Virus record (IMG/VR): IMGVR_UViG_3300014208_000023
Location: 288,001-352,000 of that record
From: a virus
Taxonomy: Duplodnaviria > Caudoviricetes
DNA: 64,000 nucleotides
Strand: one strand, 5' to 3'
A model generated the notes under the pieces. The model made no database searches, was not told the origin of the DNA, and was given only the letters and a program-made list of their open reading frames with translations. A program made the translations under genes and the position numbers. Of the stretch, positions 1-64,000 are shown in pieces; the first letter of the stretch is position 1, and every line of letters starts with the position of its first letter.

Positions 1-617
1 TGATATTGCTTTATAATGTCGATAATTTCATATTCATTTCTTGGAGAAAGCTTTAAGCTCTTAAAAAACTCAAAATACTTTCTATTAAAAACATAGGCGC
101 CAGTTACAGCATAGTTATCAGTGTCATTTGATAATATTTTTGGCTTTTCTTCAAATCTAACAATAACATCATTTAATATGGACACAACTCCAAATTGATG
201 AAGATTAATGTTTGTTGAATTATTTAAGAATATTTCAGCCCCATTACTTTTGGTATCGTATTTTATAGGCTTTTGGAAAGCATTATCTCCCAAGATAACC
301 GCAAATCTTTCATCCTTAATAAAAGGCTCACAAAGATTAATTGCTTGAGCTATTCCTCTAGCCTCTCTTTGATAGACGTAATTTATTTTAAGCCCAAGCT
401 CTTGACCATCCTTAAGGAGATCTACAACTTTGGCAAAATGTTCTCCTCCCAGAACGACCGTGACATTTTCTATTCCAGATTTTTTAATCGTATTTATTGA
501 GTAATCTAAAATAAGCTTATCATGAATTGGATGAAGATGCTTATTGCTTATCTTCGCAAATCTTCCAAGTCTCGTGCCCTGACCGCCAGTGAGAAGTATC
601 CCGGATTTTATTTCCAT
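1..617 (-). CDS. rmlA: Sugar-1-phosphate nucleotidyltransferase, RmlA/RfbA-like (partial, runs off window edge; absent from ORF track)
   Basis: Manual translation from ATG at 617: MEIKSGILLTGGQGTRL...NKHLHPIHDK...YVYQREARGIAQA...VILGDN...FEEKP...AVTGAYVF...SPRNEYEI; NTP-transferase motifs. Confidence 0.85.
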   Translation of the reverse strand, partial: MEIKSGILLTGGQGTRLGRFAKISNKHLHPIHDKLILDYSINTIKKSGIENVTVVLGGEHFAKVVDLLKDGQELGLKINYVYQREARGIAQAINLCEPFIKDERFAVILGDNAFQKPIKYDTKSNGAEIFLNNSTNINLHQFGVVSILNDVIVRFEEKPKILSNDTDNYAVTGAYVFNRKYFEFFKSLKLSPRNEYEIIDIIKQY

Positions 618-1090
618 CAACCTTTTATATATCTCGGAAGAATCCCTCCCTTAACGAATTCCTCTTGCTTATCTTTAGATAGCGTATTAAAGCCAGAAAT
701 GGTCTTTCTGCAGTAGTATCTGTGGCAGCTACAAGGCATTGACCAGTCAGTTTCGGAGTCAGTGCTGGTAAGAGAATAGTCAAACGTTATCTCTTCATCT
801 TTTGATATGGGGCGTAAGGCTATTAGGAAGGCAGAATTGACAACCGCCTTAACATAACAATTAGGATTGCAGTTATGATTTATAAAAAATGGAGTTTCTT
901 TTTCCAAATCAATAAAACGATCTATTCCAACTTGCAGAACATTATCTCTCTGCTCGCCAGATAGCTTGCTTACTTGTTCGCCCGTTAAATTGTTGGCCGG
1001 AAATTTAAGAATAACATCATTAGTTTCAAATGGCCGACTTGTAAAGACTCCACGCTTGTTATCATTTATTTTTTTAATAATAAGTGTCAT
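617..1090 (-). CDS. SET-domain protein (lysine methyltransferase fold) with post-SET
   Basis: RGVF, FINHNCNPN, EEITFDY and post-SET CSC(x4)C motifs. Confidence 0.9.
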   Translation of the reverse strand: MTLIIKKINDNKRGVFTSRPFETNDVILKFPANNLTGEQVSKLSGEQRDNVLQVGIDRFIDLEKETPFFINHNCNPNCYVKAVVNSAFLIALRPISKDEEITFDYSLTSTDSETDWSMPCSCHRYYCRKTISGFNTLSKDKQEEFVKGGILPRYIKG

Positions 1091-1560
1091 GTGAAAAATA
1101 TACTCATTTTGTTGAAGGTTTTATTGAGCTGCTCAAATGGTTTCCAGCCTTCTGGCACATTAAGTGCTCCATTATGTATGTCGGAATATTTGCTAATTGG
1201 CAATTCTACAATAGAAAACCCAAAATTATTTTTACAACATCTCATTGTGATTTCTTGAGAAAAATCTTCGCTTTGTTTAATTCCAGCTATGTCACTAAAT
1301 ATAAGTGCAATTATATCTTTTTTATGCTTGTAGAATAATGTCTTAATAATTCTTGGGCTATATTTAATGTAATCGTGAATCATAATGGCAATTTGCGTGT
1401 CACTATAATCCTTGGTATGACTTAGCAAAGCAATCTTATCAAAAAAAGATATTATCTCTTGCTCGCTACCTAAATGAGTGGCAGATATATTCATATTATG
1501 AATATTTATTGTTCTATGATCATTTTCCCATACACTAGTTGTTTTTTTAAAGATCGCCAT
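1087..1560 (-). CDS. Hypothetical protein
   Basis: 157-aa ORF overlapping both neighbours in operon fashion. Confidence 0.6.
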   Translation of the reverse strand: MAIFKKTTSVWENDHRTINIHNMNISATHLGSEQEIISFFDKIALLSHTKDYSDTQIAIMIHDYIKYSPRIIKTLFYKHKKDIIALIFSDIAGIKQSEDFSQEITMRCCKNNFGFSIVELPISKYSDIHNGALNVPEGWKPFEQLNKTFNKMSIFFT

Positions 1561-2437
1561 TTTTAGTTTCTAATTCTTTTAGAATTTTAATTATTGTTTC
1601 TTCATATAATTTATGATCAATATTGTTGGATTTTAATAGATTTTCTTTTGAAGAAAGAGGCCGAAGATTAGATAACGCCCATGCTTTTTTACACTCAATA
1701 TCTTTTATTGATGAATAATTGAAAAAAGAATGAGGAATAATATGATCTAGTTGCCATGTCCAAGTTGATGCGTCATTATCGTCCCAAGTTTTTGAATTAT
1801 ATGTGCTCTGATTTTCCCAAGTCATCCATGCTTCGAAAAGTGATTCTATATGAGTCTTAATTTTTGATGGATAATCTTTTCCAAATATAGATAAGCAGCC
1901 TATGTTGTTTTTTATAGAATTATTTTGCTTAAGCGCTAAATTTATTGCTCTAGACATTATCTTTCTAATTTTATAGGATGGATCTACTTGTCTTCGTATT
2001 TTATTTCTTTTTGATTTTTTAATATTTATTTTTTCTTTATTATTTTGCTGATAAAGCTTAATCTTCTCTTTAATTCTATATTTATTTTCAGAGTATCTTT
2101 TTTTAGATTGTAATATTAAATTTTCTTTATTATTAATATAATATAATTTACTATATTCAATTAATTTATCTCTATTTTCAATTCTATATTTCTTATTTTT
2201 ATTTAAAATTTTATCTTTATTTTTGTTATAATTTTCTTTTTTCTTTTTAGTTAAGACCTTTTTATTTTTTTTTCTATATTGTTTTTGATATATGGATATT
2301 TTATTTTTATTTTTTTTAGAAAAATCTTTCATATATATTTTGCGACAGTCTTTGCACACATTTCGTGTGGCCGCAAAACATTTTTTTGATTTTCTTAATC
2401 CACATGGCCCAGAGCACTTTTTCAAAAAATTATTCAC
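1547..2437 (-). CDS. HNH endonuclease with Lys/Asn-rich N-terminal region
   Basis: CxxC N-terminus, C-terminal WQLDHIIP...NLRPLSSKENLLKSN. Confidence 0.75.
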   Translation of the reverse strand: MNNFLKKCSGPCGLRKSKKCFAATRNVCKDCRKIYMKDFSKKNKNKISIYQKQYRKKNKKVLTKKKKENYNKNKDKILNKNKKYRIENRDKLIEYSKLYYINNKENLILQSKKRYSENKYRIKEKIKLYQQNNKEKINIKKSKRNKIRRQVDPSYKIRKIMSRAINLALKQNNSIKNNIGCLSIFGKDYPSKIKTHIESLFEAWMTWENQSTYNSKTWDDNDASTWTWQLDHIIPHSFFNYSSIKDIECKKAWALSNLRPLSSKENLLKSNNIDHKLYEETIIKILKELETKNGDL

Positions 2438-3209
2438 ATTCTAATGTGTTTTTATTATTAAATATAGAAAAGAGCCAGTCTTTCTCATGCGAGAATAATG
2501 GGAGCTCGTCATTTATAATTAGTTTATGCTTTATCTCTTGGCTTTTAGGATTTAATTTTGGACTTCTATATGCTCCAACCCCTCTTTTAAATGGAAGTGG
2601 GTATGAATTAAAATCAATCTTGCATTCTTCATATAGAATCTCTGATTTTTGTTTCGGACTTTTTCCTGCCAACATTTGCTTAACTTCATCTGAATTGTAG
2701 CGCTTTAGAAGCTCGTAAAAGCACGCCTGCGATAATGCCGTATGAAAGCAGTTTTGCTGCATATGTATTATAGTATTTGTAAGCTCCATTATGCTGGGAA
2801 CCACGAAAGTCTTTGCGGTAAATACGGCATCACCCAAAAGCTTTATGTCTTTTGTGTCCTTAATTTTATTGAACTCTAGGGTGGCTAGAGATGATGCGGC
2901 CGATACTATGGCCTGTATTTTGTTGTTATACCATGCATCCGTGTTAGATGTTTGGTCGTTTCGCATAGCTACCACGATTTGATCATTAAAAGTAAATGCA
3001 AAGATTACACCATCTACTTCTTGACACAACTTTACCATGGCAGCGATCATTAGCTCCATAAAATCAGGAGAGAACGGCTTATCTACCAAAGATGAAAGCT
3101 TTGAAAAAGACCGGCCATTCAAAACAATTACTACTGGTAATCGCTTCATAAGCTGATGATCTGACAATTCTTGATAGGAGTTAATCCTATCTGTTAGAGA
3201 TGCTTCCAT
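2430..3209 (-). CDS. tRNA-His guanylyltransferase (Thg1/TLP)-like protein with degenerate active site
   Basis: SLTDRINSY, RLPVVIVLNGRSF, KPFS, FTFNDQI, FKRG follow TLP layout; RLDG reads VLNG and SDE reads NDQ. Confidence 0.85.
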   Translation of the reverse strand: MEASLTDRINSYQELSDHQLMKRLPVVIVLNGRSFSKLSSLVDKPFSPDFMELMIAAMVKLCQEVDGVIFAFTFNDQIVVAMRNDQTSNTDAWYNNKIQAIVSAASSLATLEFNKIKDTKDIKLLGDAVFTAKTFVVPSIMELTNTIIHMQQNCFHTALSQACFYELLKRYNSDEVKQMLAGKSPKQKSEILYEECKIDFNSYPLPFKRGVGAYRSPKLNPKSQEIKHKLIINDELPLFSHEKDWLFSIFNNKNTLECE

Positions 3210-3217
3210 TAATACCT

Positions 3218-3228
3218 TATATATCAGC
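3218..3228 (-). promoter_or_regulatory. GCTGATATATA motif, candidate extended -10-like promoter
   Basis: Same 11-mer recurs at 6751-6761; lies just upstream of the SD and ATG of the Thg1-like gene. Confidence 0.3.
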
Positions 3229-3703
3229 CAGAGCCCAATTTATTAGATATAACCTGACAAATATTAATTACCTCTGATTTAAAAGTGGATGCTTTTGGCT
3301 CAGGAACATCAATATTTGAAACCCTATCTTTTAGATCTGATATTATTTTTTTCATACCATCAATAGAATATGGGTTCTCGTTTGATGATACGACATCATA
3401 TATCCATTTTGATAATGAATATATATTTTTTGTACTATTTGTAAATTGGCTTCCACTAATGCTTGGCGCCTTCCAAGTATTACTGAAATCTAGTTTTCCA
3501 TCAGTAAGAATAAATAAATACTTATTGAATAAGTTTATTACCTTCTCTATATCTTGTGCAAACTCTGGCTTTTTAGAAAAAAGATTAACGCGATAATTAG
3601 GTATTTGCGACAAAGATATCGTGGGAGCCTGCGTATTAACTGTTGGCACGGCAGTTGTTTGGGCTAGCTTCTTCCAAAACTTGATTCTTTCAGAGATTAT
3701 CAT
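3224..3703 (-). CDS. Hypothetical protein
   Basis: 159-aa ORF coupled to ung. Confidence 0.65.
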   Translation of the reverse strand: MIISERIKFWKKLAQTTAVPTVNTQAPTISLSQIPNYRVNLFSKKPEFAQDIEKVINLFNKYLFILTDGKLDFSNTWKAPSISGSQFTNSTKNIYSLSKWIYDVVSSNENPYSIDGMKKIISDLKDRVSNIDVPEPKASTFKSEVINICQVISNKLGSG

Positions 3704-4379
3704 TACCTAAATGCCAGTCTATTGCAGTAAGTCCCTTACTTTTTAGAAAGCCATTGACCGTTGAAAATGGTGAGCTTCTAAAAAACCCACTGTGGGCAGA
3801 AAGAGGAGATGGATGAACCGACTCAATTATGAAATGATTACGATTAGTTATGAGTTTTCTTTTGGACTTTGCAAAATTTCCCCACAAAATAAATACTAGA
3901 TTTTCTTTTTCATCATTAAGCTTTTGAATTACCCTATCAGTAAATTCTTCCCAGCCCTTATCCTTATGACTATTTGATAGTCCTTCACGAACCGTGAGGA
4001 CGCAATTTAAAAGCAATACTCCTTGTTTAGCCCATTTTGTAAGATCACCATTCTTGGAAATTGGTATGTTTAAGTCGTTTTTAAGCTCCTTAAAAATATT
4101 CAAAAGACTAGGTGGTAATGGAAAAGATTCCGGAACGCTGAAAGAAAGTCCTTGGGCTTGGCCAGGATTAATATATGGATCTTGTCCTATAACTACAACT
4201 TTAGTGTTTTCAAAATCACAATGCTTAAAAGCATTAAAGATATTTTCTTTTGCTGGAAAAATATTAAAGGATATTTCTTCTGTCGAAAGAAATTTCGAAA
4301 GATCTCTAAAATATTCTTTTTTCATTTCTTCAACTAAAAGTGTTTTCCATTCTCCCGTGAGCGACATTATTTCATCCAC
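3690..4379 (-). CDS. ung: Uracil-DNA glycosylase, family 1
   Basis: GQDPY, AQGLSFSV, PPSLLNIFKEL, GVLLLN, HPSPLSAH motifs. Confidence 0.97.
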   Translation of the reverse strand: MDEIMSLTGEWKTLLVEEMKKEYFRDLSKFLSTEEISFNIFPAKENIFNAFKHCDFENTKVVVIGQDPYINPGQAQGLSFSVPESFPLPPSLLNIFKELKNDLNIPISKNGDLTKWAKQGVLLLNCVLTVREGLSNSHKDKGWEEFTDRVIQKLNDEKENLVFILWGNFAKSKRKLITNRNHFIIESVHPSPLSAHSGFFRSSPFSTVNGFLKSKGLTAIDWHLGNDNL

Positions 4380-5538
4380 CCTTTAGGGTTTTAATTTGAG
4401 TATTTATTCTTCCCTGTAACTCATCTATGTAATCTTGAGGATTTGCATCAGGATTTGTTTGCACTCTAATTGCCAATTCATTTATGTATGCAATTGGCCA
4501 CTTATTAACTTTGTCGGCGAAAGAATCATATAGATCCCCAAGAACGCCCTTTATAACCTGGTCGTCCAAATACTCTATCGTTCTCAATTCATCAAAACGC
4601 CCTGGCCGCAGAACGGCAGGAGGGAACGCCTTCAGCGAATTGGTTATAGCTATAACCACTTTAGTATGGCGGTGAAGCCACTCTAAAAATTCTAGCATTG
4701 ATGTTGTTTCTGAAAAGTAATCAAAATCATCCAATAGAACGGCTTCTATTTCGAATGTTTCGAGTAGGAATGAGATAATTCCCATTACGGAAGCATTTGT
4801 ATTTTTGCTATACTTAAACTTTAATGTATTCAAATTAAGATCTTGAAAAATCTTGTGCGCCATAGTAGATTTTCCGGTTCCAGGCAGTCCATTAAGAATG
4901 ATTGACCTTGGCAACCCTTTGGCAATGTATCTTTCCAAATACGAGCTTAAGTCAGATGCTGTTTTAGATGGGATTGCTATGCTCTCTTCTGGCTTCAGAT
5001 CGAATTTAATTGTTGGATATCCGCTAGATCCGGTCTTACTTTCTTCCACTATAGTTACCATCTTGGAATTTCCACCATTCATTTTCTCTTTCATAATGAA
5101 ACGAAGAACATCATTCTTGTTATTCTCTGATGAGCGAAAATAAATGGCCCTTTTTGTTTTGCCTAAAGTCCCTACTGGCAGAGTGTAGATCATTGTCTTA
5201 TCTGTTTCATAGGCAAACTTGAACTGTCTTTTTGGAAAAGATTCTATGCCAGAGCTCAATATATCATAAAGGGCCTGTTGTGTATAGCTTGCGGCTAACG
5301 ACTCCCACCCATTAATAGTAGAGAAGAAGCTTTCGCTATCTCCGCTGATAATTTTTACTCCAGTATTAAATGCAGCAACCCCTCCTTCTACGAAGGATAA
5401 GGGGCTTTTGCTTTGAGCGAAACTAGACACGCTTCTGGCTATCGACATGCCCATATCAAGAACGTTTTGATGCGCAAGTATGGTTTGCAACATACTATAT
5501 TTTGCTTCTTGAAATTTCTGACTTTTGAAAATATTCAT
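4372..5538 (-). CDS. AAA+ ATPase (paralogue 1)
   Basis: Walker A GLPGTGKS, Walker B VLLDDFD, ITNS, LRPGRFD. Confidence 0.88.
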   Translation of the reverse strand: MNIFKSQKFQEAKYSMLQTILAHQNVLDMGMSIARSVSSFAQSKSPLSFVEGGVAAFNTGVKIISGDSESFFSTINGWESLAASYTQQALYDILSSGIESFPKRQFKFAYETDKTMIYTLPVGTLGKTKRAIYFRSSENNKNDVLRFIMKEKMNGGNSKMVTIVEESKTGSSGYPTIKFDLKPEESIAIPSKTASDLSSYLERYIAKGLPRSIILNGLPGTGKSTMAHKIFQDLNLNTLKFKYSKNTNASVMGIISFLLETFEIEAVLLDDFDYFSETTSMLEFLEWLHRHTKVVIAITNSLKAFPPAVLRPGRFDELRTIEYLDDQVIKGVLGDLYDSFADKVNKWPIAYINELAIRVQTNPDANPQDYIDELQGRINTQIKTLKGG

Positions 5539-6734
5539 CTTGCTGTTTCTGTAAATGTCTTTAGTGCTTTTATTTGATTTTTAACGCGCCTATCTAATTC
5601 TTTTACTTGTTGAGTAACATTGACTTTTGGATTAATAAGTATTCTCTCATTAAGTTCCTTAATATAAGCAACTGGCCAGGCCTTTACTTTTGGATAAAGA
5701 GTTTTAAATCTTGTTCCAAGAATTTCCTTAATAACTTCCTGATCTAATCTGTTGATTGTAATTATCTCATCAAATCGTGCTGGTCGTAAAATTGCCGGAT
5801 GAAATGGCGCCAAGCTATTAACGATACCGATCGTTAGTTTTAGCTTGACATGCATTCTTTCCAAGAATCCCAATAAAGATGCGGATCCTTCTACGGTATC
5901 TAGGTCGTCAAGTATTAGAGCCTCTACTTTTAGAGCGTCAATAATATTCTCAATTGCTTGAAGGTCGGATGTTTGTGGATCATATTTGAACTTAAGGGTT
6001 CGAAGTCCCAGCTCATTTATTATCGTATTGGTGCAGGTTGTTTTTCCGGTTCCAGGATATCCCAAAAATATTATTGATCTATTGATATTTTTATCAATGG
6101 CGGCTTTAATATGTTTGAGATGTTTTGTTGCTGTGGGAGAATTAATTGATTTTAACTCTTCATTCTTTAATAGAAATCTAGTGCCTGCATCAGACCATTT
6201 ATGTGGTCCTCTATGTGCTTTTTCAGTAATAGAAAAAACTTGAGATTTTATTGACTTAAAAGCTTCTTGATATACGAAATCTAATAGCTGCTCTTTTTTA
6301 CCTTCATCCAAACAAAACCATAGTCCCTGTTCATCCCTGCCAATGGATTTTCCATTTGGAAGAGTATATATTTTAGATACTGATTGGTTATTGTATTTGA
6401 AGTTTAGAACTTTGGAGGGATAATTGTCTAATATTGGAACTAGAATATCATAAAGTGGTTGCTGTGTAGTTGCACACACTAACACGTCCCAGCCCTGTTT
6501 TATATTGAAATAGTCTGAGCTCCATGAACCCATAAAATCAGCCATAACATTGAGTGAGCCAAGTCCGCCCTCAACAAATGATAGCCAATTTTTATTGTTA
6601 GCAAATGCGGTTATTGAGCGAGCAACCTCTACTCCAGCCGCAATGTATAAGCTTTTGTCCAGCAATTCTCTAACAAGTTTCCGCTTGAATTTATGAAACT
6701 TTTCGCTATCAAAAAATGATGATTCACTTTTCAT
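5535..6734 (-). CDS. AAA+ ATPase (paralogue 2)
   Basis: Walker A GYPGTGKT, LILDDLD, IVNS, LRPARFD; N-terminus similar to paralogue 1. Confidence 0.88.
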   Translation of the reverse strand: MKSESSFFDSEKFHKFKRKLVRELLDKSLYIAAGVEVARSITAFANNKNWLSFVEGGLGSLNVMADFMGSWSSDYFNIKQGWDVLVCATTQQPLYDILVPILDNYPSKVLNFKYNNQSVSKIYTLPNGKSIGRDEQGLWFCLDEGKKEQLLDFVYQEAFKSIKSQVFSITEKAHRGPHKWSDAGTRFLLKNEELKSINSPTATKHLKHIKAAIDKNINRSIIFLGYPGTGKTTCTNTIINELGLRTLKFKYDPQTSDLQAIENIIDALKVEALILDDLDTVEGSASLLGFLERMHVKLKLTIGIVNSLAPFHPAILRPARFDEIITINRLDQEVIKEILGTRFKTLYPKVKAWPVAYIKELNERILINPKVNVTQQVKELDRRVKNQIKALKTFTETAR

Positions 6735-6750
6735 TTATGCCTCTTATGAG

Positions 6751-6761
6751 TATATATCAGC
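6751..6761 (-). promoter_or_regulatory. GCTGATATATA motif, candidate promoter
   Basis: Intergenic, 16 nt upstream of ATG 6734; identical to 3218-3228. Confidence 0.35.
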
Positions 6762-6813
6762 ATCACTTGCCTTACCGACAAGATTGCAATAATGATTATC
6801 GTATCAAACGGAC

Positions 6814-7566
6814 TTATTCAAACGGAATAAAAAGTGATTTTCTTTTTTGAACGTAAGCGGCGCAATTCTCCCTAAATTTTGCAAGATTATTTTTGTGACA
6901 ATCAGTTTTAAACTCTCTATATGGGCCAACATCTAGCTCTCCCTGTCCAAAATGTATTCCCATTTCAGGAAGATAAGCCATTTCCCATCCTAATAATCTG
7001 GCCCTAAAGAAATAGTCAGCATCCTCTTCTCCATATTTTCCAAATTCTGTTATAAAATAACCTATTTGGTTATGAAGTTCTCTGCTAAAAACTGTGCAAG
7101 CAGTTCCCAGATTTCCTTGGGTTTTGTATTGAAACGTTTTGCCATGTCTGCTACGTATTGGATATTCTACGCCTTCCATATTCAATCCAACTGCAAACTT
7201 TGGATTAACTGAAAGAATATCTAATGATTTAGATAGCCACCCAGGAACGAATTCAATATCATTATCTAGCGTTGATAGGTATTCATCATTATATTTGGCA
7301 GATGCTTTTAGTCCTTGATTGCGACCAATAGCAATTCCCATATTTTCTTTGTTATAAACAAAGTCTTGACCAACACAATTCTTATTATTCCAAATATTTT
7401 CCTTTAGCCAAGGATCATTTTCTAGCCACTCCACCGTTCCATCAGTAGAGCCGTTATCAACTATAATGAGTCTGAATGGCGAATCAGTATTCTCAAAAAG
7501 GCTCTTGAGCATTCTTTTTGTTAAATCCAGCCTATTATAAGTAACAATCATTAATGATGTTGTCAT
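6814..7566 (-). CDS. Glycosyltransferase family 2
   Basis: IVTYNR, IVDNGSTDGT, LDNDIE, YGEEDADY; start at 7566 by ATGA overlap. Confidence 0.9.
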   Translation of the reverse strand: MTTSLMIVTYNRLDLTKRMLKSLFENTDSPFRLIIVDNGSTDGTVEWLENDPWLKENIWNNKNCVGQDFVYNKENMGIAIGRNQGLKASAKYNDEYLSTLDNDIEFVPGWLSKSLDILSVNPKFAVGLNMEGVEYPIRSRHGKTFQYKTQGNLGTACTVFSRELHNQIGYFITEFGKYGEEDADYFFRARLLGWEMAYLPEMGIHFGQGELDVGPYREFKTDCHKNNLAKFRENCAAYVQKRKSLFIPFE

Positions 7567-7934
7567 TTGCACATCTTCTTTATTGTCTTAAGGGTCTCGA
7601 TAAAACTTTCTGCCTGTAGTTTTTTAAGCTCAATTTCTTTGTCTTCTAAAGTCGAAATTCTAACCTTGAGATGGTGTTCGTCTTCGTTTATAATTTGGTC
7701 CGCGCTTAATTCTTCAATTTTAGCACACAATTTATTAAACGTAGTTGTTTTTATGAAATCAACTTTAGATTTGGCAAAATCTTTAATCTCTTTAAGATTA
7801 TTGCTCATAAGAATGAATGTAGCCATTCTTTCTACTTCTGGATATCCTACTTTATTAGGAACAAAAACTCTATATATCGGTTCGGCCACAAGCCCGCAAA
7901 TAAAAGCGGTTGCTATAAATATTAAATCAATCAT
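7563..7934 (-). CDS. Hypothetical protein with N-terminal hydrophobic segment
   Basis: LIFIATAFICGLVA then coiled-coil-like C-terminus. Confidence 0.6.
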   Translation of the reverse strand: MIDLIFIATAFICGLVAEPIYRVFVPNKVGYPEVERMATFILMSNNLKEIKDFAKSKVDFIKTTTFNKLCAKIEELSADQIINEDEHHLKVRISTLEDKEIELKKLQAESFIETLKTIKKMCK

Positions 7935-7954
7935 TGCGCACCATTTATAAAATG

Positions 7955-8875
7955 TTAGTTTGCTCTGTTTTCAACAAACCATTTGTAAGTTTTAGCTATT
8001 CCGTCTTCTAGAGACGTTTCTGCCTTAAGCCCAATTGATTTTAGTTTAGAAACGTCCAACAGTTTTCTTGGTGTTCCGTCAGGCTTGCTGCTATTATATG
8101 TGACTGGCCCTTCGTAACCGACAACTTTCTTTATCAAAATCGCCAAATCGTTAATGGTCATATCCTCACCGACACCAACATTAATGAGATCCGGTATGTC
8201 GTCCATAAACAATGTTTCTTTTACTATATTGGCCAGATCTTCACAATACATAAATTCTCTTCTAGCTTTTCCAGTTCCCCATAATTCTACGGACTCTGAA
8301 CCATTTACTTTAGCTTCGTGAATTTTTCGCAGTAAAGCCGGCAACACATGAGAATCTTCCAGATCAAAACTATCACCGGGCCCATACAAATTGGTGGGCA
8401 TTAATGAGTAGCCGGGAAAATTATATTGCCTACAATATGCTCTTATCATTTGCACTCCGGCAATTTTGGCAACAGCATAAGCGTCATTAGTAGATTCTAA
8501 TGGTCCGGTTAGAAGATATTCTTCTTTAATTGGTTGAGGGGCAAATTTTGGATAGATACACGACGATCCAAGAAAACAAAACTTTTTGCAACCATACTTT
8601 CTAGCTGCCTCTATTGTATTTACGGTTATTTGTAAATTCTGCCTAATAAAATCTCCCTGATAAGTAAAGTTTGCCATAATACCGCCAACCTTTGCGGCGG
8701 CCATTACAACATAATCAGGATGGTATTCTTTGAAAAAATCCTCTACTTGAGCTTGATTGGTTAAATCAAGCTCTGATCTAGATTTAGTAATGATATTATC
8801 ATAGTTAGATTTTTTAAGACTGCGCACTACGGCAGATCCTACCATCCCATTATGGCCCGCTACGTAAATGCTCAT
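7955..8875 (-). CDS. fcl: GDP-L-fucose synthase
   Basis: GHNGMVGS, AAAKVGGI, LGSSCIYP, YAVAK, PTNLYGP, SHVLP, REFMY, PDGTPRK. Confidence 0.95.
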   Translation of the reverse strand: MSIYVAGHNGMVGSAVVRSLKKSNYDNIITKSRSELDLTNQAQVEDFFKEYHPDYVVMAAAKVGGIMANFTYQGDFIRQNLQITVNTIEAARKYGCKKFCFLGSSCIYPKFAPQPIKEEYLLTGPLESTNDAYAVAKIAGVQMIRAYCRQYNFPGYSLMPTNLYGPGDSFDLEDSHVLPALLRKIHEAKVNGSESVELWGTGKARREFMYCEDLANIVKETLFMDDIPDLINVGVGEDMTINDLAILIKKVVGYEGPVTYNSSKPDGTPRKLLDVSKLKSIGLKAETSLEDGIAKTYKWFVENRAN

Positions 8876-9873
8876 TTTTTATTTAGTAAATAAAGTTCTT
8901 TTTCAGCCAATTCCATATCATATTGAATCATCTCATCTACCAGCATTTGGAATGAAAACTTTGGTTCCCAACCCAGCTCTTTTCGTATTTTGGAAGAATC
9001 TCCGCATAGAGCATCCACTTCGCTTGCTCTAAAGTATTTAGGATCTATTTCAACATAGTTTTTGTAATCAAGCCCCAGATGAGAAAATACCATCTCAACA
9101 AACTCTAGAACTGAATGCATCTCTCCGCTAGAGATAACGTAGTCTCCAGGATTTTCAGCAGTTATGATTTTAAACATTCCGGCAGCTACGTCCGATGCAT
9201 GAGACCAATCTCTTTTGGCGTCTAGATTTCCTAGATATAGTTTTTCTTGTAGCCCTAGTTTTATACGAGTTGCCGCTCTAGTTATTTTTCTGGTAACGAA
9301 GGTTTCTCCTCGTCTAGCGCCTTCGTGATTGAAACTGATGGCGTTACTGGCATGCATTCCATAAGCTTCTCTGTAGTTTATGGTGGCGTAGAATCCGGCC
9401 ACCTTTGCCACTCCATACGGAGACCTTGGGTGAAATGGCGTTGTTTCACTCTGTGGTGGATTTTCAGATCCAAACATTTCGCTGCTTGAGGCCGTAAGGA
9501 ATCTGGTTTTGGGACTACATTTCCTAACTGCCTCCAAAACTCTCATTACTCCGGTTCCTGTAACGTCCATGGTATAAACTGGAATATCAAAACTTACCTT
9601 AACGTGAGATTGCGCTCCCATGTTAAATAACAAATCTGGCTTAATATCTCCTATCCAGCTAGATAGTGATGCATAATCAGATAGGTCTCCATATGTTAAT
9701 TCTAATTGCGCATCCGAATGCGGATCTTGATAAAGATGGTCTATTCTCTCCGTATTTAGAGAGCTACTTCGACGCTTTAATCCATGAACCTTATAGCCTT
9801 CTTTTAGAAGAAGTTCGCATAGATATGATCCCGTCTGTCCAGTAACGCCAGTAATGCAAGCAGTTTTAGTCAT
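8872..9873 (-). CDS. gmd: GDP-mannose 4,6-dehydratase
   Basis: ITGVTGQTGSYL, AQSHVKVSF, ASSSEMFG, PRSPYGVAK, FNHE, ETFVTRKI, LGNLDAKRDW. Confidence 0.97.
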   Translation of the reverse strand: MTKTACITGVTGQTGSYLCELLLKEGYKVHGLKRRSSSLNTERIDHLYQDPHSDAQLELTYGDLSDYASLSSWIGDIKPDLLFNMGAQSHVKVSFDIPVYTMDVTGTGVMRVLEAVRKCSPKTRFLTASSSEMFGSENPPQSETTPFHPRSPYGVAKVAGFYATINYREAYGMHASNAISFNHEGARRGETFVTRKITRAATRIKLGLQEKLYLGNLDAKRDWSHASDVAAGMFKIITAENPGDYVISSGEMHSVLEFVEMVFSHLGLDYKNYVEIDPKYFRASEVDALCGDSSKIRKELGWEPKFSFQMLVDEMIQYDMELAEKELYLLNKK

Positions 9874-9928
9874 TTAAAGTCCTTAACAATTCTATATCAA
9901 ATGAACAAAAAGTTTTTCAACTAAAATT

Positions 9929-10183
9929 TCATTTTTTACCATATATTTTGGTCGATCCCTGCCCATATAGTTTTTGTGCCTCTCCGGTTTTAACCATATG
10001 ATTTATCTGCTCGTCTATCTGCTGAATAAGATCATTTCTCTGCTGGTTTGCTATGTTAGTAAGGCGAGTGGCATCTGCAATCTCCTTATCTGTAGCGGAT
10101 TTATTCCTCTTAATATCTTCGGCCATCCATATTCTTATATTGGTTACTGATAAGCTGTCAATTAGATTTCCAATAGTAGTCAT
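9929..10183 (-). CDS. DUF4254-like small helical protein
   Basis: TIGNLIDSLSVTNIRIWMAED...NQQRNDLIQQID pattern. Confidence 0.6.
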   Translation of the reverse strand: MTTIGNLIDSLSVTNIRIWMAEDIKRNKSATDKEIADATRLTNIANQQRNDLIQQIDEQINHMVKTGEAQKLYGQGSTKIYGKK

Positions 10184-10977
10184 TGTTTCCTAGTTTTGAA
10201 TTGTTCGATGTCTTCTTGCGTATCATTTAGAAGGTCCCAATACGTATATTCCCAATTTACGGATGGGGTAATCCATTTTGTATTAGTTGGCGGAGTGCTT
10301 GTATCTTCATTAACAAGATCGTGATATTCTAAACCGTTCATTTCGTATAAATCTTGCACGAAGTTTCTAACATTAAACGCCATTCCGGCCCCAACCATAC
10401 AATCTTCGATCTGCCCTATGCTTTTGCTTACGACAAATTTTGTATGAACCATATCTCGCTCGAAGTCCAAATTACCAACACTAATTTTTTCATTATTTAC
10501 GATCGATCTAAATATCTTTCCAAATAGGAAATACTTGCTTCTATACGTTGAATTGAAATAGAATGGGTGAATAAATATAACTTTTTTGTATAGATCGTTT
10601 AATTCACGAAGTTCTTTAATTTTATTTAAGAGAAGTAGTTTAGAAATCGCGTATTCATTTTTAAGATCGAAATTTGGTTCCGTATCTAAAGATATTACTC
10701 CCTCCCCAAACCCTCTCCACAATTCACAACTGGTGTAGCACACTATCTTTTTGGAGTTTTGCAGAAGGGCTTTGATTATCTTTAGTGTGTTCAGATAATT
10801 CGGAGTGATATAGTCAATGTTCTTTTCGTATATTCTCTGCTCGGCAAAAGTAATATATACAGAGTCCCATTGATTTTGTTTTAAATAATTGAAGTCAATA
10901 TTTCTGGAGGAAATTTTGACATAATCATCCGGAAAATACTGGGCTAACTGGGACGAACTTCCTATCACTAAATCCAC
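10180..10977 (-). CDS. Atypical NAD-dependent epimerase/dehydratase (SDR)
   Basis: Degenerate GSSSQLA glycine motif, YAISK (YxxxK), RDMVH. Confidence 0.7.
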   Translation of the reverse strand: MDLVIGSSSQLAQYFPDDYVKISSRNIDFNYLKQNQWDSVYITFAEQRIYEKNIDYITPNYLNTLKIIKALLQNSKKIVCYTSCELWRGFGEGVISLDTEPNFDLKNEYAISKLLLLNKIKELRELNDLYKKVIFIHPFYFNSTYRSKYFLFGKIFRSIVNNEKISVGNLDFERDMVHTKFVVSKSIGQIEDCMVGAGMAFNVRNFVQDLYEMNGLEYHDLVNEDTSTPPTNTKWITPSVNWEYTYWDLLNDTQEDIEQFKTRKQ

Positions 10978-12194
10978 TAGACACCTATAACTTCAAATTT
11001 CGGGCAGGGGACTATAAAACGACCACCTGCTAACAAATAATCCTGTTCTCTGCTGACAAACTCATTTATAAAATGCCAAGGCAATACTAGTAAATAATCT
11101 GGCTTTGCTCTACGCATCTCATCTTCAGAGTAAATCGGTATATTTGTTCCTACCGTTTTAAGCCCAAACTTATAGGGACTACGCTCGGCAATTCCATCGA
11201 TTAACGTGTGGTCAAGTCCAAAATATTGCAATAGGGTATTTCCTTTGGTGGAGGCGCCATAACCCCAAATAGTCTTGCCTTTGGCCTTCTCTTCTTTTAT
11301 AAAGAATACGGTTTTTTCTTTCAAAGATTCTATATCATTGTAAAACGATATCCAGGTTTCAGCTTGGTCTAATTTCAAAGTTTTTTCATATGCCAATAGA
11401 GAATCAACTCTCATATTGCAGATGTCTCTATATGGTTGAGAAGAAAATGTTTTTTCATCACCAGATTGTTTCATCGTATAAATTCTAAATGACCCGCCAT
11501 TAACATCATTAAGCTGGCAGTCCATAACTTTAAACCCATTTTTTTCTAGCAAAGCTTTTAAATTAAAAAGAGAATAGTAATAAATGTGTTCGTGACAGAT
11601 ATTATCAAAAGCCATTTGTTTAATCATTAATGGCGTATAGCTTAATTGAAGAACCCAAATGCCATTATCATCCAACACTTCTCCGATATCACGAATAAAT
11701 GAGTCTGGGTCTTCCAGGTCATAAAACATAGCTATAGAGGTTATTACTTTCGCTTTTAATCCGCCAAACTTACATTTTTTAAATGTATTAGCGCTAAAGT
11801 AATCTTGAATAATTAAATTGGAATGTTTTTGTGACTCGGCTTTATATGAATCATCTACCGGATCTATTCCAACTCTGATTAGGTCAGATGGTAACCACGA
11901 AAGAAGCGTTCCGTCATTACAAGCAATATCTATCCAAAGATCATTTTCTTTAAGTTTTTTTATTTTAAGAATGGAATCAACTATATCTTTTAATTCTTGT
12001 TTCATAGAAGAATTAATGCCGCTACGATACCAATATGTTCCATACATAGTATTTAACGGAGCTGATTTGGAAAGCTTAACGTTTCCATCATCAGTTAGCA
12101 ATAGTTTCATTTCAACCTTATCGCCCCGTGGTGGCTGGTTGTCTTTTATAAAGTCAGAAACATATAGGTCGCCTAAAGTAAAAAGCTCTTTCAT
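10977..12194 (-). CDS. NDP-sugar C-methyltransferase
   Basis: YWYRSG, DIACNDGTLL, SIAMFYDL, DNICHEH, GYGASTKGNTLL, LPWHF. Confidence 0.92.
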   Translation of the reverse strand: MKELFTLGDLYVSDFIKDNQPPRGDKVEMKLLLTDDGNVKLSKSAPLNTMYGTYWYRSGINSSMKQELKDIVDSILKIKKLKENDLWIDIACNDGTLLSWLPSDLIRVGIDPVDDSYKAESQKHSNLIIQDYFSANTFKKCKFGGLKAKVITSIAMFYDLEDPDSFIRDIGEVLDDNGIWVLQLSYTPLMIKQMAFDNICHEHIYYYSLFNLKALLEKNGFKVMDCQLNDVNGGSFRIYTMKQSGDEKTFSSQPYRDICNMRVDSLLAYEKTLKLDQAETWISFYNDIESLKEKTVFFIKEEKAKGKTIWGYGASTKGNTLLQYFGLDHTLIDGIAERSPYKFGLKTVGTNIPIYSEDEMRRAKPDYLLVLPWHFINEFVSREQDYLLAGGRFIVPCPKFEVIGV

Positions 12195-12206
12195 TATGAT
12201 TTTGAC

Positions 12207-13106
12207 CTAAAATTTGTTTAATGTTTCCGATATTGCCTGCGCGAATCCACTGTTCATTCTATCTAAAGACATATTATCGCAAATAAAGCTATTAACTGAA
12301 CCATTAGCAATAACCGAACTTTGAATCATAGTTCCGCACATTTCTACTCTGGGAACCGGCTTATTGCCCCAGCAACTTACTGCCTGGGTAATTCCGCTAC
12401 ATACTCCAATAAATAAATCGCAATAATTATGAACTAGCGCTAACTGTCTTACGGTAAAACTAGATCCGGAAACAACCCCAGGATCATCAACATATTTTGT
12501 ATGATCCATCATGCTGGCGAAAATAAAATTACATTTTCCAAATTTAGCCCTGCATAGAACCATCATATTTCTAATTACTTCTTCGCTCAAATTAAAATTG
12601 CCCGCCGATCTCAATTGAGACTCTATCATAACGGTTTTTGGGTGAGGTAGTTTAGAGCAAAACTCTCTTGCCATTTCACGCTCTTCATCGGAGAATTTTA
12701 GGTAAGGATGCCATTCCGCCGATGGATCTACGCCAAAAACCATTCTTGGTATATTTGAGTAATTGACATCATTAAGGGCATTATTTGGAAGCATTGCCCA
12801 TGGAGCTGGAAAATAACCATTATGCAGGTCTTTCATAGTATCATAATCCTGCCTTCTATTTAATAGAAGTTGCCCGTTTTTATCCATTAAATTTCTAAAG
12901 TCTTCTTGAGGCCAATCTCTTATTTCAGAGATGGCGTCATTATGCTTTAGCATATCCATGTACGTGGCTTTTTCTGGGGAAGTATTGAGAAACCAAACGA
13001 TTTCTTTACCAGGCCATAGGATATCTTTATATTTCAAAACGCAAGTGCATAAAGCTATGTCACCGTGCTGCCCATGAACAAAAATTCCAATCTTATTATT
13101 TACCAC
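12207..13106 (-). CDS. Putative GT-B glycosyltransferase (GT9-like)
   Basis: N-terminal HGDI after beta strand and C-terminal LFIGVCSG resemble GT9 motifs; cluster context. Confidence 0.5.
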   Translation of the reverse strand: MVNNKIGIFVHGQHGDIALCTCVLKYKDILWPGKEIVWFLNTSPEKATYMDMLKHNDAISEIRDWPQEDFRNLMDKNGQLLLNRRQDYDTMKDLHNGYFPAPWAMLPNNALNDVNYSNIPRMVFGVDPSAEWHPYLKFSDEEREMAREFCSKLPHPKTVMIESQLRSAGNFNLSEEVIRNMMVLCRAKFGKCNFIFASMMDHTKYVDDPGVVSGSSFTVRQLALVHNYCDLFIGVCSGITQAVSCWGNKPVPRVEMCGTMIQSSVIANGSVNSFICDNMSLDRMNSGFAQAISETLNKF

Positions 13107-13155
13107 ACTTGTCCTTATGTCAATACTTTGTTATTGGTATAGATAAGGGACGCAA

Positions 13156-13788
13156 ATGACATATTACTCTCAAGCATGGCAAGACGAATTCGTTATAAAT
13201 CTTTTGAACTTTAAAAAGAATGGGCACTTCATAGACATAGGAAGCACCGATGGTATGAATCAAAGTAATTCATATTTTCTTGAAAAAGAAATGGGGTGGA
13301 AAGGAACTTGCGTTGAGCTTGGAATCGGCTATACCGAGCACTATAAAAACAATAGAAGCTGCGTATTCTTAAATGAAGACGCTACCAAAATAGATTATAA
13401 ATCTTTATTTGATAAAAATCAATATCCATCACGAATAGATTATTTGTCTTTGGATATTGATGAGAGCAGTATGCTTGGTCTTGCAAAATTACCGTTTGAT
13501 GACTATAAGTTTAGCGTTATAACTATAGAGCATGACTCGTATAGATTTGGTGATATACTGAAAAATCAAGAGAGAGAATTTTTAAGGCATCACAATTATA
13601 CTCCATTATTTTTAGACGTTCTAGTTCCGCTTGGCTGTGGAATGGGACCAAATCTTTCATTTGAAGACTGGTGGGTAGATGCGTCTGTTTTTAATATGGA
13701 AAAATTAAACAAATTAAGTGCCACAAGAATGTATCCAGACGAAATAGTTGCTATGATAAAAAATAAGAAAGATATATACGCCATATAG
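13156..13788 (+). CDS. FkbM-like SAM methyltransferase
   Basis: YSQAWQD, FIDIGSTDG, IDYLSLDID, ITIEH. Confidence 0.8.
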   Translation: MTYYSQAWQDEFVINLLNFKKNGHFIDIGSTDGMNQSNSYFLEKEMGWKGTCVELGIGYTEHYKNNRSCVFLNEDATKIDYKSLFDKNQYPSRIDYLSLDIDESSMLGLAKLPFDDYKFSVITIEHDSYRFGDILKNQEREFLRHHNYTPLFLDVLVPLGCGMGPNLSFEDWWVDASVFNMEKLNKLSATRMYPDEIVAMIKNKKDIYAI

Positions 13789-13807
13789 TGAAAGGTTCGC
13801 CGAAAAT

Positions 13808-14623
13808 ATGAAAAAAATAATAAGCTACTCTTTGTATAATTCTATTCCAAAGAACACGATAAATGCCATCATCAACTGTATGTTGGTGCCTAAAATATAC
13901 CCAGGCTGGATAGCAAGATTTTATATAGATGATACTGTGCCAAAGCCTATTGTGGATATTTTACGAACTTTTGACTATGTTGAAATAGTTGAAATGCCAA
14001 GGGGAACTGGAAGTGAGCGTATGTGCTGGCGGTTCCTCCCAGCGGCAGACTATAATGCAATAATGATATCACGTGATTGCGATAGCTGGATTAGTTCAAG
14101 AGAAAAAGTTTGTGTCGATGCTTGGTTAGCTAGTGATAAAAACTTTAGTATTATTTATGATCACTGTTATCACACGGACTCAAAAATTAAAATAATGGGT
14201 GGCGTGTGGGGCTCAAGAAATGGTATCATTCCAAAGATGGCCGAAGAAATTGATAAGTTTGTAAATGCTGGCCAAACTTATGACCAGGGCCTATTATCAT
14301 CCGTAATCTATCCAAACATTACGCATACCGTCATGATTCATTATGGTGACCCTCAATATAATAATAAGGGGGAACGAATTCATCGAGGCAGCGAACTTGG
14401 AGGAGTTCCAATTCCGCCCTATGAAGAAAACGACGAGCCAATTCCTGGCCTTTCATTTAGACGCGTTAATAAGTTGAATGAATTTTTCTGCGCTCACTGC
14501 AAAAAACATCATGACGTTTTCATTGGTGGCATTATGGAACATATTCCAGAAGATGCTATGCAGGTTGTCAGAAATTACGCTAAAGAAAAGGGAATTTCAG
14601 TAGAAAATTGTCCTGGCTTCTAA
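13808..14623 (+). CDS. Putative glycosyltransferase-like protein
   Basis: IISYSLY, YPGW, WRFL, SRDCDS (DxD), MGGVWG, DQ motifs. Confidence 0.6.
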   Translation: MKKIISYSLYNSIPKNTINAIINCMLVPKIYPGWIARFYIDDTVPKPIVDILRTFDYVEIVEMPRGTGSERMCWRFLPAADYNAIMISRDCDSWISSREKVCVDAWLASDKNFSIIYDHCYHTDSKIKIMGGVWGSRNGIIPKMAEEIDKFVNAGQTYDQGLLSSVIYPNITHTVMIHYGDPQYNNKGERIHRGSELGGVPIPPYEENDEPIPGLSFRRVNKLNEFFCAHCKKHHDVFIGGIMEHIPEDAMQVVRNYAKEKGISVENCPGF

Positions 14624-15393
14624 TAAAAATACTTCAAAAACAAATCCATTCTTAATTTATGCCCCTCAGCAAATGAGGGGAAATAAGAATTCCATTGAGA
14701 ACCAGCCATATAATGGTAGAACCCATTAGCAACCCAGCCGGCACTTAATCCATATTTGCCACATATAAATAAATCATCTCTAAAATACTGTAAGAATGGG
14801 GTATCTTTGGCTGTGCTAATATAATTTAATATTTGGCTATTTTCCAGAAACTTAACTTTTTCTGGATTACTTTCAATAAAGTATCTGGTTTTCCCACCAC
14901 AATCTAGTCCTGGCTCTAATCCAAAATCTATATTTTTAGGATTTTGTAGAAGAGCCATATTAATGATCGTAAATGCTGGGTAGAAATAAATAATTCCTTT
15001 ACCATCCAATATTTTATATTCAGTTGTGCTTGCCGCAATATTGTTTCCTATAATATTTGAAACATTAATATCTTCTATTGGAAATACATCAGTATGAAGC
15101 AAAATAATAATTTCACAATTATTTTTAACGGCATAGTCTTGTACTGCCCAATTTAAAGTGGCAGCATATCCTTCTGAAGGATTTTGAATCTTATGAATAC
15201 TTTGCGGAACTCTCACGCAATTAATTTTATTATAGGAGGTCACCAGATTTATGGCCGCTTCCATCTCCGGATCCATTGCATCATTAAATAATACAAAATC
15301 AAAATCTTCTTTCATATACTTTTGAAATTGTCTATACATTATATCAATTGGAAACTTATCATTGACAGCAAAAGAGAAAACGGATATTTTCAT
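14620..15393 (-). CDS. Putative GT-A-like protein
   Basis: LLHTDVFP, LDCGG, YHYMAGSQW; glycan cluster context. Confidence 0.5.
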   Translation of the reverse strand: MKISVFSFAVNDKFPIDIMYRQFQKYMKEDFDFVLFNDAMDPEMEAAINLVTSYNKINCVRVPQSIHKIQNPSEGYAATLNWAVQDYAVKNNCEIIILLHTDVFPIEDINVSNIIGNNIAASTTEYKILDGKGIIYFYPAFTIINMALLQNPKNIDFGLEPGLDCGGKTRYFIESNPEKVKFLENSQILNYISTAKDTPFLQYFRDDLFICGKYGLSAGWVANGFYHYMAGSQWNSYFPSFAEGHKLRMDLFLKYFY

Positions 15394-16289
15394 ACAAGCT
15401 CCATAGAATTAATAGTTTCTTGAAGACCGTCCTTCAAAGAAGTAAATGATATATTTGGCATTATTGTTTTTAAGTATTGATTGCTTACGGTTTTCTTTAA
15501 ATTTCCATCAGGCTTACTGGTATCAAATTTAATTTGATGTTTGAAATTGACTATTTCGCCAATCGTAGTTGATAGGTCTGCAATACTAATTTCTTCGTCA
15601 CCGCAACAAATTACTGGTTTTGTGTCGAAATAAACATATACCAATTCTTTTATTATTGAGGCTAAATCTTTAGAATAAATAAACTGCCTTAATGGCTTGC
15701 CGGCACCACTCATTATGACATCAGAATTATTTTTCTCTGCATCTTTAAACTTATTAATTAAGTTTGGTATTAACCTACCAGAAGACATATTGTCATTTGG
15801 GCCATAGATATTTGACGGTATTATTCCAAAGTATTTTCTGCCATATTGAGTGTTATAATTTTGGCACTGTAGCTCAAGCATTCTTTTTGAAAACGCGTAT
15901 CCGGCAAAAGCTCCGGTTAAATTGCCTTCAAAAATCATAGACTCGTCCATAGGAAATTTTGATGGAACTTCTGGAAACATATTGACTGAAAGGCAGCACA
16001 TTACATTTTGAATATTAGATATATTGGCTGCCTCTAATACGTTTTCATTTATTCTAACATTTGTTGAGAACGAAGAAACTCTATCTATATTGTAGAAGCC
16101 AGGAACATATGATGCCAAATGAACAATATAATCTGGCCGCATCTCATTTATAAAACCAATAGTCTGCGATCTTTCCGTTAAGTCACAATCTTTTCTATTG
16201 ATGAATATCCAATTATTTTCACCTGAGCACATAGACTTTAGCGCGCTTCCTACGCAACCATCACTTCCAGTAACTAAAATACGTTTCAT
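15390..16289 (-). CDS. GDP-fucose synthase-like SDR paralogue (probable reductase)
   Basis: VTGSDGCVG, HLAS, YAFSK, PSNIYGP, LRQFIYSKDLA, KPDG; epimerase Cys and His positions read N and R. Confidence 0.85.
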   Translation of the reverse strand: MKRILVTGSDGCVGSALKSMCSGENNWIFINRKDCDLTERSQTIGFINEMRPDYIVHLASYVPGFYNIDRVSSFSTNVRINENVLEAANISNIQNVMCCLSVNMFPEVPSKFPMDESMIFEGNLTGAFAGYAFSKRMLELQCQNYNTQYGRKYFGIIPSNIYGPNDNMSSGRLIPNLINKFKDAEKNNSDVIMSGAGKPLRQFIYSKDLASIIKELVYVYFDTKPVICCGDEEISIADLSTTIGEIVNFKHQIKFDTSKPDGNLKKTVSNQYLKTIMPNISFTSLKDGLQETINSMELV

Positions 16290-17488
16290 GGCTTGTAGCT
16301 CAACAATATATCAACCAGATCATCCACTAGATCGGCCGACATTAAATTGCTTGGAAGACCTATAAAACACCCTCTATAGTGGCATTTCTCGGCCCCTTTA
16401 AAATCAGCCGGATTTAATTCAGGATAAAGATCCTTGATGACTGGCTGCCTAACCATATTGCCGGTTATTATTGGCCTATTTTCGACGCCTTTGCTTGAAA
16501 GATAATCTAAATAATCTGATAGCTTAATGTTTTCATCCAAAAACATAGTTACTCCAAACCACGCAATATCGCCATTATCTATTTCTTTTGGAAATGAAAT
16601 AAAGCTACCTCTTGGATCTGCTTCTATTTTTGACTTTATATTGCTATAGTTTATTTTCCTATTTTCGTTTTTAGATTTTAATTTATATAGCTGATGCACG
16701 CCCATCGCCGCCTGTATCTCCATGGGCCTGACGTTATATCCTAGATTTACGAAAGTAAATCTTGGGTCTATGTCCGGAAACTGTTCCTGAATTTCATTCT
16801 TATTCTTTAGGCTCCTAGACCAACCATGGGCACGCAGACACTTTATGAGCTCATAATCCTCATCGTCATCACAAACTACCATTCCGCCTTCCATAGTAGT
16901 TATGTGATGTGAATAATAAAATGAATATGTGGCAAAGGTTCCAAAAGTCCCCAGGTATTTGCCATCATATTTGGATCCTAGGCTTTCACACGTATCCTCT
17001 ATTAAAATAAGATTGTGGCGCTTAACTATATCCATTAATTTTCTCATGTCGGTGGAGTTTCCTAGGACATGAACCAACATAATGGCTTTTGTTTTTTCAG
17101 TTATTTTCTTTTCTAGATCCTCTAAATCTATATTTAGAGTTTCAGGATCTACATCGACAAACACTGGAACTAGATTGCACTGAACAATTGGAAAAATACT
17201 TGTAGACCAACACAAGGCCGGAACAATAACTTCATCGCCCGGCACAAGCTTATTGGCTCTTTTGTAGTTAGTTAAAGCGGCTACGGCTAACAAATTGGCG
17301 GACGAACCAGAATTAACCATAACTGCATGTTTAGCACCAACATATTCTGCGAACATATTTTCGAATTGGCTTACCTGCTCACCCATAGTGAAGTTTCCGG
17401 TAAGCAATACTTTAATCATATTTAAAATATCATCAGTATCGTGAGCGTTCTGTCCCAATGGGAACTTCATAATTAACGGTGATTTCAT
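16286..17488 (-). CDS. colD: PLP/PMP-dependent GDP-4-keto-6-deoxymannose 3-dehydratase, ColD-like (DegT/DnrJ family)
   Basis: NSGSSANL, WSTS, EDTCES, SFYYSHHITTMEGG (His in place of Schiff-base Lys), RAHGWSR, GYNVRP; no E1-type Cys cluster. Confidence 0.8.
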   Translation of the reverse strand: MKSPLIMKFPLGQNAHDTDDILNMIKVLLTGNFTMGEQVSQFENMFAEYVGAKHAVMVNSGSSANLLAVAALTNYKRANKLVPGDEVIVPALCWSTSIFPIVQCNLVPVFVDVDPETLNIDLEDLEKKITEKTKAIMLVHVLGNSTDMRKLMDIVKRHNLILIEDTCESLGSKYDGKYLGTFGTFATYSFYYSHHITTMEGGMVVCDDDEDYELIKCLRAHGWSRSLKNKNEIQEQFPDIDPRFTFVNLGYNVRPMEIQAAMGVHQLYKLKSKNENRKINYSNIKSKIEADPRGSFISFPKEIDNGDIAWFGVTMFLDENIKLSDYLDYLSSKGVENRPIITGNMVRQPVIKDLYPELNPADFKGAEKCHYRGCFIGLPSNLMSADLVDDLVDILLSYKP

Positions 17489-18552
17489 AGTTGGCTCTTA
17501 AGGCTGGTAAGAATTTCTTGCCAGTTATTATAAACTGAAGATCTTCTCAAGATATTGTGTTGGGACATATTATAGCTAATTTCGCTAGTATTTACGGTAT
17601 TTAATAAGTGAGATAGGTGAGATGGTGAATCAAAATATTGAATATATTTCATATTTCCTTCGTCGTAAAAATCACAGGTATCTATCCATTTATTTAAAAC
17701 CTCTGGGTTTCGAAGACTATTTGGATTATTTATATCTTCTGGCTCTTGCGCCTTACCTACTCTATAAAAAGTAAGGTCAGCAAATGCTTTGTTTTGATGA
17801 AACAATTCTTTTAAATAGGATTTAGATGGGAAAAATAATGGAACGTTAGCCGTATATTGCTCGAACGTAGACATTGTTCCATTGTGATATGGAATATGAA
17901 TTATTCCTTTATAACTATATAGATCTGCCCAGCTATATTTCCAGTTGCCGTTTCTTATTGCGCCAAGACTGACACACGAATTTCCAGGAACAGATATCTC
18001 TGATCGATCATGTATAACGAACTGATTTTTTGTTCCAGTATATTTGGCATTTGTATATTCGCATAAGTTTGGAATATGCATGCCAGTAATTCCAGTCATA
18101 TATTTAGTGTAATATTGGTCTCCTTTATTATTGCAAACATAATAAAGTTTTCCAGATGCAGCTCTTTCTTTTAGAAAGATATTTAATCTATCTCTAATTG
18201 CTAGATTGAAAGTATTGGGATGGTCATATCTAATACAATTAACAACTATAATTGGTTTATTAAATTTTTCATATAGAAGAGCGAATTCAGTAGGATAGCA
18301 CGCAATGAAGCCATCATATTTGCTTAATTCTTCTTTATTTGCCTCATAGAACTTATCACAAACTTCTTGCGTGCATACTCCAGAACAAGTTAATTGCGTT
18401 CCATCACTTAATTTGATATTTGGTTTAGGCTTATTTAAAACCCAGTGATGACCGGATAGCGACCAATCATCAACTTCATGGCCCAAATTTTTGAAAATAT
18501 GAGCCACATCTGCTATGACTGAAACGTGCTGGTCTATGTTGAAAAATTTCAT
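17485..18552 (-). CDS. Putative glycosyltransferase-like protein
   Basis: MSTFEQYTANVPLFFP resembles GT-B nucleotide-binding segment; cluster context. Confidence 0.5.
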   Translation of the reverse strand: MKFFNIDQHVSVIADVAHIFKNLGHEVDDWSLSGHHWVLNKPKPNIKLSDGTQLTCSGVCTQEVCDKFYEANKEELSKYDGFIACYPTEFALLYEKFNKPIIVVNCIRYDHPNTFNLAIRDRLNIFLKERAASGKLYYVCNNKGDQYYTKYMTGITGMHIPNLCEYTNAKYTGTKNQFVIHDRSEISVPGNSCVSLGAIRNGNWKYSWADLYSYKGIIHIPYHNGTMSTFEQYTANVPLFFPSKSYLKELFHQNKAFADLTFYRVGKAQEPEDINNPNSLRNPEVLNKWIDTCDFYDEGNMKYIQYFDSPSHLSHLLNTVNTSEISYNMSQHNILRRSSVYNNWQEILTSLKSQL

Positions 18553-18567
18553 ATATCCTAAATATAA

Positions 18568-19413
18568 TTATACTGCTTCAGAAGAGGTGTGAAAAAGCCG
18601 AATACCTATTTGCGTTTTGTTTTCTAGAAAATACATCTGCACATCAAACCCATTACTAAATGGCTTAATAGTATTATACAAAGTATATGGCGAAAACCAA
18701 TACTTATGATCTGGATGAACCATTTCTAACGAAAACTCATCTGAACAAAAAATTTCCGCAACTGCCATACACGGAACAGTGAATAAATATTCTTTAGCTT
18801 TTACTGAAAAAATATCTTTTAAAAATAAATCTACATTTGGAACGTGCTCCATTACTTCAGGAACTATGACAATATCATATTCTTTATCAACATCCTTATA
18901 TGACGTAAAGTATGTTCCTGGGCAGGCCTGTTTTAGCTTATTTGTGGTTTCAACATCAATATCCAGACCGTCTATTCGCGTATTTATTCTTTTTTTAAAT
19001 TCAGAATAAGCTATTTCTGCAAGAGAAGATGCAAGCTCTGCCTTGGCGAGCGCTTCATTTCCAACGGCCTGTTCTGGCGTTACCTTCGCTCTTTCTTTAG
19101 TTCTTTCTATTTTTGCCTTATCTACTTTCTCTTTAAGAACTATTTCTTCTTCGGTCTTCATGTCCTTAAGTTTAGATAAGAATATATGCAAATTAGATTC
19201 CACATTAAAAACCATAGTGTCAGCGCATCCTACATGTAGGACTGTTTTGCCCTGACATAAATTTCCAATAAATTCAAATCTAGAATGTCTGATATTTTTC
19301 AGATGCATTTTTTGTATATAAAAATTATCAGTAGCCTCGTATGTTTTACGGGCAATTTTAACTGGTGCTTCTGGTGCTTCGATAACTTCTAGCTGCATAT
19401 TTTCTCCGGTCAT
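18568..19413 (-). CDS. Class I SAM methyltransferase with helical insertion
   Basis: VLHVGCAD, GLDID, EVMEHV, HPDH; ~60-aa charged insert. Confidence 0.75.
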   Translation of the reverse strand: MTGENMQLEVIEAPEAPVKIARKTYEATDNFYIQKMHLKNIRHSRFEFIGNLCQGKTVLHVGCADTMVFNVESNLHIFLSKLKDMKTEEEIVLKEKVDKAKIERTKERAKVTPEQAVGNEALAKAELASSLAEIAYSEFKKRINTRIDGLDIDVETTNKLKQACPGTYFTSYKDVDKEYDIVIVPEVMEHVPNVDLFLKDIFSVKAKEYLFTVPCMAVAEIFCSDEFSLEMVHPDHKYWFSPYTLYNTIKPFSNGFDVQMYFLENKTQIGIRLFHTSSEAV

Positions 19414-20129
19414 ATTTTAATCCATTCTGGTGGTAAAAGGTCTTTTGTGTTATGTTGTAGTGCCGGCCCAAACCAGGTACTTGGTGCCAGAACTTTTTTA
19501 TTTTCGTTTTTATTTAGCCAAGCTCCCCACCAGCTAAAGCTACTGTTGCATATAATATTGCTTTCGCATGTTTTAGCCATCAAAGCTAAATCTATTGCCG
19601 GCCCATTTCCCTCAGAATATTCGTATTGATTTCCTACGAAATTTCTTTTGGCCCAGTCCATATCATCAGATAGAATCAAAAATTTCTTGCACCCACTCAT
19701 TTCCATTGCTTTTGAATAATAATCCATACTCATAAGTGGATGACAATTTTGAAAATTAAGGTAATCACCTCTTCTTATATGAAGAGAACACAATCCCTCT
19801 TCTCTTTCAAACTTATAAATTGGAGTTAATGCTTTAGCTATTTCTTCTTTATTATTTTCAAAGTATTTCCAGGATTGGAAATATCCTATTAAATCCACCG
19901 AATTAGACGCTGGGATTTCATCATAATGAAATGCTTTTTCCTGATAAGTTTTAGATACGGCTATATTTGATGAAAAACAATTATGCAAATTAAAGTTAGG
20001 TTCATATTGCCAAGGTGGAAACTGATAATCCGTATTGTTTTTAATAGCAGTAGATATAGTGGTAGCTATCTGGAATAAACAATTCCCTAACCTACCCATC
20101 TTTCCTAGCTGTGAAAACGTAACTGTCAT
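19410..20129 (-). CDS. Alpha-1,2-fucosyltransferase, GT11 family
   Basis: GRLGN, GYFQS, HIRRGDY, SDD, NSSFSWWGAWL. Confidence 0.93.
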   Translation of the reverse strand: MTVTFSQLGKMGRLGNCLFQIATTISTAIKNNTDYQFPPWQYEPNFNLHNCFSSNIAVSKTYQEKAFHYDEIPASNSVDLIGYFQSWKYFENNKEEIAKALTPIYKFEREEGLCSLHIRRGDYLNFQNCHPLMSMDYYSKAMEMSGCKKFLILSDDMDWAKRNFVGNQYEYSEGNGPAIDLALMAKTCESNIICNSSFSWWGAWLNKNENKKVLAPSTWFGPALQHNTKDLLPPEWIKI

Positions 20130-22459
20130 TGCCTTATTTCGTGGTGGTTTTTATCAAGTAGAAGTATTTTTGGCGCAAATGTTTTTGGAAGCCACTTCTT
20201 CTTATAAGACTCAATATTTGATTGAGGGTAGTGATAGCTTGGAGTCAAAATTACTGTTGGCTCGTTGTCTAGAAAATACCTATTTATTGCGGTCTCGTCG
20301 TGCCAAACTGGAATCACGTTGTTTGCCACATCTCTATCTATAACATCCTTACACCATTTAGCAAGCTCCATATACTTGTCTCTTCTACCTCCACTAAATC
20401 CTCCGCCAAAATAGTTCTTATATTTTTTTGGATACGAATCAGAAATGAATAAACGAGAGGCTGGATTTGTTTCAAATGGACCCTTACCATTAGTAAATCC
20501 ACAATGCTGAACGCCAACCAAATCGCCTATAATCTCTGGCCCAATATTATCTACGAATAAACAATCAACATCTACATAATATAGATAATCTTCATTATTC
20601 AGAATATGCTCATTGTTTGCGAAATGGGCAAATCGATCCATACTGGCAAATGGAAACGGTTTATGCTGAATTGGAATATGAATTATTCTACGATCCGATT
20701 TTGGAATATGAACTGTTTTTCGCTCAGCATCTAATGACGTTATGTCGCTAAAAACATAATATGTTACATCAAAATTTTCATTTAGAAAATGTTTGTCGGC
20801 AGAATCTATTATTCCTTGCAAAAATCTATCATATTTGCCCGTGGCTATAAGCATTAGTCCAACCGAAGTTTTTTTACTTGGCGGAGATACTGGAGAATAC
20901 CGAGGCATATTTCTAATGTGCCTATCAAGATCTTGTTGCATCTTAACATTTACTTTATGATCATTAATTGGGTTTTCCATATTATAGACATAAAGAATAT
21001 CTGAAATGTATTTTTGATGGTGTTTTGCCATTTCCATCATAGGAAACATTATGGCGAAATCCCATGTCATCTTGAAAAATTCACCGTTAATCGATAAATC
21101 TTCTTTTCTTATTATTTTGAATAGCCAAGCATAGAACGTTCTTAAGTGGGAGGCTGCCCAAGGCGTTTTTCTAAACGCTAGATTTTCTATAACTTCTGGT
21201 CGATAGGCGCCGGCAATACCTGAGCCGCCATTTGGGTGGTTTGTATATTGTCCGTAAGACATCCAAATATCACTTTCATTGTAGTGACGCTTAAGTCTAT
21301 TCAAAACCTCTCCATCGGGAAGCCAGTCATCACCATCAAGCGTTAGGACAATTTCATCATCAGCACAACTATGAATCATATTATATAGATTTGCCAACGC
21401 TCCTTGTCTGGAGTTATTCTTTATTACGGTGCATTTATGTTGGTGCGGTGAGTTTTTCACCGCAGCATTTACCAAATTGAATGTTTGATCTGGAGAGCAA
21501 TCATCTACAAATATGACTCTGAACTTATCATAATTTTGATTTAGTGCCGACAATATATTCTTTACGCACCATCTTTCATTATTGTAGCTTGGAATAACAA
21601 TAACGAACCTTTTTTCTTTAGAATCCAATGACCACGCTCGCGGAACATTAACTAGGGCCGTTTTCATTGGCAAACTAATTGATGTTGGATCATTAAGTGT
21701 TAGTGGCTTGCCAATAGTTAAGCCTGGCCTTCTTGAATTAATAAAGCGCTCACTATACTGAACATCTCCGCTTCTACGTGCGGCATCTGACTCCAGCTTA
21801 AGAATATGGTGCCTATCTCTGCGTATAAACCAAAGCCTTCTATTACCAAATTTTCTTCCGGTATCATTAACCGACCAGTCATATCTAAATTGGCCGTGAT
21901 TTAATTTAGTCTCATCAACCCTTTTGAATTTTGCATTCAATGATGAAAGCTTGTTTTGCAGATTTTTTTCTGAAACAATGCTTCCTTCTCCACTGAAGGA
22001 ATGATCGTCTATATCTTTAGATTCATAAATAGGAACTAATATATTTGGATTAGAAGAATCTAATATTTCAGTTTCTAGAACTATTCTTTCAGAAACTGAA
22101 AGCAACGATTCTATATGTTTTTCATATGTCTTAAGGTGACATAGAAGATCTATGCTAATGGCCATATCAAAAGAAAAAGGCTCGAATGGAAAATCTTTTT
22201 CCAAATCGAGCTGCATTGTTTTTATATATGGGAACTTTTTTCTAATAAGATTTAGGTTAGATTCTCTTGCATCTACGCAAGTCATCTCCGCCCCTAACCT
22301 TGCAAATATATTGGCAAATTCTCCGTTACCGGCACCCAAATCAAGGATCTTTTTTCCTTTGAAAAAGGTCTGTCCAAAATAATCAATTATAGTTTTGCTT
22401 AACTTGAAATTTCTCTCTTTTTGCTCGGCTGGAGTCATAACTCTAAATATAACTGCCAT
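20126..22459 (-). CDS. Multidomain methyltransferase + GT2 + GT6 fusion protein
   Basis: LDLGAGNG (aa ~1-215); IPSYN, DDCS, LDGDD (GT2); IATGKY, YYVDVD, GGFSGG, WHDETAIN (GT6, ~20126-20870). Confidence 0.88.
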   Translation of the reverse strand: MAVIFRVMTPAEQKERNFKLSKTIIDYFGQTFFKGKKILDLGAGNGEFANIFARLGAEMTCVDARESNLNLIRKKFPYIKTMQLDLEKDFPFEPFSFDMAISIDLLCHLKTYEKHIESLLSVSERIVLETEILDSSNPNILVPIYESKDIDDHSFSGEGSIVSEKNLQNKLSSLNAKFKRVDETKLNHGQFRYDWSVNDTGRKFGNRRLWFIRRDRHHILKLESDAARRSGDVQYSERFINSRRPGLTIGKPLTLNDPTSISLPMKTALVNVPRAWSLDSKEKRFVIVIPSYNNERWCVKNILSALNQNYDKFRVIFVDDCSPDQTFNLVNAAVKNSPHQHKCTVIKNNSRQGALANLYNMIHSCADDEIVLTLDGDDWLPDGEVLNRLKRHYNESDIWMSYGQYTNHPNGGSGIAGAYRPEVIENLAFRKTPWAASHLRTFYAWLFKIIRKEDLSINGEFFKMTWDFAIMFPMMEMAKHHQKYISDILYVYNMENPINDHKVNVKMQQDLDRHIRNMPRYSPVSPPSKKTSVGLMLIATGKYDRFLQGIIDSADKHFLNENFDVTYYVFSDITSLDAERKTVHIPKSDRRIIHIPIQHKPFPFASMDRFAHFANNEHILNNEDYLYYVDVDCLFVDNIGPEIIGDLVGVQHCGFTNGKGPFETNPASRLFISDSYPKKYKNYFGGGFSGGRRDKYMELAKWCKDVIDRDVANNVIPVWHDETAINRYFLDNEPTVILTPSYHYPQSNIESYKKKWLPKTFAPKILLLDKNHHEIRQ

Positions 22460-22504
22460 TATAAGAGTTTTGCAACATATTAATCATCTCGTATTTATAT
22501 ACAA

Positions 22505-25249
22505 ATGGCCACAAATTATCCTACCCATATTGACGACACCTCTAGCTTGCCAGTTGTGGCTGATAACGTACATAGAGTAGATTCTGATGTTATTAATCGA
22601 TTACGGGCCGCAATTATAGCCGTTGAATCTGAATTGGGCACAAAACCAAGTGGAATATATGGAACCGTAACTAATCGGCTTGATGGGTTTGAAACTCTAA
22701 TTAATTCGATCATTAGCGCCGGCGTTGCTAGCAGCTTTACTGCTGCCGGCGATTTAAGCGGGAACTCTACTAGCCAAGTAGTTATTGGCTTACGTGGAGT
22801 TTCAGTAAGCTCTACGGCACCAACAAATGGTCAAATATTATCATATGATGGATATTCTTGGAAAGCTAAGGGGCCACAAACTCCAGTTGTTACACAGGAA
22901 GCTTGGTTCATAGATCCAGTTAGCGGCAACGATTCCAATAGCGGACTTACTTCTGGAACGGCTCTAAAAACTCTTGCGGAAATGTATTCTCGCTGGGGTC
23001 CGGCTCCAAAGCTATTAGCATCTGTTTCTGGATTTATTACCGTAACACTAATGAGTGCTCCGGGCATAAATGACCCCATTATTTTGAGCGGAGATCTTGG
23101 TCCAGACACGAATTTAATGTATAAAGGAGCGGCATCTACCGTTAGATCTGGAACTTTTAGTGCGGTAACTGCACTTAATTCAGCAACAAATCAAGCGTGG
23201 GAAGTTGATGATAGCGCTAGAGATTGGACTACGGATCTAAATAAGCGCATTAAAAATACGACTGCCGGAGCAAATCTTGGACAAGTAGCCTGGGTAGCTA
23301 AAAGCATAGGTGGAACATCTGCCAGAATATCGCAGCCGGCATTTATTGATGCGGCCACAATACATGGATATACCGGGCCAACAGTTGGAGTATTCTCCAC
23401 TAGCGACACTTATATAGTAGAAGATATTACGGAGGCTTATTTAGCAAGCGTTATTCGCGTAGGCCGTTTCGAAGGCAATGAATTAGTTCACCCTGGTAGG
23501 GTATTTTTTCAGGATATTTATTTTAAAAATTCAGTTGGCGGAACACTAATTCAGCAGTGTGCTTCTTTAGTATTTTTGGGTTGTCGTTTTGATAACTCAT
23601 ATCTTGAGCATGCATTAGCTCCTGCATTTATGAATTGTAATTTGGGTAATGGTATTGGCATCTTTGAATCTGAAATGTCAACAATTACAGGAATGATTGC
23701 GGGAGATATGAATATAGCTTCTGGCAGTAAAGTATATATGCAAAATTGGCTGGTTCAGGGCGCGACCATTTATTTATTTGGTGGAGATGTAGTTCTTACT
23801 GGAACTTTAGGAATTTTTGATTCTGCCGCAGACGCGATCAACGTTGGATATGCTAGTTACGGCAAAGGGTCTCTTGATGCTGGGCTAGCTTTGTTTGGAA
23901 GTGGCAATGCTGGGCATGGAGTTAATATTGGCCCACTAGGATCATTAGCTTATGCTACAACCCCTACAATTACTGGAACTGCCGGCAACGTTGTTATTGA
24001 TGGAACATCGCTAACATGGAGAACGGCACCGCAAATTTTTAGTGGAACAAACAATTCTACGAGCACCTTTTCAGTAGGTCCAAACCCCGCTCTTACTGGC
24101 GATTGTTTGCGCCTTGGACCATCCATAGCTAATGCTGGCGTATATAACAATGTAATAACCACTCGCATCAATGGTGCAGATGCTACCGTCGTCAGAATTC
24201 ATGACGGCGCCTCTTACATCATGCTGGGAGATACCGGCTATTACATGACGCTACAAGGCTATAATAACGTGTTCGCTTCCAATGCGTTAGGCATTCACGA
24301 GTTCATAATTGGAGCTGCTGACGCAATGCAACTTAATGCTAACGGCGTTCAGATTGGGCCAGGCGCTTTTGATCTTGGCGGTGGAACTGGTGTAATCGGA
24401 ATTGATGACGCGGCCGTTGTTCCAACAACCAATCCAACAGGCGGAGTAGTTCTTTATTCTGAAACGGGGGCACTGAAATTCAGAAACCCAGCAGGCACAA
24501 TAACAACACTTGGTTCAGGCGGATCTCCAGGCGGTTCTGATACGTATATTCAATTTAATGATACTTCTACTTTTGGTGGCGATGCTGGACTTACCTATAA
24601 TAAAACCACAAACGTTCTTTCATTAACCGACGCTATTGCTATTGGAGCAATACCTGCATCTGCGGGCTCACTGCGATTAGCAACCAGTTCTATTATAAAC
24701 TATCGCAATGCATCCAATACTGGAGACGTTCAAGCACTCAACTGTGATGGTTCGTTTGTGTATGTCGGAGATGTTAGTCGCAATGATTCTGGATTATTGC
24801 TATATTCTGGTGGTAGTGTTGCCATTAATGCAACTGGTGACGTTGTGCTTGGGTATGGCACGCCAAGATTAACTGCCACTACTACCAATATTCTTTCTAC
24901 ATTTCCACTTATTGGTGATAGCGCCAACACTTCGCCATACGGTGTTCATGGAGGAGTAATTGTTACTCCAGCAATAGACGCTGCCGTAACACTAGTGGCA
25001 GCAGAATATAACTTCGATTGGATTCAAGTTGATACCGGCGCTTGGGCGACTGGCCCATTTGGGGTTATTTTTCCAACTCCAGCCACAAAAGCCGCGGGTT
25101 TTTATAAAACTGTTTTTAACAATTCGACGCAAACAATAACGGTGCAAAATGGCGGAGTAGCAACCAGAACTCTTACTACTGGACTTGGCCAGAGATTTTG
25201 GTTTGATGATGGCGGCGCGTTTTTTGCTGGGGCAACATTTACTCCATAA
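22505..25249 (+). CDS. Virion structural protein, tailspike/fibre-like
   Basis: 914 aa G/T/A/S-rich; WFIDPVSGNDSNSG motif typical before beta-helix domains; GGSDTYIQFN fibre-type segment. Confidence 0.6.
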   Translation: MATNYPTHIDDTSSLPVVADNVHRVDSDVINRLRAAIIAVESELGTKPSGIYGTVTNRLDGFETLINSIISAGVASSFTAAGDLSGNSTSQVVIGLRGVSVSSTAPTNGQILSYDGYSWKAKGPQTPVVTQEAWFIDPVSGNDSNSGLTSGTALKTLAEMYSRWGPAPKLLASVSGFITVTLMSAPGINDPIILSGDLGPDTNLMYKGAASTVRSGTFSAVTALNSATNQAWEVDDSARDWTTDLNKRIKNTTAGANLGQVAWVAKSIGGTSARISQPAFIDAATIHGYTGPTVGVFSTSDTYIVEDITEAYLASVIRVGRFEGNELVHPGRVFFQDIYFKNSVGGTLIQQCASLVFLGCRFDNSYLEHALAPAFMNCNLGNGIGIFESEMSTITGMIAGDMNIASGSKVYMQNWLVQGATIYLFGGDVVLTGTLGIFDSAADAINVGYASYGKGSLDAGLALFGSGNAGHGVNIGPLGSLAYATTPTITGTAGNVVIDGTSLTWRTAPQIFSGTNNSTSTFSVGPNPALTGDCLRLGPSIANAGVYNNVITTRINGADATVVRIHDGASYIMLGDTGYYMTLQGYNNVFASNALGIHEFIIGAADAMQLNANGVQIGPGAFDLGGGTGVIGIDDAAVVPTTNPTGGVVLYSETGALKFRNPAGTITTLGSGGSPGGSDTYIQFNDTSTFGGDAGLTYNKTTNVLSLTDAIAIGAIPASAGSLRLATSSIINYRNASNTGDVQALNCDGSFVYVGDVSRNDSGLLLYSGGSVAINATGDVVLGYGTPRLTATTTNILSTFPLIGDSANTSPYGVHGGVIVTPAIDAAVTLVAAEYNFDWIQVDTGAWATGPFGVIFPTPATKAAGFYKTVFNNSTQTITVQNGGVATRTLTTGLGQRFWFDDGGAFFAGATFTP

Positions 25250-25263
25250 TAAATATGGGTTAT

Positions 25264-25842
25264 TTACAATTGCTCGCCCTCTGAAATCTCCGCCACTAGA
25301 TCAAGTATTTTTGACTCCGATACTGGATAGTAGTTCCACCGATCAACTCCAACATTAATCATGCGGTTTCTAAATAGCCATTTTTCATGAATGTGACCGT
25401 GAAGTAGCCACTGCCCATCATTCTTTGGGCGGTAATCAGGATACCTTTGATCCTTATCACCTTCTTTTAGAAAAGGTAGATGACAAAGAAGAAACTTACG
25501 ATCGCCAATCGATAGCTCCATACGCTCTTGAACGGAAGCAAATCCATATTCAATATATTTTAGAATTGATTTTTTATGCTTTGAATGTTTCGAAAAACAA
25601 GAATCGTGGTTGCCTGAAACTAGATGTTTAATTCCGTTAAGTCTAGATAGGATTGGTTGAACAAACTTATCATTTAGTGAGAAATCTCCCAGATGATAAA
25701 CCACATCATCTATACCAACAACTTCATTGTATCTTTTTACAATTTCATAATTCATTTCTTCAACGTCTTTAAATGGACGATTAGAGTAACCAATAATCGC
25801 CTTATGGAAAAAATGCTGATCAGACGTGAAAAAAATTGTCAT
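25264..25842 (-). CDS. Calcineurin-like metallophosphoesterase
   Basis: SDQH, LGDFS, GNHD, HGHIH, NVGVD. Confidence 0.9.
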   Translation of the reverse strand: MTIFFTSDQHFFHKAIIGYSNRPFKDVEEMNYEIVKRYNEVVGIDDVVYHLGDFSLNDKFVQPILSRLNGIKHLVSGNHDSCFSKHSKHKKSILKYIEYGFASVQERMELSIGDRKFLLCHLPFLKEGDKDQRYPDYRPKNDGQWLLHGHIHEKWLFRNRMINVGVDRWNYYPVSESKILDLVAEISEGEQL

Positions 25843-26620
25843 CGTTTATAAATCTCTTCTACTCTATGGTGGAAGATCCTAGTAATCATCCATATGAATT
25901 TAGAATAGGACATTTTACCTTTAGCTCTATTACAAAGCAAACAACAAGGAATAACATTTTCTAAATCGTGCTTACCATCACTTGTTTTTCGATCTAAACC
26001 ATTATATATGAAATTACCATGAAGACTAGCAAACTCTGAGCATCCATATGTTTTGTTAAACACATTAGACATATTTGATGGGTTAGTTCCACAATAATGA
26101 CAAGGAAGTTGAGATAATTTTAAAAAATTATCGAATGATAAATTCCCATCACTATATGAGTCTCTATAGACCATTCTTGCCGTAGATAATCTCGGCTCTT
26201 CTGGAGCCGAATGTATTTTATTGTGCCCGCAAGATTTTATGCTTCTTCCGTCTATTCTAGATAAATCTCTATATCTAACTATTTTTCTAGGCCACAATCA
26301 CAAATACAAGGAAAAAACATTACATTTTTGTTGAAATAACCGGAACCAGTTATAGTAAGTTGGCCGAATTTTTCATTCAAAATGTTTGGTATATTTCTAC
26401 GGGAACATCCGCAAGATTTGCTTCGCCCGGAAGATAGGGATAGTCCTTTTATTATTTTTAGCTTACCGCAATCACATTTACAAGACCAATATGTATCTTT
26501 ACAATTTAGATTATCTGGCTTGCTTACTTTTTCAAGCACAATCCAAAATCCAAATTTCATTCCAACTCCTACAGAGGGTTTTTTATATTTCATTTCTATG
26601 TGGAATGTTTGCGTCTTCAA
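25839..26620 (-). pseudogene. HNH-type endonuclease split by a one-base frameshift
   Basis: Upstream ORF has CKCDCG/KSCGC repeats; downstream ORF continues KSCG, CHYCG, GLDR, CCLLCN; frames join by adding one A at the A5 run near 26282-26286. Confidence 0.7.
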
Positions 26621-26831
26621 TACGTTTCATTTTATGAAAATCTGGATTTGGTGAATGGCGCAAATAAGGATTGCAGTCTGGACAAATTAAATCGCTATAA
26701 TCTTCTCTAGTAACAACCCATCCTTTTGTAGCGCTATTTGGTTTATGCCAGCAGACGTATTTGCACACGCTACAAGTGGATTTCCACACTTCTTCGTTAG
26801 TTCTACTATAGACATCAACAACTACTTGCAT
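26583..26831 (-). CDS. Small Zn-finger-like hypothetical protein
   Basis: CSVC and CPDC pairs. Confidence 0.5.
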   Translation of the reverse strand: MQVVVDVYSRTNEEVWKSTCSVCKYVCWHKPNSATKGWVVTREDYSDLICPDCNPYLRHSPNPDFHKMKRIEDANIPHRNEI

Positions 26832-27283
26832 TTTAAGTCTAGCTCCACCAACTCTTTATTTAGAGCGGCCATTTTGTTTTTAACAATATTAATTCGTTTT
26901 TTAACAAAATCAGATAGGCTCTTTTTATATTCTTTATCTTTACCAAAATTAACTACTTCATTAAAAAATTTATATTCTTCTTGATTAAATTGAGAAGCAA
27001 AATCATTACATTTTTCTATGAATTTTTTTATTTCAAGAGAGTATTTGTCAGCATCTAAAATACAAGCCCGGTCTATTTCTTCAAATACATAGTCTTTATA
27101 TTTTGCGGCTATATTTTCGTTCCATTCATATTGGGCGTAATCATCTTCTTCCCAGTAAAGTTTAAGAGGAACTTCAAACGAAAGATCTATATTTACTTTA
27201 GTTTTAACTAATTTTCCTTTTTCAAGTTTTTTGAATTCTTTATTTAGAGAACGAAGAACTGTTGTCTTATTTAATTTCGGCAT
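26822..27283 (-). CDS. Hypothetical protein
   Basis: ORF; start MPKL chosen to minimise overlap with upstream gene. Confidence 0.55.
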   Translation of the reverse strand: MPKLNKTTVLRSLNKEFKKLEKGKLVKTKVNIDLSFEVPLKLYWEEDDYAQYEWNENIAAKYKDYVFEEIDRACILDADKYSLEIKKFIEKCNDFASQFNQEEYKFFNEVVNFGKDKEYKKSLSDFVKKRINIVKNKMAALNKELVELDLKCK

Positions 27284-27746
27284 TTTTAATCTCATAATCA
27301 TAAATATAAACATCAACATCATTTGCAAAAACTTCTTCAATCATTGGCTCTATGATTTCCCATTTACCACCAGCCAATCCGCAACCAATTCTAGGCATAT
27401 GAACCGAAGCTTCGTTTTCTTTTGCAATTTTACATACATCATATAGACATTTTCTGAGCGCCTCATATCTAATGGGTGGATCGTTTTTATCACCATAGCC
27501 CTGCTGAGCTATCATATTGGCTACAAGAATATCTCCCCTTACTTTTACATATCCAACATTTCCTTGAGCGAAATTAATTTTTGTTCTATACCAATTTCTA
27601 TATTCTATCTCTGGATCTTTCCATTTTTTGGAAAGAGCTAGAACAAATCCTTTTCCCCATCCACCCATATCATTATTTATATGAGCTATAATTTTGGCAC
27701 CATTAGTTTTTGGATCGGTAGCGTCACCTTTTAAATAAGTAATCAT
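27267..27746 (-). CDS. Macrodomain protein (TARG1/Poa1/DarG-like ADP-ribose processing)
   Basis: KGDAT, IAHINND.GGWGKGF, NMIAQ, HMPRIGCGLAGGKW. Confidence 0.9.
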   Translation of the reverse strand: MITYLKGDATDPKTNGAKIIAHINNDMGGWGKGFVLALSKKWKDPEIEYRNWYRTKINFAQGNVGYVKVRGDILVANMIAQQGYGDKNDPPIRYEALRKCLYDVCKIAKENEASVHMPRIGCGLAGGKWEIIEPMIEEVFANDVDVYIYDYEIKNAEIK

Positions 27747-27747
27747 A

Positions 27748-27930
27748 TTATTTTTTAATTATTCTACATATTTTATCGCATCGGACCCTTATGATGGCAT
27801 TATCAAATGCAGGACACATGAGCTCAATATATCCATAATATTTTCGGAAAAGATTACCAGTATAAAGGCCGCCTCCGCTACTAAACTGAACAATGTCGTC
27901 CGTCGTTAGATTGGCAATACAAGACTTCAT
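27748..27930 (-). CDS. Hypothetical protein
   Basis: 60-aa ORF filling the operon gap. Confidence 0.45.
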   Translation of the reverse strand: MKSCIANLTTDDIVQFSSGGGLYTGNLFRKYYGYIELMCPAFDNAIIRVRCDKICRIIKK

Positions 27931-27935
27931 TTCAT

Positions 27936-28529
27936 TTATTTTCTATCGAAAGCTAGCTTAAGGCGCTCTTTCAATTCGACCAAATTAGAGCCATCATATC
28001 TAAAGATATTGTCTTGATAAGCGGCCCCACCTACGGCAAACATTTCGTTCCATGGGTGAGCTATACAAACAACCAATCCTCTAGGCCTATGATTAAGCCA
28101 CTTTAGAAAATATGGAGAGAAGTCATCCACAAGCACGCGTCCGTATGAGAGTGACTTATCTTGAGTTATTGTTACTGGAACGTCTGGCAAATGTTCTTGG
28201 CACCACGAATATTTCTCATGCCATGCAGAGGGGCATTTTCTTGGCCCTTGAGTTAAGACATTTATAGAGAATCCAATTTCTTTAAGAAGACCTACTATGT
28301 GAAAACCTAGTGGTAGTGGTTCTAGATTTCTCCAAAATCCGGGCTGGTTTTGAATCAGCTTTCTGCGATGTTTAAGATAAGGTTGATCGGAACCAAAATT
28401 AGCCGCATACTTATCATACGGGTCTTCATGTGGCGAAGAAATCAACGCCATCTCTGCGGACATTGTTTTGTCGTAGTCAGCAACTGTCCCGTCTAAATCT
28501 AGAAGGGCAATTTTTGGATCTGAACTCAT
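27936..28529 (-). CDS. HAD-family 5'(3')-deoxyribonucleotidase-like protein
   Basis: LLDLDGTVAD, VLT, K, LVDD motifs. Confidence 0.8.
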   Translation of the reverse strand: MSSDPKIALLDLDGTVADYDKTMSAEMALISSPHEDPYDKYAANFGSDQPYLKHRRKLIQNQPGFWRNLEPLPLGFHIVGLLKEIGFSINVLTQGPRKCPSAWHEKYSWCQEHLPDVPVTITQDKSLSYGRVLVDDFSPYFLKWLNHRPRGLVVCIAHPWNEMFAVGGAAYQDNIFRYDGSNLVELKERLKLAFDRK

Positions 28530-30832
28530 GCGTTTAATACTTTATCTTCTTCAAGATCTTCGTAAAAAATTTCTATTTCTGGATCGAAACTTTCTTCTTG
28601 TGATCTTTCTTGTAAGTTAGAAGATACCGAATCAGTTACGACGCCTGTTACTAGATCGAGAATTTCTTCTACTGCAAAATTACCGGCAGTAGTTAAGCTG
28701 CTTACTCGAAACTCCTTTGCCATGATTTGTGCCTTTTCATTATCTTTCATAGCGTATGTAAGAGCCATGCCATTAACCATGGATACGAAAGATGTTCCTA
28801 GCTCTGAATCTAGGAATTGCTGTAACATTGCAGACTTGTCTCCAGGAAGAGCGGCAGACAAAACGCCTTTGGTTACTTTATTTAGTTGAGTTGCTGCTAC
28901 GCGGACTCCGGCTTTTTTTGCTTCTCCTACTAATTTATTTTGCTTAATTTCTTCCTTTATGGGCTTCTCGTCTGTTAGATAGTCATATTTTGTTAGAGGA
29001 TTAATGTTTCTATTATACTCTTCCCAATCAAAAGCTAAATCCGGCAAGATTGGAATTGGATATACTTTAATTTCTCCTGGCTTTATGTCCTTAAAAATAC
29101 CGCGCCAGATATCCTCATCTTCTTTGGCTGCCAAGTAATTATCCTCTTCAATTATTTTATTGACATCAATTTTTTTGCCATTTATAGTTAAGTTCGGAGT
29201 ATTTATGCTCACTGACGGCCCGGCTATATTTACTCCCCCAAGGGCGTTTATATCGTAACTGGTCGCTTTAGGATCGCTAACTGCACTGGCGGCAGTTTCA
29301 ACTTGAGAAACATATTTAGATCCTGGATTTAAAACCTCAAATCCTGACATTTCTTTTACAAACCAAGAAGTATCGGGAATTGGAGGCAGCGGCGGTGGGA
29401 CGGGTATTTCTTTTTTACCTTTTGGCAGATCATTATATTGAGTAACGATAGACCTAATGTATTGCATTTGACTTTTAGTTAGCTCTTCAAATAGCAAGAC
29501 TCCTTCACTAATTGAATTAAGCTCTGCAACTAAAACATCTATATTTGCTGGATCCCAGTTCATACACTTATTATATTGTGCATCACAAGATTCTGGGTTG
29601 TTATCTATTACTCCCCATACTCGTAATTTATGAACCAAATCTTTAATTGTTTTTCTTAAAGCCGGACTCTTAAGTGAATCGCCTTCTTGTATCTCTTTAA
29701 GAATTGCCGAGTGATTGGCATATTCTTTTGATTTATTTACCTTAAGAATATGATCTCTGATAGCGTTGGCGGAAGCCAATTCTTCTGCGCTATTCTGCCG
29801 AATTATATTATTGAAGGCGTGATTTGTTATCTTTTTTTCCAGATCCTTACGCTCATTGAGATCCCAGTTAAAAAATGTAGCCTTTTCTTTTGCGGTTAGA
29901 AAAATATTGCAATTAACAAGCCTATTAATTAGTGCTTGTGAATTAAAGGCATCTCCCCAAGTAGTAATTTTTGATGCATTAATATCTCTTACTACTTCTT
30001 TAATGCCAGCAAGTAATATTTTTTTTTCATCCGGATGCTTACATTTTCTGTAAATCTTTATGAAATTACGTAGGGCATCATAATTTGAGCTTGTCCAAGT
30101 AATATACTTGGACTGCTGATCTTGTCGTTCGTAGTCATGGGAAAATACTCCCATCTCCCATAGCTCGTCATTGAACTGGCTTGGGTTAATTAAATCCCTT
30201 GGAGAAAGCATTCCTGGCCTATTAAAGCTGTTGGCTGTAATAGGCGATCCGTCCGTCATGCCAAAAGACTTGGCGGTTATTTGGTCACCGTCTTTTATAT
30301 TGAGAACATTGGCTGCAATTTTGTCGTCATAGGCATAGGTGGATGTATTTTTACTCACATCGCTACCTATATCAACACCGGCAAAAGTTGTAAATGGAAG
30401 CGTTTTTAAATCGTCAATAACCTCTTGAACCGTCATGGTTTTTGGTAAAGTTAATTTTTGATTATGATCAAAATACGAATTACCATCCAATATTGGATCT
30501 CTATTATCCAAATATTCTGCCATATCTGTTTTTAGAATTGGCAACGATCCATCCGGTAACGTATCTACTATAAGAGAGGCTCCGGCTGGAATTTTCTTTT
30601 TTGGAGATTTCTCTATTAAGGTCTTTACTTGCTTATAGAGATCGTCTAATTTTTTCTTATCATTAACTTCTCTAACAATCTCATCTACCGCTTCTTGCGA
30701 AAATTGTAAGATGCCGGCATTCATCATATCGGCAATCAATTCATTGCGAGTTATCTTTTCAAGAGGAGAAAGCGGAGCAAGCCGCTCATCCTGAGTAAGA
30801 TTTTCAAAAAGCGTTGATAATTTATATTCCAT
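28526..30832 (-). CDS. Large hypothetical protein with conserved paralogous C-terminal domain
   Basis: 768 aa; C-terminal 100 aa align ungapped with ORF 45945-47891. Confidence 0.75.
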   Translation of the reverse strand: MEYKLSTLFENLTQDERLAPLSPLEKITRNELIADMMNAGILQFSQEAVDEIVREVNDKKKLDDLYKQVKTLIEKSPKKKIPAGASLIVDTLPDGSLPILKTDMAEYLDNRDPILDGNSYFDHNQKLTLPKTMTVQEVIDDLKTLPFTTFAGVDIGSDVSKNTSTYAYDDKIAANVLNIKDGDQITAKSFGMTDGSPITANSFNRPGMLSPRDLINPSQFNDELWEMGVFSHDYERQDQQSKYITWTSSNYDALRNFIKIYRKCKHPDEKKILLAGIKEVVRDINASKITTWGDAFNSQALINRLVNCNIFLTAKEKATFFNWDLNERKDLEKKITNHAFNNIIRQNSAEELASANAIRDHILKVNKSKEYANHSAILKEIQEGDSLKSPALRKTIKDLVHKLRVWGVIDNNPESCDAQYNKCMNWDPANIDVLVAELNSISEGVLLFEELTKSQMQYIRSIVTQYNDLPKGKKEIPVPPPLPPIPDTSWFVKEMSGFEVLNPGSKYVSQVETAASAVSDPKATSYDINALGGVNIAGPSVSINTPNLTINGKKIDVNKIIEEDNYLAAKEDEDIWRGIFKDIKPGEIKVYPIPILPDLAFDWEEYNRNINPLTKYDYLTDEKPIKEEIKQNKLVGEAKKAGVRVAATQLNKVTKGVLSAALPGDKSAMLQQFLDSELGTSFVSMVNGMALTYAMKDNEKAQIMAKEFRVSSLTTAGNFAVEEILDLVTGVVTDSVSSNLQERSQEESFDPEIEIFYEDLEEDKVLNA

Positions 30833-30859
30833 ATTTCTTTCTAGAATGAATATTCTTCT

Positions 30860-31588
30860 TTAAACGTCTATTGTAAATTTGTCGTCGAAACCGTTTTCTT
30901 CAACGGTCTCGTGAAACATAGTATATCCTCTTGGGTTTGCCACTATGCGTGTGTCCTCAACTTTTGTATCCACGTGTGCGTGTGTGTGTCCGTGGATCCA
31001 TAACGATGGCTTCCTATCTTCAATCAAGGCCTCCATATTTGAAAGATAAAACACATTTGTTTTATCGCTCTTATATTTTGGATTGATGCATTTTGGAGAC
31101 GGAAGGTAGTGGCTTATGACTATATCTCCTTCTTTGAGGTTATCGTCCAAAAACTGTTTTGCTTTTTTATTTTCGTCCCAAACCCAATCCCCAAAATTAC
31201 GGATATACTTAAAGTCTGACCAGTCCCAAGTTTTTTCTGGAGAAACGAATGAATACCATAATGTACATCCTATAAATCGACGACCTTCTAATTCAAGAAT
31301 TTTATTGTCTAGAATATGAAGGTTAGAATACTTCTCTTGTATTAGATCGAAATTATGAATAACACTACCGGCATCAGATCCGTAATATTCGTGATTACCT
31401 GGAACAAAAATAACTTTAGGATATTTCGCGCAAAATAAACCAATAGCTTTTTCAAGGCATGGGCTTTCGGCAATATCTCCAGCAAGAATTAAAACATCGA
31501 TTCCGGTTGAGTCTAGATTTTTAATTATCGACTCTCCTTCGTCATCGTGATATTCTAAATGGAGATCGGACATTATAGCAAGTTTCAT
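30860..31588 (-). CDS. Calcineurin-like metallophosphoesterase
   Basis: SDLH, LAGDI, PGNHEYY, SHY, HGHTH, NPRGY. Confidence 0.92.
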   Translation of the reverse strand: MKLAIMSDLHLEYHDDEGESIIKNLDSTGIDVLILAGDIAESPCLEKAIGLFCAKYPKVIFVPGNHEYYGSDAGSVIHNFDLIQEKYSNLHILDNKILELEGRRFIGCTLWYSFVSPEKTWDWSDFKYIRNFGDWVWDENKKAKQFLDDNLKEGDIVISHYLPSPKCINPKYKSDKTNVFYLSNMEALIEDRKPSLWIHGHTHAHVDTKVEDTRIVANPRGYTMFHETVEENGFDDKFTIDV

Positions 31589-31604
31589 TTTTAATCTCTT
31601 ATCT

Positions 31605-32171
31605 TTAGCGACGCCATGGATTGTATTGATTTACAACTATACCAGGAGTGGGTAGCTGAGGGGCAGGCATTACCGGCATTTCATCGGCAACCTCTTGTGG
31701 GTCGATACCTATAGCTTGGCGTATATTTTGGCGAGCTTCCCGCATTTGATCCGCAATACCCTGTCTTGCTGCCGGAGTTACTTGAGCCACCTCTACCGGC
31801 TGATTATTTGTATATCCTCTTGGAATTCCCATTCCCGCCGCCACTTGCATATCAAAGTTCCCCCAATTTGCTCTATATGGGGTTCTGGCTGGCGCTGGGG
31901 CAGCAATCTCTTCGAACAAGTCATTCGTAGGCATCTTAAACTTTGGTGTCTTTTTAGGTTTTGGCCTAGCTTCACTTATGACCTTTATATTGCAGACGGT
32001 TCCGTTCTTTTTAAGAACAGAAATTTGACGATCCAACTGATCGATAGTTAGGCTGCTAAAGACTGGGCTTATCTCGTCTCTCTTAACTGAGAGTCCATTT
32101 ATAGTTAATAGATCCTCAATTATCTGAGCAATTACATTTTCGCCTTCGTGACTAGATATTGTTATTTCCAT
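31605..32171 (-). CDS. Hypothetical protein, Pro/Gln-rich C-terminus
   Basis: 188-aa ORF. Confidence 0.6.
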   Translation of the reverse strand: MEITISSHEGENVIAQIIEDLLTINGLSVKRDEISPVFSSLTIDQLDRQISVLKKNGTVCNIKVISEARPKPKKTPKFKMPTNDLFEEIAAPAPARTPYRANWGNFDMQVAAGMGIPRGYTNNQPVEVAQVTPAARQGIADQMREARQNIRQAIGIDPQEVADEMPVMPAPQLPTPGIVVNQYNPWRR

Positions 32172-32173
32172 TT

Positions 32174-32509
32174 TTATATCGCTCTTCTAATGTTATTATC
32201 GCCAAATATAAGTGGCTGATACTCAATAGGCCTAATTCCAACTTCTACATCCTGTAGCTCAACAGCTTGATTGGCCTCAGCCATTTGAGCAACCCGTAAT
32301 TCTGATCTAATTTCTTTTATAGTTTTAACTAAAGCTTTTGGGCCAATTTCTGCGCTTATCTTTACTCTTTGAAAAAGAAATAAGTATTCAAAAGAAGAAT
32401 CTTTTGCCTTAAAGTAATCACAAATTTCAATATATGCCGCAGGGTTCGATAACAATGTATCGCAGAATTCGTGAAAATTCTTTCTCTCTTCTAAAGTTAG
32501 CTCACTCAT
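32174..32509 (-). CDS. Hypothetical protein
   Basis: 111-aa ORF. Confidence 0.6.
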   Translation of the reverse strand: MSELTLEERKNFHEFCDTLLSNPAAYIEICDYFKAKDSSFEYLFLFQRVKISAEIGPKALVKTIKEIRSELRVAQMAEANQAVELQDVEVGIRPIEYQPLIFGDNNIRRAI

Positions 32510-32981
32510 TGTAATTGACCTTAAGTTTTCTTAATTTTTTAGAGGCCTGTTCAAAATCTTCTTTTGCTTTGGCAATTTTTCTGCGACGATCTTCAACCTT
32601 AAACCAAGCACTAAATGCCTTTTTCTCTTTAAGGTAAATAGCCATTTCTGTTTGATATTTAATCATTTTTTTATCGTAAAGCTTTTGCTTACGAGCATAA
32701 CTTTTCATTTCAAGATCAAAGCTATCATTCGATATAGATTCAAAATATTCAAGAGACGAGCCGCCATCATCACACTCATCTTCATAAGAATTAATTATAT
32801 TTGCTTTTTCTAGCGGATAATTATTTGGCAACATTTTAATTATGTTGGAAATACTTATTGTTTGATCGTCTAAAGACCTATAACGAGGAAACTCTATGGT
32901 TTTAGATGGTGCAGTTAATTTGTATGGATGAGTTGGATGAATTGGTTTCTTAGGTTTTTTCATAGAAATTTCTTGGATCAA
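32502..32981 (-). CDS. Hypothetical protein with coiled-coil C-terminus
   Basis: 159-aa ORF. Confidence 0.55.
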   Translation of the reverse strand: MIQEISMKKPKKPIHPTHPYKLTAPSKTIEFPRYRSLDDQTISISNIIKMLPNNYPLEKANIINSYEDECDDGGSSLEYFESISNDSFDLEMKSYARKQKLYDKKMIKYQTEMAIYLKEKKAFSAWFKVEDRRRKIAKAKEDFEQASKKLRKLKVNYNE

Positions 32982-33429
32982 TAATTTTTATCTCTTTATT
33001 TTTGCTTTGGGCATATCGAACACAATTGCCTGTTCCGCCCTTTTGTGAATCATCGTAGCAAGCCAAAACCATATCGCAATTATCAACCAGATAACGGTTT
33101 CTAATTTCCATCTTCCAGGCTTCGTATTTGCCTTCTGATATAATAATCACCTCCTGGGCTTTTGTCAAGTATCCATCATATCGCTTTTGGCTTCTCAAGG
33201 GCCACATACTCTCTTGGCCTTTAAAAGGAACGGCAATCTGATATGGGATATGTAGAGCAATTGCGGCATCTATAATTAAAGAATCGAATCCTAATGCTCC
33301 ACCAGAAATAATTTTCTCTGGATTTACCTCTTCCAAAATTCGGACAACTTCAGCACATATAGGATTCCATATTTTATGAGGATAATACTTATTGAATATT
33401 TTTCTATGTCCAGTCCCGGAAATAATCAT
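32950..33429 (-). CDS. SLOG-family protein (YspA/DUF1273-like)
   Basis: SGTGHR, ISGGALGFD, RNRYLVD, GGTGNCVRYA. Confidence 0.85.
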   Translation of the reverse strand: MIISGTGHRKIFNKYYPHKIWNPICAEVVRILEEVNPEKIISGGALGFDSLIIDAAIALHIPYQIAVPFKGQESMWPLRSQKRYDGYLTKAQEVIIISEGKYEAWKMEIRNRYLVDNCDMVLACYDDSQKGGTGNCVRYAQSKNKEIKIIDPRNFYEKT

Positions 33430-33460
33430 TTAAAACTCCATAATTCGAGATATATCACAG

Positions 33461-34384
33461 GTGGAGGAACTGATGGATTTAATTAACGAGGAAATATATG
33501 CGTATCTGGCTGGGTTTTTAGATGCTGACGGAAGCATCACAATTGTAAATAGAAACATTAAAGGAAAACCTACTCGTTATAGAGTGCAAATATGTGTATA
33601 TAACTGCAATATACTTATCATTAATAAATTAAAACATTTATTTGGAGGCAAAATACGGTCAAATAATGTTAATAGCTCTTATTCTAAATGGCGAAATTGT
33701 TTCGTATATAGTTTATCAGATAGCCAGGCAATTAATGTAATTAAGAATATTTATCCATATCTTATAATTAAGAAACGGCAAGCAGATATAGCGCTACAAA
33801 TAGCGGAAGTAAGATCAGAGGCAAATCCAGCAGAAAGACGATGGAACAAAGAAATTGCCAATAAAATTAATGATTCTATGCTTAGACTTAAAGCAGAAAT
33901 TAATAAATTAAATATTCGTGGAACAGAAAAAATATTCTCAAAAATAGATGTAAGCTCTATACCTTACAATAAGCATTATTTAGCAGGATTTTGTGATGCT
34001 GACGGATCAATTATGATTACCAAAATGGGAAAAGGCGTAGCGGCAAGAATTACATTTACTAATACTGACAAAAATATACTTGAATGGATTCGTTTTCACA
34101 AAGGCGGAGCAAACATTGAAACAAGAAACCATGGTAATGATAAATGGAATTTAGGATATTCTTTAAGATTTTACCCCAAAACAACATATCTTTTGGCTCA
34201 AGAATTATATCCGCATTTAATTTTAAAAAAAAGACAAGCCAAATTAGTATTAACTCTTGGAAAAATTAGAAAACTTTATTCTTCTGTTGAACTTCAAAAT
34301 AATATAAAACTTAATGAACGATGCCACTCATTAAATGAGAAATTAAAAACTATTTGTTCTAAATTAAATAAACGATCATTTTAA
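33461..34384 (+). CDS. Double-motif LAGLIDADG homing endonuclease, free-standing and antisense to neighbours
   Basis: YLAGFLDADGS and YLAGFCDADGS; repeated YPxLIxKKRQA. Confidence 0.9.
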   Translation: MEELMDLINEEIYAYLAGFLDADGSITIVNRNIKGKPTRYRVQICVYNCNILIINKLKHLFGGKIRSNNVNSSYSKWRNCFVYSLSDSQAINVIKNIYPYLIIKKRQADIALQIAEVRSEANPAERRWNKEIANKINDSMLRLKAEINKLNIRGTEKIFSKIDVSSIPYNKHYLAGFCDADGSIMITKMGKGVAARITFTNTDKNILEWIRFHKGGANIETRNHGNDKWNLGYSLRFYPKTTYLLAQELYPHLILKKRQAKLVLTLGKIRKLYSSVELQNNIKLNERCHSLNEKLKTICSKLNKRSF

Positions 34385-34704
34385 TAACCAACACTCTTTT
34401 TACACCCACAAGAAGAAGTTTGATTGGGATCGGTAAAAATAAATCCAGTCTCCATTAAGCTATTTTTATAATCCATAACGGCTTCCGACATATACTGGCT
34501 TGAAATTTCATCAATAAAAACTTTTATTTCATTAAATTCAATAATAGTATCATTTTCTCTAGGATTTTTTTCAAATTCTATAGATCTTATTAGGCCGACA
34601 CAACCACCTCCGGCTAGCTTTATTCTTACCGAATAATAGCCAATACCTTCTTCATCAGAGATTTTTTTTATCTGTTTCGCGGCTTTTTCAGTTATTGAAA
34701 ACAT
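34381..34704 (-). CDS. iscA: HesB/IscA-type Fe-S carrier protein
   Basis: ITEKA, GGGC, GF.F..PN, SCGCKKS. Confidence 0.85.
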   Translation of the reverse strand: MFSITEKAAKQIKKISDEEGIGYYSVRIKLAGGGCVGLIRSIEFEKNPRENDTIIEFNEIKVFIDEISSQYMSEAVMDYKNSLMETGFIFTDPNQTSSCGCKKSVGY

Positions 34705-35144
34705 TTTATATCTCCAACAGACATATTTAATGCGTACGCAATATCTTTTATTACGTCCTTAATGTTAAGGATGCATTCATCATTCATTTGCTGATCAAAT
34801 TCAGTTCCCTGACCACCATTTTGTTCTAGCCCACTTAATTCATAACATGCGAACTCAAGTCTTTGATGAAGACCATTTTTTTGAACTATTGAATGATGGC
34901 CGGCTCCCATAAATAACTTTTTTCTTATTGGATCTTTACGAGAAAAACGATTATCTTTAGTGTCTCTGTAAAAATCATAGTTGCTTGACTTACTTATTAA
35001 TTCGCCAAGAAGATTTTCTTTTATTTGATTACACTCGCCAATATCTGTGGGAGAAAAATCATCATGCGTGTCGGCATAGTTTAAAACTAAAGCCTTAATT
35101 AGGCATTTCGCCTCATTATCAGTCAGATCTAAAACTATTGACAT
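34692..35144 (-). CDS. Hypothetical protein
   Basis: 150-aa ORF. Confidence 0.55.
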   Translation of the reverse strand: MSIVLDLTDNEAKCLIKALVLNYADTHDDFSPTDIGECNQIKENLLGELISKSSNYDFYRDTKDNRFSRKDPIRKKLFMGAGHHSIVQKNGLHQRLEFACYELSGLEQNGGQGTEFDQQMNDECILNIKDVIKDIAYALNMSVGDIKCFQ

Positions 35145-35278
35145 GCTTCCATTTCCTCAGCTTCTTGAGCCAACAGGGATTCTAATATCCAATAAAAAAG
35201 GTCTGGCTCCATAGAATTAATATCATCTATGGTAATGTGCAGCCTATTCTGGACATAATATACTTCATCGCTTCCCAT
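35135..35278 (-). CDS. Small acidic hypothetical protein (47 aa, not in ORF track)
   Basis: Manual translation MGSDEVYYVQ...EEMEACQ fills the gap. Confidence 0.4.
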   Translation of the reverse strand: MGSDEVYYVQNRLHITIDDINSMEPDLFYWILESLLAQEAEEMEACQ

Positions 35279-35287
35279 AATAAATCT

Positions 35288-35578
35288 TTAGCTTTCTTTA
35301 TCTTCTGGAGACACTCTTGTTTGAGAAAACAAATCTCCTGGCGGCCTACAAATCATTGGAATGTCCAAATCCTCAACTCCCAATTCATGCACCAGTCTAA
35401 TCACTCGTTCGCCCCTAGTTTCTTGTGGGGCCGGAACAAGTTTGCCATCAATTTCTAAAAATGGCTCGAAAGAATGAGAGCATCCGTAACACCCAGCGTC
35501 ACAATGGCGCTTGGCATCATCATCGGATTTTAAGCAATAACATCCGACACACATCATGATTTCATCAGATCGAGCCAT
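35288..35578 (-). CDS. Cys-rich hypothetical protein
   Basis: CxxC pairs. Confidence 0.5.
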   Translation of the reverse strand: MARSDEIMMCVGCYCLKSDDDAKRHCDAGCYGCSHSFEPFLEIDGKLVPAPQETRGERVIRLVHELGVEDLDIPMICRPPGDLFSQTRVSPEDKES

Positions 35579-35587
35579 TTTACACCA

Positions 35588-35878
35588 TTATTCCGTAATA
35601 ACTGCTAGGATGTTATATTCTTGAATCATCAAGAAATCCTGACCCTCAAACTTCAGCTTGATGCCGCTCTGTGGTGGGACGAGCACGACATTGCCTGGCT
35701 TTACCGACATCGGAACAAGCTGGCCGCTCTCAAGCGTTCGTCCGGGCCCTACGGCTAAAACCTCGGCTTCCTGCGACTCGCTCTGACCGGTGCCAGGAAT
35801 ATGTAGTCCTCCTGGGGTCATCTTGTTTTCTTCTCTGCGTTTGATTAGAACATTGTCATTCATTGGTGATAGTTTCAT
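35588..35878 (-). CDS. groES: Co-chaperonin GroES
   Basis: LSPMNDNVLIK, TPGGLHIP, VLAVGPG, VKPG, ILAVI; start at MKLSP. Confidence 0.95.
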   Translation of the reverse strand: MKLSPMNDNVLIKRREENKMTPGGLHIPGTGQSESQEAEVLAVGPGRTLESGQLVPMSVKPGNVVLVPPQSGIKLKFEGQDFLMIQEYNILAVITE

Positions 35879-36077
35879 TTGTTTCTTCCTCTTCTTTATA
35901 ATTAAGTAACTCAAACCACGTATCAGTTGGCATCACCGCATAGATGCTGCCGTCCGCATTATAAATATATACCGTACCGATCTCATCCTCTTCAGCCCAG
36001 CCCCCTGTTTCAGTGTCTAAAAAATATTCGTTTAGAACTGAATCAATTATTTCCAAATCAGGAGCTTTATTTTTCAT
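35856..36077 (-). CDS. Hypothetical acidic protein
   Basis: 73-aa ORF. Confidence 0.5.
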   Translation of the reverse strand: MKNKAPDLEIIDSVLNEYFLDTETGGWAEEDEIGTVYIYNADGSIYAVMPTDTWFELLNYKEEEETNETITNE

Positions 36078-36564
36078 AAATACCTAAAACCTCTTTTTCT
36101 TTTGAAGTTAGATTTAGATTCTTGATCTTGCGAAGAGCTGCTTTGCGAATGCTTTGCCGCTCTCGCTCTATCTCTTCATCTTTGATGCGCATCTTTTCAC
36201 AATATGCATCGTCTATAGCCTGATCTTTACAGTCAGCTATTTGCTCATAAATTGGACTAGCCAAACCAGCAATTAGGGCTTTTTTATATTTTTCTAGCAC
36301 ATAGTTTATTGATGCACTAGAAGCTACTGCCTTTTTAACTTCTGAAATGTTCAGCTTCATTGCTGCTAAATCTTGGTCTGAAATTTTCAACCTAATACAA
36401 TCGCCCTCAATATCTGAATCGTTACAATCATACCACTGATCAATAACATATTCTTTATCTGGTTGAAATGATTTAACCTGCGCATCAACTAATTTTTGTA
36501 GAATATTTTCTTGTATCATTTTTTGTCTCTCCAATATATCCATATTGAACATAGTCTTCCGCAA
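36067..36564 (-). CDS. Hypothetical protein with C-terminal LNLTSKEKEVL motif
   Basis: Member of the C-terminal motif family. Confidence 0.6.
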   Translation of the reverse strand: MRKTMFNMDILERQKMIQENILQKLVDAQVKSFQPDKEYVIDQWYDCNDSDIEGDCIRLKISDQDLAAMKLNISEVKKAVASSASINYVLEKYKKALIAGLASPIYEQIADCKDQAIDDAYCEKMRIKDEEIERERQSIRKAALRKIKNLNLTSKEKEVLGIYEK

Positions 36565-36788
36565 AACTTATCTTCAATAACCTCAAACCCACAATCTCTT
36601 AGGTTTGAGATGATAAATTCTGAACTGCCGTCCAAATCATAAACATGGTCTGCAGTCAAAATACACAAATCTTTTCCTTTATCAGCAGACTTCTCTATTA
36701 AGAATTCTGCCTTTTTAAGGTCATTGAATTTTGAGTTCAATTTCGCAGTCGAGGCCTTCGCTTTAATTGATTCTATTGAAAATTCCAT
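36516..36788 (-). CDS. Small hypothetical protein (tandem paralogue 1)
   Basis: SADKG...LRDCGF...IYW pattern shared with next two ORFs. Confidence 0.6.
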   Translation of the reverse strand: MEFSIESIKAKASTAKLNSKFNDLKKAEFLIEKSADKGKDLCILTADHVYDLDGSSEFIISNLRDCGFEVIEDKFCGRLCSIWIYWRDKK

Positions 36789-37043
36789 TTACCACCTAAT
36801 ATTATAATGGCACAATAAACTATCATTGTTGCCGACAATTTGTGAAGCCTCAAAACCTTCTTCTTTGAGCTTTTCAATTACATATGTGCCATAACCATTT
36901 AGATTAAGGCCAAGAGTAGAAGTAGAGTTTTTTCCTAAACGGGCAGCGTCTAAAATAATATTCTTAATATCTAACATTGCCTTATTTCTAATTCGTAATT
37001 TTCCTATTTCAGATTGTCTCTTTACTTTTTGTAAGAATTCCAT
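36789..37043 (-). CDS. Small hypothetical protein (tandem paralogue 2)
   Basis: AARLG...LKEEGF...IRW. Confidence 0.6.
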   Translation of the reverse strand: MEFLQKVKRQSEIGKLRIRNKAMLDIKNIILDAARLGKNSTSTLGLNLNGYGTYVIEKLKEEGFEASQIVGNNDSLLCHYNIRW

Positions 37044-37046
37044 TTT

Positions 37047-37280
37047 TCACCAACTAATTTTAGAGCCAACAATTTTAAATCCCTGCTCAATTAAATATTC
37101 TTTAATGTATTTAATATGCTCTTTTGAGTAGGACGTTTGCAAATAGGCATGACTCATTCCGGCATTTGCGCAATCTTCTATAATTTTAATTACGTTTCTT
37201 AAGCACGCATCTCTTTTGGAGATTAGGGCTACTTGCGTTTTTTTTCTAATGCTGGCAATATAATTCTGTTCCATGATCAT
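37047..37280 (-). CDS. Small hypothetical protein (tandem paralogue 3)
   Basis: CANAG...LIEQGF...ISW; start from ATGA overlap at 37280. Confidence 0.6.
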   Translation of the reverse strand: MIMEQNYIASIRKKTQVALISKRDACLRNVIKIIEDCANAGMSHAYLQTSYSKEHIKYIKEYLIEQGFKIVGSKISW

Positions 37281-37918
37281 ACCGCCAATTTCTTTAGAAT
37301 TGCTTTTTGCGAAGCAGTTAAGCAAAGAGAATCTAAAAGCTCTTTGTTTTTATTGGCAATTTTTTGCTCACGCAAGGCCTTTCGTAAAGCTTTTTGCTTA
37401 TTCTTTTCTTTAATCTCATCAAGCTTGGCTTTTCTGATGGCAGCTTCTTCCGCTCTCTTTTTTCTAGCGGCAGCCTGATTCTTTTCGGTTTTAATTTTGG
37501 CTAATCTTTTCTTTTCAGCCTTAGCGTGCTCGGCTGCGGCCTTCTTCTCTCTATCTTCAATTAGTTGATTTGAGACCTTAAGAAATTCATTTACAAAATT
37601 AAGCTGCATTGTGGTTAGAAGCTTTTTGACTGCCGGAATTTTTCCGGCCTCTTCCAGAGAGGCCTCTGTTACCTTATCCAACCCTCTTGGATTTAGGTAA
37701 TGAACAACATTTCGTATCTGATGCTCTTCAACAGGGATATTTTTATAACGACTATAGCCATAGCCATAATAACTATATCTTCTAGAAGAAGACCATCTCT
37801 TGTACTTTATTGATGGCGCAACCCATTCTGCTGGAACTTTGGAAGTTACTGCATTAAAAGACTCTTCAATTAGCTTATTAGTATCTGCTTTGACTGGAAT
37901 TATTGTTTCTGTAATCAT
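37277..37918 (-). CDS. Hypothetical protein, charged helix plus LCLTASQKAILKK tail
   Basis: Member of the C-terminal motif family. Confidence 0.65.
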   Translation of the reverse strand: MITETIIPVKADTNKLIEESFNAVTSKVPAEWVAPSIKYKRWSSSRRYSYYGYGYSRYKNIPVEEHQIRNVVHYLNPRGLDKVTEASLEEAGKIPAVKKLLTTMQLNFVNEFLKVSNQLIEDREKKAAAEHAKAEKKRLAKIKTEKNQAAARKKRAEEAAIRKAKLDEIKEKNKQKALRKALREQKIANKNKELLDSLCLTASQKAILKKLAV

Positions 37919-38382
37919 TGTCCATCTACCATTTTCTTTAAAATTAATTTTTGTTCTGGAGTTAGTTTTAGTTGTGTAAATATATTGCCGGATTGCACTT
38001 GGTCTCTTACGCGCTTATCAGCTTCTTGTTGTTTTCTAATGCGTTCCTCTTGTTCCTTGGCAAATTTTGCTTGTGCTGCCTGATGGGCCTGCTTGATCTT
38101 TTTTTGCGCCGCCCTCAATATTTTTGAGCGTTTAACTTGCAATTTTAAATCTGAAATTATATTTTTCTCAAAATCTTTGATTAGATTTGAAATTGGTTCA
38201 AACTTATACATCTGCTCTTGCAGCTCTTGCGCCGGAGTATTTGATAGATAATCATCTAAAGCATTTATGCTTTTATCAGGCATTGACCGCAATTTGCTTG
38301 AGTAAAACCACTCCATTCTTGTAGATTTTTTTCCAATAACTTTTCTCATTGGAACTTCAGGTAACGGAATTTTTTTAATCAT
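37915..38382 (-). CDS. Hypothetical protein, charged helix plus LKLTPEQKLILKK tail
   Basis: Member of the C-terminal motif family. Confidence 0.65.
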   Translation of the reverse strand: MIKKIPLPEVPMRKVIGKKSTRMEWFYSSKLRSMPDKSINALDDYLSNTPAQELQEQMYKFEPISNLIKDFEKNIISDLKLQVKRSKILRAAQKKIKQAHQAAQAKFAKEQEERIRKQQEADKRVRDQVQSGNIFTQLKLTPEQKLILKKMVDGQ

Positions 38383-38816
38383 TTTGATCCGACCATTTTC
38401 TTTAGAATTTCTTTTTGCTCTCGCGTAAGATTTAGTTTAGCAAACATACTTTTAGCATTTTTCTTGGCCTCAATCTCTCTTGCTTTTCGCTCTTCTATTA
38501 ATCTTTTTCTTTTTCTGGCCAAAGCTAGGTCTGCCTTTTTTCTTTTTATGGTAGCTTTAACGGCTTTCTTTAGGCCATTAAAGATGCTGGCCTTATAAGC
38601 GGCCATAGCATCATTCATTACCTTAAGAGAAGATAATTTTTGTATATCATCATTTGATATAGACAAAACTCCTTCGCTAAAAAGCTCAATATCTTTATTT
38701 GACATTTTTCTCATTATGTTATCTAGCGAATATGATAAATCATATGGCTGAAATTTTGTCAAAACATTTGTAAAAACACTGTTAAACTCGGCTGTCTCGG
38801 TGGCTCTTGCGGTCAT
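38379..38816 (-). CDS. Hypothetical protein, charged helix plus LNLTREQKEILKK tail
   Basis: Member of the C-terminal motif family. Confidence 0.65.
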   Translation of the reverse strand: MTARATETAEFNSVFTNVLTKFQPYDLSYSLDNIMRKMSNKDIELFSEGVLSISNDDIQKLSSLKVMNDAMAAYKASIFNGLKKAVKATIKRKKADLALARKRKRLIEERKAREIEAKKNAKSMFAKLNLTREQKEILKKMVGSK

Positions 38817-39418
38817 TATAATACTCCTTCCAGTAATCCTATTAGTGCAAATCCTTGACCTACCGGATAGTCAGGATGCGTGAAAACATCTTCTAAAGTC
38901 ATTTCTAGAAATCGGTAGTCATAGCCCTCATAGTCAATCAAAACAATGTCCTGCTCAGAGGTCTCATATAACTCTTTTAGAGTCTCGAATTCCTTAGTTT
39001 TGACGACCGCTTCCTTATATAATGGAAGAAAGATTTCATTCTGAGCCTCAAGCCTATTAAGCTTTCTGCCTTTCCACCAATGATGAAGGCATTCGTTCCA
39101 GGCACCTAAAGGATATTTGATTGGTTTCTTATTTTCCCAACCAGCCTTCGCCCACTTCCAATAGTTATCGTTTGGCTCGCCCTTATCGTTACTATACTGT
39201 GCGTATATTTTGGCGAACTGATAGCCGTTCTCAAGATTATGGGCCCAATATCCATCATAAAGATTAACTGGCCCAACATTAAACGGGCTCAGCATTCTTC
39301 CAAACGAGTCTGAATATGATGTTACATTTATGATAATGCTATCTTCTGGAACCTCATGTTTAAAAGAAAGATTGTAAAGAACTGGTTTCATCTCTTTTCT
39401 TTTAGTTCCATAATCCAT
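38816..39418 (-). CDS. Hypothetical protein, possibly DUF6939/NADAR-like
   Basis: INVTS, LSPF, LENGYQFAKIY, IFLPLY, LIDY resemble NADAR-related motifs. Confidence 0.4.
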   Translation of the reverse strand: MDYGTKRKEMKPVLYNLSFKHEVPEDSIIINVTSYSDSFGRMLSPFNVGPVNLYDGYWAHNLENGYQFAKIYAQYSNDKGEPNDNYWKWAKAGWENKKPIKYPLGAWNECLHHWWKGRKLNRLEAQNEIFLPLYKEAVVKTKEFETLKELYETSEQDIVLIDYEGYDYRFLEMTLEDVFTHPDYPVGQGFALIGLLEGVL

Positions 39419-39672
39419 TCCTGAATTAATTGGGCGGATTCTTTTGACCTATCGCCTTCATGTAGAGGAATTAGATCGTGATGAACTTCGTTCATCCAAG
39501 GGTGAGAAACCAATCCCTTAAGATAAGCGTCCCCTCCATTCAATTCAATTACATTTCCATCCATAAACTCAACCAATAATTTGGTTCCGCCAAATATGCG
39601 GAAAGCAAAACACTTGCTGCCTATTGGATATGGGCCGTATTGTTTTGTAGTCAAATATAAATGCTTTTTCAT
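39388..39672 (-). CDS. Hypothetical protein
   Basis: 94-aa ORF. Confidence 0.5.
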   Translation of the reverse strand: MKKHLYLTTKQYGPYPIGSKCFAFRIFGGTKLLVEFMDGNVIELNGGDAYLKGLVSHPWMNEVHHDLIPLHEGDRSKESAQLIQEWIMELKEKR

Positions 39673-39677
39673 TTGTG

Positions 39678-39959
39678 TTATTTAATAATTTCAACAATAT
39701 CTGCTTCAGCAACCTTATGATAGCCCTCAAAAGCTACAATTGAATCGCCTACTTTTATATGCGTCCAAAGATGGGTATCTAGAGGAACTAGGGTAGCATC
39801 AGTCATTTCGCCTGGGTTAAGTAAAAAATCAGCGTCATCAAAAAGAATTACTCCGGCTTCTTGGGCCGTATCTTTTGGAATCCTCCAATTAAACTTATTG
39901 TCACTATAAAGCCCACCTTTACGGGCAGGCATCAGATGCAGTGATACTTTAAATTTCAT
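39678..39959 (-). CDS. Stand-alone EF-Tu C-terminal domain-like beta-barrel protein
   Basis: FKVSLHL...KGG, LLNPGE, EG..KVA..DIVEI parallel EF-Tu domain III. Confidence 0.5.
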   Translation of the reverse strand: MKFKVSLHLMPARKGGLYSDNKFNWRIPKDTAQEAGVILFDDADFLLNPGEMTDATLVPLDTHLWTHIKVGDSIVAFEGYHKVAEADIVEIIK

Positions 39960-39960
39960 A

Positions 39961-40389
39961 TTAGTTCAAATGCCTCATGTCCTTTTTGGGAGCATTAGAT
40001 ATTAACGCCTCGACTGGCTTGCTGTCTGATGACTCGCCTTCTTCGGCGGACTTGTCTTTATTTCCGAAATGATCGCTCATTTCTTTTAGAAAGAAAGCCG
40101 TTTCATTCTCCTCTATAAATATAGATGAGCTTGCTATCTGATAGGCTCTTTCCAGAATCATCTCTCCAGTTGCCGAGTTTTCAAAAAGAAACTCCGCCTT
40201 TTCCTCATCAGAGCCTAGGGTTTTGACGTGAGCAATGGCTTTTTCAGCTTCCTCAAGACGCTCCTGCTCTTCTTCATTTTCCGGCTCCTCATTAACTCCA
40301 TTTTCCAAAAAATCATCTAAAACAATATGTTCGGCCATATGTATGGCTCTTTCCTTATCGGTATCTGATAGTGTCGAAAATAGCTTCAT
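39961..40389 (-). CDS. Acidic hypothetical protein
   Basis: 142-aa ORF. Confidence 0.6.
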   Translation of the reverse strand: MKLFSTLSDTDKERAIHMAEHIVLDDFLENGVNEEPENEEEQERLEEAEKAIAHVKTLGSDEEKAEFLFENSATGEMILERAYQIASSSIFIEENETAFFLKEMSDHFGNKDKSAEEGESSDSKPVEALISNAPKKDMRHLN

Positions 40390-40484
40390 TTTATTCTCCG
40401 TTTATTCTTCGTTCGTTCGTTACGCTCAATGTTACTAGTGATTTTTGCCTTCTCGACAACTTTATATCTATAAAGCGGTATATA

Positions 40485-41126
40485 ATGGGCGGTTCCCTGA
40501 GGATTGTGGCGTTATTACTAGCTGTTTTTTTTATAGTCTTTAGCGGGACTTGCTGCATCCTCCAACACAAATCGAAGCAGCCAGCAATTTGGCTTTCCGA
40601 ACCCATTAAGAAAACCGTCTGGATTGACGCATCCTTTTCCGAAGAGGAAAAGAATGATATCGTTAGGGCCTATAAAAGGCTAGAATGCAGCACAAATCAT
40701 TCCATAGTTCAGTTTGAATTCATTACCAACGCTAGTGTTGCGGACTACTATCAGATGAGAATAAGTCCAAGCATAGTGATTATGAGTGTAGATAGTAAGG
40801 ACCCAAGAATTAGAGCGTCAGATAGAAGACTAGCAAAGGAACATAAAGGCAAACAAACTGCCGGACTCTTCTTGAGTCAAGAAGAAATTCCAACTGTTCT
40901 TTTGCCAAGAGATAGGTTAATTAGAAGCACATTTTATGAAGTTGCCTTACATGAAGCCATTCATTCTTCGTTAAATATACTTGACCATAGCGAAAGTAAA
41001 AGTGCCGTTATGTTCTATGCTATGGATGAAACATCAGCCCACGACATCTCTAAAGATGATTTGAAATTTATTTGTGAATATTACCAGTGTGACGCCGAAT
41101 CTTTTAATGTATGTGGTGGAGAATGA
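40485..41126 (+). CDS. Secreted or membrane-anchored Zn metallopeptidase (matrixin-like)
   Basis: Hydrophobic N-terminus, HEAIHSSLNILDH, Met-turn-like SAVMFY. Confidence 0.7.
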   Translation: MGGSLRIVALLLAVFFIVFSGTCCILQHKSKQPAIWLSEPIKKTVWIDASFSEEEKNDIVRAYKRLECSTNHSIVQFEFITNASVADYYQMRISPSIVIMSVDSKDPRIRASDRRLAKEHKGKQTAGLFLSQEEIPTVLLPRDRLIRSTFYEVALHEAIHSSLNILDHSESKSAVMFYAMDETSAHDISKDDLKFICEYYQCDAESFNVCGGE

Positions 41127-41899
41127 AAATGCTTAAAAAAATAATAGTTCTATTGATGCTGATTGCTGGTCCAATATCTTGTATGAAACCTCCTGCCAGG
41201 CCGGAGGCTAGCCTACCTACAAGGCTAATTGAGCAAACTGTTTCGCTGGTTGGATATAACTCCAATAAAGGATGGGGAACATATTGCACCGGAGTGTGGG
41301 TTGATTCTCGCCATATACTTACTGCATACCACTGTGCCGCTGCCGCTAAAGTTATGAGCCTTCCAGAAGACGACCAAGAATCTGCTGAAGATAAAGGTCA
41401 AAAACTTGATGCTATTGGCGCCCCAGTGTATTATTCAACAAAAGACTCTTTCAATAATGTTGTTCATCACGGACCAATGAACTATCTCAGCGCTAAAGTT
41501 GTTGCTGGCGATGGAGCACACGACATAGCCTTAATAGAAGTTAATGGTAGCCCGTTGGTCCATCGACATGCCGTATTAGCTGATTTTGAGCCGGCTGTTG
41601 GAGATGACATAGTAGTCATGGGCCATCCAGCAAAGATTGAATATACATTCACGCGCGGGTATGTGTCTGCATATAGATCGGATATCGACCAGGACGCAAT
41701 AGATATTCATGGGCCTTTCATGCAGATAAACGCCGGAATTTCTGGCGGAAATAGCGGTGGAGGAGTGTTTGATATGGGCGGCCACCTCGTTGGTATTATA
41801 TCTTTTTGCAACTCAAGAATGGCAGTTCAGGCCTTTACCGTTCCAATGGGGTCTATAAAAAGATTTTTAGAAGAATACAATAAAAACAAAAAAGGCTGA
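41123..41899 (+). CDS. Trypsin-like serine protease with signal peptide
   Basis: Triad LTAYHC, HDIALI, GNSGGG; signal-like MKMLKKIIVLLMLIAGPISC. Confidence 0.92.
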   Translation: MKMLKKIIVLLMLIAGPISCMKPPARPEASLPTRLIEQTVSLVGYNSNKGWGTYCTGVWVDSRHILTAYHCAAAAKVMSLPEDDQESAEDKGQKLDAIGAPVYYSTKDSFNNVVHHGPMNYLSAKVVAGDGAHDIALIEVNGSPLVHRHAVLADFEPAVGDDIVVMGHPAKIEYTFTRGYVSAYRSDIDQDAIDIHGPFMQINAGISGGNSGGGVFDMGGHLVGIISFCNSRMAVQAFTVPMGSIKRFLEEYNKNKKG

Positions 41900-41903
41900 A
41901 ATC

Positions 41904-42614
41904 TTACATTATTATAACGTATTTTGCTAAGCGATGACTTTTTGTTATTTTGTATAGCTTCTTAATTTCTTCAAAATTTTCCGTAGCAATTATTCTATTC
42001 TCTATCTTTTCTAGATTAGCAAATGGAAGTGTTGCTATAAGCCTAATATAGTAATTGCTTTTATTTTTTAAAAGCAGATTTTCGATAATTTCAAATTCTG
42101 CTTTATTTTTGGCTAGCGTTGCACATTTGTATAGATACCTCGATTTTTTCGAGCGAATCAAAATCTTCTTATGCTTCTCTATTTGAGAGTTTTTATGAAA
42201 ATTAATGAATATATAGGAAGCTTTTGCATTCTCCGCATTAAGAATGAGCCTCTCTATGGCAGCAGTATTTGAATATGGAACCTGTGAAAATTCCGCCAAA
42301 AGCTCTGCATCATTGATTTCCAATACCGCCTTTTCTAGGTTGGAAACGTTGGCTCCAATAATGTTTAGCGGAAACAAAACAAGATAGCGAAGGTTAAATC
42401 TGGACCTATTCGCTATCTTGATTATATAGTTTTCTAGCTCTGATGTTGGAAAGCTCCTTCTATCCAGTTCCAAAGCTAATCGGTATGGATAGAAGGAGTT
42501 TGTTTTGTCAAAAGCTTTATTTATTAGGCGGCGTGCTTTTTGTTCATATAATCTCTTGTTGGAGGTTTTTGATAAATCATCTACCAATCTCAAAAAATCA
42601 TATTCTGCTGCCAT
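41904..42614 (-). CDS. Hypothetical helical repeat-like protein
   Basis: Repeats of AN/SN..xLExxI pattern. Confidence 0.55.
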   Translation of the reverse strand: MAAEYDFLRLVDDLSKTSNKRLYEQKARRLINKAFDKTNSFYPYRLALELDRRSFPTSELENYIIKIANRSRFNLRYLVLFPLNIIGANVSNLEKAVLEINDAELLAEFSQVPYSNTAAIERLILNAENAKASYIFINFHKNSQIEKHKKILIRSKKSRYLYKCATLAKNKAEFEIIENLLLKNKSNYYIRLIATLPFANLEKIENRIIATENFEEIKKLYKITKSHRLAKYVIIM

Positions 42615-42644
42615 CTCATAAAGATGCTTTAGATTTGATAGTCG

Positions 42645-43742
42645 TTATCGGAGATACTGTTCTATTAGCTCTATTGAGAGGCCGTCTATTTTTTTGATGT
42701 CTGGGCAATAAGGTAGAAAATCGCAGGTTTTATAGAGATCATTCAATTCCCTATCTTCCCTTTCTGCCCATTCTATTAAATAATCAACTTCCCAAAGACC
42801 AGAACGAATTTCTAGAAGTTCTTCTCGGTCAGCTATTCGTTTAACACGAACCTCTCCGGTTGTTAAAATCTCACGACACATGCGTAACAAGCGAACTAAA
42901 TGATATGCGTGCTTGCAGTCGTATCCAAATTTGGCCTCAATTGCTGCCCTTTCTGGATTTCTTTCTAGCTTCCACTTAAGATACTGCTCCCATTCTCGTT
43001 TTTTACCTAGATACTCCCGTTCTCTTTGGAGAAGATGAATAAAGTTCTCGTCTAACCCAGAACGTCTTGCGCTAGATAACCAACGATCGTCTGACGTAAT
43101 CTTTGCGTCAGCCATCATTTCCGCCATTACATTGCGGATACCTATTTTTTCAGCCTCTTGAAGGTCTTGAAGCCAATCAAAATTGATACGATCCATATCC
43201 TTCTGGATCATGGCCATCGTAGCTTCTAACTGATTCTTCTCAATCAGAGGTTTTTCTTCTAGCCCAAACTCTTTACGAGATGGTGGGCAGAGCATTGGAT
43301 TGCGGAGATATTTTCGATGGTTTTTTATGCGGTTAAGCTGACTAACCGCATATCCGGCAAAGCTCCACCTTACTCGTTTAGAAAGGAAAATATTCCTGTT
43401 TTCAAGGATTTTTTCTCCTGCCTTGGAGACGAAAATATGGTCAGAAGGATCTGTGAAAAGAACCTCTATGCAGTTAGGGTTGCAGTTGGATAGCAGGCTA
43501 AAAAACTTACGTAGCTCGTAAATTACCGTATCTGGCTCATTGAACTCTTGCTGCTCGAACTTTTTAGTAACGCCGAAATAGTAGTCTTTCGTTGGAATGG
43601 CTACTCCCTTATAGTCGTCGTCACTGCCTTCGATGTTTGTTCCATAAGCTTTAGATCCGTGGCGGGTAAGGTAGATTACGCCATCAGATATGGGAGATTT
43701 GATCTCCTTAAGCTTATCGAAAATTATATGATTAGTCATCAT
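42645..43742 (-). CDS. Pol-beta-superfamily nucleotidyltransferase (RlaP/YcgL-like)
   Basis: GSKAYGTNIEGSDDDYKG, NPNCIEVLF, FAGYA, YDCKHAYHLVRLL. Confidence 0.85.
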   Translation of the reverse strand: MMTNHIIFDKLKEIKSPISDGVIYLTRHGSKAYGTNIEGSDDDYKGVAIPTKDYYFGVTKKFEQQEFNEPDTVIYELRKFFSLLSNCNPNCIEVLFTDPSDHIFVSKAGEKILENRNIFLSKRVRWSFAGYAVSQLNRIKNHRKYLRNPMLCPPSRKEFGLEEKPLIEKNQLEATMAMIQKDMDRINFDWLQDLQEAEKIGIRNVMAEMMADAKITSDDRWLSSARRSGLDENFIHLLQREREYLGKKREWEQYLKWKLERNPERAAIEAKFGYDCKHAYHLVRLLRMCREILTTGEVRVKRIADREELLEIRSGLWEVDYLIEWAEREDRELNDLYKTCDFLPYCPDIKKIDGLSIELIEQYLR

Positions 43743-44067
43743 CGTCTTCTTGTGATTCTGGATAAAAGGGGTTATACCTCATTCGATTAGAATAAAGACA
43801 TATGGCCTCTTGTTTTTTTAGAATTTCTTTTTCATCAACTTCACATTCAGATAATGGCAGTATTGTTTCCCACCCATCGCCACTATCTGCCGGAGCAATT
43901 TCTACGAATGTTTCTTTTTCTATTTCAGTAATGGCTAATCTTTCGCCAGTTTCAGTGCAGCCATTAAACTCAATATAAACATCTGCTTCTTGATTTTCTT
44001 TAGAAAGAAGTTCTATTAATTCTTTGATTTTCATTTTACTTGTCTCGTATAGGAATGTGGGCATCAA
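43732..44067 (-). CDS. Hypothetical protein
   Basis: MKIKELIELL-type small phage ORF. Confidence 0.5.
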   Translation of the reverse strand: MMPTFLYETSKMKIKELIELLSKENQEADVYIEFNGCTETGERLAITEIEKETFVEIAPADSGDGWETILPLSECEVDEKEILKKQEAICLYSNRMRYNPFYPESQEDDDD

Positions 44068-44233
44068 ACCCTTCGCATTGGCAGTGCATATCTATACCGT
44101 GAATATCTTTGGCATTACATTTGCCTGGTTCGCCGCCAAAAAGAACTCCCATAATCCACGATCTTTTGCTTAAATGCTCGTGCTTCCAGTGCATGCATTC
44201 ACATATGTTCTTTTCGCTAAATTTAGTAGTCAT
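44036..44233 (-). CDS. Small Cys/His-rich protein
   Basis: CECMH, C, CQC. Confidence 0.5.
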   Translation of the reverse strand: MTTKFSEKNICECMHWKHEHLSKRSWIMGVLFGGEPGKCNAKDIHGIDMHCQCEGFDAHIPIRDK

Positions 44234-44391
44234 TAGTTTCTGCGGCCAAAAATTAATGAGAGAGCTCCTAATACTAGGAAGACAAAGAATAGGATTTTGG
44301 CAATACCCGCTGAAGCTCCGGCAATAGCGCCGAAACCTAATACTGCTGCGACAAGTGCGATAACGAAAAAGATGGCTGAATAATATAACAT
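44233..44391 (-). CDS. DUF1328 (YtjA/UPF0391) small membrane protein, 52 aa (not in ORF track)
   Basis: [52 protein letters not shown]. Confidence 0.85.
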
Positions 44392-44421
44392 TTTATGTGT
44401 CTTTCTATTTTTAGTTTAGTA

Positions 44422-45591
44422 TCAATTAGTCAAAAATTCAAACGGATCCATAAGCCGTGTATTAGGCTCTTTTGGCGCCAGGCTTATAACATCTTCGGGC
44501 TTTACTCCGGTTGAAATATATTCAATAGGGGTTTTAGTGAAAGACTCGACATACTTCAAAAAGGATCTTGTTTGATTGGCGTCTTTAGAATCTTTCCAGC
44601 AAGGCAAATCAAGATAGGTCGGATTTACATTATTGAAGTCGCTTGGAGAGAATACCTCTTTGCCATATGAGACGCAAGTTTTGATGCTTCTCTGGCCTTC
44701 AGGAATATCCATCTTACATACAATTAGGTGTGTGATTCCGCCTTTTTGAATTCCGTATTTGAGCATTGGCAAGTCGAGATAGCCAATTCTACGAGGCTTT
44801 CCGGTTGTTGCTCCAATCTCTCCGCCAAGCTCTCTCCACTGAATAGCATCTTCCGATGACATTTCAGTTGGCAAAGGGCCTGGGCTTCCAGCCTTGGTTA
44901 CATACGGCTTCATCATTCCATAAACCCTATCCAGCTTAACGAAATTAAAGCCAGAGGCAGCTATGCCTGAAACGGTGCAGTCGCCAGCGGTAACATACGG
45001 GTAAAGCCCAGCATTAATGTCGAGCATTACTCCTTGGCTGCCTTCAAAGAGGAGTCTTGATTTCTCAAATTCTTCTTTCATAGCCAAGACCGTAGTAAAT
45101 GTAACGCCAACCGCCTTTAGCTTTTTGATAACTTCAGCATCATCGTTCATGTAGTTATACACGCGACTACCATTGCGGCTGTATTTACTAACCGCTGCTG
45201 GCCCAACACCTTTGCCAGTAGATCCTACTCCTGTGTTGTGGGCCTTATCAAGATCAATGTGGCCAGAGCTAATAGTAAATGCGTCCATATCCACGTATAT
45301 GGACTCGCCTACTCCTGGAAAATCTTTCTCAAATAAGAGGATTTCGGCCAATAGATTTTCTAGGTTAATATACATTCCCGATGCAAGATAGGATTTTACC
45401 GTCTTACATCTATAATCTGCCGATGGAAGATAATGATGGGTGTATTTCTTGCCATCACGATAGATGACGTGACCACAATTTTCCGAGCCAGCATGACGAA
45501 TAACCCAATCATATTTGGGAGAGAAATGATGGGTGAAATGACCCTTACCATTGTCTCCTAAAAGACAATCTAAAACCGCTATATTTTTCAT
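44422..45591 (-). CDS. purA: Adenylosuccinate synthetase-like protein, divergent
   Basis: GDNGKG, NCGH, GSTGKGVGP, EGSQG, YPYVT, GATTGKPRRIG, CKMD, STG. Confidence 0.88.
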   Translation of the reverse strand: MKNIAVLDCLLGDNGKGHFTHHFSPKYDWVIRHAGSENCGHVIYRDGKKYTHHYLPSADYRCKTVKSYLASGMYINLENLLAEILLFEKDFPGVGESIYVDMDAFTISSGHIDLDKAHNTGVGSTGKGVGPAAVSKYSRNGSRVYNYMNDDAEVIKKLKAVGVTFTTVLAMKEEFEKSRLLFEGSQGVMLDINAGLYPYVTAGDCTVSGIAASGFNFVKLDRVYGMMKPYVTKAGSPGPLPTEMSSEDAIQWRELGGEIGATTGKPRRIGYLDLPMLKYGIQKGGITHLIVCKMDIPEGQRSIKTCVSYGKEVFSPSDFNNVNPTYLDLPCWKDSKDANQTRSFLKYVESFTKTPIEYISTGVKPEDVISLAPKEPNTRLMDPFEFLTN

Positions 45592-45592
45592 A

Positions 45593-45925
45593 TCATATTC
45601 CTAGTATTCGTTGTCTCAAGGCTCTAATTATGGCGTTATCACAACAAGAACAATTTTTGCTTCTAGATATAAATGGCTTGGTTCTTAGCGAAGGAAGACA
45701 ATCAGACTCATCTATTATTGAGTCGCCACCCTCAAATGATTTTAGACCACACCAAGTTTGGGTATCAGGCTCTCTACCATAATAGAGATATGAGTCGTAA
45801 CTGTTTCGACGAGAGTTGCCTATTCGTATATGGCGTTTTGGAGTTCTAGCTTTCAATTGTTCTCTCGCAATAATTGGTGACTTAACTATGTTTTTAGGAT
45901 TAGTCAGCCTTCTAATTTTTCTCAT
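45593..45925 (-). CDS. Basic hypothetical protein
   Basis: 110-aa ORF. Confidence 0.5.
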   Translation of the reverse strand: MRKIRRLTNPKNIVKSPIIAREQLKARTPKRHIRIGNSRRNSYDSYLYYGREPDTQTWCGLKSFEGGDSIIDESDCLPSLRTKPFISRSKNCSCCDNAIIRALRQRILGI

Positions 45926-45944
45926 TTAAAATGAAGCCTTTTCT

Positions 45945-47891
45945 CTAATTAAGCATCTGATTTCGTTCTTTTTCATTTTCTTGAATTAGAGCAAAATCCT
46001 CTTCTATAATTTCGTTTTCCGTATCAATTTCTTGGGACTCCGGCAAATCAGCAACGGTATTTTTAATAACGTCAAAAATTCCACCCATTAGTGTATTGAC
46101 TGCCTCATTGCCAAGCGTGGTTATTCCTGAAACACGCAATTCTTTGGCTAGTTTTTGAGCCGTGTCGTTTGACTCCATAGCATATGTAAGAGTGACGCCG
46201 CCAATCATACTAACAAAACTGTTGCCTAGCTCTGATGATAGGAAGTCTTTTATTCCTTCGGCCTTATCTTTTGGAAGAGACTTTATGATGGCAGTTCTTG
46301 TTATGTTGTTTAACTGCTTGCCGGCAATCCTGCAGGCTGCCTTATGAACTTCAGACTCGAATTTGGTTTCTCCAAACCTATCAAATAGATCATTTAAAAG
46401 TATTTGGTCATTGTCCGTAATTGTATAACCTTCGTCTTGAGAAGAATCAAAATCACTATAGAAATAATTGTTGTTTGCCTGATCCTGAATGCGCCAAGCC
46501 TTCAATCCAGAATTAGTAATTATTCCTAGGGCAACATACTTATCTAAATCCTTTATTTGGATTTTTCCATTAGCCAAAAGACGATTAATCTTTTCAATCT
46601 CTTTAATATTTTTGGCTTCTTTTTTAGACACATGCGCGTGTGGGTCCAGCGGTATATCTTTAGTATCAATGAAATAAGGAATGTCTTTCTCCAAAACCTT
46701 ATCATTGGCTTTAGAAACTAAAGTTTTAATTTCAGAAAGCGTTGCAGTCATATCTCCTTTAAAATAAGAAGATATTCTTTGCGCAATCGTTATATGATCA
46801 CTGTCTGACCATCTTTCACATTTACTCATTTGTGTAATGAAGTCGTTTCTGTCAATGGCGTTAATATTGACAAGACGCCCAACAAAATCACTCATCTCGT
46901 TGTATGAGCCAGGAATGCGTATTTCTATATCTTTATCTTTTTTAGCCAAATCTTCTTTTATAAGATTTGCCTTCGCTTGTTCTTCTACTGTTCTGCGGGC
47001 AGCGGAACTATTTGCTATAAATATATGATCCGACACCAAAGCCTTATCTAGCTCCAATCCGGTATCTAGAAACTTTAGAAAAGCATTTTTTACATGATCT
47101 GCGCCAACATTTGACCAACTTAAAAAATCTTTTAGACTTACATTGAAGCCGTAACGATTAAGTTGATGAATATCTAAAGGAGGGGCTGAGCCGAATTTTT
47201 TCGCAATACGCTCTTTTGTAAGCTCCTCTACTTTTTTAGTAAGTTCCTCTATTTTTAGAATCTTCTGTTTTTCTTCTTCTTTTTTGGAAGCCGCTAGTCT
47301 TTCAGCGTCAAAAGCCTTGATAAATTCTTCGGCTCTTTCCTTTATTTGTTTTTGATATTTAGCATAATCAACTACGTTTTCTTCTGGCCAAGTCGGCTCA
47401 CTAACAAGCTCTTCTTTTGAGAAGGCGGCTTGCAATTCTTTTTCAAGAGGAAGAAAATCTGATTTAGCATCTACTTTTAGCGTAACTGTTTCAGAAATTG
47501 AACTGCCTAATTTATCCGCTCCAACTGATACTTGTTTTGACATGTCGGAAGCACTATAACGAGCCTTCATGTCGTTGAAGGATTTTTTTGCTTTTAGCCA
47601 CTGGTCGTATTCTATTTTGGATAGAAGTTCTCCATGAAGATAATAATTATCAGGAAGGTTAGCGCCATGAATAGACCCTCTGTTTTCCACGGCAGGCCCA
47701 TCTTCCCTATGAATAACGCCATGTGTAGAGGTTCTATGAAGAGCGGAGCCGTCAGGAAATTTTGTGACGGTTACTGGATAATCATATTCCCATTGTGCCG
47801 ATACAACAAGTTTTCCATTGGAACGGTATATTTTATACCCGGTGTCACTATAAGTAATCATGTTTTTATATAGAAACATATGGCATACCAC
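45945..47891 (-). CDS. Large hypothetical protein with HREDGPA motif and conserved paralogous C-terminal domain
   Basis: 648 aa; C-terminus matches ORF 28526-30832. Confidence 0.75.
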   Translation of the reverse strand: MVCHMFLYKNMITYSDTGYKIYRSNGKLVVSAQWEYDYPVTVTKFPDGSALHRTSTHGVIHREDGPAVENRGSIHGANLPDNYYLHGELLSKIEYDQWLKAKKSFNDMKARYSASDMSKQVSVGADKLGSSISETVTLKVDAKSDFLPLEKELQAAFSKEELVSEPTWPEENVVDYAKYQKQIKERAEEFIKAFDAERLAASKKEEEKQKILKIEELTKKVEELTKERIAKKFGSAPPLDIHQLNRYGFNVSLKDFLSWSNVGADHVKNAFLKFLDTGLELDKALVSDHIFIANSSAARRTVEEQAKANLIKEDLAKKDKDIEIRIPGSYNEMSDFVGRLVNINAIDRNDFITQMSKCERWSDSDHITIAQRISSYFKGDMTATLSEIKTLVSKANDKVLEKDIPYFIDTKDIPLDPHAHVSKKEAKNIKEIEKINRLLANGKIQIKDLDKYVALGIITNSGLKAWRIQDQANNNYFYSDFDSSQDEGYTITDNDQILLNDLFDRFGETKFESEVHKAACRIAGKQLNNITRTAIIKSLPKDKAEGIKDFLSSELGNSFVSMIGGVTLTYAMESNDTAQKLAKELRVSGITTLGNEAVNTLMGGIFDVIKNTVADLPESQEIDTENEIIEEDFALIQENEKERNQMLN

Positions 47892-48891
47892 TATCTCTGT
47901 ATGAGCGGTATTTTTCTGGTAACTTTTTTACCTGTGGAGTAAGAGGTATTCCCCTAAAGTATTGTTTAATTTTCGACGCTTGTAATAATTTTTTACTTAT
48001 AAGTTTGGGCGACATGCTCTTATAAAAGATATTTGTATAGACATCTATATTGGCAGATCCTGAAGAAAAATAAGCGTATGGCCCCTCTATTACGAAGGCG
48101 CGCTTTTTCTTATCTTCTTCTGTGGCCTCTACATATTGGGTGTCTTTAAATCTGTGCATCGGTGCCGTAAGTCTAACTACGGCGCGAGCCAGCATACGCT
48201 CGCCATATTTGGCGTATGGCTTTCCATCAGTAATATACATTACGCCCATGTTAGGATCAATAATGGATCCTATTAAGCAAGTGGATTGTGTCTTACCCCA
48301 AGACTGGCAGGACTTTATGCCTCTCATGCTCATGGTGGCAATATCCCATGGGTGGGTAGAAAAAACTACCTCTAAATCGTCGTTCCAAGAAAGCTCTAGA
48401 TTGGCCCCATCAACTAATAGTTTTTTATATAGTGACAATTTCGCAGTATAAATGCACCCAAATTCCTCTAAATCTTGATAAAGCCTATTTAATAGATCAA
48501 GTAACGAATCGCCTTTTTGATAGGTAATCAACTTGCCACGGTAATAATTATTGACCTTAACTTCGCACGGCAAAACCAACATTCCATTCTTCTTAATAGA
48601 AGATACGGTTATTTTGCTTGCTAGATTAGCTAGCGAGCTTCTCATTAATGTAATGGTAGATGATAATAATAATGACCACCCTTCCCAATTACTAGTATAT
48701 TTTACTAAGGCAGACTTTAGGTTTTTTACATAAGTCTCCATAGAAATATTACACTTGTGTGTGCATGTCTCTCTATAATCGGAAATCTCAAAATCCTTAA
48801 AGCTTTTGATAATTTCGCAATTTTTGATGTGAGAATTGTTTCGAATAAATTCTGGATATTTTTTGTTTTTAAACGTTACTGGAATTTTCAT
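47866..48891 (-). CDS. Hypothetical protein
   Basis: 341-aa ORF with conserved-looking FSTHPWDIATMSMRG..SCQ block. Confidence 0.65.
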   Translation of the reverse strand: MKIPVTFKNKKYPEFIRNNSHIKNCEIIKSFKDFEISDYRETCTHKCNISMETYVKNLKSALVKYTSNWEGWSLLLSSTITLMRSSLANLASKITVSSIKKNGMLVLPCEVKVNNYYRGKLITYQKGDSLLDLLNRLYQDLEEFGCIYTAKLSLYKKLLVDGANLELSWNDDLEVVFSTHPWDIATMSMRGIKSCQSWGKTQSTCLIGSIIDPNMGVMYITDGKPYAKYGERMLARAVVRLTAPMHRFKDTQYVEATEEDKKKRAFVIEGPYAYFSSGSANIDVYTNIFYKSMSPKLISKKLLQASKIKQYFRGIPLTPQVKKLPEKYRSYRDSGMPYVSI

Positions 48892-49316
48892 TACTTTACA
48901 TCTAATATGGATTTAAAGATTATTTTTTGTTTTGGAGTAAGACCCAAATCCAGAATTAGTTGTTTAATTTTCTTATTCTTTTCAACGGATTTTGATGCTT
49001 CCCGCTCATCAATTTCTTTGAGTCGCTTATCTTCTTCTTCTAGAAACTTAATTTCTTTTAGGCCTTTAATAAAGTCATCAACAAAACTATTTCTCATCTT
49101 AAAGAAGACTTGATTGACCGCTATGCTGTTTCGCAGTATTTCAGTTACCACTTTAGTATCTTGAGACAATAATGAAAATAATTCCTTGCAAGCAGGATCG
49201 TCCAAATTAGATTCCATTATCTCTGTCAAAATCTGATTTGATAATGTGCCATAATGGGTATGGTAGGCCCACATGAACTTTTCAAGTGCCGGCCCCAACT
49301 TATTGTTCTTTTTCAT
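48891..49316 (-). CDS. Hypothetical protein with LGLTPKQKIIF tail
   Basis: Member of the C-terminal motif family. Confidence 0.65.
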   Translation of the reverse strand: MKKNNKLGPALEKFMWAYHTHYGTLSNQILTEIMESNLDDPACKELFSLLSQDTKVVTEILRNSIAVNQVFFKMRNSFVDDFIKGLKEIKFLEEEDKRLKEIDEREASKSVEKNKKIKQLILDLGLTPKQKIIFKSILDVK

Positions 49317-49783
49317 TACGTTCCTTCAAAGGCATTAATGTGCAGGCCTAGAGTGCTTAATACCTGCTTTTGTCTCGGAGTCAATCTGGCAGCTCTATAT
49401 AGGGCCTTATTTTCTATAGCCTTTTTGGCAGCCGTTTCTCTGTGTCTTTTAAGAGTTTTAATATTGGTCAAAGCCTTAACTACGTTTGGCGCAAATGACT
49501 TCGTGTTTGAATCAGTTATTCTCTTGAAGAATTTTGCAAGAGAAAACGACTCCTTCATAAGCCTATTTACCTCAATCTCATTTTCAGAGAGAGCGGTAAC
49601 AAACACCACCAGCTCATCTTCTGATAAGGATGAAGAAATGGCCAAACTAATATTGCCATCACTAACTAGCTGATAACATTCAGTATATGAATTATACTCT
49701 AGATAGCCGGTTAGTTGATCGTCTAAAGTCTTATAGACTTTAGCTATTAGTTTCTTAATTTCTGTTTCGTTAGATATCGGCAT
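49316..49783 (-). CDS. Hypothetical protein with ARLTPRQKQVL tail
   Basis: Member of the C-terminal motif family. Confidence 0.6.
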   Translation of the reverse strand: MPISNETEIKKLIAKVYKTLDDQLTGYLEYNSYTECYQLVSDGNISLAISSSLSEDELVVFVTALSENEIEVNRLMKESFSLAKFFKRITDSNTKSFAPNVVKALTNIKTLKRHRETAAKKAIENKALYRAARLTPRQKQVLSTLGLHINAFEGT

Positions 49784-49790
49784 ATTTTTC

Positions 49791-50927
49791 TCATATGAAA
49801 AATTTTAAATTGTTATTTTCTACTTCTTCTTGCTCTTTAAATGTAAGCAAGTGCGGTTCATTATGAATTGCAAGATAGACCGCTTCTTGCCATAATTGTT
49901 TCTTTACTTTATTAAGGTAATCGAAATCAATTTTCGATTTGTTATTAAGCTCAATAGTCCATAGGCGACGAGAAAGAGCTGCGTCTTTAATGAATTTTGA
50001 TTTGTTAGTTGTGGCTCCGAATGAGTTTCGGAGATTAAACCTCTGGGCATCGCGTCTCCAAGGAAGACGAACATCTATAAACCTTGTAGATAGAAGCTGC
50101 TTGAATGTTTCTTGTGACTTCGGGGCTTCCAAAGAAGAAAGCTCGTCAAAGCAAGAAATCGTTTTACCAATGATTCCTTCGATAAACTTCTGCGGGTTCT
50201 TGATATTGCATAGGACTTCGCCGGTTCTGTTGTCAAATGGAGCAGGCAGTAGCTCTCGGAAAAAGGAGGTTTTACCTACGCCGCCAGGACCGGTTAGGAC
50301 GAGGCAGCCGTCAAAAGCTACGCCTGGCTCCATCGCTCTTTTTGCCGTCCCTACAATCCATTTGCGGAAGAGAAATGTGGCATATTCGGCATCAGTCTCC
50401 AATGCCTCGCCATATAGGGAAGGAATGAAGTTTTCTATGATGCTTTCTTGAGAAGTGTCCCAGCCAGCAAAATGATCCTTAAACACCTTTGAGGTAAAAT
50501 CAGTTACGTCAAGAAGCTTGAGCGCACCATCAAAATGTGAATTCAGTGATGCAACCTTAATTCCGGTTTGCCTCATAAACTCATTGACTAAATCCATTTT
50601 CGTGGCAGGGTTCATCATTATCCCGTCCAGAAAGACGTGTCCGCTTTCTTCATCTTTAATGATTCTGCTTGAAACGAAAGGAGAATTGGTAAGCCATTCT
50701 CTAACGAAAACTACCGATGGTTTATAAACAATTTCTTGTTGTTTATTTACGGTGAAATGGCAAGTTGGATATCCAATTGTTTGTATAATTTCCGCCTTGA
50801 TTTGATCTGGCGATTTGGTCTTGAACTTCTGAATGAAGCTTTTAATACCGGCCTTCGCATTGCTTTGAAGAACGGAGCGAGCCAAATTCGTCGCTTCTTT
50901 GGCGAGAAACTTTTCTAAAAATGCCAT
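49791..50927 (-). CDS. VapE/VirE-like P-loop ATPase (phage helicase-related)
   Basis: LVLTGPGGVGKTSF, FDELS, GATTN, RRLW. Confidence 0.85.
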   Translation of the reverse strand: MAFLEKFLAKEATNLARSVLQSNAKAGIKSFIQKFKTKSPDQIKAEIIQTIGYPTCHFTVNKQQEIVYKPSVVFVREWLTNSPFVSSRIIKDEESGHVFLDGIMMNPATKMDLVNEFMRQTGIKVASLNSHFDGALKLLDVTDFTSKVFKDHFAGWDTSQESIIENFIPSLYGEALETDAEYATFLFRKWIVGTAKRAMEPGVAFDGCLVLTGPGGVGKTSFFRELLPAPFDNRTGEVLCNIKNPQKFIEGIIGKTISCFDELSSLEAPKSQETFKQLLSTRFIDVRLPWRRDAQRFNLRNSFGATTNKSKFIKDAALSRRLWTIELNNKSKIDFDYLNKVKKQLWQEAVYLAIHNEPHLLTFKEQEEVENNNLKFFI

Positions 50928-50939
50928 TGTTTTCTTTCT

Positions 50940-51218
50940 TTAACCGAAACGGACTATTTCTTGTGCTTCTTCAAGCTGTTTGGTCATGGACACTATTTTA
51001 TCTGCGGCCATCTTTTTAAGCTGATTATAAACGGATTGTAGTGCTACTTCTGGACTGTCAGAAGTATGGCTAATTGACTTTGCCGAACTATCTTGTGTAG
51101 CTCTAGCAATCCATTTGCCGGAAAATGGTAAGCTTTTGCAATCAACCCATTTATACTCAACAAATCTTCCAAGTTTTTCGGCCTGAATAAGAAGTTCTGT
51201 TGCGGAACGGTTTTCCAT
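50940..51218 (-). CDS. Hypothetical protein
   Basis: 92-aa ORF, weakly similar to next ORF. Confidence 0.55.
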   Translation of the reverse strand: MENRSATELLIQAEKLGRFVEYKWVDCKSLPFSGKWIARATQDSSAKSISHTSDSPEVALQSVYNQLKKMAADKIVSMTKQLEEAQEIVRFG

Positions 51219-51223
51219 TTGAA

Positions 51224-51538
51224 TTATTCTCTTTCTAGAAGGACTTGGAGGTCTTTAGTAAGGTCTTGGAGAGCTTTAGTTTCTTCGGAAAGAACTTTCA
51301 ACTGTTTGACCGCCTCTTTCTTCATCTTCACAATAAGTCCTTCGAGGGCCGCCATAGAGGTTGGGCCGTCCTCAACTAAAGTTATTTTACTACAATTAGA
51401 GTCAAAAGCGGGAAAAGCAGACGCTCTCCAAACATACATGCATTCAAACATAGTTGGGCTAAGCTGAATGCTGGCTCTGCCTATGTGCCGAGCAAGTAGA
51501 TTGGCTGGGCCTATCAGTTCTAATGTAGGATCTTTCAT
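51224..51538 (-). CDS. Hypothetical protein
   Basis: 104-aa ORF. Confidence 0.55.
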   Translation of the reverse strand: MKDPTLELIGPANLLARHIGRASIQLSPTMFECMYVWRASAFPAFDSNCSKITLVEDGPTSMAALEGLIVKMKKEAVKQLKVLSEETKALQDLTKDLQVLLERE

Positions 51539-51575
51539 GTTTTCTTTCTATAAAAAAGGGCAATGTAATTAGAGC

Positions 51576-52073
51576 TTATTTAGATTGATAAGTTTTAAAT
51601 ACCTTATCAAAAGCCAAACTAAATATGCCGTAATTTTTACTCATATTTACGTGATGAATGTTGTGCAGTTCTTGCCAACGACTGAAAAAAGGAAGGCGCT
51701 GCCAAATAGATTTATTCAGATGAAATCCGTCGTGAATGTAATCGTGTAGCAATCCAGTTACAATCATTGATGCAAGCACACATGCACACGTCCATATAGA
51801 TATGCCTATCAGGAAGTGACTTGCTATTACCATAAGCATTATGGGGGAGAATGCAAGAGTAAAAATGAAGGCTGAATTATTTTTTCCAGAACTACGATAA
51901 ACATCGGAAGTCAAATTCCCTGGCGGATATTGAACTGTATGATGATCCATATGGGCCTGATACAAGGGGCCGCAAATTGGATTGTGAAATAATCTGTGCG
52001 TCCAGTATCCCAAAAAAGAAGTGAATAGTGCTGAGCCTGCAATTATAAGTGCGGTAAAAATCATATTTTCCAA
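51576..52073 (-). CDS. Sterol desaturase/fatty acid hydroxylase superfamily membrane protein
   Basis: His boxes HRLFH, HMDHH, HDYIHDGFH, HNIHH, NYGI; transmembrane segments. Confidence 0.85.
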   Translation of the reverse strand: MENMIFTALIIAGSALFTSFLGYWTHRLFHNPICGPLYQAHMDHHTVQYPPGNLTSDVYRSSGKNNSAFIFTLAFSPIMLMVIASHFLIGISIWTCACVLASMIVTGLLHDYIHDGFHLNKSIWQRLPFFSRWQELHNIHHVNMSKNYGIFSLAFDKVFKTYQSK

Positions 52074-52771
52074 TTTATATTATTAACTATTTTATAGATG
52101 GCAGCCCTACTTACTCCGTATTCCTCACCTAGCTTAGCGTTGGAGTATTTGCCAGTAGCAAATTTTGCTCTTATTTCTTTAACTAAAGAAAAATTAAGTT
52201 TGGCTTTGCCATTTTTCTCACCAGAAACATCTTTGCTGTGCTGCACCTTCCAATTTTCTGGCTGGATTTTTCCGAAATTTGGATGTGCAGTACCTAACTT
52301 GCCGTACATTGGCCCATTTTTACCAGAAAGTGCTTTGCTTATTTTGCTTCTAGTTTCCTCAGAAATAGGCTTGCCGAACTTAGGGTGATTTTCTTTTTTT
52401 ATACCGAACAAATAGCTTTTATTGCCTCTGTGGGAGGCAGCTAATTTTTCCTTATGTTCATCTGAAAATTTCAATCCAGATAAGCCTTCTCCGCCTTTTG
52501 TTAAATTACATGCCCATTTGCCATTATTTTCGGGATCGGCAACATAAGTGCCATATTGGTTAATTAATGCCATCTCCATGTCAAGAGCAAATTTTTCGTC
52601 TTTAGTAGCCAAAACAATTTCTCTATTCATGCCATGTTTAGCGGCAACTCTAACCCAATAGTTATTTCTAGGCTTCCCATCAAACACGCGACCATATAGG
52701 CCTTTGCCCACATAAAATGTGTTACCATCATCGGTCTTATCTAGATAAAGATAGAAAACTTTTTTACTCAT
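52061..52771 (-). CDS. GIY-YIG-type homing endonuclease with NUMOD3-like repeats and HTH
   Basis: FYLY...FYVGKG, E..LI, NLTKGGEG, SEEHK/SEETR repeats, YGVSR HTH. Confidence 0.8.
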   Translation of the reverse strand: MSKKVFYLYLDKTDDGNTFYVGKGLYGRVFDGKPRNNYWVRVAAKHGMNREIVLATKDEKFALDMEMALINQYGTYVADPENNGKWACNLTKGGEGLSGLKFSDEHKEKLAASHRGNKSYLFGIKKENHPKFGKPISEETRSKISKALSGKNGPMYGKLGTAHPNFGKIQPENWKVQHSKDVSGEKNGKAKLNFSLVKEIRAKFATGKYSNAKLGEEYGVSRAAIYKIVNNINWKI

Positions 52772-53415
52772 ACAGTAACCGTATTATTATCAGAATCATC
52801 TTCATAATATTCTGTATATACATCTTTTGTAAGACCAAAATCACGAAGAAGAGGCTTTCCATCTAACATGCCCCAAGAGCTAATTTTTATAGCATCACCC
52901 ACTTGAAGTTGTTTGTCTAAAATTAATTTAGATAAACACCTATATAGTGTATTTTTTACAATTTCATCATATTCTTCTGGCTTGCCTTCATGAACTTCAT
53001 TGTTAAATGTCCAATAAATTGCTTTACCAAAAGTTTTGAAACTTATGCCTACTGCATCTTCGAAATCTTCTTCAGTCATAGTTTCGGTCCATCTTACAAT
53101 AATCCATTTAGATTCCGTGTCAGCCGCCAATACGTTATTAAGGCATTCTCCTCTCATTGACATTTCTGCAGAATTTTGTGCTAAACCCTTATCCGAATGA
53201 GCAATTTTCAATACCAAACTATCTGAAATTTGAAATATTGTTCTAGATGAACCCTCGCCTAACTTATCAAAGCTCTCTTCAGCAAGCTCTACTCTATCGT
53301 CAAAATCCTTTAAAGAGCTGATTTCCTTGAGGATTTCATCGTTATTTTTAACGATTTTTCCTACGCTATCAGTAAGCTTCTCGAATTTTTCGGCGGCAAG
53401 AAGAAGATTTTTCAT
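52768..53415 (-). CDS. Protein kinase-like fold protein
   Basis: LGEGSSRTIF, VLKIA, AQNSAE, GDAIKISSWG, LRDFGL. Confidence 0.6.
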   Translation of the reverse strand: MKNLLLAAEKFEKLTDSVGKIVKNNDEILKEISSLKDFDDRVELAEESFDKLGEGSSRTIFQISDSLVLKIAHSDKGLAQNSAEMSMRGECLNNVLAADTESKWIIVRWTETMTEEDFEDAVGISFKTFGKAIYWTFNNEVHEGKPEEYDEIVKNTLYRCLSKLILDKQLQVGDAIKISSWGMLDGKPLLRDFGLTKDVYTEYYEDDSDNNTVTV

Positions 53416-53435
53416 ATCATAATGATGCGATTTTT

Positions 53436-53624
53436 TTATACGATTTTGATCTGAATCGTCCGGAAAACGATTTTAGTTTTGTCTTCTGGTGGAAGCTGAA
53501 GACTGTATAGTTTCGCGTATTTCGACGCATTCGCTTCATTTTCCTCAACCTCAACTACCTCTACTTTGGCAATATTTCTTGTGATTGGAGACATAGTTTC
53601 TTTGTAAATAACATTTGCATACAT
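53436..53624 (-). CDS. Hypothetical protein
   Basis: 62-aa ORF. Confidence 0.45.
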   Translation of the reverse strand: MYANVIYKETMSPITRNIAKVEVVEVEENEANASKYAKLYSLQLPPEDKTKIVFRTIQIKIV

Positions 53625-53633
53625 AAGTCTTAC

Positions 53634-54059
53634 CTATTTAAGTTTCAGCTTGCAGCGTTTAAGCTCTTCCTCGGTTGGAAGATGATGACCCAGATATTCC
53701 TTAAGAATAGATGCGTCGGATGGATTAAGAATTACGAAACGATCAATTGCTAATATCTCATATTCTTGATGATTTAAGAATGATAGCTCTATTTGATGAA
53801 TATGATGATTTAATCCAATTTCAATTCTAGAATCATCTCTAGATTGTAATTGGTGGTCTGTAGAAAATACCATTAGATCACGGCCTACCGTGAGGTTGCA
53901 TTTAGACATGGTATTACGTAATAGTTCTAGGTGCCTAGCCTTGTTTCTAATTATGAATTCTTGTGGAAGAAATGGGCCTTCAAGTTTAATTGCCTCTATA
54001 GGCTCCTCTTCAGGCGGAGGCGATAGCCCCAATAATTGTAGTAAGTGCATTGGGCTCAA
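53634..54059 (-). CDS. Hypothetical protein
   Basis: 141-aa ORF. Confidence 0.55.
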   Translation of the reverse strand: MSPMHLLQLLGLSPPPEEEPIEAIKLEGPFLPQEFIIRNKARHLELLRNTMSKCNLTVGRDLMVFSTDHQLQSRDDSRIEIGLNHHIHQIELSFLNHQEYEILAIDRFVILNPSDASILKEYLGHHLPTEEELKRCKLKLK

Positions 54060-54135
54060 TCAGATGAGGTCTTATGCAGAGATGATTTAATGATCATTAT
54101 CTTTATAAGATTGCTGTTTATTTTTCGCTCCGCGT

Positions 54136-54597
54136 TTAGGAGTTAATTTGTGTTTCATAGGTCCCGCACTGGACCTCATGCTTGCCGCTAGAGCGAAGGG
54201 ATTTCGCGGCTTTAGCTTTTTCTTTTTTTTCTTTTTTTTCTTGTTCGCCATTGTATTTAATGACTTTCAAAATTCTTGTGCCACCAACTTCAGTTGGAAG
54301 CCAGAATATTTTAATAGAACTAATAAGTAGTAGTGGGCATATTTTTTTTGCTGTAACCAAATAACCATTCTTCTCGACTAGAGAAGGATAATGAAATGAC
54401 CGGTTAGGCTCATCTCCTTTTGAGACGTTTATACCCAAAAGGTATGCGTCGCTATATCTATTGTAGCCTACAACTCTACCTTTAATGTTTCCATGAAATT
54501 TGGTTTCGGCCACTATTATATCGCCTATTTTGATATTTGACCTGCAACTTAAATAGTTATCGTATTCTTTTTTTGAAGAGAAATTATTAGGGAACAT
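54136..54597 (-). CDS. Hypothetical protein
   Basis: 153-aa ORF. Confidence 0.55.
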   Translation of the reverse strand: MFPNNFSSKKEYDNYLSCRSNIKIGDIIVAETKFHGNIKGRVVGYNRYSDAYLLGINVSKGDEPNRSFHYPSLVEKNGYLVTAKKICPLLLISSIKIFWLPTEVGGTRILKVIKYNGEQEKKEKKEKAKAAKSLRSSGKHEVQCGTYETQINS

Positions 54598-54619
54598 ATT
54601 TATGTTATACCAAACAAAT

Positions 54620-54651
54620 TGACCCCGTAGAACCTATATTCTACGGGGTCA
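54620..54651 (-). terminator. Probable intrinsic terminator
   Basis: Perfect 13-bp stem TGACCCCGTAGAA/TTCTACGGGGTCA, 6-nt loop, followed on minus strand by ATTTGTTT. Confidence 0.75.
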
Positions 54652-54656
54652 TATTT

Positions 54657-54818
54657 TCATGAAAAACGACTTGAAATCCAAGCAATTACTTTTTGGAAAG
54701 TATTACCTATTGTGGTAATAACTCTTGCTATGATTCCTGTTGGGGCTAGTAAAACAAATCCAACCGATAGTATGATGGCTAGAATTAGCAAGCCTAAAGG
54801 CCAAGTAAGCTCATTCAT
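54657..54818 (-). CDS. Small membrane protein
   Basis: MNELTWPLGLLILAIILSVGFVLL... Confidence 0.55.
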   Translation of the reverse strand: MNELTWPLGLLILAIILSVGFVLLAPTGIIARVITTIGNTFQKVIAWISSRFS

Positions 54819-55134
54819 TATTGTCCTCGTCTTCCTCTGCGTCCATATCAACGGCAGATGCTATCGCCGCAATGTTTTTGGCCGAATCAATTTTCGGGTC
54901 TATCTTGAATATTCCGCCGCCTCGGCCTGCTCGTGGCTTAACGCTGTCGCAGTTATTTACGATTAGGGCAGTGATTCCTGCCGCTACTGAAACTGGGACA
55001 TGAGTTTCTTCTACAATTTGATCTACAAAGTCTTTTGTAGTAAAGCGAGATCCTACTTCCATATTTTCAATTATTGACTCTGCAACTTTTGAGACCGTAG
55101 AGATTGTTTCTGCAATATTTTTTTCGTTAATCAT
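54811..55134 (-). CDS. Hypothetical protein, possible winged-helix with acidic tail
   Basis: GGAG SD before MINEK; RAGRGGGIF. Confidence 0.55.
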   Translation of the reverse strand: MINEKNIAETISTVSKVAESIIENMEVGSRFTTKDFVDQIVEETHVPVSVAAGITALIVNNCDSVKPRAGRGGGIFKIDPKIDSAKNIAAIASAVDMDAEEDEDNNE

Positions 55135-55205
55135 ATTTACTCCGTAATACATACACATAAGAAAGTCATTTTGAAAAGGATGACTCAAACCTAAGTTTAT
55201 AAGAG

Positions 55206-55985
55206 CTAGTCGTTTTTTAAATTAAAGGACCTCCCAAAAGGTGGTTTGAAAGCGGCGTTTAAAGAAGTTAGTATCCATAAGAATTGGGTTTCACTATTTG
55301 GTGAGCCTTTTTTATTAAGCTCTTCTAAATCGAAGATAGCGCCGTCCGTAAGTATCACTACCATATCGACCGGGCCGTATTCTTTTTCATACGAATAGAT
55401 CGTCGGAGCGAGGGCCGTGCCTCCTCCGCCTGTATATTGGATTTTGAGTAATTCCCCAAGCTCAGCGCTTTCGATATGTGTAGCCGTCTCGTAATACGGA
55501 ACGGTATCAAAGCAAACGACGTGCCCCTCAATGCTCAATCCTAAAACCTGTAATTGAGATACTCCGTAAGTGGCATCTTCTTTAGAAACCGAACCACTTC
55601 TATCCACTAGAACTAATACTTTAAATACGTTAAGTTTTTTCTTTGGAAGATACTGTCCATAAAATAAAGCCCTTGATCTTGGAGATCCCCAATCATTTTT
55701 GCCAATACCTTCTTTTTTAGAGCCCAAAGTAATGGCCACGAAGTCTTCCCAGGTCATCTTGGGGGCAATTAAGATTCCCAATTCCTCTTGAAGGCCAGGA
55801 CTCATCTTTGCGCCCATTCTGCGGGCACCCTCTACTGCGCTTTGGAATCTTTGCGCTAGTTCTTCTTCTGTGATGTTGGCGTCCATATGAACGTCGGTAA
55901 GGCTTCCTACCCCAAAGACATCAATTATCTCAACATCATCTCCATCACACTTGCACTTTTTTTCCGGTTCCGTATTCTTTGGCAT
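55206..55985 (-). CDS. VWA-domain protein (DUF2201 C-terminal part)
   Basis: MIDAS VLVDRSGSV, GGGGT, VILTDG. Confidence 0.88.
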   Translation of the reverse strand: MPKNTEPEKKCKCDGDDVEIIDVFGVGSLTDVHMDANITEEELAQRFQSAVEGARRMGAKMSPGLQEELGILIAPKMTWEDFVAITLGSKKEGIGKNDWGSPRSRALFYGQYLPKKKLNVFKVLVLVDRSGSVSKEDATYGVSQLQVLGLSIEGHVVCFDTVPYYETATHIESAELGELLKIQYTGGGGTALAPTIYSYEKEYGPVDMVVILTDGAIFDLEELNKKGSPNSETQFLWILTSLNAAFKPPFGRSFNLKND

Positions 55986-56889
55986 TATGCTCTTGAATCT
56001 TCTTTAGTTTTCTTTTCATTTCCTGAACGTCTTCCGGCACCTTATAGCAAAAGAGTTTTCCGCACTCATCGCATCTTGGAACCTGACGCATTAAGTGATC
56101 ATATATCACTTCTGGTTGCGACATATCTTTGTGTAGATTCGGCTCGGCATAAAGAACGGTTGGCTCTACATAATTTGAATCAACATAGTCTGGAGCCAAC
56201 ATCCTCTGTATAGCTGACCGAGGCGAGAATGGCAGCATCTTTTCTGGTGGATTATATGGATCCCTAACGAATTGGGCATAATCTTCTAAAGTAACATAGT
56301 CGGCCAATTCCTTGAATAGAACTTCAGGCCGCTTAAATCCCCTCTGCCTCAAGTCATCAATCGTATTGAAATTGGCCTTAAAGTCAATTGATATATTCCA
56401 TAATGAAGGAATCCGATGCCCGCGTCTGTTTGGATGTAAGAGCGCTGCGTGCATTCCTTCATGTCCAACTAGGCACCTTACTCCTAGTTTGCTTTTTGCA
56501 GTAACAAATTGTGGTGCCCAATAAAAAACCTTACCATCAGTAGCGGCAGTCTCTACTATTTGAGGATATTTTTTCTTGTATTCTCTATATCTTATAATCG
56601 ATGCTAGGTCTTCTTCATTCAATGGAAGATTAAGGTCATCTTTCCTATCCGTCCTATCAAAAGCTTTTCTTAAAGGAATTAAGTCTATACCAGTAATATC
56701 ACAATAATGTGGCATTGGAGCCACTAGCTGCATTAATAATGGGTCTCCGCCGACTTTTGAGCCGAGCAGATTCATATTCCATCCAGTTGATAGTTCGGCA
56801 AAAACTTCCGAAAGATAACCTTGGCACCTATTGACTAGGTGCTCTTTTTCTTTTGAATCTATCTCTCCAATTATCTTGGTGAATTTCAC
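55945..56889 (-). CDS. Putative metallopeptidase (DUF2201 N-terminal part)
   Basis: TAATDG, GHEGMH (HExxH), WNISID, CDEC. Confidence 0.85.
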   Translation of the reverse strand: MKFTKIIGEIDSKEKEHLVNRCQGYLSEVFAELSTGWNMNLLGSKVGGDPLLMQLVAPMPHYCDITGIDLIPLRKAFDRTDRKDDLNLPLNEEDLASIIRYREYKKKYPQIVETAATDGKVFYWAPQFVTAKSKLGVRCLVGHEGMHAALLHPNRRGHRIPSLWNISIDFKANFNTIDDLRQRGFKRPEVLFKELADYVTLEDYAQFVRDPYNPPEKMLPFSPRSAIQRMLAPDYVDSNYVEPTVLYAEPNLHKDMSQPEVIYDHLMRQVPRCDECGKLFCYKVPEDVQEMKRKLKKIQEHNAKEYGTGKKVQV

Positions 56890-56950
56890 TTTTATTCCGC
56901 CGCAGCAAATATAATCATATAAATGATATGTGCAGTATAGACATACATCA

Positions 56951-58078
56951 TTAGATTGATGCGCCCTTCATTTGGTTGGCCAACTTCTCTATTAGTTTAT
57001 CGTATTCCTTAACCGCAAAGAGATGCTTGAACATTCTATCTTTACCAATTGCGTTCCTGATTCCTATCAACGCAAGCTCCTCGTCAATTTGAAGAAGGAA
57101 TTTGCCGACATTTCTAACTTGAACCGGAATCTCTTTCCTATTATTTGCAACCATCTCATCCAATAGATGAGCCACTCTTGTGCATAAGATGATTACCATC
57201 GTAATCTTCTTGCTTGGCGTAATTCCTTTGGAGAAGGGAGTTTTGGTTTTCAACCCATTAAGTATGTTTGCTATATCCGGCATTAGAACTTGATAATGCT
57301 CAAAATATGCCTGATATCTTATACCGGCCACCTTGCCTAAACAACCAGTTATTTTGGTTGTAATTAGCTCTGGTGACCACCCGTTAGCTTCTCCGTATTT
57401 GGCTAGTTTGGAGGCCTCTTCCCACATTCTAGGAGATGGTGTTCCAAAGCTTTCAGCGGGATTAATCTCTCCATATAAGTCAGATGGAACATCTGTCAAA
57501 TATGCGATAACGGATGGATGTAGCTCTCCATCACCCAATCCCCATTCTATGAAGTCCTTTATGGTCGGTTCAAGAAGATACTTTTCGGTTCTATCGAGAA
57601 GAGGCAGTATTGGACGCCGGCCTCCTTCGGCCGGCAGGTTTCCTGTCATCAATATTGATCGTAAGTTTTTAAACTTACGACCATTAATGCTGTGGCTGCG
57701 AAGAAACTCTAGTAGAGGAGCGTGAAGCTCTTTATCGGCCTTATCTACTTCGTCCAAGATGGCCACTACTGGCTCATCACCTTCTAATAGTGGTTTAAAA
57801 ATTAGCGGAAGTATGTATCTTACATACTCATCTTTTCTTGAGAAAGAAGAAATATCTGGAAATCCGGCAGCATCAACTCTCTCTAAAGTAGAGACGTTCC
57901 AAAAAAATGTCTTGCAACCACTTCTCTTAATTACTTGATCAAGTATTTCTGTTTTTCCGCATCCACGTCTGCCTACGACAAAACAATTTCCACCATATTG
58001 AATGGTGGCTTCAACTATTTTAGCATACTCTTTGGTGGAGATTGTCTTTAGATTAAAGTCAGAATGCGGTCTCTGCAT
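56951..58078 (-). CDS. MoxR-like AAA+ ATPase
   Basis: GRRGCGKT, LDEVDKA, MTGN, LLDR, PSPRMW; start after AAGGA SD. Confidence 0.88.
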   Translation of the reverse strand: MQRPHSDFNLKTISTKEYAKIVEATIQYGGNCFVVGRRGCGKTEILDQVIKRSGCKTFFWNVSTLERVDAAGFPDISSFSRKDEYVRYILPLIFKPLLEGDEPVVAILDEVDKADKELHAPLLEFLRSHSINGRKFKNLRSILMTGNLPAEGGRRPILPLLDRTEKYLLEPTIKDFIEWGLGDGELHPSVIAYLTDVPSDLYGEINPAESFGTPSPRMWEEASKLAKYGEANGWSPELITTKITGCLGKVAGIRYQAYFEHYQVLMPDIANILNGLKTKTPFSKGITPSKKITMVIILCTRVAHLLDEMVANNRKEIPVQVRNVGKFLLQIDEELALIGIRNAIGKDRMFKHLFAVKEYDKLIEKLANQMKGASI

Positions 58079-58158
58079 CAACGTCCTTACCCTATAATAT
58101 AACCACGCACGCGCATGTGTCAAGGGCAATCGTGAAGATAAAAACGGATTATTGGTTT

Positions 58159-58620
58159 TTAGTTATGGCGATTCGGTTTAGTAGTCATGGCCGCTCGTAG
58201 GTAATTCTCCATTTCGTGGAGATTATCAAATATATTGGTTTTATAAGCCAATACCATCTCCGGTAAATTACTATGTTTATGGAATAGCTGATCAAACCCA
58301 GGCACCCATCTAACAAGATCGCCAAGCAAATCTCCAGAAGATTTAATCTGCTGTTTAGTTAGAACCGATGGCCTCATCAATTTTGGATCAATAAGCTTTT
58401 TGGCTTTTTCATCAAAAACCCGCTCGTCGAAAACTGAAAGCCAAATATTGAATAATTTCAGAAATGAAAAATTCAATAAGACGCCAGGCATACTACAATT
58501 CACTTTTCTATCAATGGATAGTTTAAAAAGCGAATCAGTAATTGGCATAAAAGTAACATCTAAAGCCACCCACTTAAATAGTGTGAAGATAATTTTGGTT
58601 GTGAAATGGTAATTTTTCAT
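58159..58620 (-). CDS. Hypothetical protein
   Basis: 153-aa ORF. Confidence 0.55.
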   Translation of the reverse strand: MKNYHFTTKIIFTLFKWVALDVTFMPITDSLFKLSIDRKVNCSMPGVLLNFSFLKLFNIWLSVFDERVFDEKAKKLIDPKLMRPSVLTKQQIKSSGDLLGDLVRWVPGFDQLFHKHSNLPEMVLAYKTNIFDNLHEMENYLRAAMTTKPNRHN

Positions 58621-58814
58621 TAGACGCCATCTATCTTTCTCATTGCATCAAAAAGAACTACTGCCACTTTTCTATAATTATCCTCTGACTTCTTATCTCC
58701 AGATAAGTTGGCAAAATCTGCTTCTCCATCAAAGTTTTCTATAAGAGCCGAAACTATAGATAGTAAGCCATGCTCTTTTACTAGAGAGCTAATTTGCTGA
58801 TTTAATTTTTCCAT
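58620..58814 (-). CDS. Hypothetical protein
   Basis: 64-aa ORF. Confidence 0.5.
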   Translation of the reverse strand: MEKLNQQISSLVKEHGLLSIVSALIENFDGEADFANLSGDKKSEDNYRKVAVVLFDAMRKIDGV

Positions 58815-58818
58815 GTGT

Positions 58819-59019
58819 TTAATAAAACGTGTAGCCAGTTATTATGCCTTGTGAAATAGAAAGGTTTATTCGTAGCGGCACGAACGTATCTCCCAATTCA
58901 TTAGTGACACTATCAGTTTTGCAGATCCTGGGAATAAATCCTCGGCTCTTGATAATTGGCATGGCGTGCATTAGTTTTATTCCCAGCAATACTGGGAATG
59001 TTCTGTGAATATCATGCAT
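58819..59019 (-). CDS. Small protein, weak I78/potato inhibitor I-like pattern
   Basis: DTFVPLRINLSISQGII. Confidence 0.35.
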   Translation of the reverse strand: MHDIHRTFPVLLGIKLMHAMPIIKSRGFIPRICKTDSVTNELGDTFVPLRINLSISQGIITGYTFY

Positions 59020-59872
59020 TTGGCTGGATCTCCTTAAATAATGATTTGGCCTTTTGTGGCTTCGCCTTATTTACCATTGCCTGAAACTTCGCAATTATGG
59101 TGCTTCTTTCGTTCAGAGAATCTTTGAATGGCTCCGTCAATATGATTAGCTCTTTCAACGAGATAATATCCATTTTGTCTATGATGATAAATTTCAATAT
59201 GACGTTGAGAGTATCTTTATCGAGATCCTTCTTATTCACATATTCTCTAATGTGATCTACGGCGCTTCCAGTTTTACCCTGTTTAACAAGGGCATATAGG
59301 GTATCGCAAAATAGCTCGCGCTCTTTGTATGATGTCCCATAAGCATTATTCAGTGTTCCAGCCCAGTTATTGTTAGACGATGAAGACGTGTATGGATAAT
59401 TCGGATTTGTTGATCTATGATAGCCCTGAGTATCATACGCTCTTTGCGGTGGCGGCTGAACCGGAGGAAGAAGTTTCTGAAAATCTCCCTTATACATTGT
59501 TACCAATTTAGACATTGGCGCAATTTCATTGGTCAATTCTGAAATGTTGTCTTCAATATATCTGAGGATATCGTCCTCAACTGCGGCCATCAATATCTCG
59601 CCGTCCTTTTCTCCAACTAAGGAGAAGTTTTTCGGAGAAATATCGTAGGCATAATATCTAACGCACTTGCTATTGTTTAGATCGACAAAAAGATATGACT
59701 TCTCTTTTTCTCCCAAAGCTTTAAGCGGGGGAGGCATTGTTGTCATTCTGGTAAGATCGATAATCATCGTCTTTTCATTTTCAGAAAGATAGAAATGCGT
59801 GCAGTTAAGGTTGGGTTTTGCATTAATTAGTTTGGCCCACTTAACAATACGATCGAACGATTCGGTGATCAT
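59012..59872 (-). CDS. Hypothetical protein
   Basis: 286-aa ORF with Pro/Ser/Asn-rich linker. Confidence 0.65.
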   Translation of the reverse strand: MITESFDRIVKWAKLINAKPNLNCTHFYLSENEKTMIIDLTRMTTMPPPLKALGEKEKSYLFVDLNNSKCVRYYAYDISPKNFSLVGEKDGEILMAAVEDDILRYIEDNISELTNEIAPMSKLVTMYKGDFQKLLPPVQPPPQRAYDTQGYHRSTNPNYPYTSSSSNNNWAGTLNNAYGTSYKERELFCDTLYALVKQGKTGSAVDHIREYVNKKDLDKDTLNVILKFIIIDKMDIISLKELIILTEPFKDSLNERSTIIAKFQAMVNKAKPQKAKSLFKEIQPNA

Positions 59873-59885
59873 TTATATTAACTTT

Positions 59886-60626
59886 CTACTGTTCTTGATC
59901 CGTAGCACGAGTCTTTTTTAATACCTTGTAAATGCAAGGTATTGATACTTTGTATTTTTCTGCCAAGTCCGTTACTTTAACGCCATTACCGTAATCTTTT
60001 TTTATCTCTACAACGTCATCTTTAGATAACTTAATTCTTTTAAGAACCCACTCCTGCTTATACTCCCTTGCCTGAGCTTTTTCTTTCATTAAAGCTATGG
60101 TCTCTTCGGAGTGTTTCTTGCCGTAGAAGGGATTGTTTTCGCCTCTATTAAAAGCTTTCTTCTTATTGGCGGCAGAAATCTTGGCCTTAGTCTCTTCGGT
60201 GTGATGCTGCCCATAAAATGGATTATCTGCACCAGAGTATTTGCCTTTGTTTAAATCTGATAACTTTTCTTTTGTCTCGGCCGAGTGAGTTCTACCATTA
60301 AATCCCCGTCCTCCAGCCGTTTTATTATATCCACCGTCGCCAAAAGTATTGTAAAACTTAATCCAATACTGTTCGCGTTTGAATCCAAATCTCTTTGGGC
60401 ACTCTTCTAAAACTTCAAAAGTGAAGCTTCCAACTCCAAAATCTAAAATGGCTTGGTGTAGGTCTCTAAAGCTACCATTAGTCATATATAGCGTTTTATT
60501 TTTTGAAATTAGAATATGTTTTTTCCATCTTCTAATTGGTTTGGCGTAGCTTGTCACGCCAATATATGACTTATTGTTCTTTATATTTGTTATCTTATAT
60601 ATAAAAGATGTAGATGATTTCCTCAT
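59886..60626 (-). CDS. GIY-YIG homing endonuclease with NUMOD3 repeats and HTH
   Basis: FIYKITN...SYIGVT, REQYWI, GYNKT, three HSxETK repeats. Confidence 0.9.
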   Translation of the reverse strand: MRKSSTSFIYKITNIKNNKSYIGVTSYAKPIRRWKKHILISKNKTLYMTNGSFRDLHQAILDFGVGSFTFEVLEECPKRFGFKREQYWIKFYNTFGDGGYNKTAGGRGFNGRTHSAETKEKLSDLNKGKYSGADNPFYGQHHTEETKAKISAANKKKAFNRGENNPFYGKKHSEETIALMKEKAQAREYKQEWVLKRIKLSKDDVVEIKKDYGNGVKVTDLAEKYKVSIPCIYKVLKKTRATDQEQ

Positions 60627-60764
60627 TCTAGAATGAGGTTTTATTACCTAATTTGAACTTTAAGTATAATTAGAGCTATCAGATAACTATCTGGCGTATT
60701 TACGCCAGTTATATGGCCAATATCATAGACCGATATAACTAGCCCAAATCTCTGGCCGCCAAGC

Positions 60765-61580
60765 TCAACCCTGGCGGGAGGCCTCTTGCTCTTCTTCGGC
60801 AGCTTTCTTGTCTTCAGCTTCCTGCTCAGCAATCATATATTTGAATGCTGGGGCTGACCAAATTAGCTCATCTTGAACCGATCTGCTTCCAAGCCAGGAA
60901 GTAGGAATTCTTTCCGACCTAATCTTTGGCTCTTTGCCATTAAGATCAATATCTACATAGAAGCTAGATGCGTTTGCTTCAGAGCAGATTCCCCTGAAAA
61001 GCTTTCCATCAACGAAGTGGAGCGCGGCGTCGTCCGAGATGGCGTAACCAGGCTTTATGCGCTTCTCAAGGATAGCGGTTTTATAGGCGGCTCTGCGCTC
61101 GTCTGAACGATAGTGCGGACAATTGCTGTATGGTAGGAATCCTAGTGCCGGCATTGGGGCCAGCTTACCAGCAAAGCTATCAGTAATGCATTCGTCAAAC
61201 CAGCAAACTGACCCGGCGCTTCCGCCGGCCATGATCGTGCCGTTATCATAAGCCTCCATTAGATATTCATGGACGCCCCACTCTTTCCAAACGCCCATCA
61301 TAGATTTTGACTGACCACCAGCAACTAGAATAATGTCCTGATTAAGGATAAACTCCCTAATGTTTTTCTCTTTGTTGCGGAACAATGGAAGATAATCCAG
61401 CTCGCAATGATGGCGGCGCATTATTCCATAGAATGTCCTTATTAGGTCTTCGTTATCTCCGCTTGCCGTTGGAAGAAGGCATACTTTTGGCTTCTCACTG
61501 CTAGACTGTGCCAGCATATAATAGTGAAATGGAATATCAGTTACCGCATCACCGCCAGCCGCAATTATTTGTTTAGTCAT
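60765..61580 (-). CDS. pepE: Peptidase E (S51 family)
   Basis: PTASGD, VAGGQS, GGSAGS, LGFLP, CPHY, DD.ALH. Confidence 0.88.
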   Translation of the reverse strand: MTKQIIAAGGDAVTDIPFHYYMLAQSSSEKPKVCLLPTASGDNEDLIRTFYGIMRRHHCELDYLPLFRNKEKNIREFILNQDIILVAGGQSKSMMGVWKEWGVHEYLMEAYDNGTIMAGGSAGSVCWFDECITDSFAGKLAPMPALGFLPYSNCPHYRSDERRAAYKTAILEKRIKPGYAISDDAALHFVDGKLFRGICSEANASSFYVDIDLNGKEPKIRSERIPTSWLGSRSVQDELIWSAPAFKYMIAEQEAEDKKAAEEEQEASRQG

Positions 61581-61593
61581 TTTTATGATTACT

Positions 61594-61989
61594 TTATAGT
61601 AGGTGATTGAAATTGAATGAAAGATTTTGATGTTCAGCCAGCATTTTAAGATGTTTTGGCCAGTTAGCTGGCATAGAACGATCGTGAATTATCTGAAGTT
61701 CTTCTAGGAGCTTCAGGTGATCGCCATATTTCTTGTAAAGAGATTTGGTATTAGAAATAACATATCTTGCAGCTTTTGATTCAAAAAATGGATGATATTC
61801 TTCATCGGATATAAGACATCCTACCGCACATTTTAAATTGTCGCGGCCCCTATATGAACATATTTCATCGTCTGAATCGTTCGTGCTCGCCGGGCCTAAT
61901 GACTGTTTGTTTTGTGTAAGCAAGTGGTTACATACAAAATCAAAAACTTCTTGAGCAGAAGAAAAATCTAAATCTTTTAAAGTTATCAT
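61594..61989 (-). CDS. Phage-type hypothetical protein
   Basis: QEVFD...HLLTQ...CSYRG...KCAVGCLI. Confidence 0.6.
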   Translation of the reverse strand: MITLKDLDFSSAQEVFDFVCNHLLTQNKQSLGPASTNDSDDEICSYRGRDNLKCAVGCLISDEEYHPFFESKAARYVISNTKSLYKKYGDHLKLLEELQIIHDRSMPANWPKHLKMLAEHQNLSFNFNHLL

Positions 61990-61998
61990 TGCTTCTTT

Positions 61999-63435
61999 CT
62001 AACATTTACTTACCAAGTATAATTCATCCTTGGCACGAGTCACTGCCACATATTCTGCGTTTAGCTCTTCTTTGTTTTGGCCAAACGTCAGGGTGTATGC
62101 AAGGAAGAATACACGTTTTGCTTCTAAACCCTTAGCGCCATGAATAGTGTAAAGAGATACTATATTGTCAGTGGTCTTATTCTCAAAGAGAGACTTTATT
62201 GTATCAGTCAATTCATCTACCGTCTGAAGGCCTTCAGCCAAAACATTTAAGCACTCAATCTTATCTGCAAGTGTGCGTGTGCTTCTGTTTTTCGCCTTTA
62301 GTCTGGCGGCCTCTTGCGTTCCCCAAGCATCCAGCCAAACCAAAAATGACTTAATAGTTTTCTTTTTAGACTGCTTTATTACGCCATTCAGTATTGGGCC
62401 GAGATCCTTGCCTTTTAGGATGGCCGGAATCTTTTTCCGCCATAAACTAAAGCATATACTAATCAGTGGAGCATTGGTTCTAGATACTACGAAGTCTCCT
62501 GGCTGAATCATATCAGGCAGTTTGCTTTCTGTAATCTGAATTATCTTACCATCTTTGGCGTTCGGAGCATACTTGATATCCGGCACCATCTTCTGGGCTC
62601 TGAATACTATGTTCTTTCCGCAACGGTAGGAGATAGGAAGGTAAAGAATCTTAGCTTTTAGCCGTTCTTGAAGATTACTAATGGCATCAAGGTCGGCACC
62701 CCTAAACTTATAGAGAACCTGAAAATTATCTCCGAATGATATAATTCTACCATCCTTCTTGCAAGCGGTAAGTCCAAGATAAATCTGTGCTGGATTTAAG
62801 TCCTGCACCTCGTCAATCAAAACGCGGTCATACTTTTCTACCGGAAGATTAAGAACGAAAGGAAAATAGATCATATCATCATAATCTATAGTGTCTTTCT
62901 TTTTCTTACATTCTCCAAGAGCAATAATGACTGTTTGAATAAAATCTTCACGAGAAAGAGAGCCTTGGCTAATATCGAACTCATCCATAAGTTCATCGAT
63001 TTTGGCTGGCGTATCTATTATAAGACCTTTGCAAAGAGAGACGCATTTCTTCATCTCGAAGATTGTCTCGTAATCATCTTTGTCTTTAGGGCTGGCTTTA
63101 AGAGGCTCAAGTAATTTCTTGATTATCTTAAATGCCTTCTCAGTGTCAAGTTTTACCTTGCCGAGTGACTGCCTAATCAGTCTATATCCAAACGAATGGA
63201 GCGTGCAAATCTCTAGATTTGCATAGCTAGGTGCTCTCTCTTGTAGCTCTACTGCAATCTTTTTATTAAAAGCTACTACAAGTATTTTTTTATCTGGAGA
63301 AATATACTTTAGGGCTTCTAGTAGGGTGGATGTTTTACCACTGCCAGCTCTAGCTTCCACGATAGTATGCCCAAGACCTTCGCGAACGTCTTTGAAAATT
63401 GCTTTTTGATATTCTGAATAAACTAGATGGGACAA
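61999..63435 (-). CDS. UvrD/Rep-like superfamily 1 helicase
   Basis: ARAGSGKT, IDEVQD, YKFRGA, SYRC, RTNA, TIHGAKGLE, YVAVTRAK. Confidence 0.93.
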   Translation of the reverse strand: MSHLVYSEYQKAIFKDVREGLGHTIVEARAGSGKTSTLLEALKYISPDKKILVVAFNKKIAVELQERAPSYANLEICTLHSFGYRLIRQSLGKVKLDTEKAFKIIKKLLEPLKASPKDKDDYETIFEMKKCVSLCKGLIIDTPAKIDELMDEFDISQGSLSREDFIQTVIIALGECKKKKDTIDYDDMIYFPFVLNLPVEKYDRVLIDEVQDLNPAQIYLGLTACKKDGRIISFGDNFQVLYKFRGADLDAISNLQERLKAKILYLPISYRCGKNIVFRAQKMVPDIKYAPNAKDGKIIQITESKLPDMIQPGDFVVSRTNAPLISICFSLWRKKIPAILKGKDLGPILNGVIKQSKKKTIKSFLVWLDAWGTQEAARLKAKNRSTRTLADKIECLNVLAEGLQTVDELTDTIKSLFENKTTDNIVSLYTIHGAKGLEAKRVFFLAYTLTFGQNKEELNAEYVAVTRAKDELYLVSKC

Positions 63436-63510
63436 ACTTTCCTTATTGAAAGCATAATAAAAGGCATACTAAAGTCTTTGCTTGAATATGCCTTTTAATT
63501 AGGCCGAATT

Positions 63511-63579
63511 TCAGCGATGAGAACGAATTACTTTGTAGATAACAACCGCTGCTACAACTGCAATAACTAGATTAATCAT
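63511..63579 (-). CDS. Possible 22-aa membrane peptide
   Basis: AAGGAAA SD then MINLVIAVVAAVVIYKVIRSHR. Confidence 0.4.
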   Translation of the reverse strand: MINLVIAVVAAVVIYKVIRSHR

Positions 63580-63607
63580 TGGATTTCCTTTCTTTAGGTT
63601 GGAGATT

Positions 63608-63736
63608 TCAGGCGGGCTTGGTGGTGCCAAACACTCGATCAAATGCCTGGCCAACAAGGCGATTAGTCACCTTGCTAACGTAAAGGCTAACGGCGAACTG
63701 TGTGGCGAACTTTGCAATATACTTAAATGACGACAT
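63608..63736 (-). CDS. Possible 42-aa protein
   Basis: MSSFKYIAKFATQFAVSLYVSK...TKPA with AGAGGA upstream. Confidence 0.35.
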   Translation of the reverse strand: MSSFKYIAKFATQFAVSLYVSKVTNRLVGQAFDRVFGTTKPA

Positions 63737-63986
63737 ATTCTTTTTCCTCTCTTAATGTATTATAGTCTTCATGCCAATCGCCTCGGAGAATTGCTGTTTT
63801 TGCCAGCTTTAATTCAGAGACTAGGGTGGAGTTTTCTAATACTTGGTTTATTCTTCTATCTAGAAGACTAGTTATTGCTAAAGCAGCGACTTCAGCAATA
63901 TCAACTTCACAATGAGCGCAGATTGGTTTGGAACACTTATTTCTTCTGGAGAAGAAATTGCTGATGCCCTTAATTGACCGGAACAT
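63723..63986 (-). CDS. Hypothetical protein
   Basis: 87-aa ORF with CAHC. Confidence 0.5.
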   Translation of the reverse strand: MFRSIKGISNFFSRRNKCSKPICAHCEVDIAEVAALAITSLLDRRINQVLENSTLVSELKLAKTAILRGDWHEDYNTLREEKEYVVI

Positions 63987-64000
63987 AATGCGTTATGGCA

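Follow-up and report, generated by a model that had tools for sequence, protein, structure and literature searches.

The gene under study lies at positions 16286–17488 of the window, the whole 64,000-nucleotide stretch of phage DNA analysed here, where the minus strand holds a 400-residue open reading frame coding for a protein that we refer to as P0001. The preliminary description had placed an ORF at these coordinates, and its location holds; the reading strand is the minus strand, the plus strand of the same interval being riddled with stop codons. Pfam family PF01041 (DegT_DnrJ_EryC1) covers P0001 residues 18–386 at 300 bits and an E-value of 3e-89, such that the match is not a chance one, and the phage genome has no other DegT gene. 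The start codon may be that of Met1, which yields an ATGA overlap with the gene upstream, or that of Met7, where 394-residue relatives begin. The gene belongs to a glycan island, with the following features.

7955–8875, minus: GDP-L-fucose synthase-like enzyme (Fcl) with an intact Cys/His pair; 435 bits on NF047922 (cut-off 500), SSCIYP and SHVLP motifs
8872–9873, minus: GDP-mannose 4,6-dehydratase (Gmd); 451.5 bits on TIGR01472, above the cut-off of 415, and 414 bits on Pfam GDP_Man_Dehyd
10180–10977, minus: short atypical SDR-like protein, 265 residues; scores only weakly on Gmd models (22.6 and 29 bits)
10977–12194, minus: sugar C-methyltransferase-type enzyme that could branch a 4-keto intermediate; Pfam Methyltransf_14 (156 bits) and Methyltransf_23
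14620–15393, minus: conserved 257-residue protein with a weakly GT-A glycosyltransferase-like fold; downstream of SDR2, 4-nt overlap
15390–16289, minus: FX/GMER-type SDR of 299 residues (SDR2), a predicted C-4 ketoreductase without epimerase activity; Pfam Epimerase, 134 bits
16286–17488, minus: P0001, 400 residues, putative ColD-type (His-for-Lys, iron-sulfur-free) PLP/PMP-dependent nucleotide-sugar 3-dehydratase; Pfam DegT, ColD (2GMS), His194, clade B
17485–18552, minus: conserved 355-residue protein, possible phage glycosyltransferase; upstream of the dehydratase, 4-nt overlap
19410–20129, minus: GT11 (fucosyltransferase-family) glycosyltransferase; Pfam Glyco_transf_11, 72 bits
20126–22459, minus: methyltransferase-GT2-GT6 fusion protein; Pfam Methyltransf_11, Glycos_transf_2 and Glyco_transf_6

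Four genes, coding in order for the 355-residue protein, the dehydratase, SDR2 and the 257-residue protein, are joined by 4-nt overlaps, with SDR2 downstream of P0001. This order is kept in relatives down to 70% identity, and the gene for the 355-residue protein precedes the dehydratase gene in all relatives read. Neither flanking protein has a match in Pfam or NCBIfam. The nearest Atlas clusters of the 355-residue protein are labelled glycosyltransferase and Uroviricota (scores of 0.98), and its fold model is too poor for use (pLDDT 48). The 257-residue protein, which is kept at three related loci (L002, L103 and L104), gave a low-confidence model (pLDDT 57.5, pTM 0.61) whose top Foldseek matches are all GT-A transferases, at TM 0.3–0.4. 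The Gmd gene lies 6.4 kb from that of P0001 in the same island, which thus holds a true Gmd as well as Fcl and GT11. A 914-residue fibre-like protein neighbours the island.

Assignment of P0001

Judged from its sequence, P0001 is a ColD-type, iron-sulfur-free 3-dehydratase and neither an aminotransferase nor an E1 enzyme. Among solved structures it is closest to ColD of E. coli O55 (PDB 2GMS; 288 bits, ~40% identity), and its other PDB matches score lower, E1 at 228 bits and perosamine synthase (Per) at 167 bits. The motif SHHITTMEGG occupies residues 193–202 and RAHGWSR residues 219–225. When the sequences are aligned through an HMM, His194 shares its column with a His of E. coli O55 ColD and of E1, and three aminotransferases of E. 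coli (Per, ArnB and WecE) carry Lys there; the column corresponds to His188 of ColD, the register being set by the solved ColD mutants H188N and H188K. An enzyme making a GDP-4-amino-4,6-dideoxy sugar, for example perosamine, would suit the DegT fold and the public records, in which relatives are labelled aminotransferases. However, the catalytic Schiff-base Lys of such enzymes is missing, with His found at this column in 266 of the 268 relatives, and where ColD structures show Lys at position 188 the protein is an engineered mutant, making this activity exceedingly improbable for P0001. The Lys variant of ColD is the one that gains aminotransferase activity.

The iron-sulfur loop of E1, CYCAPGCDNTC in the Yersinia enzyme and CWCDPGRDNTC in the E1 orthologues fetched, sits within an insertion that P0001 does not have, and the E1 motif C-x57-C-x-C-x7-C is absent from P0001. 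The pattern C-x-C-x(6-9)-C occurs within the dehydratase domain of a single relative among the 268, near the N-terminus and away from the position of the E1 loop; a second match falls in an N-terminal extension. On the RfbH/E1 model NF011936, P0001 scores 310 bits, under the cut-off of 423, and true E1 orthologues score 617–712 bits. Alignment and motif scans therefore agree with the preliminary description, which had remarked on a His at the Schiff-base Lys position, on RAHGWSR and on the lack of an Fe-S cysteine cluster, and its choice of a ColD type over an aminotransferase or E1 is upheld by the His column, the missing Cys loop and the ranking of PDB matches.

Quick IQ-TREE searches, with SH-aLRT as the sole measure of support, recovered an E1 clade, a canonical ColD clade and the phage-holding clade, each at 99–100. 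The canonical ColD clade (99) stands apart from clade B (100), which holds P0001, and the branching order of the two relative to E1 is not fixed by the quick tree. In this phylogeny, of the kind that had been proposed with ColD, E1 and PerA, P0001 joins neither E1 nor the aminotransferases, which leaves the ColD-type assignment standing; membership of the canonical clade is another matter, as P0001 lies outside the gmd-colC-colD group and is not grouped with biochemically characterised ColD. Within clade B it adjoins dehydratase-reductase fusion proteins. One fusion protein (P0122) is 59% identical to P0001 and, in its C-terminal domain, 49% identical to SDR2, and one more distant fusion in the clade is carried on a giant-virus contig.

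At the loci of the nearest non-phage relatives (L093, L099 and L100), a Gmd homologue 41–49% identical to the phage Gmd is found within one or two genes of the dehydratase. Other members of the wider clade (Pelagibacteraceae, L013) lack a Gmd within 8 kb, and thus the substrate may differ across the clade. Since some clade-B homologues have no Gmd nearby, and since the phage genome encodes elsewhere an RmlA-like transferase and two RmlB-like 4,6-dehydratases (335 and 343 bits, slightly below the cut-off), P0001 might conceivably use the dTDP- or other NDP-4-keto-6-deoxyglucose that these enzymes would make, rather than a GDP-sugar. The RmlB-like genes are, however, 110–180 kb distant from the island, whereas Gmd lies within it and is adjacent in the nearest relatives, and we regard such a substrate as very unlikely. 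Searches at other levels gave no match for the 19-kb island against phages (megablast), none for the dehydratase gene against E. coli genomes (blastn; a search of the O55:H7 chromosome translated in six frames did recover E. coli ColD), and no relative in an IMG/VR scan with single-protein patterns.

SDR2 and the predicted product

SDR2 scores 167 bits on the Fcl model, where 500 are required, and in the PDB it is closest to human GDP-L-fucose synthase (FX, 4B8W; 211 bits). The reductase triad of GMER, Ser107-Tyr136-Lys140, is kept in SDR2 (LS..., YAFSK), but alignment to the human enzyme shows the epimerase pair to be replaced, Cys109 by Asn and His179 by Arg. In GMER this pair serves as acid and base (PMC2279256); with the triad and without the pair, SDR2 is not expected to invert C-5. 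None of the 99 closest SDR2 homologues has Cys at position 109 and all 99 have Arg at 179, which argues for a settled shift in function and against decay, and the next 21 homologues all have Cys and His. An RmlC-type cupin epimerase was not found in the phage genome. Arg at 179 is still basic, and an unrecognised base could stand in for Cys.

The preliminary description had proposed that Gmd, ColD and ColC would together give GDP-L-colitose. Its ColC is not matched by the adjoining SDR2, which lacks the Cys/His pair kept by every canonical ColC and Fcl examined, and as there would be no C-5 epimerisation, L-colitose would be ruled out as the product of the coupled enzymes; a D-configured 3,6-dideoxy sugar is likelier. 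The product that we favour, with a probability of roughly 0.55, is a GDP-3,6-dideoxy-D-hexose, which the coupled P0001 and SDR2 are predicted to make in place of GDP-L-colitose.

From the observed features, tree position and conserved gene order, together with the analogy to ColD, we infer the substrate, chemistry and stereochemistry of this pathway as follows. Phage Gmd would turn host GDP-mannose into GDP-4-keto-6-deoxy-D-mannose, with whose 4-keto group the pyridoxamine phosphate bound to P0001 would form a Schiff base. As in ColD, His194 would then abstract a proton, the 3-hydroxyl would depart, and hydrolysis would free GDP-4-keto-3,6-dideoxy-D-mannose and ammonia. The cofactor would be recharged by glutamate, so that neither an iron-sulfur cluster nor a reductase partner would be required. 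SDR2 would next reduce the 4-keto group of the 3-deoxy intermediate to give the D-arabino sugar (the tyvelose configuration) or its 4-epimer, the D-lyxo sugar, as a GDP-3,6-dideoxy-D-hexose that the flanking transferases would then use. In an analogous case, C4-reductases acting in vitro on a 3,6-dideoxy-4-keto-heptose without an epimerase gave both D-arabino and D-lyxo products (PMC10440746).

GDP-L-colitose could nonetheless arise in the island if the last step were carried out by Fcl, or by an SDR2 in which other residues served for the epimerisation, and the GT11 enzyme would then transfer it. Fcl has the Cys/His pair and is related to ColC (39% identity to E. coli ColC in related loci), and of 80 ColD-like loci inspected in genomes, ~14 also have a GT11 gene, the majority of these being canonical operons. 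In the nearest non-phage relatives the partner SDRs also retain Cys and His, and thus the ancestral module was probably colitose-like. However, it is SDR2 rather than Fcl that is physically coupled to the dehydratase gene, the pair is missing throughout the close homologues of SDR2, and Fcl scores as a fucose synthase and is merely 33–39% identical to ColC-type enzymes. Colitose is possible only if Fcl also accepts the 3-deoxy intermediate, and we consider it rather unlikely. Less likely again is a branched 3,6-dideoxy sugar, for which the TylC3-type C-methyltransferase (10977–12194) would methylate the 3-deoxy-4-keto intermediate before its reduction. A Methyltransf_14 enzyme is present in this island, in all related phage islands read and near a bacterial clade-B dehydratase (L094), and the short SDR adjoins it; yet 4 kb and two plus-strand genes separate it from the dehydratase, and it could as well act on the Gmd product directly.

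Comparison with known systems

P0001 resembles ColD (WbdK) of E. coli O55 and Yersinia pseudotuberculosis in its DegT fold, catalytic Ser-His-His, RAHGW-R motif, lack of an iron-sulfur cluster and Gmd in the locus. In contrast to ColD, with which it shares only the ~40% identity given above, it belongs to a clade of its own, is not part of a gmd-colC-colD operon and is partnered with an FX-type SDR devoid of the epimerase pair. With E1 (RfbH/DdhC/AscC, the CDP-6-deoxy-L-threo-D-glycero-4-hexulose 3-dehydrase; 3BCX) it has in common His for Lys and, by analogy, would share the C-3 deoxygenation chemistry as far as the enamine, but it is without the [2Fe-2S] Cys loop, falls below the RfbH cut-off and is apart from E1 in the tree. 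E1, moreover, requires a reductase (PMC8987622). SDR2 is a clear homologue of GMER/Fcl (human FX) and ColC with Ser-Tyr-Lys kept, the difference being that Cys109 and His179 read Asn and Arg throughout the SDR2 phage clade.

The GDP-3,6-dideoxyheptose pathway of C. jejuni HS:5/HS:11 likewise uses a PLP-dependent ColD-like C3-dehydratase followed by a separate C4-reductase (Ghosh, Xiang and Raushel 2023, PMC10440746). It differs in having a heptose substrate and a cupin C5-epimerase, whereas the phage has Gmd, and neither a GmhA-type gene nor a cupin epimerase was found in its genome; the dehydratase of C. jejuni, unlike P0001, belongs to the canonical clade and is 62–67% identical to ColD. A heptose substrate was considered for P0001 and rejected, given that Gmd scores above the GDP-mannose dehydratase cut-off and that a GmhA-type heptose (SIS) gene was not found in the phage genome. 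Synechococcus phage ACG-2014f (NC_047712) has a His-type DegT gene (GHH motif, no Cys loop), annotated 'aminotransferase', which immediately follows Gmd and an Fcl-like gene. This phage is a cyanomyovirus of ~217 kb rather than a megaphage, its DegT protein is only 35% identical to P0001, and in the Fcl-like partner the His is still present (GSGHVLA).

The phage and its predicted sugar

The source phage genome is 428 kb in size, and contigs of the lineage span 412–467 kb. A GpA-type terminase ATPase domain at genome positions 229524–231365 supports a tailed phage. The Terminase_6C and Terminase_6N profiles had no match in the phage genome, nor did the Capsid_NCLDV profile, although the NCLDV control also matched nowhere, which deprives that negative of weight. 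No PHROGs structural family was detected in ten large ORFs, and tblastn of two large phage ORFs against phages gave no match.

3,6-Dideoxyhexoses, which are rare and strongly antigenic, are known chiefly from the O-antigens of bacteria. To our knowledge, only five occur naturally; the route to colitose is GDP-linked, and the remaining four are made by CDP routes. The open-access papers and preprints searched contained no description of a virus-encoded colitose or 3-dehydratase pathway. This phage lineage couples a ColD-like dehydratase to a reductase without the epimerase pair, which predicts a GDP-linked dideoxy sugar of the D-series. A further suggestion, which we offer tentatively and consider doubtful as a whole, is that GDP-tyvelose or GDP-3,6-dideoxy-D-lyxo-hexose, neither of which is known to have been reported from nature, would serve the phage transferases in decorating a virion protein, such as the fibre-like one, and that giant viruses of eukaryotes and the megaphages of bacteria may have passed the module between them. 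The many labels "aminotransferase" and "GDP-fucose synthase" on such genes of phages and giant viruses are probably wrong, and the findings point to a sugar-making module common to giant viruses and huge phages.

A histidine-type dehydratase outside the characterised ColD clade

The coordinates given for the dehydratase gene in the preliminary description are correct, but its coding strand is the minus strand; translated on the plus strand, the same interval is riddled with stops. The genes on which the argument turns are:

16286-17488 (-), 400-aa ColD-type dehydratase, P0001
15390-16289 (-), 299-aa FX/GMER-type SDR, SDR2
8872-9873 (-), GDP-mannose 4,6-dehydratase, Gmd
7955-8875 (-), GDP-L-fucose synthase-like protein, Fcl

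P0001 matches Pfam DegT_DnrJ_EryC1 at 300 bits, and among solved structures it scores highest against the ColD entries from E. coli O55 (2gms; 288 bits, ~40% identity), with Yersinia E1 (3bcx; 228 bits) and the perosamine synthases (167 bits) both below them. SHHITTMEGG occupies residues 193-202 and RAHGWSR residues 219-225. The solved ColD mutants H188N and H188K vary from wild type exactly where P0001 has the first His of SHH, and the alignment register is therefore fixed. In an HMM-anchored alignment, the Schiff-base column holds His in E. coli ColD and E1, whereas the E. coli aminotransferases Per, ArnB and WecE have Lys; His is found there in 266 of 268 relatives from two large protein searches. 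Alignment with Yersinia E1 and fetched E1 orthologues showed that P0001 lacks the E1 iron-sulfur loop, an insertion that reads CYCAPGCDNTC in the former and CWCDPGRDNTC in the latter. A C-x-C-x(6-9)-C motif occurs within the dehydratase domain of one of the 268 relatives, close to its N-terminus and off the E1 loop position, and a second match is located in an N-terminal extension. The earlier observation of a His at the Schiff-base Lys position, RAHGWSR and no Fe-S cysteine cluster is thus confirmed in full.

References for the phylogeny came from annotated E. coli chromosomes (O55 ColD and ColC, O157 Per, ArnB and WecE), four E1 orthologues (617-712 bits with the equivalog model for RfbH; one of the four also matched 3bcx at 564 bits) and eighty named genome loci with ColD-like genes. 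A quick IQ-TREE run (LG+C20, SH-aLRT support) gave three separate groups, E1 (support 100), canonical ColD (99) and clade B (100), with the branching order among them undecided. The canonical clade includes E. coli ColD and, by synteny, the gmd-colC-colD operons of many bacteria; the phage sequences fall in clade B with support of 100. Since the three groups are separate, clustering with E1 or aminotransferases was not seen, and the assignment as ColD-type rather than E1 or aminotransferase holds, but P0001 does not belong to the characterised ColD clade.

Clade B relatives and fused enzymes

The sister of the phage clade in quick trees (support 99 in one, 87 in another) is P0122, a 718-aa natural fusion of a dehydratase 59% identical to P0001 with a C-terminal SDR domain 49% identical to SDR2, which is encoded downstream of P0001. 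A Gmd homologue follows immediately on its contig, and in two near relatives (L099, L100) a Gmd homologue and an Fcl-like SDR are encoded no more than one or two genes away; the Gmd homologues of near relatives are 41-49% identical to that of the phage. A more distant dehydratase-SDR fusion, P0130, is on a contig that we assign to a giant virus because Pox_A22, PCNA, TFIIB and RNA-polymerase domains are present.

L095 7367-9055 and 10001-12151, two fusion genes on a giant-virus contig

This contig, which has NCLDV hallmark domains, encodes an Fcl-like SDR-GT11 fusion (562 aa) and a dehydratase-SDR fusion (716 aa). Many clade B dehydratases of ~520-580 aa (P0118, P0124, P0125, P0128) carry N-terminal extensions of 120-190 residues that have no Pfam match, one of them with a GT2 fragment, and P0127 consists of two DegT domains in tandem. 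Clade B also includes His-type dehydratases (44-49% identical) from Pelagibacteraceae single-cell genomes (L015, L016, L020, L024), followed in L015 by a 283-aa RmlD/GalE-like SDR.

Substrate, partner reductase and product

We infer that the substrate of P0001 would be GDP-4-keto-6-deoxy-D-mannose, because the same sugar island, which is mainly on the minus strand, has a Gmd scoring above the TIGR01472 cut-off at a distance of 6.4 kb, Gmd accompanies near relatives, a search of the phage genome found no GmhA-type heptose gene, and P0001 is the sole DegT gene of that genome. Against this substrate, Gmd, Fcl and ColC were not found within 8 kb of the Pelagibacteraceae dehydratases, nor was Gmd within 8 kb of another clade B member (L013), and Rml-like genes occur elsewhere in the phage genome:

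window 3-620 (-) and genome 286.7-288.6 kb (L096), RmlA-like sugar-1-phosphate nucleotidyltransferase beside a weak RmlD-like SDR
genome 125703-126671 (L097) and 191377-192327 (L098), two RmlB-like NDP-glucose 4,6-dehydratases (335 and 343 bits, cut-off 365)

The genome has a single NTP_transferase, the RmlA-like gene (PF00483, 135 bits; rmlA_long, 156 bits, below its cut-off), and both RmlB-like genes are distant from the island. The phage is predicted to have at least two further deoxysugar routes.

Production of L-colitose requires inversion at C-5. SDR2 overlaps P0001 by 4 nt, within four genes linked by such overlaps (355-aa protein, dehydratase, SDR2, 257-aa protein) whose order is conserved in relatives; the fold models of the two flanking proteins were of low quality. 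SDR2 is a GDP-fucose-synthase homologue, with a higher score for human FX (211 bits) than for E. coli GMER (~124 bits). The epimerase pair of GMER is Cys109 and His179 (PMC2279256). S-S-C and S-H stand at these positions in the Fcl of the phage, in ColC of E. coli and in every canonical ColC/Fcl protein of twelve loci; SDR2 has L-S-V-N and G-R and retains the Ser, Tyr, Lys triad. None of its 99 closest homologues (50-100% identical) has Cys at 109 (Asn in 89) and all have Arg at 179, while the next 21 (≤45% identity) all carry Cys and His. The pair is intact in the SDR partners of the closest relatives outside phages, and its loss is therefore specific to the phage lineage and was conserved afterwards. 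A genome search found no RmlC-type cupin epimerase in the phage.

The colitose pathway proposed in the preliminary description therefore stands in part: Gmd and a ColD-type dehydratase are present, but the coupled reductase has Asn and Arg in place of the epimerase pair. Dehydration would give GDP-4-keto-3,6-dideoxy-D-mannose, which SDR2, as a predicted reductase without epimerase activity, would convert to a D-series sugar, with D-arabino (tyvelose configuration) or D-lyxo as candidate products. The proposed C4 reduction without epimerisation is analogous to C. jejuni heptose chemistry, where C4-reductases acting on un-epimerised 3,6-dideoxy-4-keto-heptose yielded D-arabino and D-lyxo products in vitro (PMC10440746). 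Colitose itself would be possible if Fcl, whose Cys/His pair is intact, accepts the 3-deoxy intermediate, and the C-methyltransferase gene of the island also allows a branched sugar.

A 45-bp spacer separates the island from a divergently transcribed gene (22505-25249, +) for a Gly/Ser/Thr-rich protein of 914 aa, which matches no PHROG and is possibly a fibre and a target of the island transferases. Just upstream of the island are Thg1-family (2430-3209, -; with tRNA-His guanylyltransferase domains) and uracil-DNA-glycosylase-family (3690-4379, -) proteins.

The phage and comparable viral pathways

The virus record is 428,320 bp long, with direct terminal repeats; the window covers its positions 288001-352000.

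genome 229524-231365 (L121), GpA-type large-terminase ATPase domain in a 613-aa protein (52.5 bits, cut-off 25.6)

This domain is the only tailed-phage hallmark confirmable by sequence; most structural genes are without a match, with no structural family found by PHROGs in ten large ORFs and no tblastn match against phages for two. Based on the terminase domain, dense packing with 4-nt overlaps and replication genes matching phage families, we accept the record as that of a tailed phage. Close relatives of P0001 (64-89% identity) are on contigs of 83-467 kb, several exceeding 400 kb, and together with this phage they therefore form a lineage of huge phages. The genome also encodes a 1005-aa protein with ~20 collagen triple-helix repeats (genome 200616-203633, L126; Pfam Collagen, 204 bits) and a 389-aa PurZ-type candidate (window 44422-45591, -) matching PHROG 1211 (E 3e-63), the adenylosuccinate-synthetase family found in phages whose DNA contains 2-aminoadenine, a hint that the phage DNA may be modified.

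ColD-type enzymes are textbook knowledge (PMC8987622), and phage-encoded His-type relatives are already in public records. By tblastn, relatives of P0001 were found in 86 phage records, 54 of which are Synechococcus phages.

L127 5050-8167, operon of Gmd, Fcl-like and His-type DegT genes in Synechococcus phage ACG-2014f (NC_047712)

These genes are annotated as 'nucleotide-sugar epimerase' twice and then 'aminotransferase'; the last carries G-H-H and is directly downstream of the Gmd and Fcl-like genes. The operon probably represents a 3,6-dideoxy-sugar pathway of a cultured cyanophage group whose genes were mis-annotated. Our search of open-access papers and preprints found no paper on a virus-encoded colitose or 3-dehydratase pathway. 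Three features are particular to the phage carrying P0001: its dehydratase falls in a separate clade, there is a link to dehydratase-SDR fusions (including one on a giant-virus contig), and the fixed partner is predicted to act only as a reductase.

Follow-up and report, generated by a model that had tools for sequence, protein, structure and literature searches.

A 428-kb phage genome, analyzed here through a window of 64,000 nucleotides, encodes a single 777-aa polypeptide (ORF 20126-22459, minus strand) in which Pfam searches revealed methyltransferase, GT2, and GT6 domains, and which is followed by an overlapping GT11 gene. The fusion and its operon sit in a 16-kb sugar island together with Gmd, Fcl, a ColD orthologue, and a C-methyltransferase, and this enzyme set looks built for a fucose-containing, blood-group-A/B-like sugar cap. 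The initial annotation had attributed the module to a phage, which the genome bears out, and had described an architecture that it did not recognize. The methyltransferase-GT2-GT6 arrangement was indeed absent from the papers searched, but it is common in metagenomes, where it recurs in more than 100 contigs.

GT6 enzymes make the ABO and α-Gal antigens. Their patchy spread across vertebrates, a few bacteria, and a cyanophage has been ascribed to horizontal transfer, the ancestor being a metal-dependent enzyme of prokaryotes or phages (PMC3516806).

Domain architecture and gene organization

All three domains claimed for the polypeptide were recovered above their profile thresholds, including a C-terminal domain that scores as GT6 (Table 1). 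Domain E-values range from 1e-11 to 3e-34 and more than 100 independent contigs carry this architecture, which together exclude chance similarity and mis-assembly. The fusion gene is the first of a tightly packed operon whose genes are joined by 4-nt overlaps, and the reported overlap of its stop with the GT11 start could be read directly: the junction is ...AGG CAA TGA CAG..., in which the TGA stop and the ATG start overlap as ATGA (20126-20129). Gmd and Fcl, also noted initially, lie ~10 kb along on the same strand.

Table 1 Features of the sugar island and its flank (window coordinates)
Feature	Position	Strand	Basis
Stand-alone GT2, 252 aa	6814..7572	-	PF00535, 70 bits
Fcl, GDP-L-fucose synthase	7955..8875	-	NF047922, 435 bits, full-length but below the 500-bit cut-off; PF01370, 220 bits
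Gmd, GDP-mannose 4,6-dehydratase	8872..9873	-	TIGR01472, 451 bits, cut-off 415
Rest of island	10180..14623	mixed	PF08484, 155 bits; PF16363 (weak); PF05050
SDR-like protein (rest of island)	10180-10977		
Sugar C-methyltransferase (rest of island)	10977-12194		
299-aa protein without family name, FkbM-type methyltransferase (+), another 271-aa such protein (+)	within 10180..14623		
Conserved 257-aa protein, final gene of the tightly overlapped operon	14620..15393	-	55-72% identity in relatives
Second Fcl-like SDR, 299 aa, candidate GDP-L-colitose synthase (ColC-like)	15390..16289	-	PF01370
ColD orthologue (GDP-4-keto-6-deoxy-D-mannose 3-dehydratase, DegT fold)	16286..17488	-	PF01041, 300 bits
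Probable glycosyltransferase, 355 aa	17485..18552	-	Atlas feature search 0.98, lead only
Methyltransferase-like protein, 281 aa, start overlaps GT11 stop	18568..19413	-	weak PF13489, E 0.0045
GT11-family fucosyltransferase, 239 aa	19410..20129	-	Pfam PF01531 (Glyco_transf_11), 72 bits, cut-off 23.9
GT6 domain (retaining, DXD-type), fusion residues 526-777	20129..20884	-	PF03414 (Glyco_transf_6), 118.6 bits, cut-off 25, residues 529-750
GT2 domain (GT-A, inverting), fusion residues 278-525	20885..21628	-	PF00535 (Glycos_transf_2), 67 bits, threshold 23.3, residues 287-433
Disordered linker, fusion residues 226-277	21629..21784	-	AF2 pLDDT <50 (residues 227-277); poorly conserved in homologue alignment
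Methyltransferase domain, class I SAM-dependent, fusion residues 1-225	21785..22459	-	PF08241/PF13649/PF13489; Methyltransf_11/25 at residues 38-118, 44.7 bits (PF08241 threshold 21.2)
Gly/Ser/Thr-rich beta-helix-like protein, 914 aa, divergent, tailspike/fibre candidate	22505..25249	+	45 bp from fusion start

The methyltransferase domain (AF2 pLDDT ~90) carries the glycine-rich motif I, and its SAM motif L39-D40-L41-G42-x-G44 is kept in ~100 of 120 homologues. The DD...DXD(D) acidic motifs of the GT2 domain, D319-D320 and D375-G-D-D378, do not vary across 120 homologues, and PDB relatives of the domain include the TarS-like 5tze and SpsA. Family profile searches found no specific equivalog for either domain, and for the GT2 domain a “beta-Gal” product is therefore a guess.

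The GT6 domain is DXD-type with a fucosyl-acceptor signature

Against the PDB, phmmer matched the GT6 domain to BoGT6a (4e-36), human ABO (2e-28), and alpha-3GalT (1e-20), while NCBIfam NF041524 gave 158.6 bits, below its 250-bit subfamily cut-off. The AF2 model (pLDDT mostly 86-97, falling to 60-71 near residues 571-590) superimposed in Foldseek on BoGT6a with TM 0.84-0.87 and on GTA/GTB with TM 0.72-0.76. The DVD and WHDE motifs named initially are D630-V-D632, aligned to the metal-binding DXD, and W719-H-D-E722, whose E722 aligns to the catalytic Glu (GTA E303, alpha-3GT E317, BoGT6a E192); the DXD and this Glu are invariant in 120 homologues, and in the homologue alignments D630/D632, H652, G654, G685-G687, D721-E722, L767, and K770 vary little or not at all. 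The domain is of the DXD type, as claimed, and is predicted to be metal-dependent and retaining.

Fucosyl-acceptor GT6 enzymes are distinguished from alpha-3GalT by A1 (His versus Gln), A2 (Gly or Ser versus Trp), and A7 (Ala or Ile, thus small or aliphatic, versus Trp) (PMC3516806), and alignment to 4ayj and 3ioh places H652, G654, and L767 at these positions, with no variation at any of the three among the homologues. The suggestion of a fucosylated acceptor is favored by these residues of the fucosyl-acceptor type, but the Gal-O6-binding Thr (BoGT6a T134/GTA T245) aligns, in a loop of uncertain alignment, to Pro661, a position at which stand-alone GT6 relatives have Ser or Thr, so that the acceptor may differ from the classic H antigen. 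On the donor side, the equivalents of GTA L266/G268 are G685/G687 in a wide Gly-Gly-Gly pocket, and an N-acetyl group therefore has room. The domain ends right after the catalytic K770-N-H motif, without the C-terminal membrane-binding BHB segment that is a feature of bacterial NXN GT6 enzymes (PMC3516806). In a midpoint-rooted FastTree phylogeny, fused GT6 sequences form their own clade (SH-like support 0.86), with support rising to 1.0 once one further stand-alone sequence is included.

GT11 and the sugar island

The protein coupled to the fusion carries H117-I-R-R-G-D-Y123, an instance of HxRRGD(Y/F), the GDP-fucose motif of GT11. H117, R119, and D122 are invariant in 18 phage homologues, across which H117-x-R119-R120-G-D122-Y123, S154-D-D156, and N195-S-S-F-S-W-W are conserved. 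No relative of solved structure was found for this protein, and its donor could be GDP-colitose in place of GDP-fucose. The ColD orthologue matches PDB ColD 2gms at 9e-85 and keeps the active-site His-His as “YSHHITTMEGG”, and the second Fcl-like SDR, which follows ColD every time in relatives, reaches 167 bits with NF047922 (GDP-L-fucose synthase), far below the cut-off. Since both share the fusion's operon, the earlier idea of a colitose-substituted product is reasonable.

Elsewhere in the operon, the 281-aa methyltransferase-like gene stands directly after GT11 in related loci L002, L006-L009, and L015. The 355-aa protein, conserved in relatives at 62-80% identity, had no Pfam or NCBIfam match, and its Atlas score, as a lead only, is to viral clusters auto-named “glycosyltransferase family protein”; the 257-aa protein likewise had no family match in Pfam or NCBIfam. 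In relatives, an orthologue of the stand-alone GT2 sits just upstream of the fusion gene (tblastn, 42-62% identity beside the fusion in L002-L012, L014, L016, and L018-L023), and the remainder of the island (10180..14623) is partly conserved.

Module shuffling in related phages

More than 100 metagenomic homologues share the fusion architecture at 45-72% identity, on contigs of up to 479 kb, and across 120 homologues each of the three domains keeps its catalytic motifs, the SAM motif in ~100. Other relatives carry module variants, namely CBM-like-GT2-GT6, CBM-like-GT2-GT11 as one ORF, and GT2 alone; the GT2-GT11 fusion, seen in L017, is a single ORF of 873 aa. GT11 occurs ≤2 kb downstream of the GT2-domain gene in 20 of 20 assessable related loci, and in five relatives GT2 and GT11 are separate with GT6 absent from the available records (up to 78% complete). 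In the phage loci examined, every GT6 had a GT11 close by. This shuffling ties GT2, GT11, and GT6 together functionally, and the natural fusions and splits (GT2-GT6, GT2-GT11, GT2 alone) provide a ready genetic argument for the reaction order.

Judged from these gene arrangements, the conserved core would be GT2+GT11, with GT6 and the methyltransferase as optional additions, and related phages should therefore differ in making H-like or A/B-like versions of the glycan. A bolder reading, which we hold to be rather doubtful, is an ABO-like presence/absence polymorphism in a clade of ~420-480-kb phages. If so, a GT2+GT11 “H-type” core would bear a fused GT6 “A/B transferase” head in some lineages only, methyltransferase or CBM-like modules would be swapped at the N-terminus, and virions of related phages would show different blood-group-like caps. 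The DXD GT6 pool, spanning phages and amoeba-associated Chlamydiota and Dependentiae, would then be the type of reservoir from which vertebrates are proposed to have acquired their ABO family by gene transfer.

Proposed function and alternatives

We lean toward a soluble, phage-encoded glycan-building module with three active sites in one polypeptide and a translationally coupled GT11. GDP-fucose would come from the phage's own Gmd/Fcl, and GDP-colitose probably from Gmd/ColD/ColC-like enzymes. The GT2 domain would place a beta-linked hexose, most simply Gal, on a primer; GT11 would add alpha-1,2-fucose to give an H-like intermediate; the GT6 domain would transfer alpha-1,3-GalNAc (or Gal) onto that hexose to form an A/B-like cap; and the methyltransferase would O-methylate the product. 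We infer this order, the sugars, and the wider biology from sequence. A hydropathy scan found no transmembrane segments in the island enzymes (the only hydrophobic window in the island is an N-terminal one in a small 123-aa ORF, 7563-7934). By the same scan, rather than an HMM search, every ORF of the 428-kb genome stays at ≤4 hydrophobic windows, and on that count Wzx, Wzy, and WecA-like proteins are missing from the phage. Together these results suggest that the module acts in the cytoplasm. The weakest step of the proposal is the acceptor: likeliest is a structural protein of the phage that receives its glycan in that compartment, by analogy with virion glycosylation in chloroviruses and mycobacteriophages.

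It is also quite possible, if less probable, that identical chemistry targets host undecaprenyl- or lipid-linked glycans at the inner membrane face, with export by a host flippase/ligase remodeling the LPS, capsule, or S-layer glycan of the infected cell, perhaps to block superinfection or stop progeny sticking to debris. Homologous GT2/GT6/GT11/gmd/fcl modules in bacterial chromosomes, seen in Chlamydiota and Dependentiae MAGs where they presumably build cell-surface glycans, lend this weight, as do E. coli O86 WbnH, WbnJ, WbnK, and WbnI, which assemble the repeating unit step by step on Und-PP (PMC4506291), cyanophage papers that take equivalent clusters as cell-surface modification (PMC12801897), and the setting of the island among non-structural genes (Thg1, IF3, peptidoglycan hydrolases) in relatives. 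Yet the host flippase would have to accept a foreign glycan, the GT6 domain lacks the BHB tail, and the hydropathy scan of the whole genome turned up neither an initiating phosphoglycosyl transferase nor a flippase, polymerase, or ABC exporter.

The presence of ColD and ColC-like genes in the operon, the Pro661 substitution in the acceptor loop, and the persistence of GT11 where relatives lack GT6 could also mean that GT6 and GT11 do not act sequentially but on separate branches of a larger glycan with colitose and a C-methyl sugar, GT11 being a colitosyltransferase and GT6 using a non-fucosylated galactoside, in which case the product would not resemble a blood-group antigen. The island does hold at least two additional putative GTs along with three additional methyltransferases, which point to a complex glycan. 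We nevertheless consider this unlikely, as L005 keeps GT11 without ColD but with gmd and an fcl-like gene, A1/A2/A7 are of the fucosyl-acceptor class and not of the alpha-3GalT class, and every GT6 in the phage loci examined has a GT11 neighbor. Far less probable still is a glycan carried by neither protein nor envelope polysaccharide but by the bases of phage DNA, by a small molecule, or in a free oligosaccharide: the island enzymes are all soluble and the window has a PurA/PurZ-like synthetase, a 5'-nucleotidase, and a UDG, but these nucleotide-metabolism genes lie >5 kb off and share no synteny with the island in relatives, the island proteins scanned yielded no hydroxymethylase and no other base-modifying enzyme, and we know of no GT6 or GT11 enzyme that acts on DNA.

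Relation to known systems

Both DXD GT6 enzymes and GT2/GT11/GT6 clusters have been described in phages before, which narrows the novelty first suggested: both are on record for cyanophage P-SSM2 (PMC3516806), whose operon likewise has a GT11 (PSSM2_265) and two GT2 genes beside its GT6. Like the domain here, P-SSM2 PSSM2_268 and PaGT6 of Parachlamydia acanthamoebae have the DXD motif and no membrane-binding tail; they are stand-alone proteins of ~230 aa, 32-41% identical to what is here the C-terminal head of a 777-aa protein, with an A-G-G instead of a G-G-G donor pocket and Ala instead of Leu at A7. DXD-type PaGT6 transfers GalNAc to H antigen, not to LacNAc, with Mg/Mn (PMC3516806). Human GTA/GTB and BoGT6a share the fold (TM 0.72-0.87), the catalytic Glu, the acceptor His (A1), Gly (A2), Tyr, and Trp, and the C-terminal Lys; however, BoGT6a is metal-independent (NXN), GTA/GTB are type II membrane proteins of the Golgi, none of them is joined to another transferase, and Thr245/134 is Pro here. 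E. coli O86 WbnJ, WbnK, and WbnI are GT2, GT11, and GT6 enzymes, and the O86 unit carries a blood-group-B-like epitope. That trio, compared here by family, acts sequentially (PMC4506291), but as separate enzymes on Und-PP in a Wzx/Wzy cluster, whereas the phage has two of the three in one polypeptide together with a methyltransferase, in a genome that lacks Wzx/Wzy/WecA.

If the product is on virions, megaphages would join giant eukaryotic viruses and mycobacteriophages in encoding their own virion glycosylation. Virion glycosylation cassettes of mycobacteriophages (Freeman et al. 2023, cited in PMC12801897) reportedly encode GTs that act in the cytoplasm on capsid and tail proteins. The cassettes are small and are not known to carry GT6, GT11, or a nucleotide-sugar pathway; the phage here, which is uncultured, has all three. 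A likeness in logic, not descent, is chlorovirus PBCV-1: its A064R (GT-GT-methyltransferase) builds and methyl-caps capsid glycans, and with A111/114R (GalT-XylT-FucT), likewise a soluble three-domain enzyme, it covers consecutive virion-glycan steps including terminal-sugar methylation and fucosylation (PMC7826918), although in a eukaryotic virus, with other domain families and order and no GT6. DXD-type GT6 is seen to be abundant in huge phages, hard-wired both to a methyltransferase and to the enzymes presumed to act before it, GT2 and GT11, and the fusion would be a compact candidate enzyme for one-pot fucosylated A/B-type glycans.

The 914-aa protein beside the fusion (S+T 19%, G 13%) had no Pfam or PHROG family, with Atlas leads to pectate-lyase and beta-helix clusters (0.92). 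This tailspike-like neighbor adjoins the island here, yet not in relatives, which counts against a virion target; just its N-terminal 60-110 residues recur in relatives, away from the island.

Domain architecture and conservation of the fusion protein

The window takes in bases 288001-352000 of a virus record that measures 428,320 bp and ends in direct terminal repeats. Helicase and primase genes of phage type lie in the window. The initial annotation had described a 777-aa methyltransferase-GT2-GT6 reading frame carrying DVD and WHDE motifs, whose stop overlaps the start of a GT11 gene, and all of these details were borne out by Pfam searches and a reading of the junction: the motifs lie at residues 630-632 and 719-722, and the fusion stop codon and the GT11 ATG share the bases ATGA. 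An AlphaFold2 model with 30 homologues as input (mean pLDDT 85) yielded three distinct globular domains (methyltransferase 1-225, GT2 285-520, and GT6 528-777), with a disordered linker at residues 227-277, C-terminal to the methyltransferase. The GT6 domain superposed on Bacteroides ovatus BoGT6a with TM scores of 0.84-0.87 and on the human blood-group synthases GTA/GTB with 0.72-0.76, and matched BoGT6a (4e-36), human ABO (2e-28), and alpha-3GalT (1e-20) in sequence. NCBIfam searches gave the methyltransferase and GT2 domains generic matches only, with no finer class, and no solved relative of GT11 was found in the PDB. Complex prediction for GT2-GT6 (residues 278-777) with GT11 returned a score of 0.00, which counts neither way on binding.

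Among 5.8 billion proteins searched, 366 relatives were recovered, and most of the best 120, which were 45-72% identical to the fusion, shared its three-domain architecture. With contigs reaching 424-479 kb, these relatives belong to related huge phages. The SAM motif (D40-L-G42), the GT2 motifs (D319-D320 and D375-G-D-D378), and GT6 residues D630/D632, H652, G685-G687, D721-E722, and K770 were conserved across 120 homologues, indicating that the methyltransferase, GT2, and GT6 heads are all under selection. More than 100 independent contigs carry the fusion, which led us to reject a mis-assembled or frameshift-merged reading frame. When a library was grouped at 50% identity, ~2 clusters held the full three-domain form and ~18 a variant form, and the GT2 and methyltransferase modules occurred in many other combinations. 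No DNA match to the region emerged from a megablast search of 50,697 phage records.

Positions of features in the window, in the fusion protein (residues), or in related phage loci (L prefix)
Feature	Position	Strand	Evidence or note
Fusion protein, 777 aa	20126-22459	-	
Class I methyltransferase domain	fusion residues 38-118		Pfam, 44.7 bits
GT2 domain	fusion residues 287-433		Pfam, 67 bits
GT6 domain	fusion residues 529-750		Pfam, 118.6 bits (cut-off 25)
GT11 protein, 239 aa	19410-20129	-	72 bits
TylC3-type sugar C-methyltransferase beside truncated SDR-like protein	10180-12194	-	PF08484, 155 bits
123-aa ORF	7563-7934		one N-terminal hydrophobic window
914-aa protein	22505-25249	+	Gly/Ser/Thr-rich
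SET-domain protein	617-1090	-	PF00856
Thg1-like tRNA-His guanylyltransferase	2430-3209	-	PF04446 + Thg1C
Two paralogous AAA ATPases, UDG-superfamily glycosylase, RlaP-type nucleotidyltransferase	4372-6734, 3690-4379, 42645-43742	-	flanking the island
Free-standing LAGLIDADG gene	33461-34384	+	
Adenylosuccinate-synthetase homologue	44422-45591	-	PF00709, 263 bits; phrog_1211
LAGLIDADG homing endonuclease between fusion gene and GT11; intein of sugar C-methyltransferase	L003:12391-13050 and L003:21549-22223		479-kb relative
N-terminal region (~400 aa) of variant enzymes, in place of the methyltransferase	L010:8792-9991; equivalents in L011-L017		tandem beta-sandwiches, model pLDDT 76

Natural fusions and splits in related phages

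Mapping the island proteins onto 22 related phage loci revealed four forms of the gene bearing the fusion's GT2 domain: (a) methyltransferase-GT2-GT6, the arrangement seen in the window; (b) an 870-930-aa protein in which GT2-GT6 follows ~400 aa of all-beta N-terminal sequence; (c) an N-terminal region of the form (b) type joined to GT2-GT11 in a single, Pfam-confirmed 873-aa ORF (L017); and (d) GT2 alone (250-260 aa). A GT11 gene lay within 2 kb downstream of the GT2-carrying gene in all 20 loci with downstream DNA available, its start often overlapping the preceding stop. GT6 was not found in the records of five form (c)/(d) relatives, which are up to 78% complete, by the same search that detects it in the window's genome. 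These fusions and splits, together with constant GT11 and patchy GT6, indicate a conserved core of GT2 plus GT11 to which GT6 and the N-terminal module are added, and are our strongest evidence that the three transferases would act on a single glycan. In its model, the N-terminal region of form (b) resembles CBM51, CBM22, CBM4, and Cry/Vip3 CBM-like domains, a likeness that is only a lead because TM scores were low.

In a midpoint-rooted FastTree phylogeny of GT6 domains, every fused copy fell into one clade (SH-like support 0.86, or 1.0 with one further stand-alone sequence), within which form (b) domains nest inside form (a). Its sister group consists of many environmental GT6 proteins of the stand-alone type, and the fused clade is separate from the clade of enzymes from bacterial metagenome-assembled genomes (MAGs), from cyanophage P-SSM2, and from a 642-kb phage.

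In the 479-kb relative L003, where homing endonuclease sequence separates the fusion gene from GT11, the sugar C-methyltransferase also contains an intein (PF14890 + LAGLIDADG).

Predicted specificity of the GT6 domain

Three acceptor-site positions set GTA/GTB and BoGT6a, which use 2'-fucosylated acceptors, apart from alpha-3GalT (PMC3516806): A1 (His versus Gln; H652 in the fusion), A2 (Gly/Ser versus Trp; G654), and A7 (Ala/Ile versus Trp; L767). A DXD-type (metal-dependent) GT6 from Parachlamydia, which requires Mg or Mn, adds GalNAc to H antigen and not to LacNAc (PMC3516806). H652, G654, and L767 are invariant across the fusion family, and the acceptor-contacting Trp, Tyr, and Glu and the C-terminal Lys are likewise kept, while the Thr134/Thr245 that binds Gal O6 is replaced, aligning to Pro661 in a flexible loop. 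The blood-group-like reading put forward in the initial annotation thus fits the available sequence tests at A1, A2, and A7 and misses at the lost threonine contact, making it a consistent rather than a demonstrated assignment. Donor choice in the human enzymes is set by positions 266 and 268, which are Leu/Gly in A and Met/Ala in B. The corresponding residues are Gly685/Gly687 in the fusion and Ala/Gly in BoGT6a, favoring UDP-GalNAc or a relaxed donor range.

Related modules in bacteria and other phages

MAGs of Chlamydiota, Dependentiae/Babeliales, and a few further phyla also encode GT2, GT6, GT11, gmd, and fcl modules, in almost every case on separate genes. Of 77 bacterial loci, 37 held GT6, 16 GT11, and 12 both; GT2/GT6 were fused in only two (L024 and L097), and the methyltransferase domain was present in none, which led us to reject a bacterial origin of the triple fusion. 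The bacterial GT6 signature was D-A-D, His, Gly, A-G-G, and Ala at A7. Up to five tandem paralogues of the fusion's GT2 domain were seen in four Chlamydiota and Dependentiae MAG loci (L034, L036, L041, and L076), in many cases next to GT6, GT11, gmd, and fcl; amoeba-associated bacteria may thus have an expanded and as yet uncharacterised system for fucosylated glycans.

Among phages, P-SSM2 has a single operon of stand-alone genes for GT6, GT11, and two GT2 enzymes, whose annotation dates from deposition, whereas GT2 and GT6 are fused with a methyltransferase in the window phage; the 642-kb phage has adjoining GT2 and GT6 genes plus fcl and a GT11-like gene. Earlier work had already described DXD GT6 enzymes in phages, phage clusters with GT11 and GT6, blood-group mimicry by the GT2-GT11-GT6 logic, and multi-domain viral glycan enzymes including a methyltransferase. 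Literature searches for glycosyltransferases and fucose in huge phages, and for glycosyltransferase family 6 in bacteriophage, yielded nothing relevant. The three-domain architecture, which the initial annotation had not recognized, is indeed unreported in the searchable literature but recurrent among relatives; within that literature, its conservation in a megaphage clade, the fusion/split pattern with GT6 present or absent among relatives, and the abundance of the modules in amoeba-associated bacterial lineages appear new.

Sugar pathways, proposed mechanism, and possible glycan target

The fusion heads a seven-gene run reaching down to 14620, in which six junctions are 4-nt overlaps, and is followed in order by GT11, a methyltransferase-like protein, a 355-aa probable glycosyltransferase, a ColD orthologue (9e-85 to 2gms, with the His-His that marks a 3-dehydratase, not an aminotransferase), a second Fcl-like reductase, and a 257-aa protein of unknown function. 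Elsewhere the island encodes a sugar C-methyltransferase, an FkbM-type methyltransferase, Gmd, Fcl, and a stand-alone GT2, which in relatives lies directly upstream of the fusion. With Gmd, Fcl, the ColD orthologue, and the second reductase, the phage can, as judged from gene content, supply its own GDP-fucose and probably GDP-colitose. The TylC3-type enzyme suggests that products probably also include a branched C-methyl deoxysugar. Island enzymes lack membrane segments, the 123-aa ORF being the sole island protein with a hydrophobic window. Promoter and terminator counts over 6000-25600 equaled those of shuffled sequence (79 versus 73 and 14 versus 13.5).

From the observed domains, motifs, linkage, and pathway genes, we infer the reaction order, sugars, and target of the glycan. 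We lean slightly toward a wholly cytoplasmic sequence on one glycan, in which GT2 would lay down a beta-sugar, GT11 would add alpha-1,2-fucose, GT6 would cap the same sugar with alpha-1,3-GalNAc or Gal, and the methyltransferase would modify the product. A serious rival, though one we consider rather unlikely, is that the enzymes remodel host envelope glycans via the host's own flippase, a reading supported by the homologous bacterial modules and by E. coli O86, where WbnH, WbnJ, WbnK, and WbnI act sequentially on Und-PP (PMC4506291). Against it, no polytopic Wzx, Wzy, or WecA-like protein was found in a hydropathy scan of ORFs of the whole phage genome. A virion protein as target would fit this lack of export machinery, and PBCV-1 A064R, a GT-GT-methyltransferase that serves capsid glycans (PMC7826918), offers a precedent; A064R resembles the proposed virion role of the fusion in being viral and in joining two glycosyltransferases and a methyltransferase in one protein.

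The 914-aa protein, encoded divergently from the fusion, gave leads to a beta-helix fold and has the look of a tailspike of that type. In related phages, its first 60-110 residues recur N-terminally in open frames of 279-1974 aa (three exceeding 1,700 aa), which would suit an anchor for tail attachment that exchangeable spikes have in common. Only this anchor recurs, and elsewhere in the relatives, ruling the protein out as a conserved island partner; its adjacency therefore argues weakly for a virion target. PHROGs gave no match for the 914-aa, 768-aa, or 648-aa ORFs. Pfam searches detected neither HK97 nor NCLDV capsid families in the genome, the NCLDV search having been run without a positive control, and the virus class is based on neither result.

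Flanking genes

In nine related loci (L002-L009 and L015), the Thg1 gene likewise lies a short way upstream of the island. The AAA ATPases, glycosylase, and nucleotidyltransferase near the island showed no tie to the glycan genes. The PHROG label of the adenylosuccinate-synthetase homologue suggests a PurZ-like enzyme, with which the phage might make 2-aminoadenine DNA.
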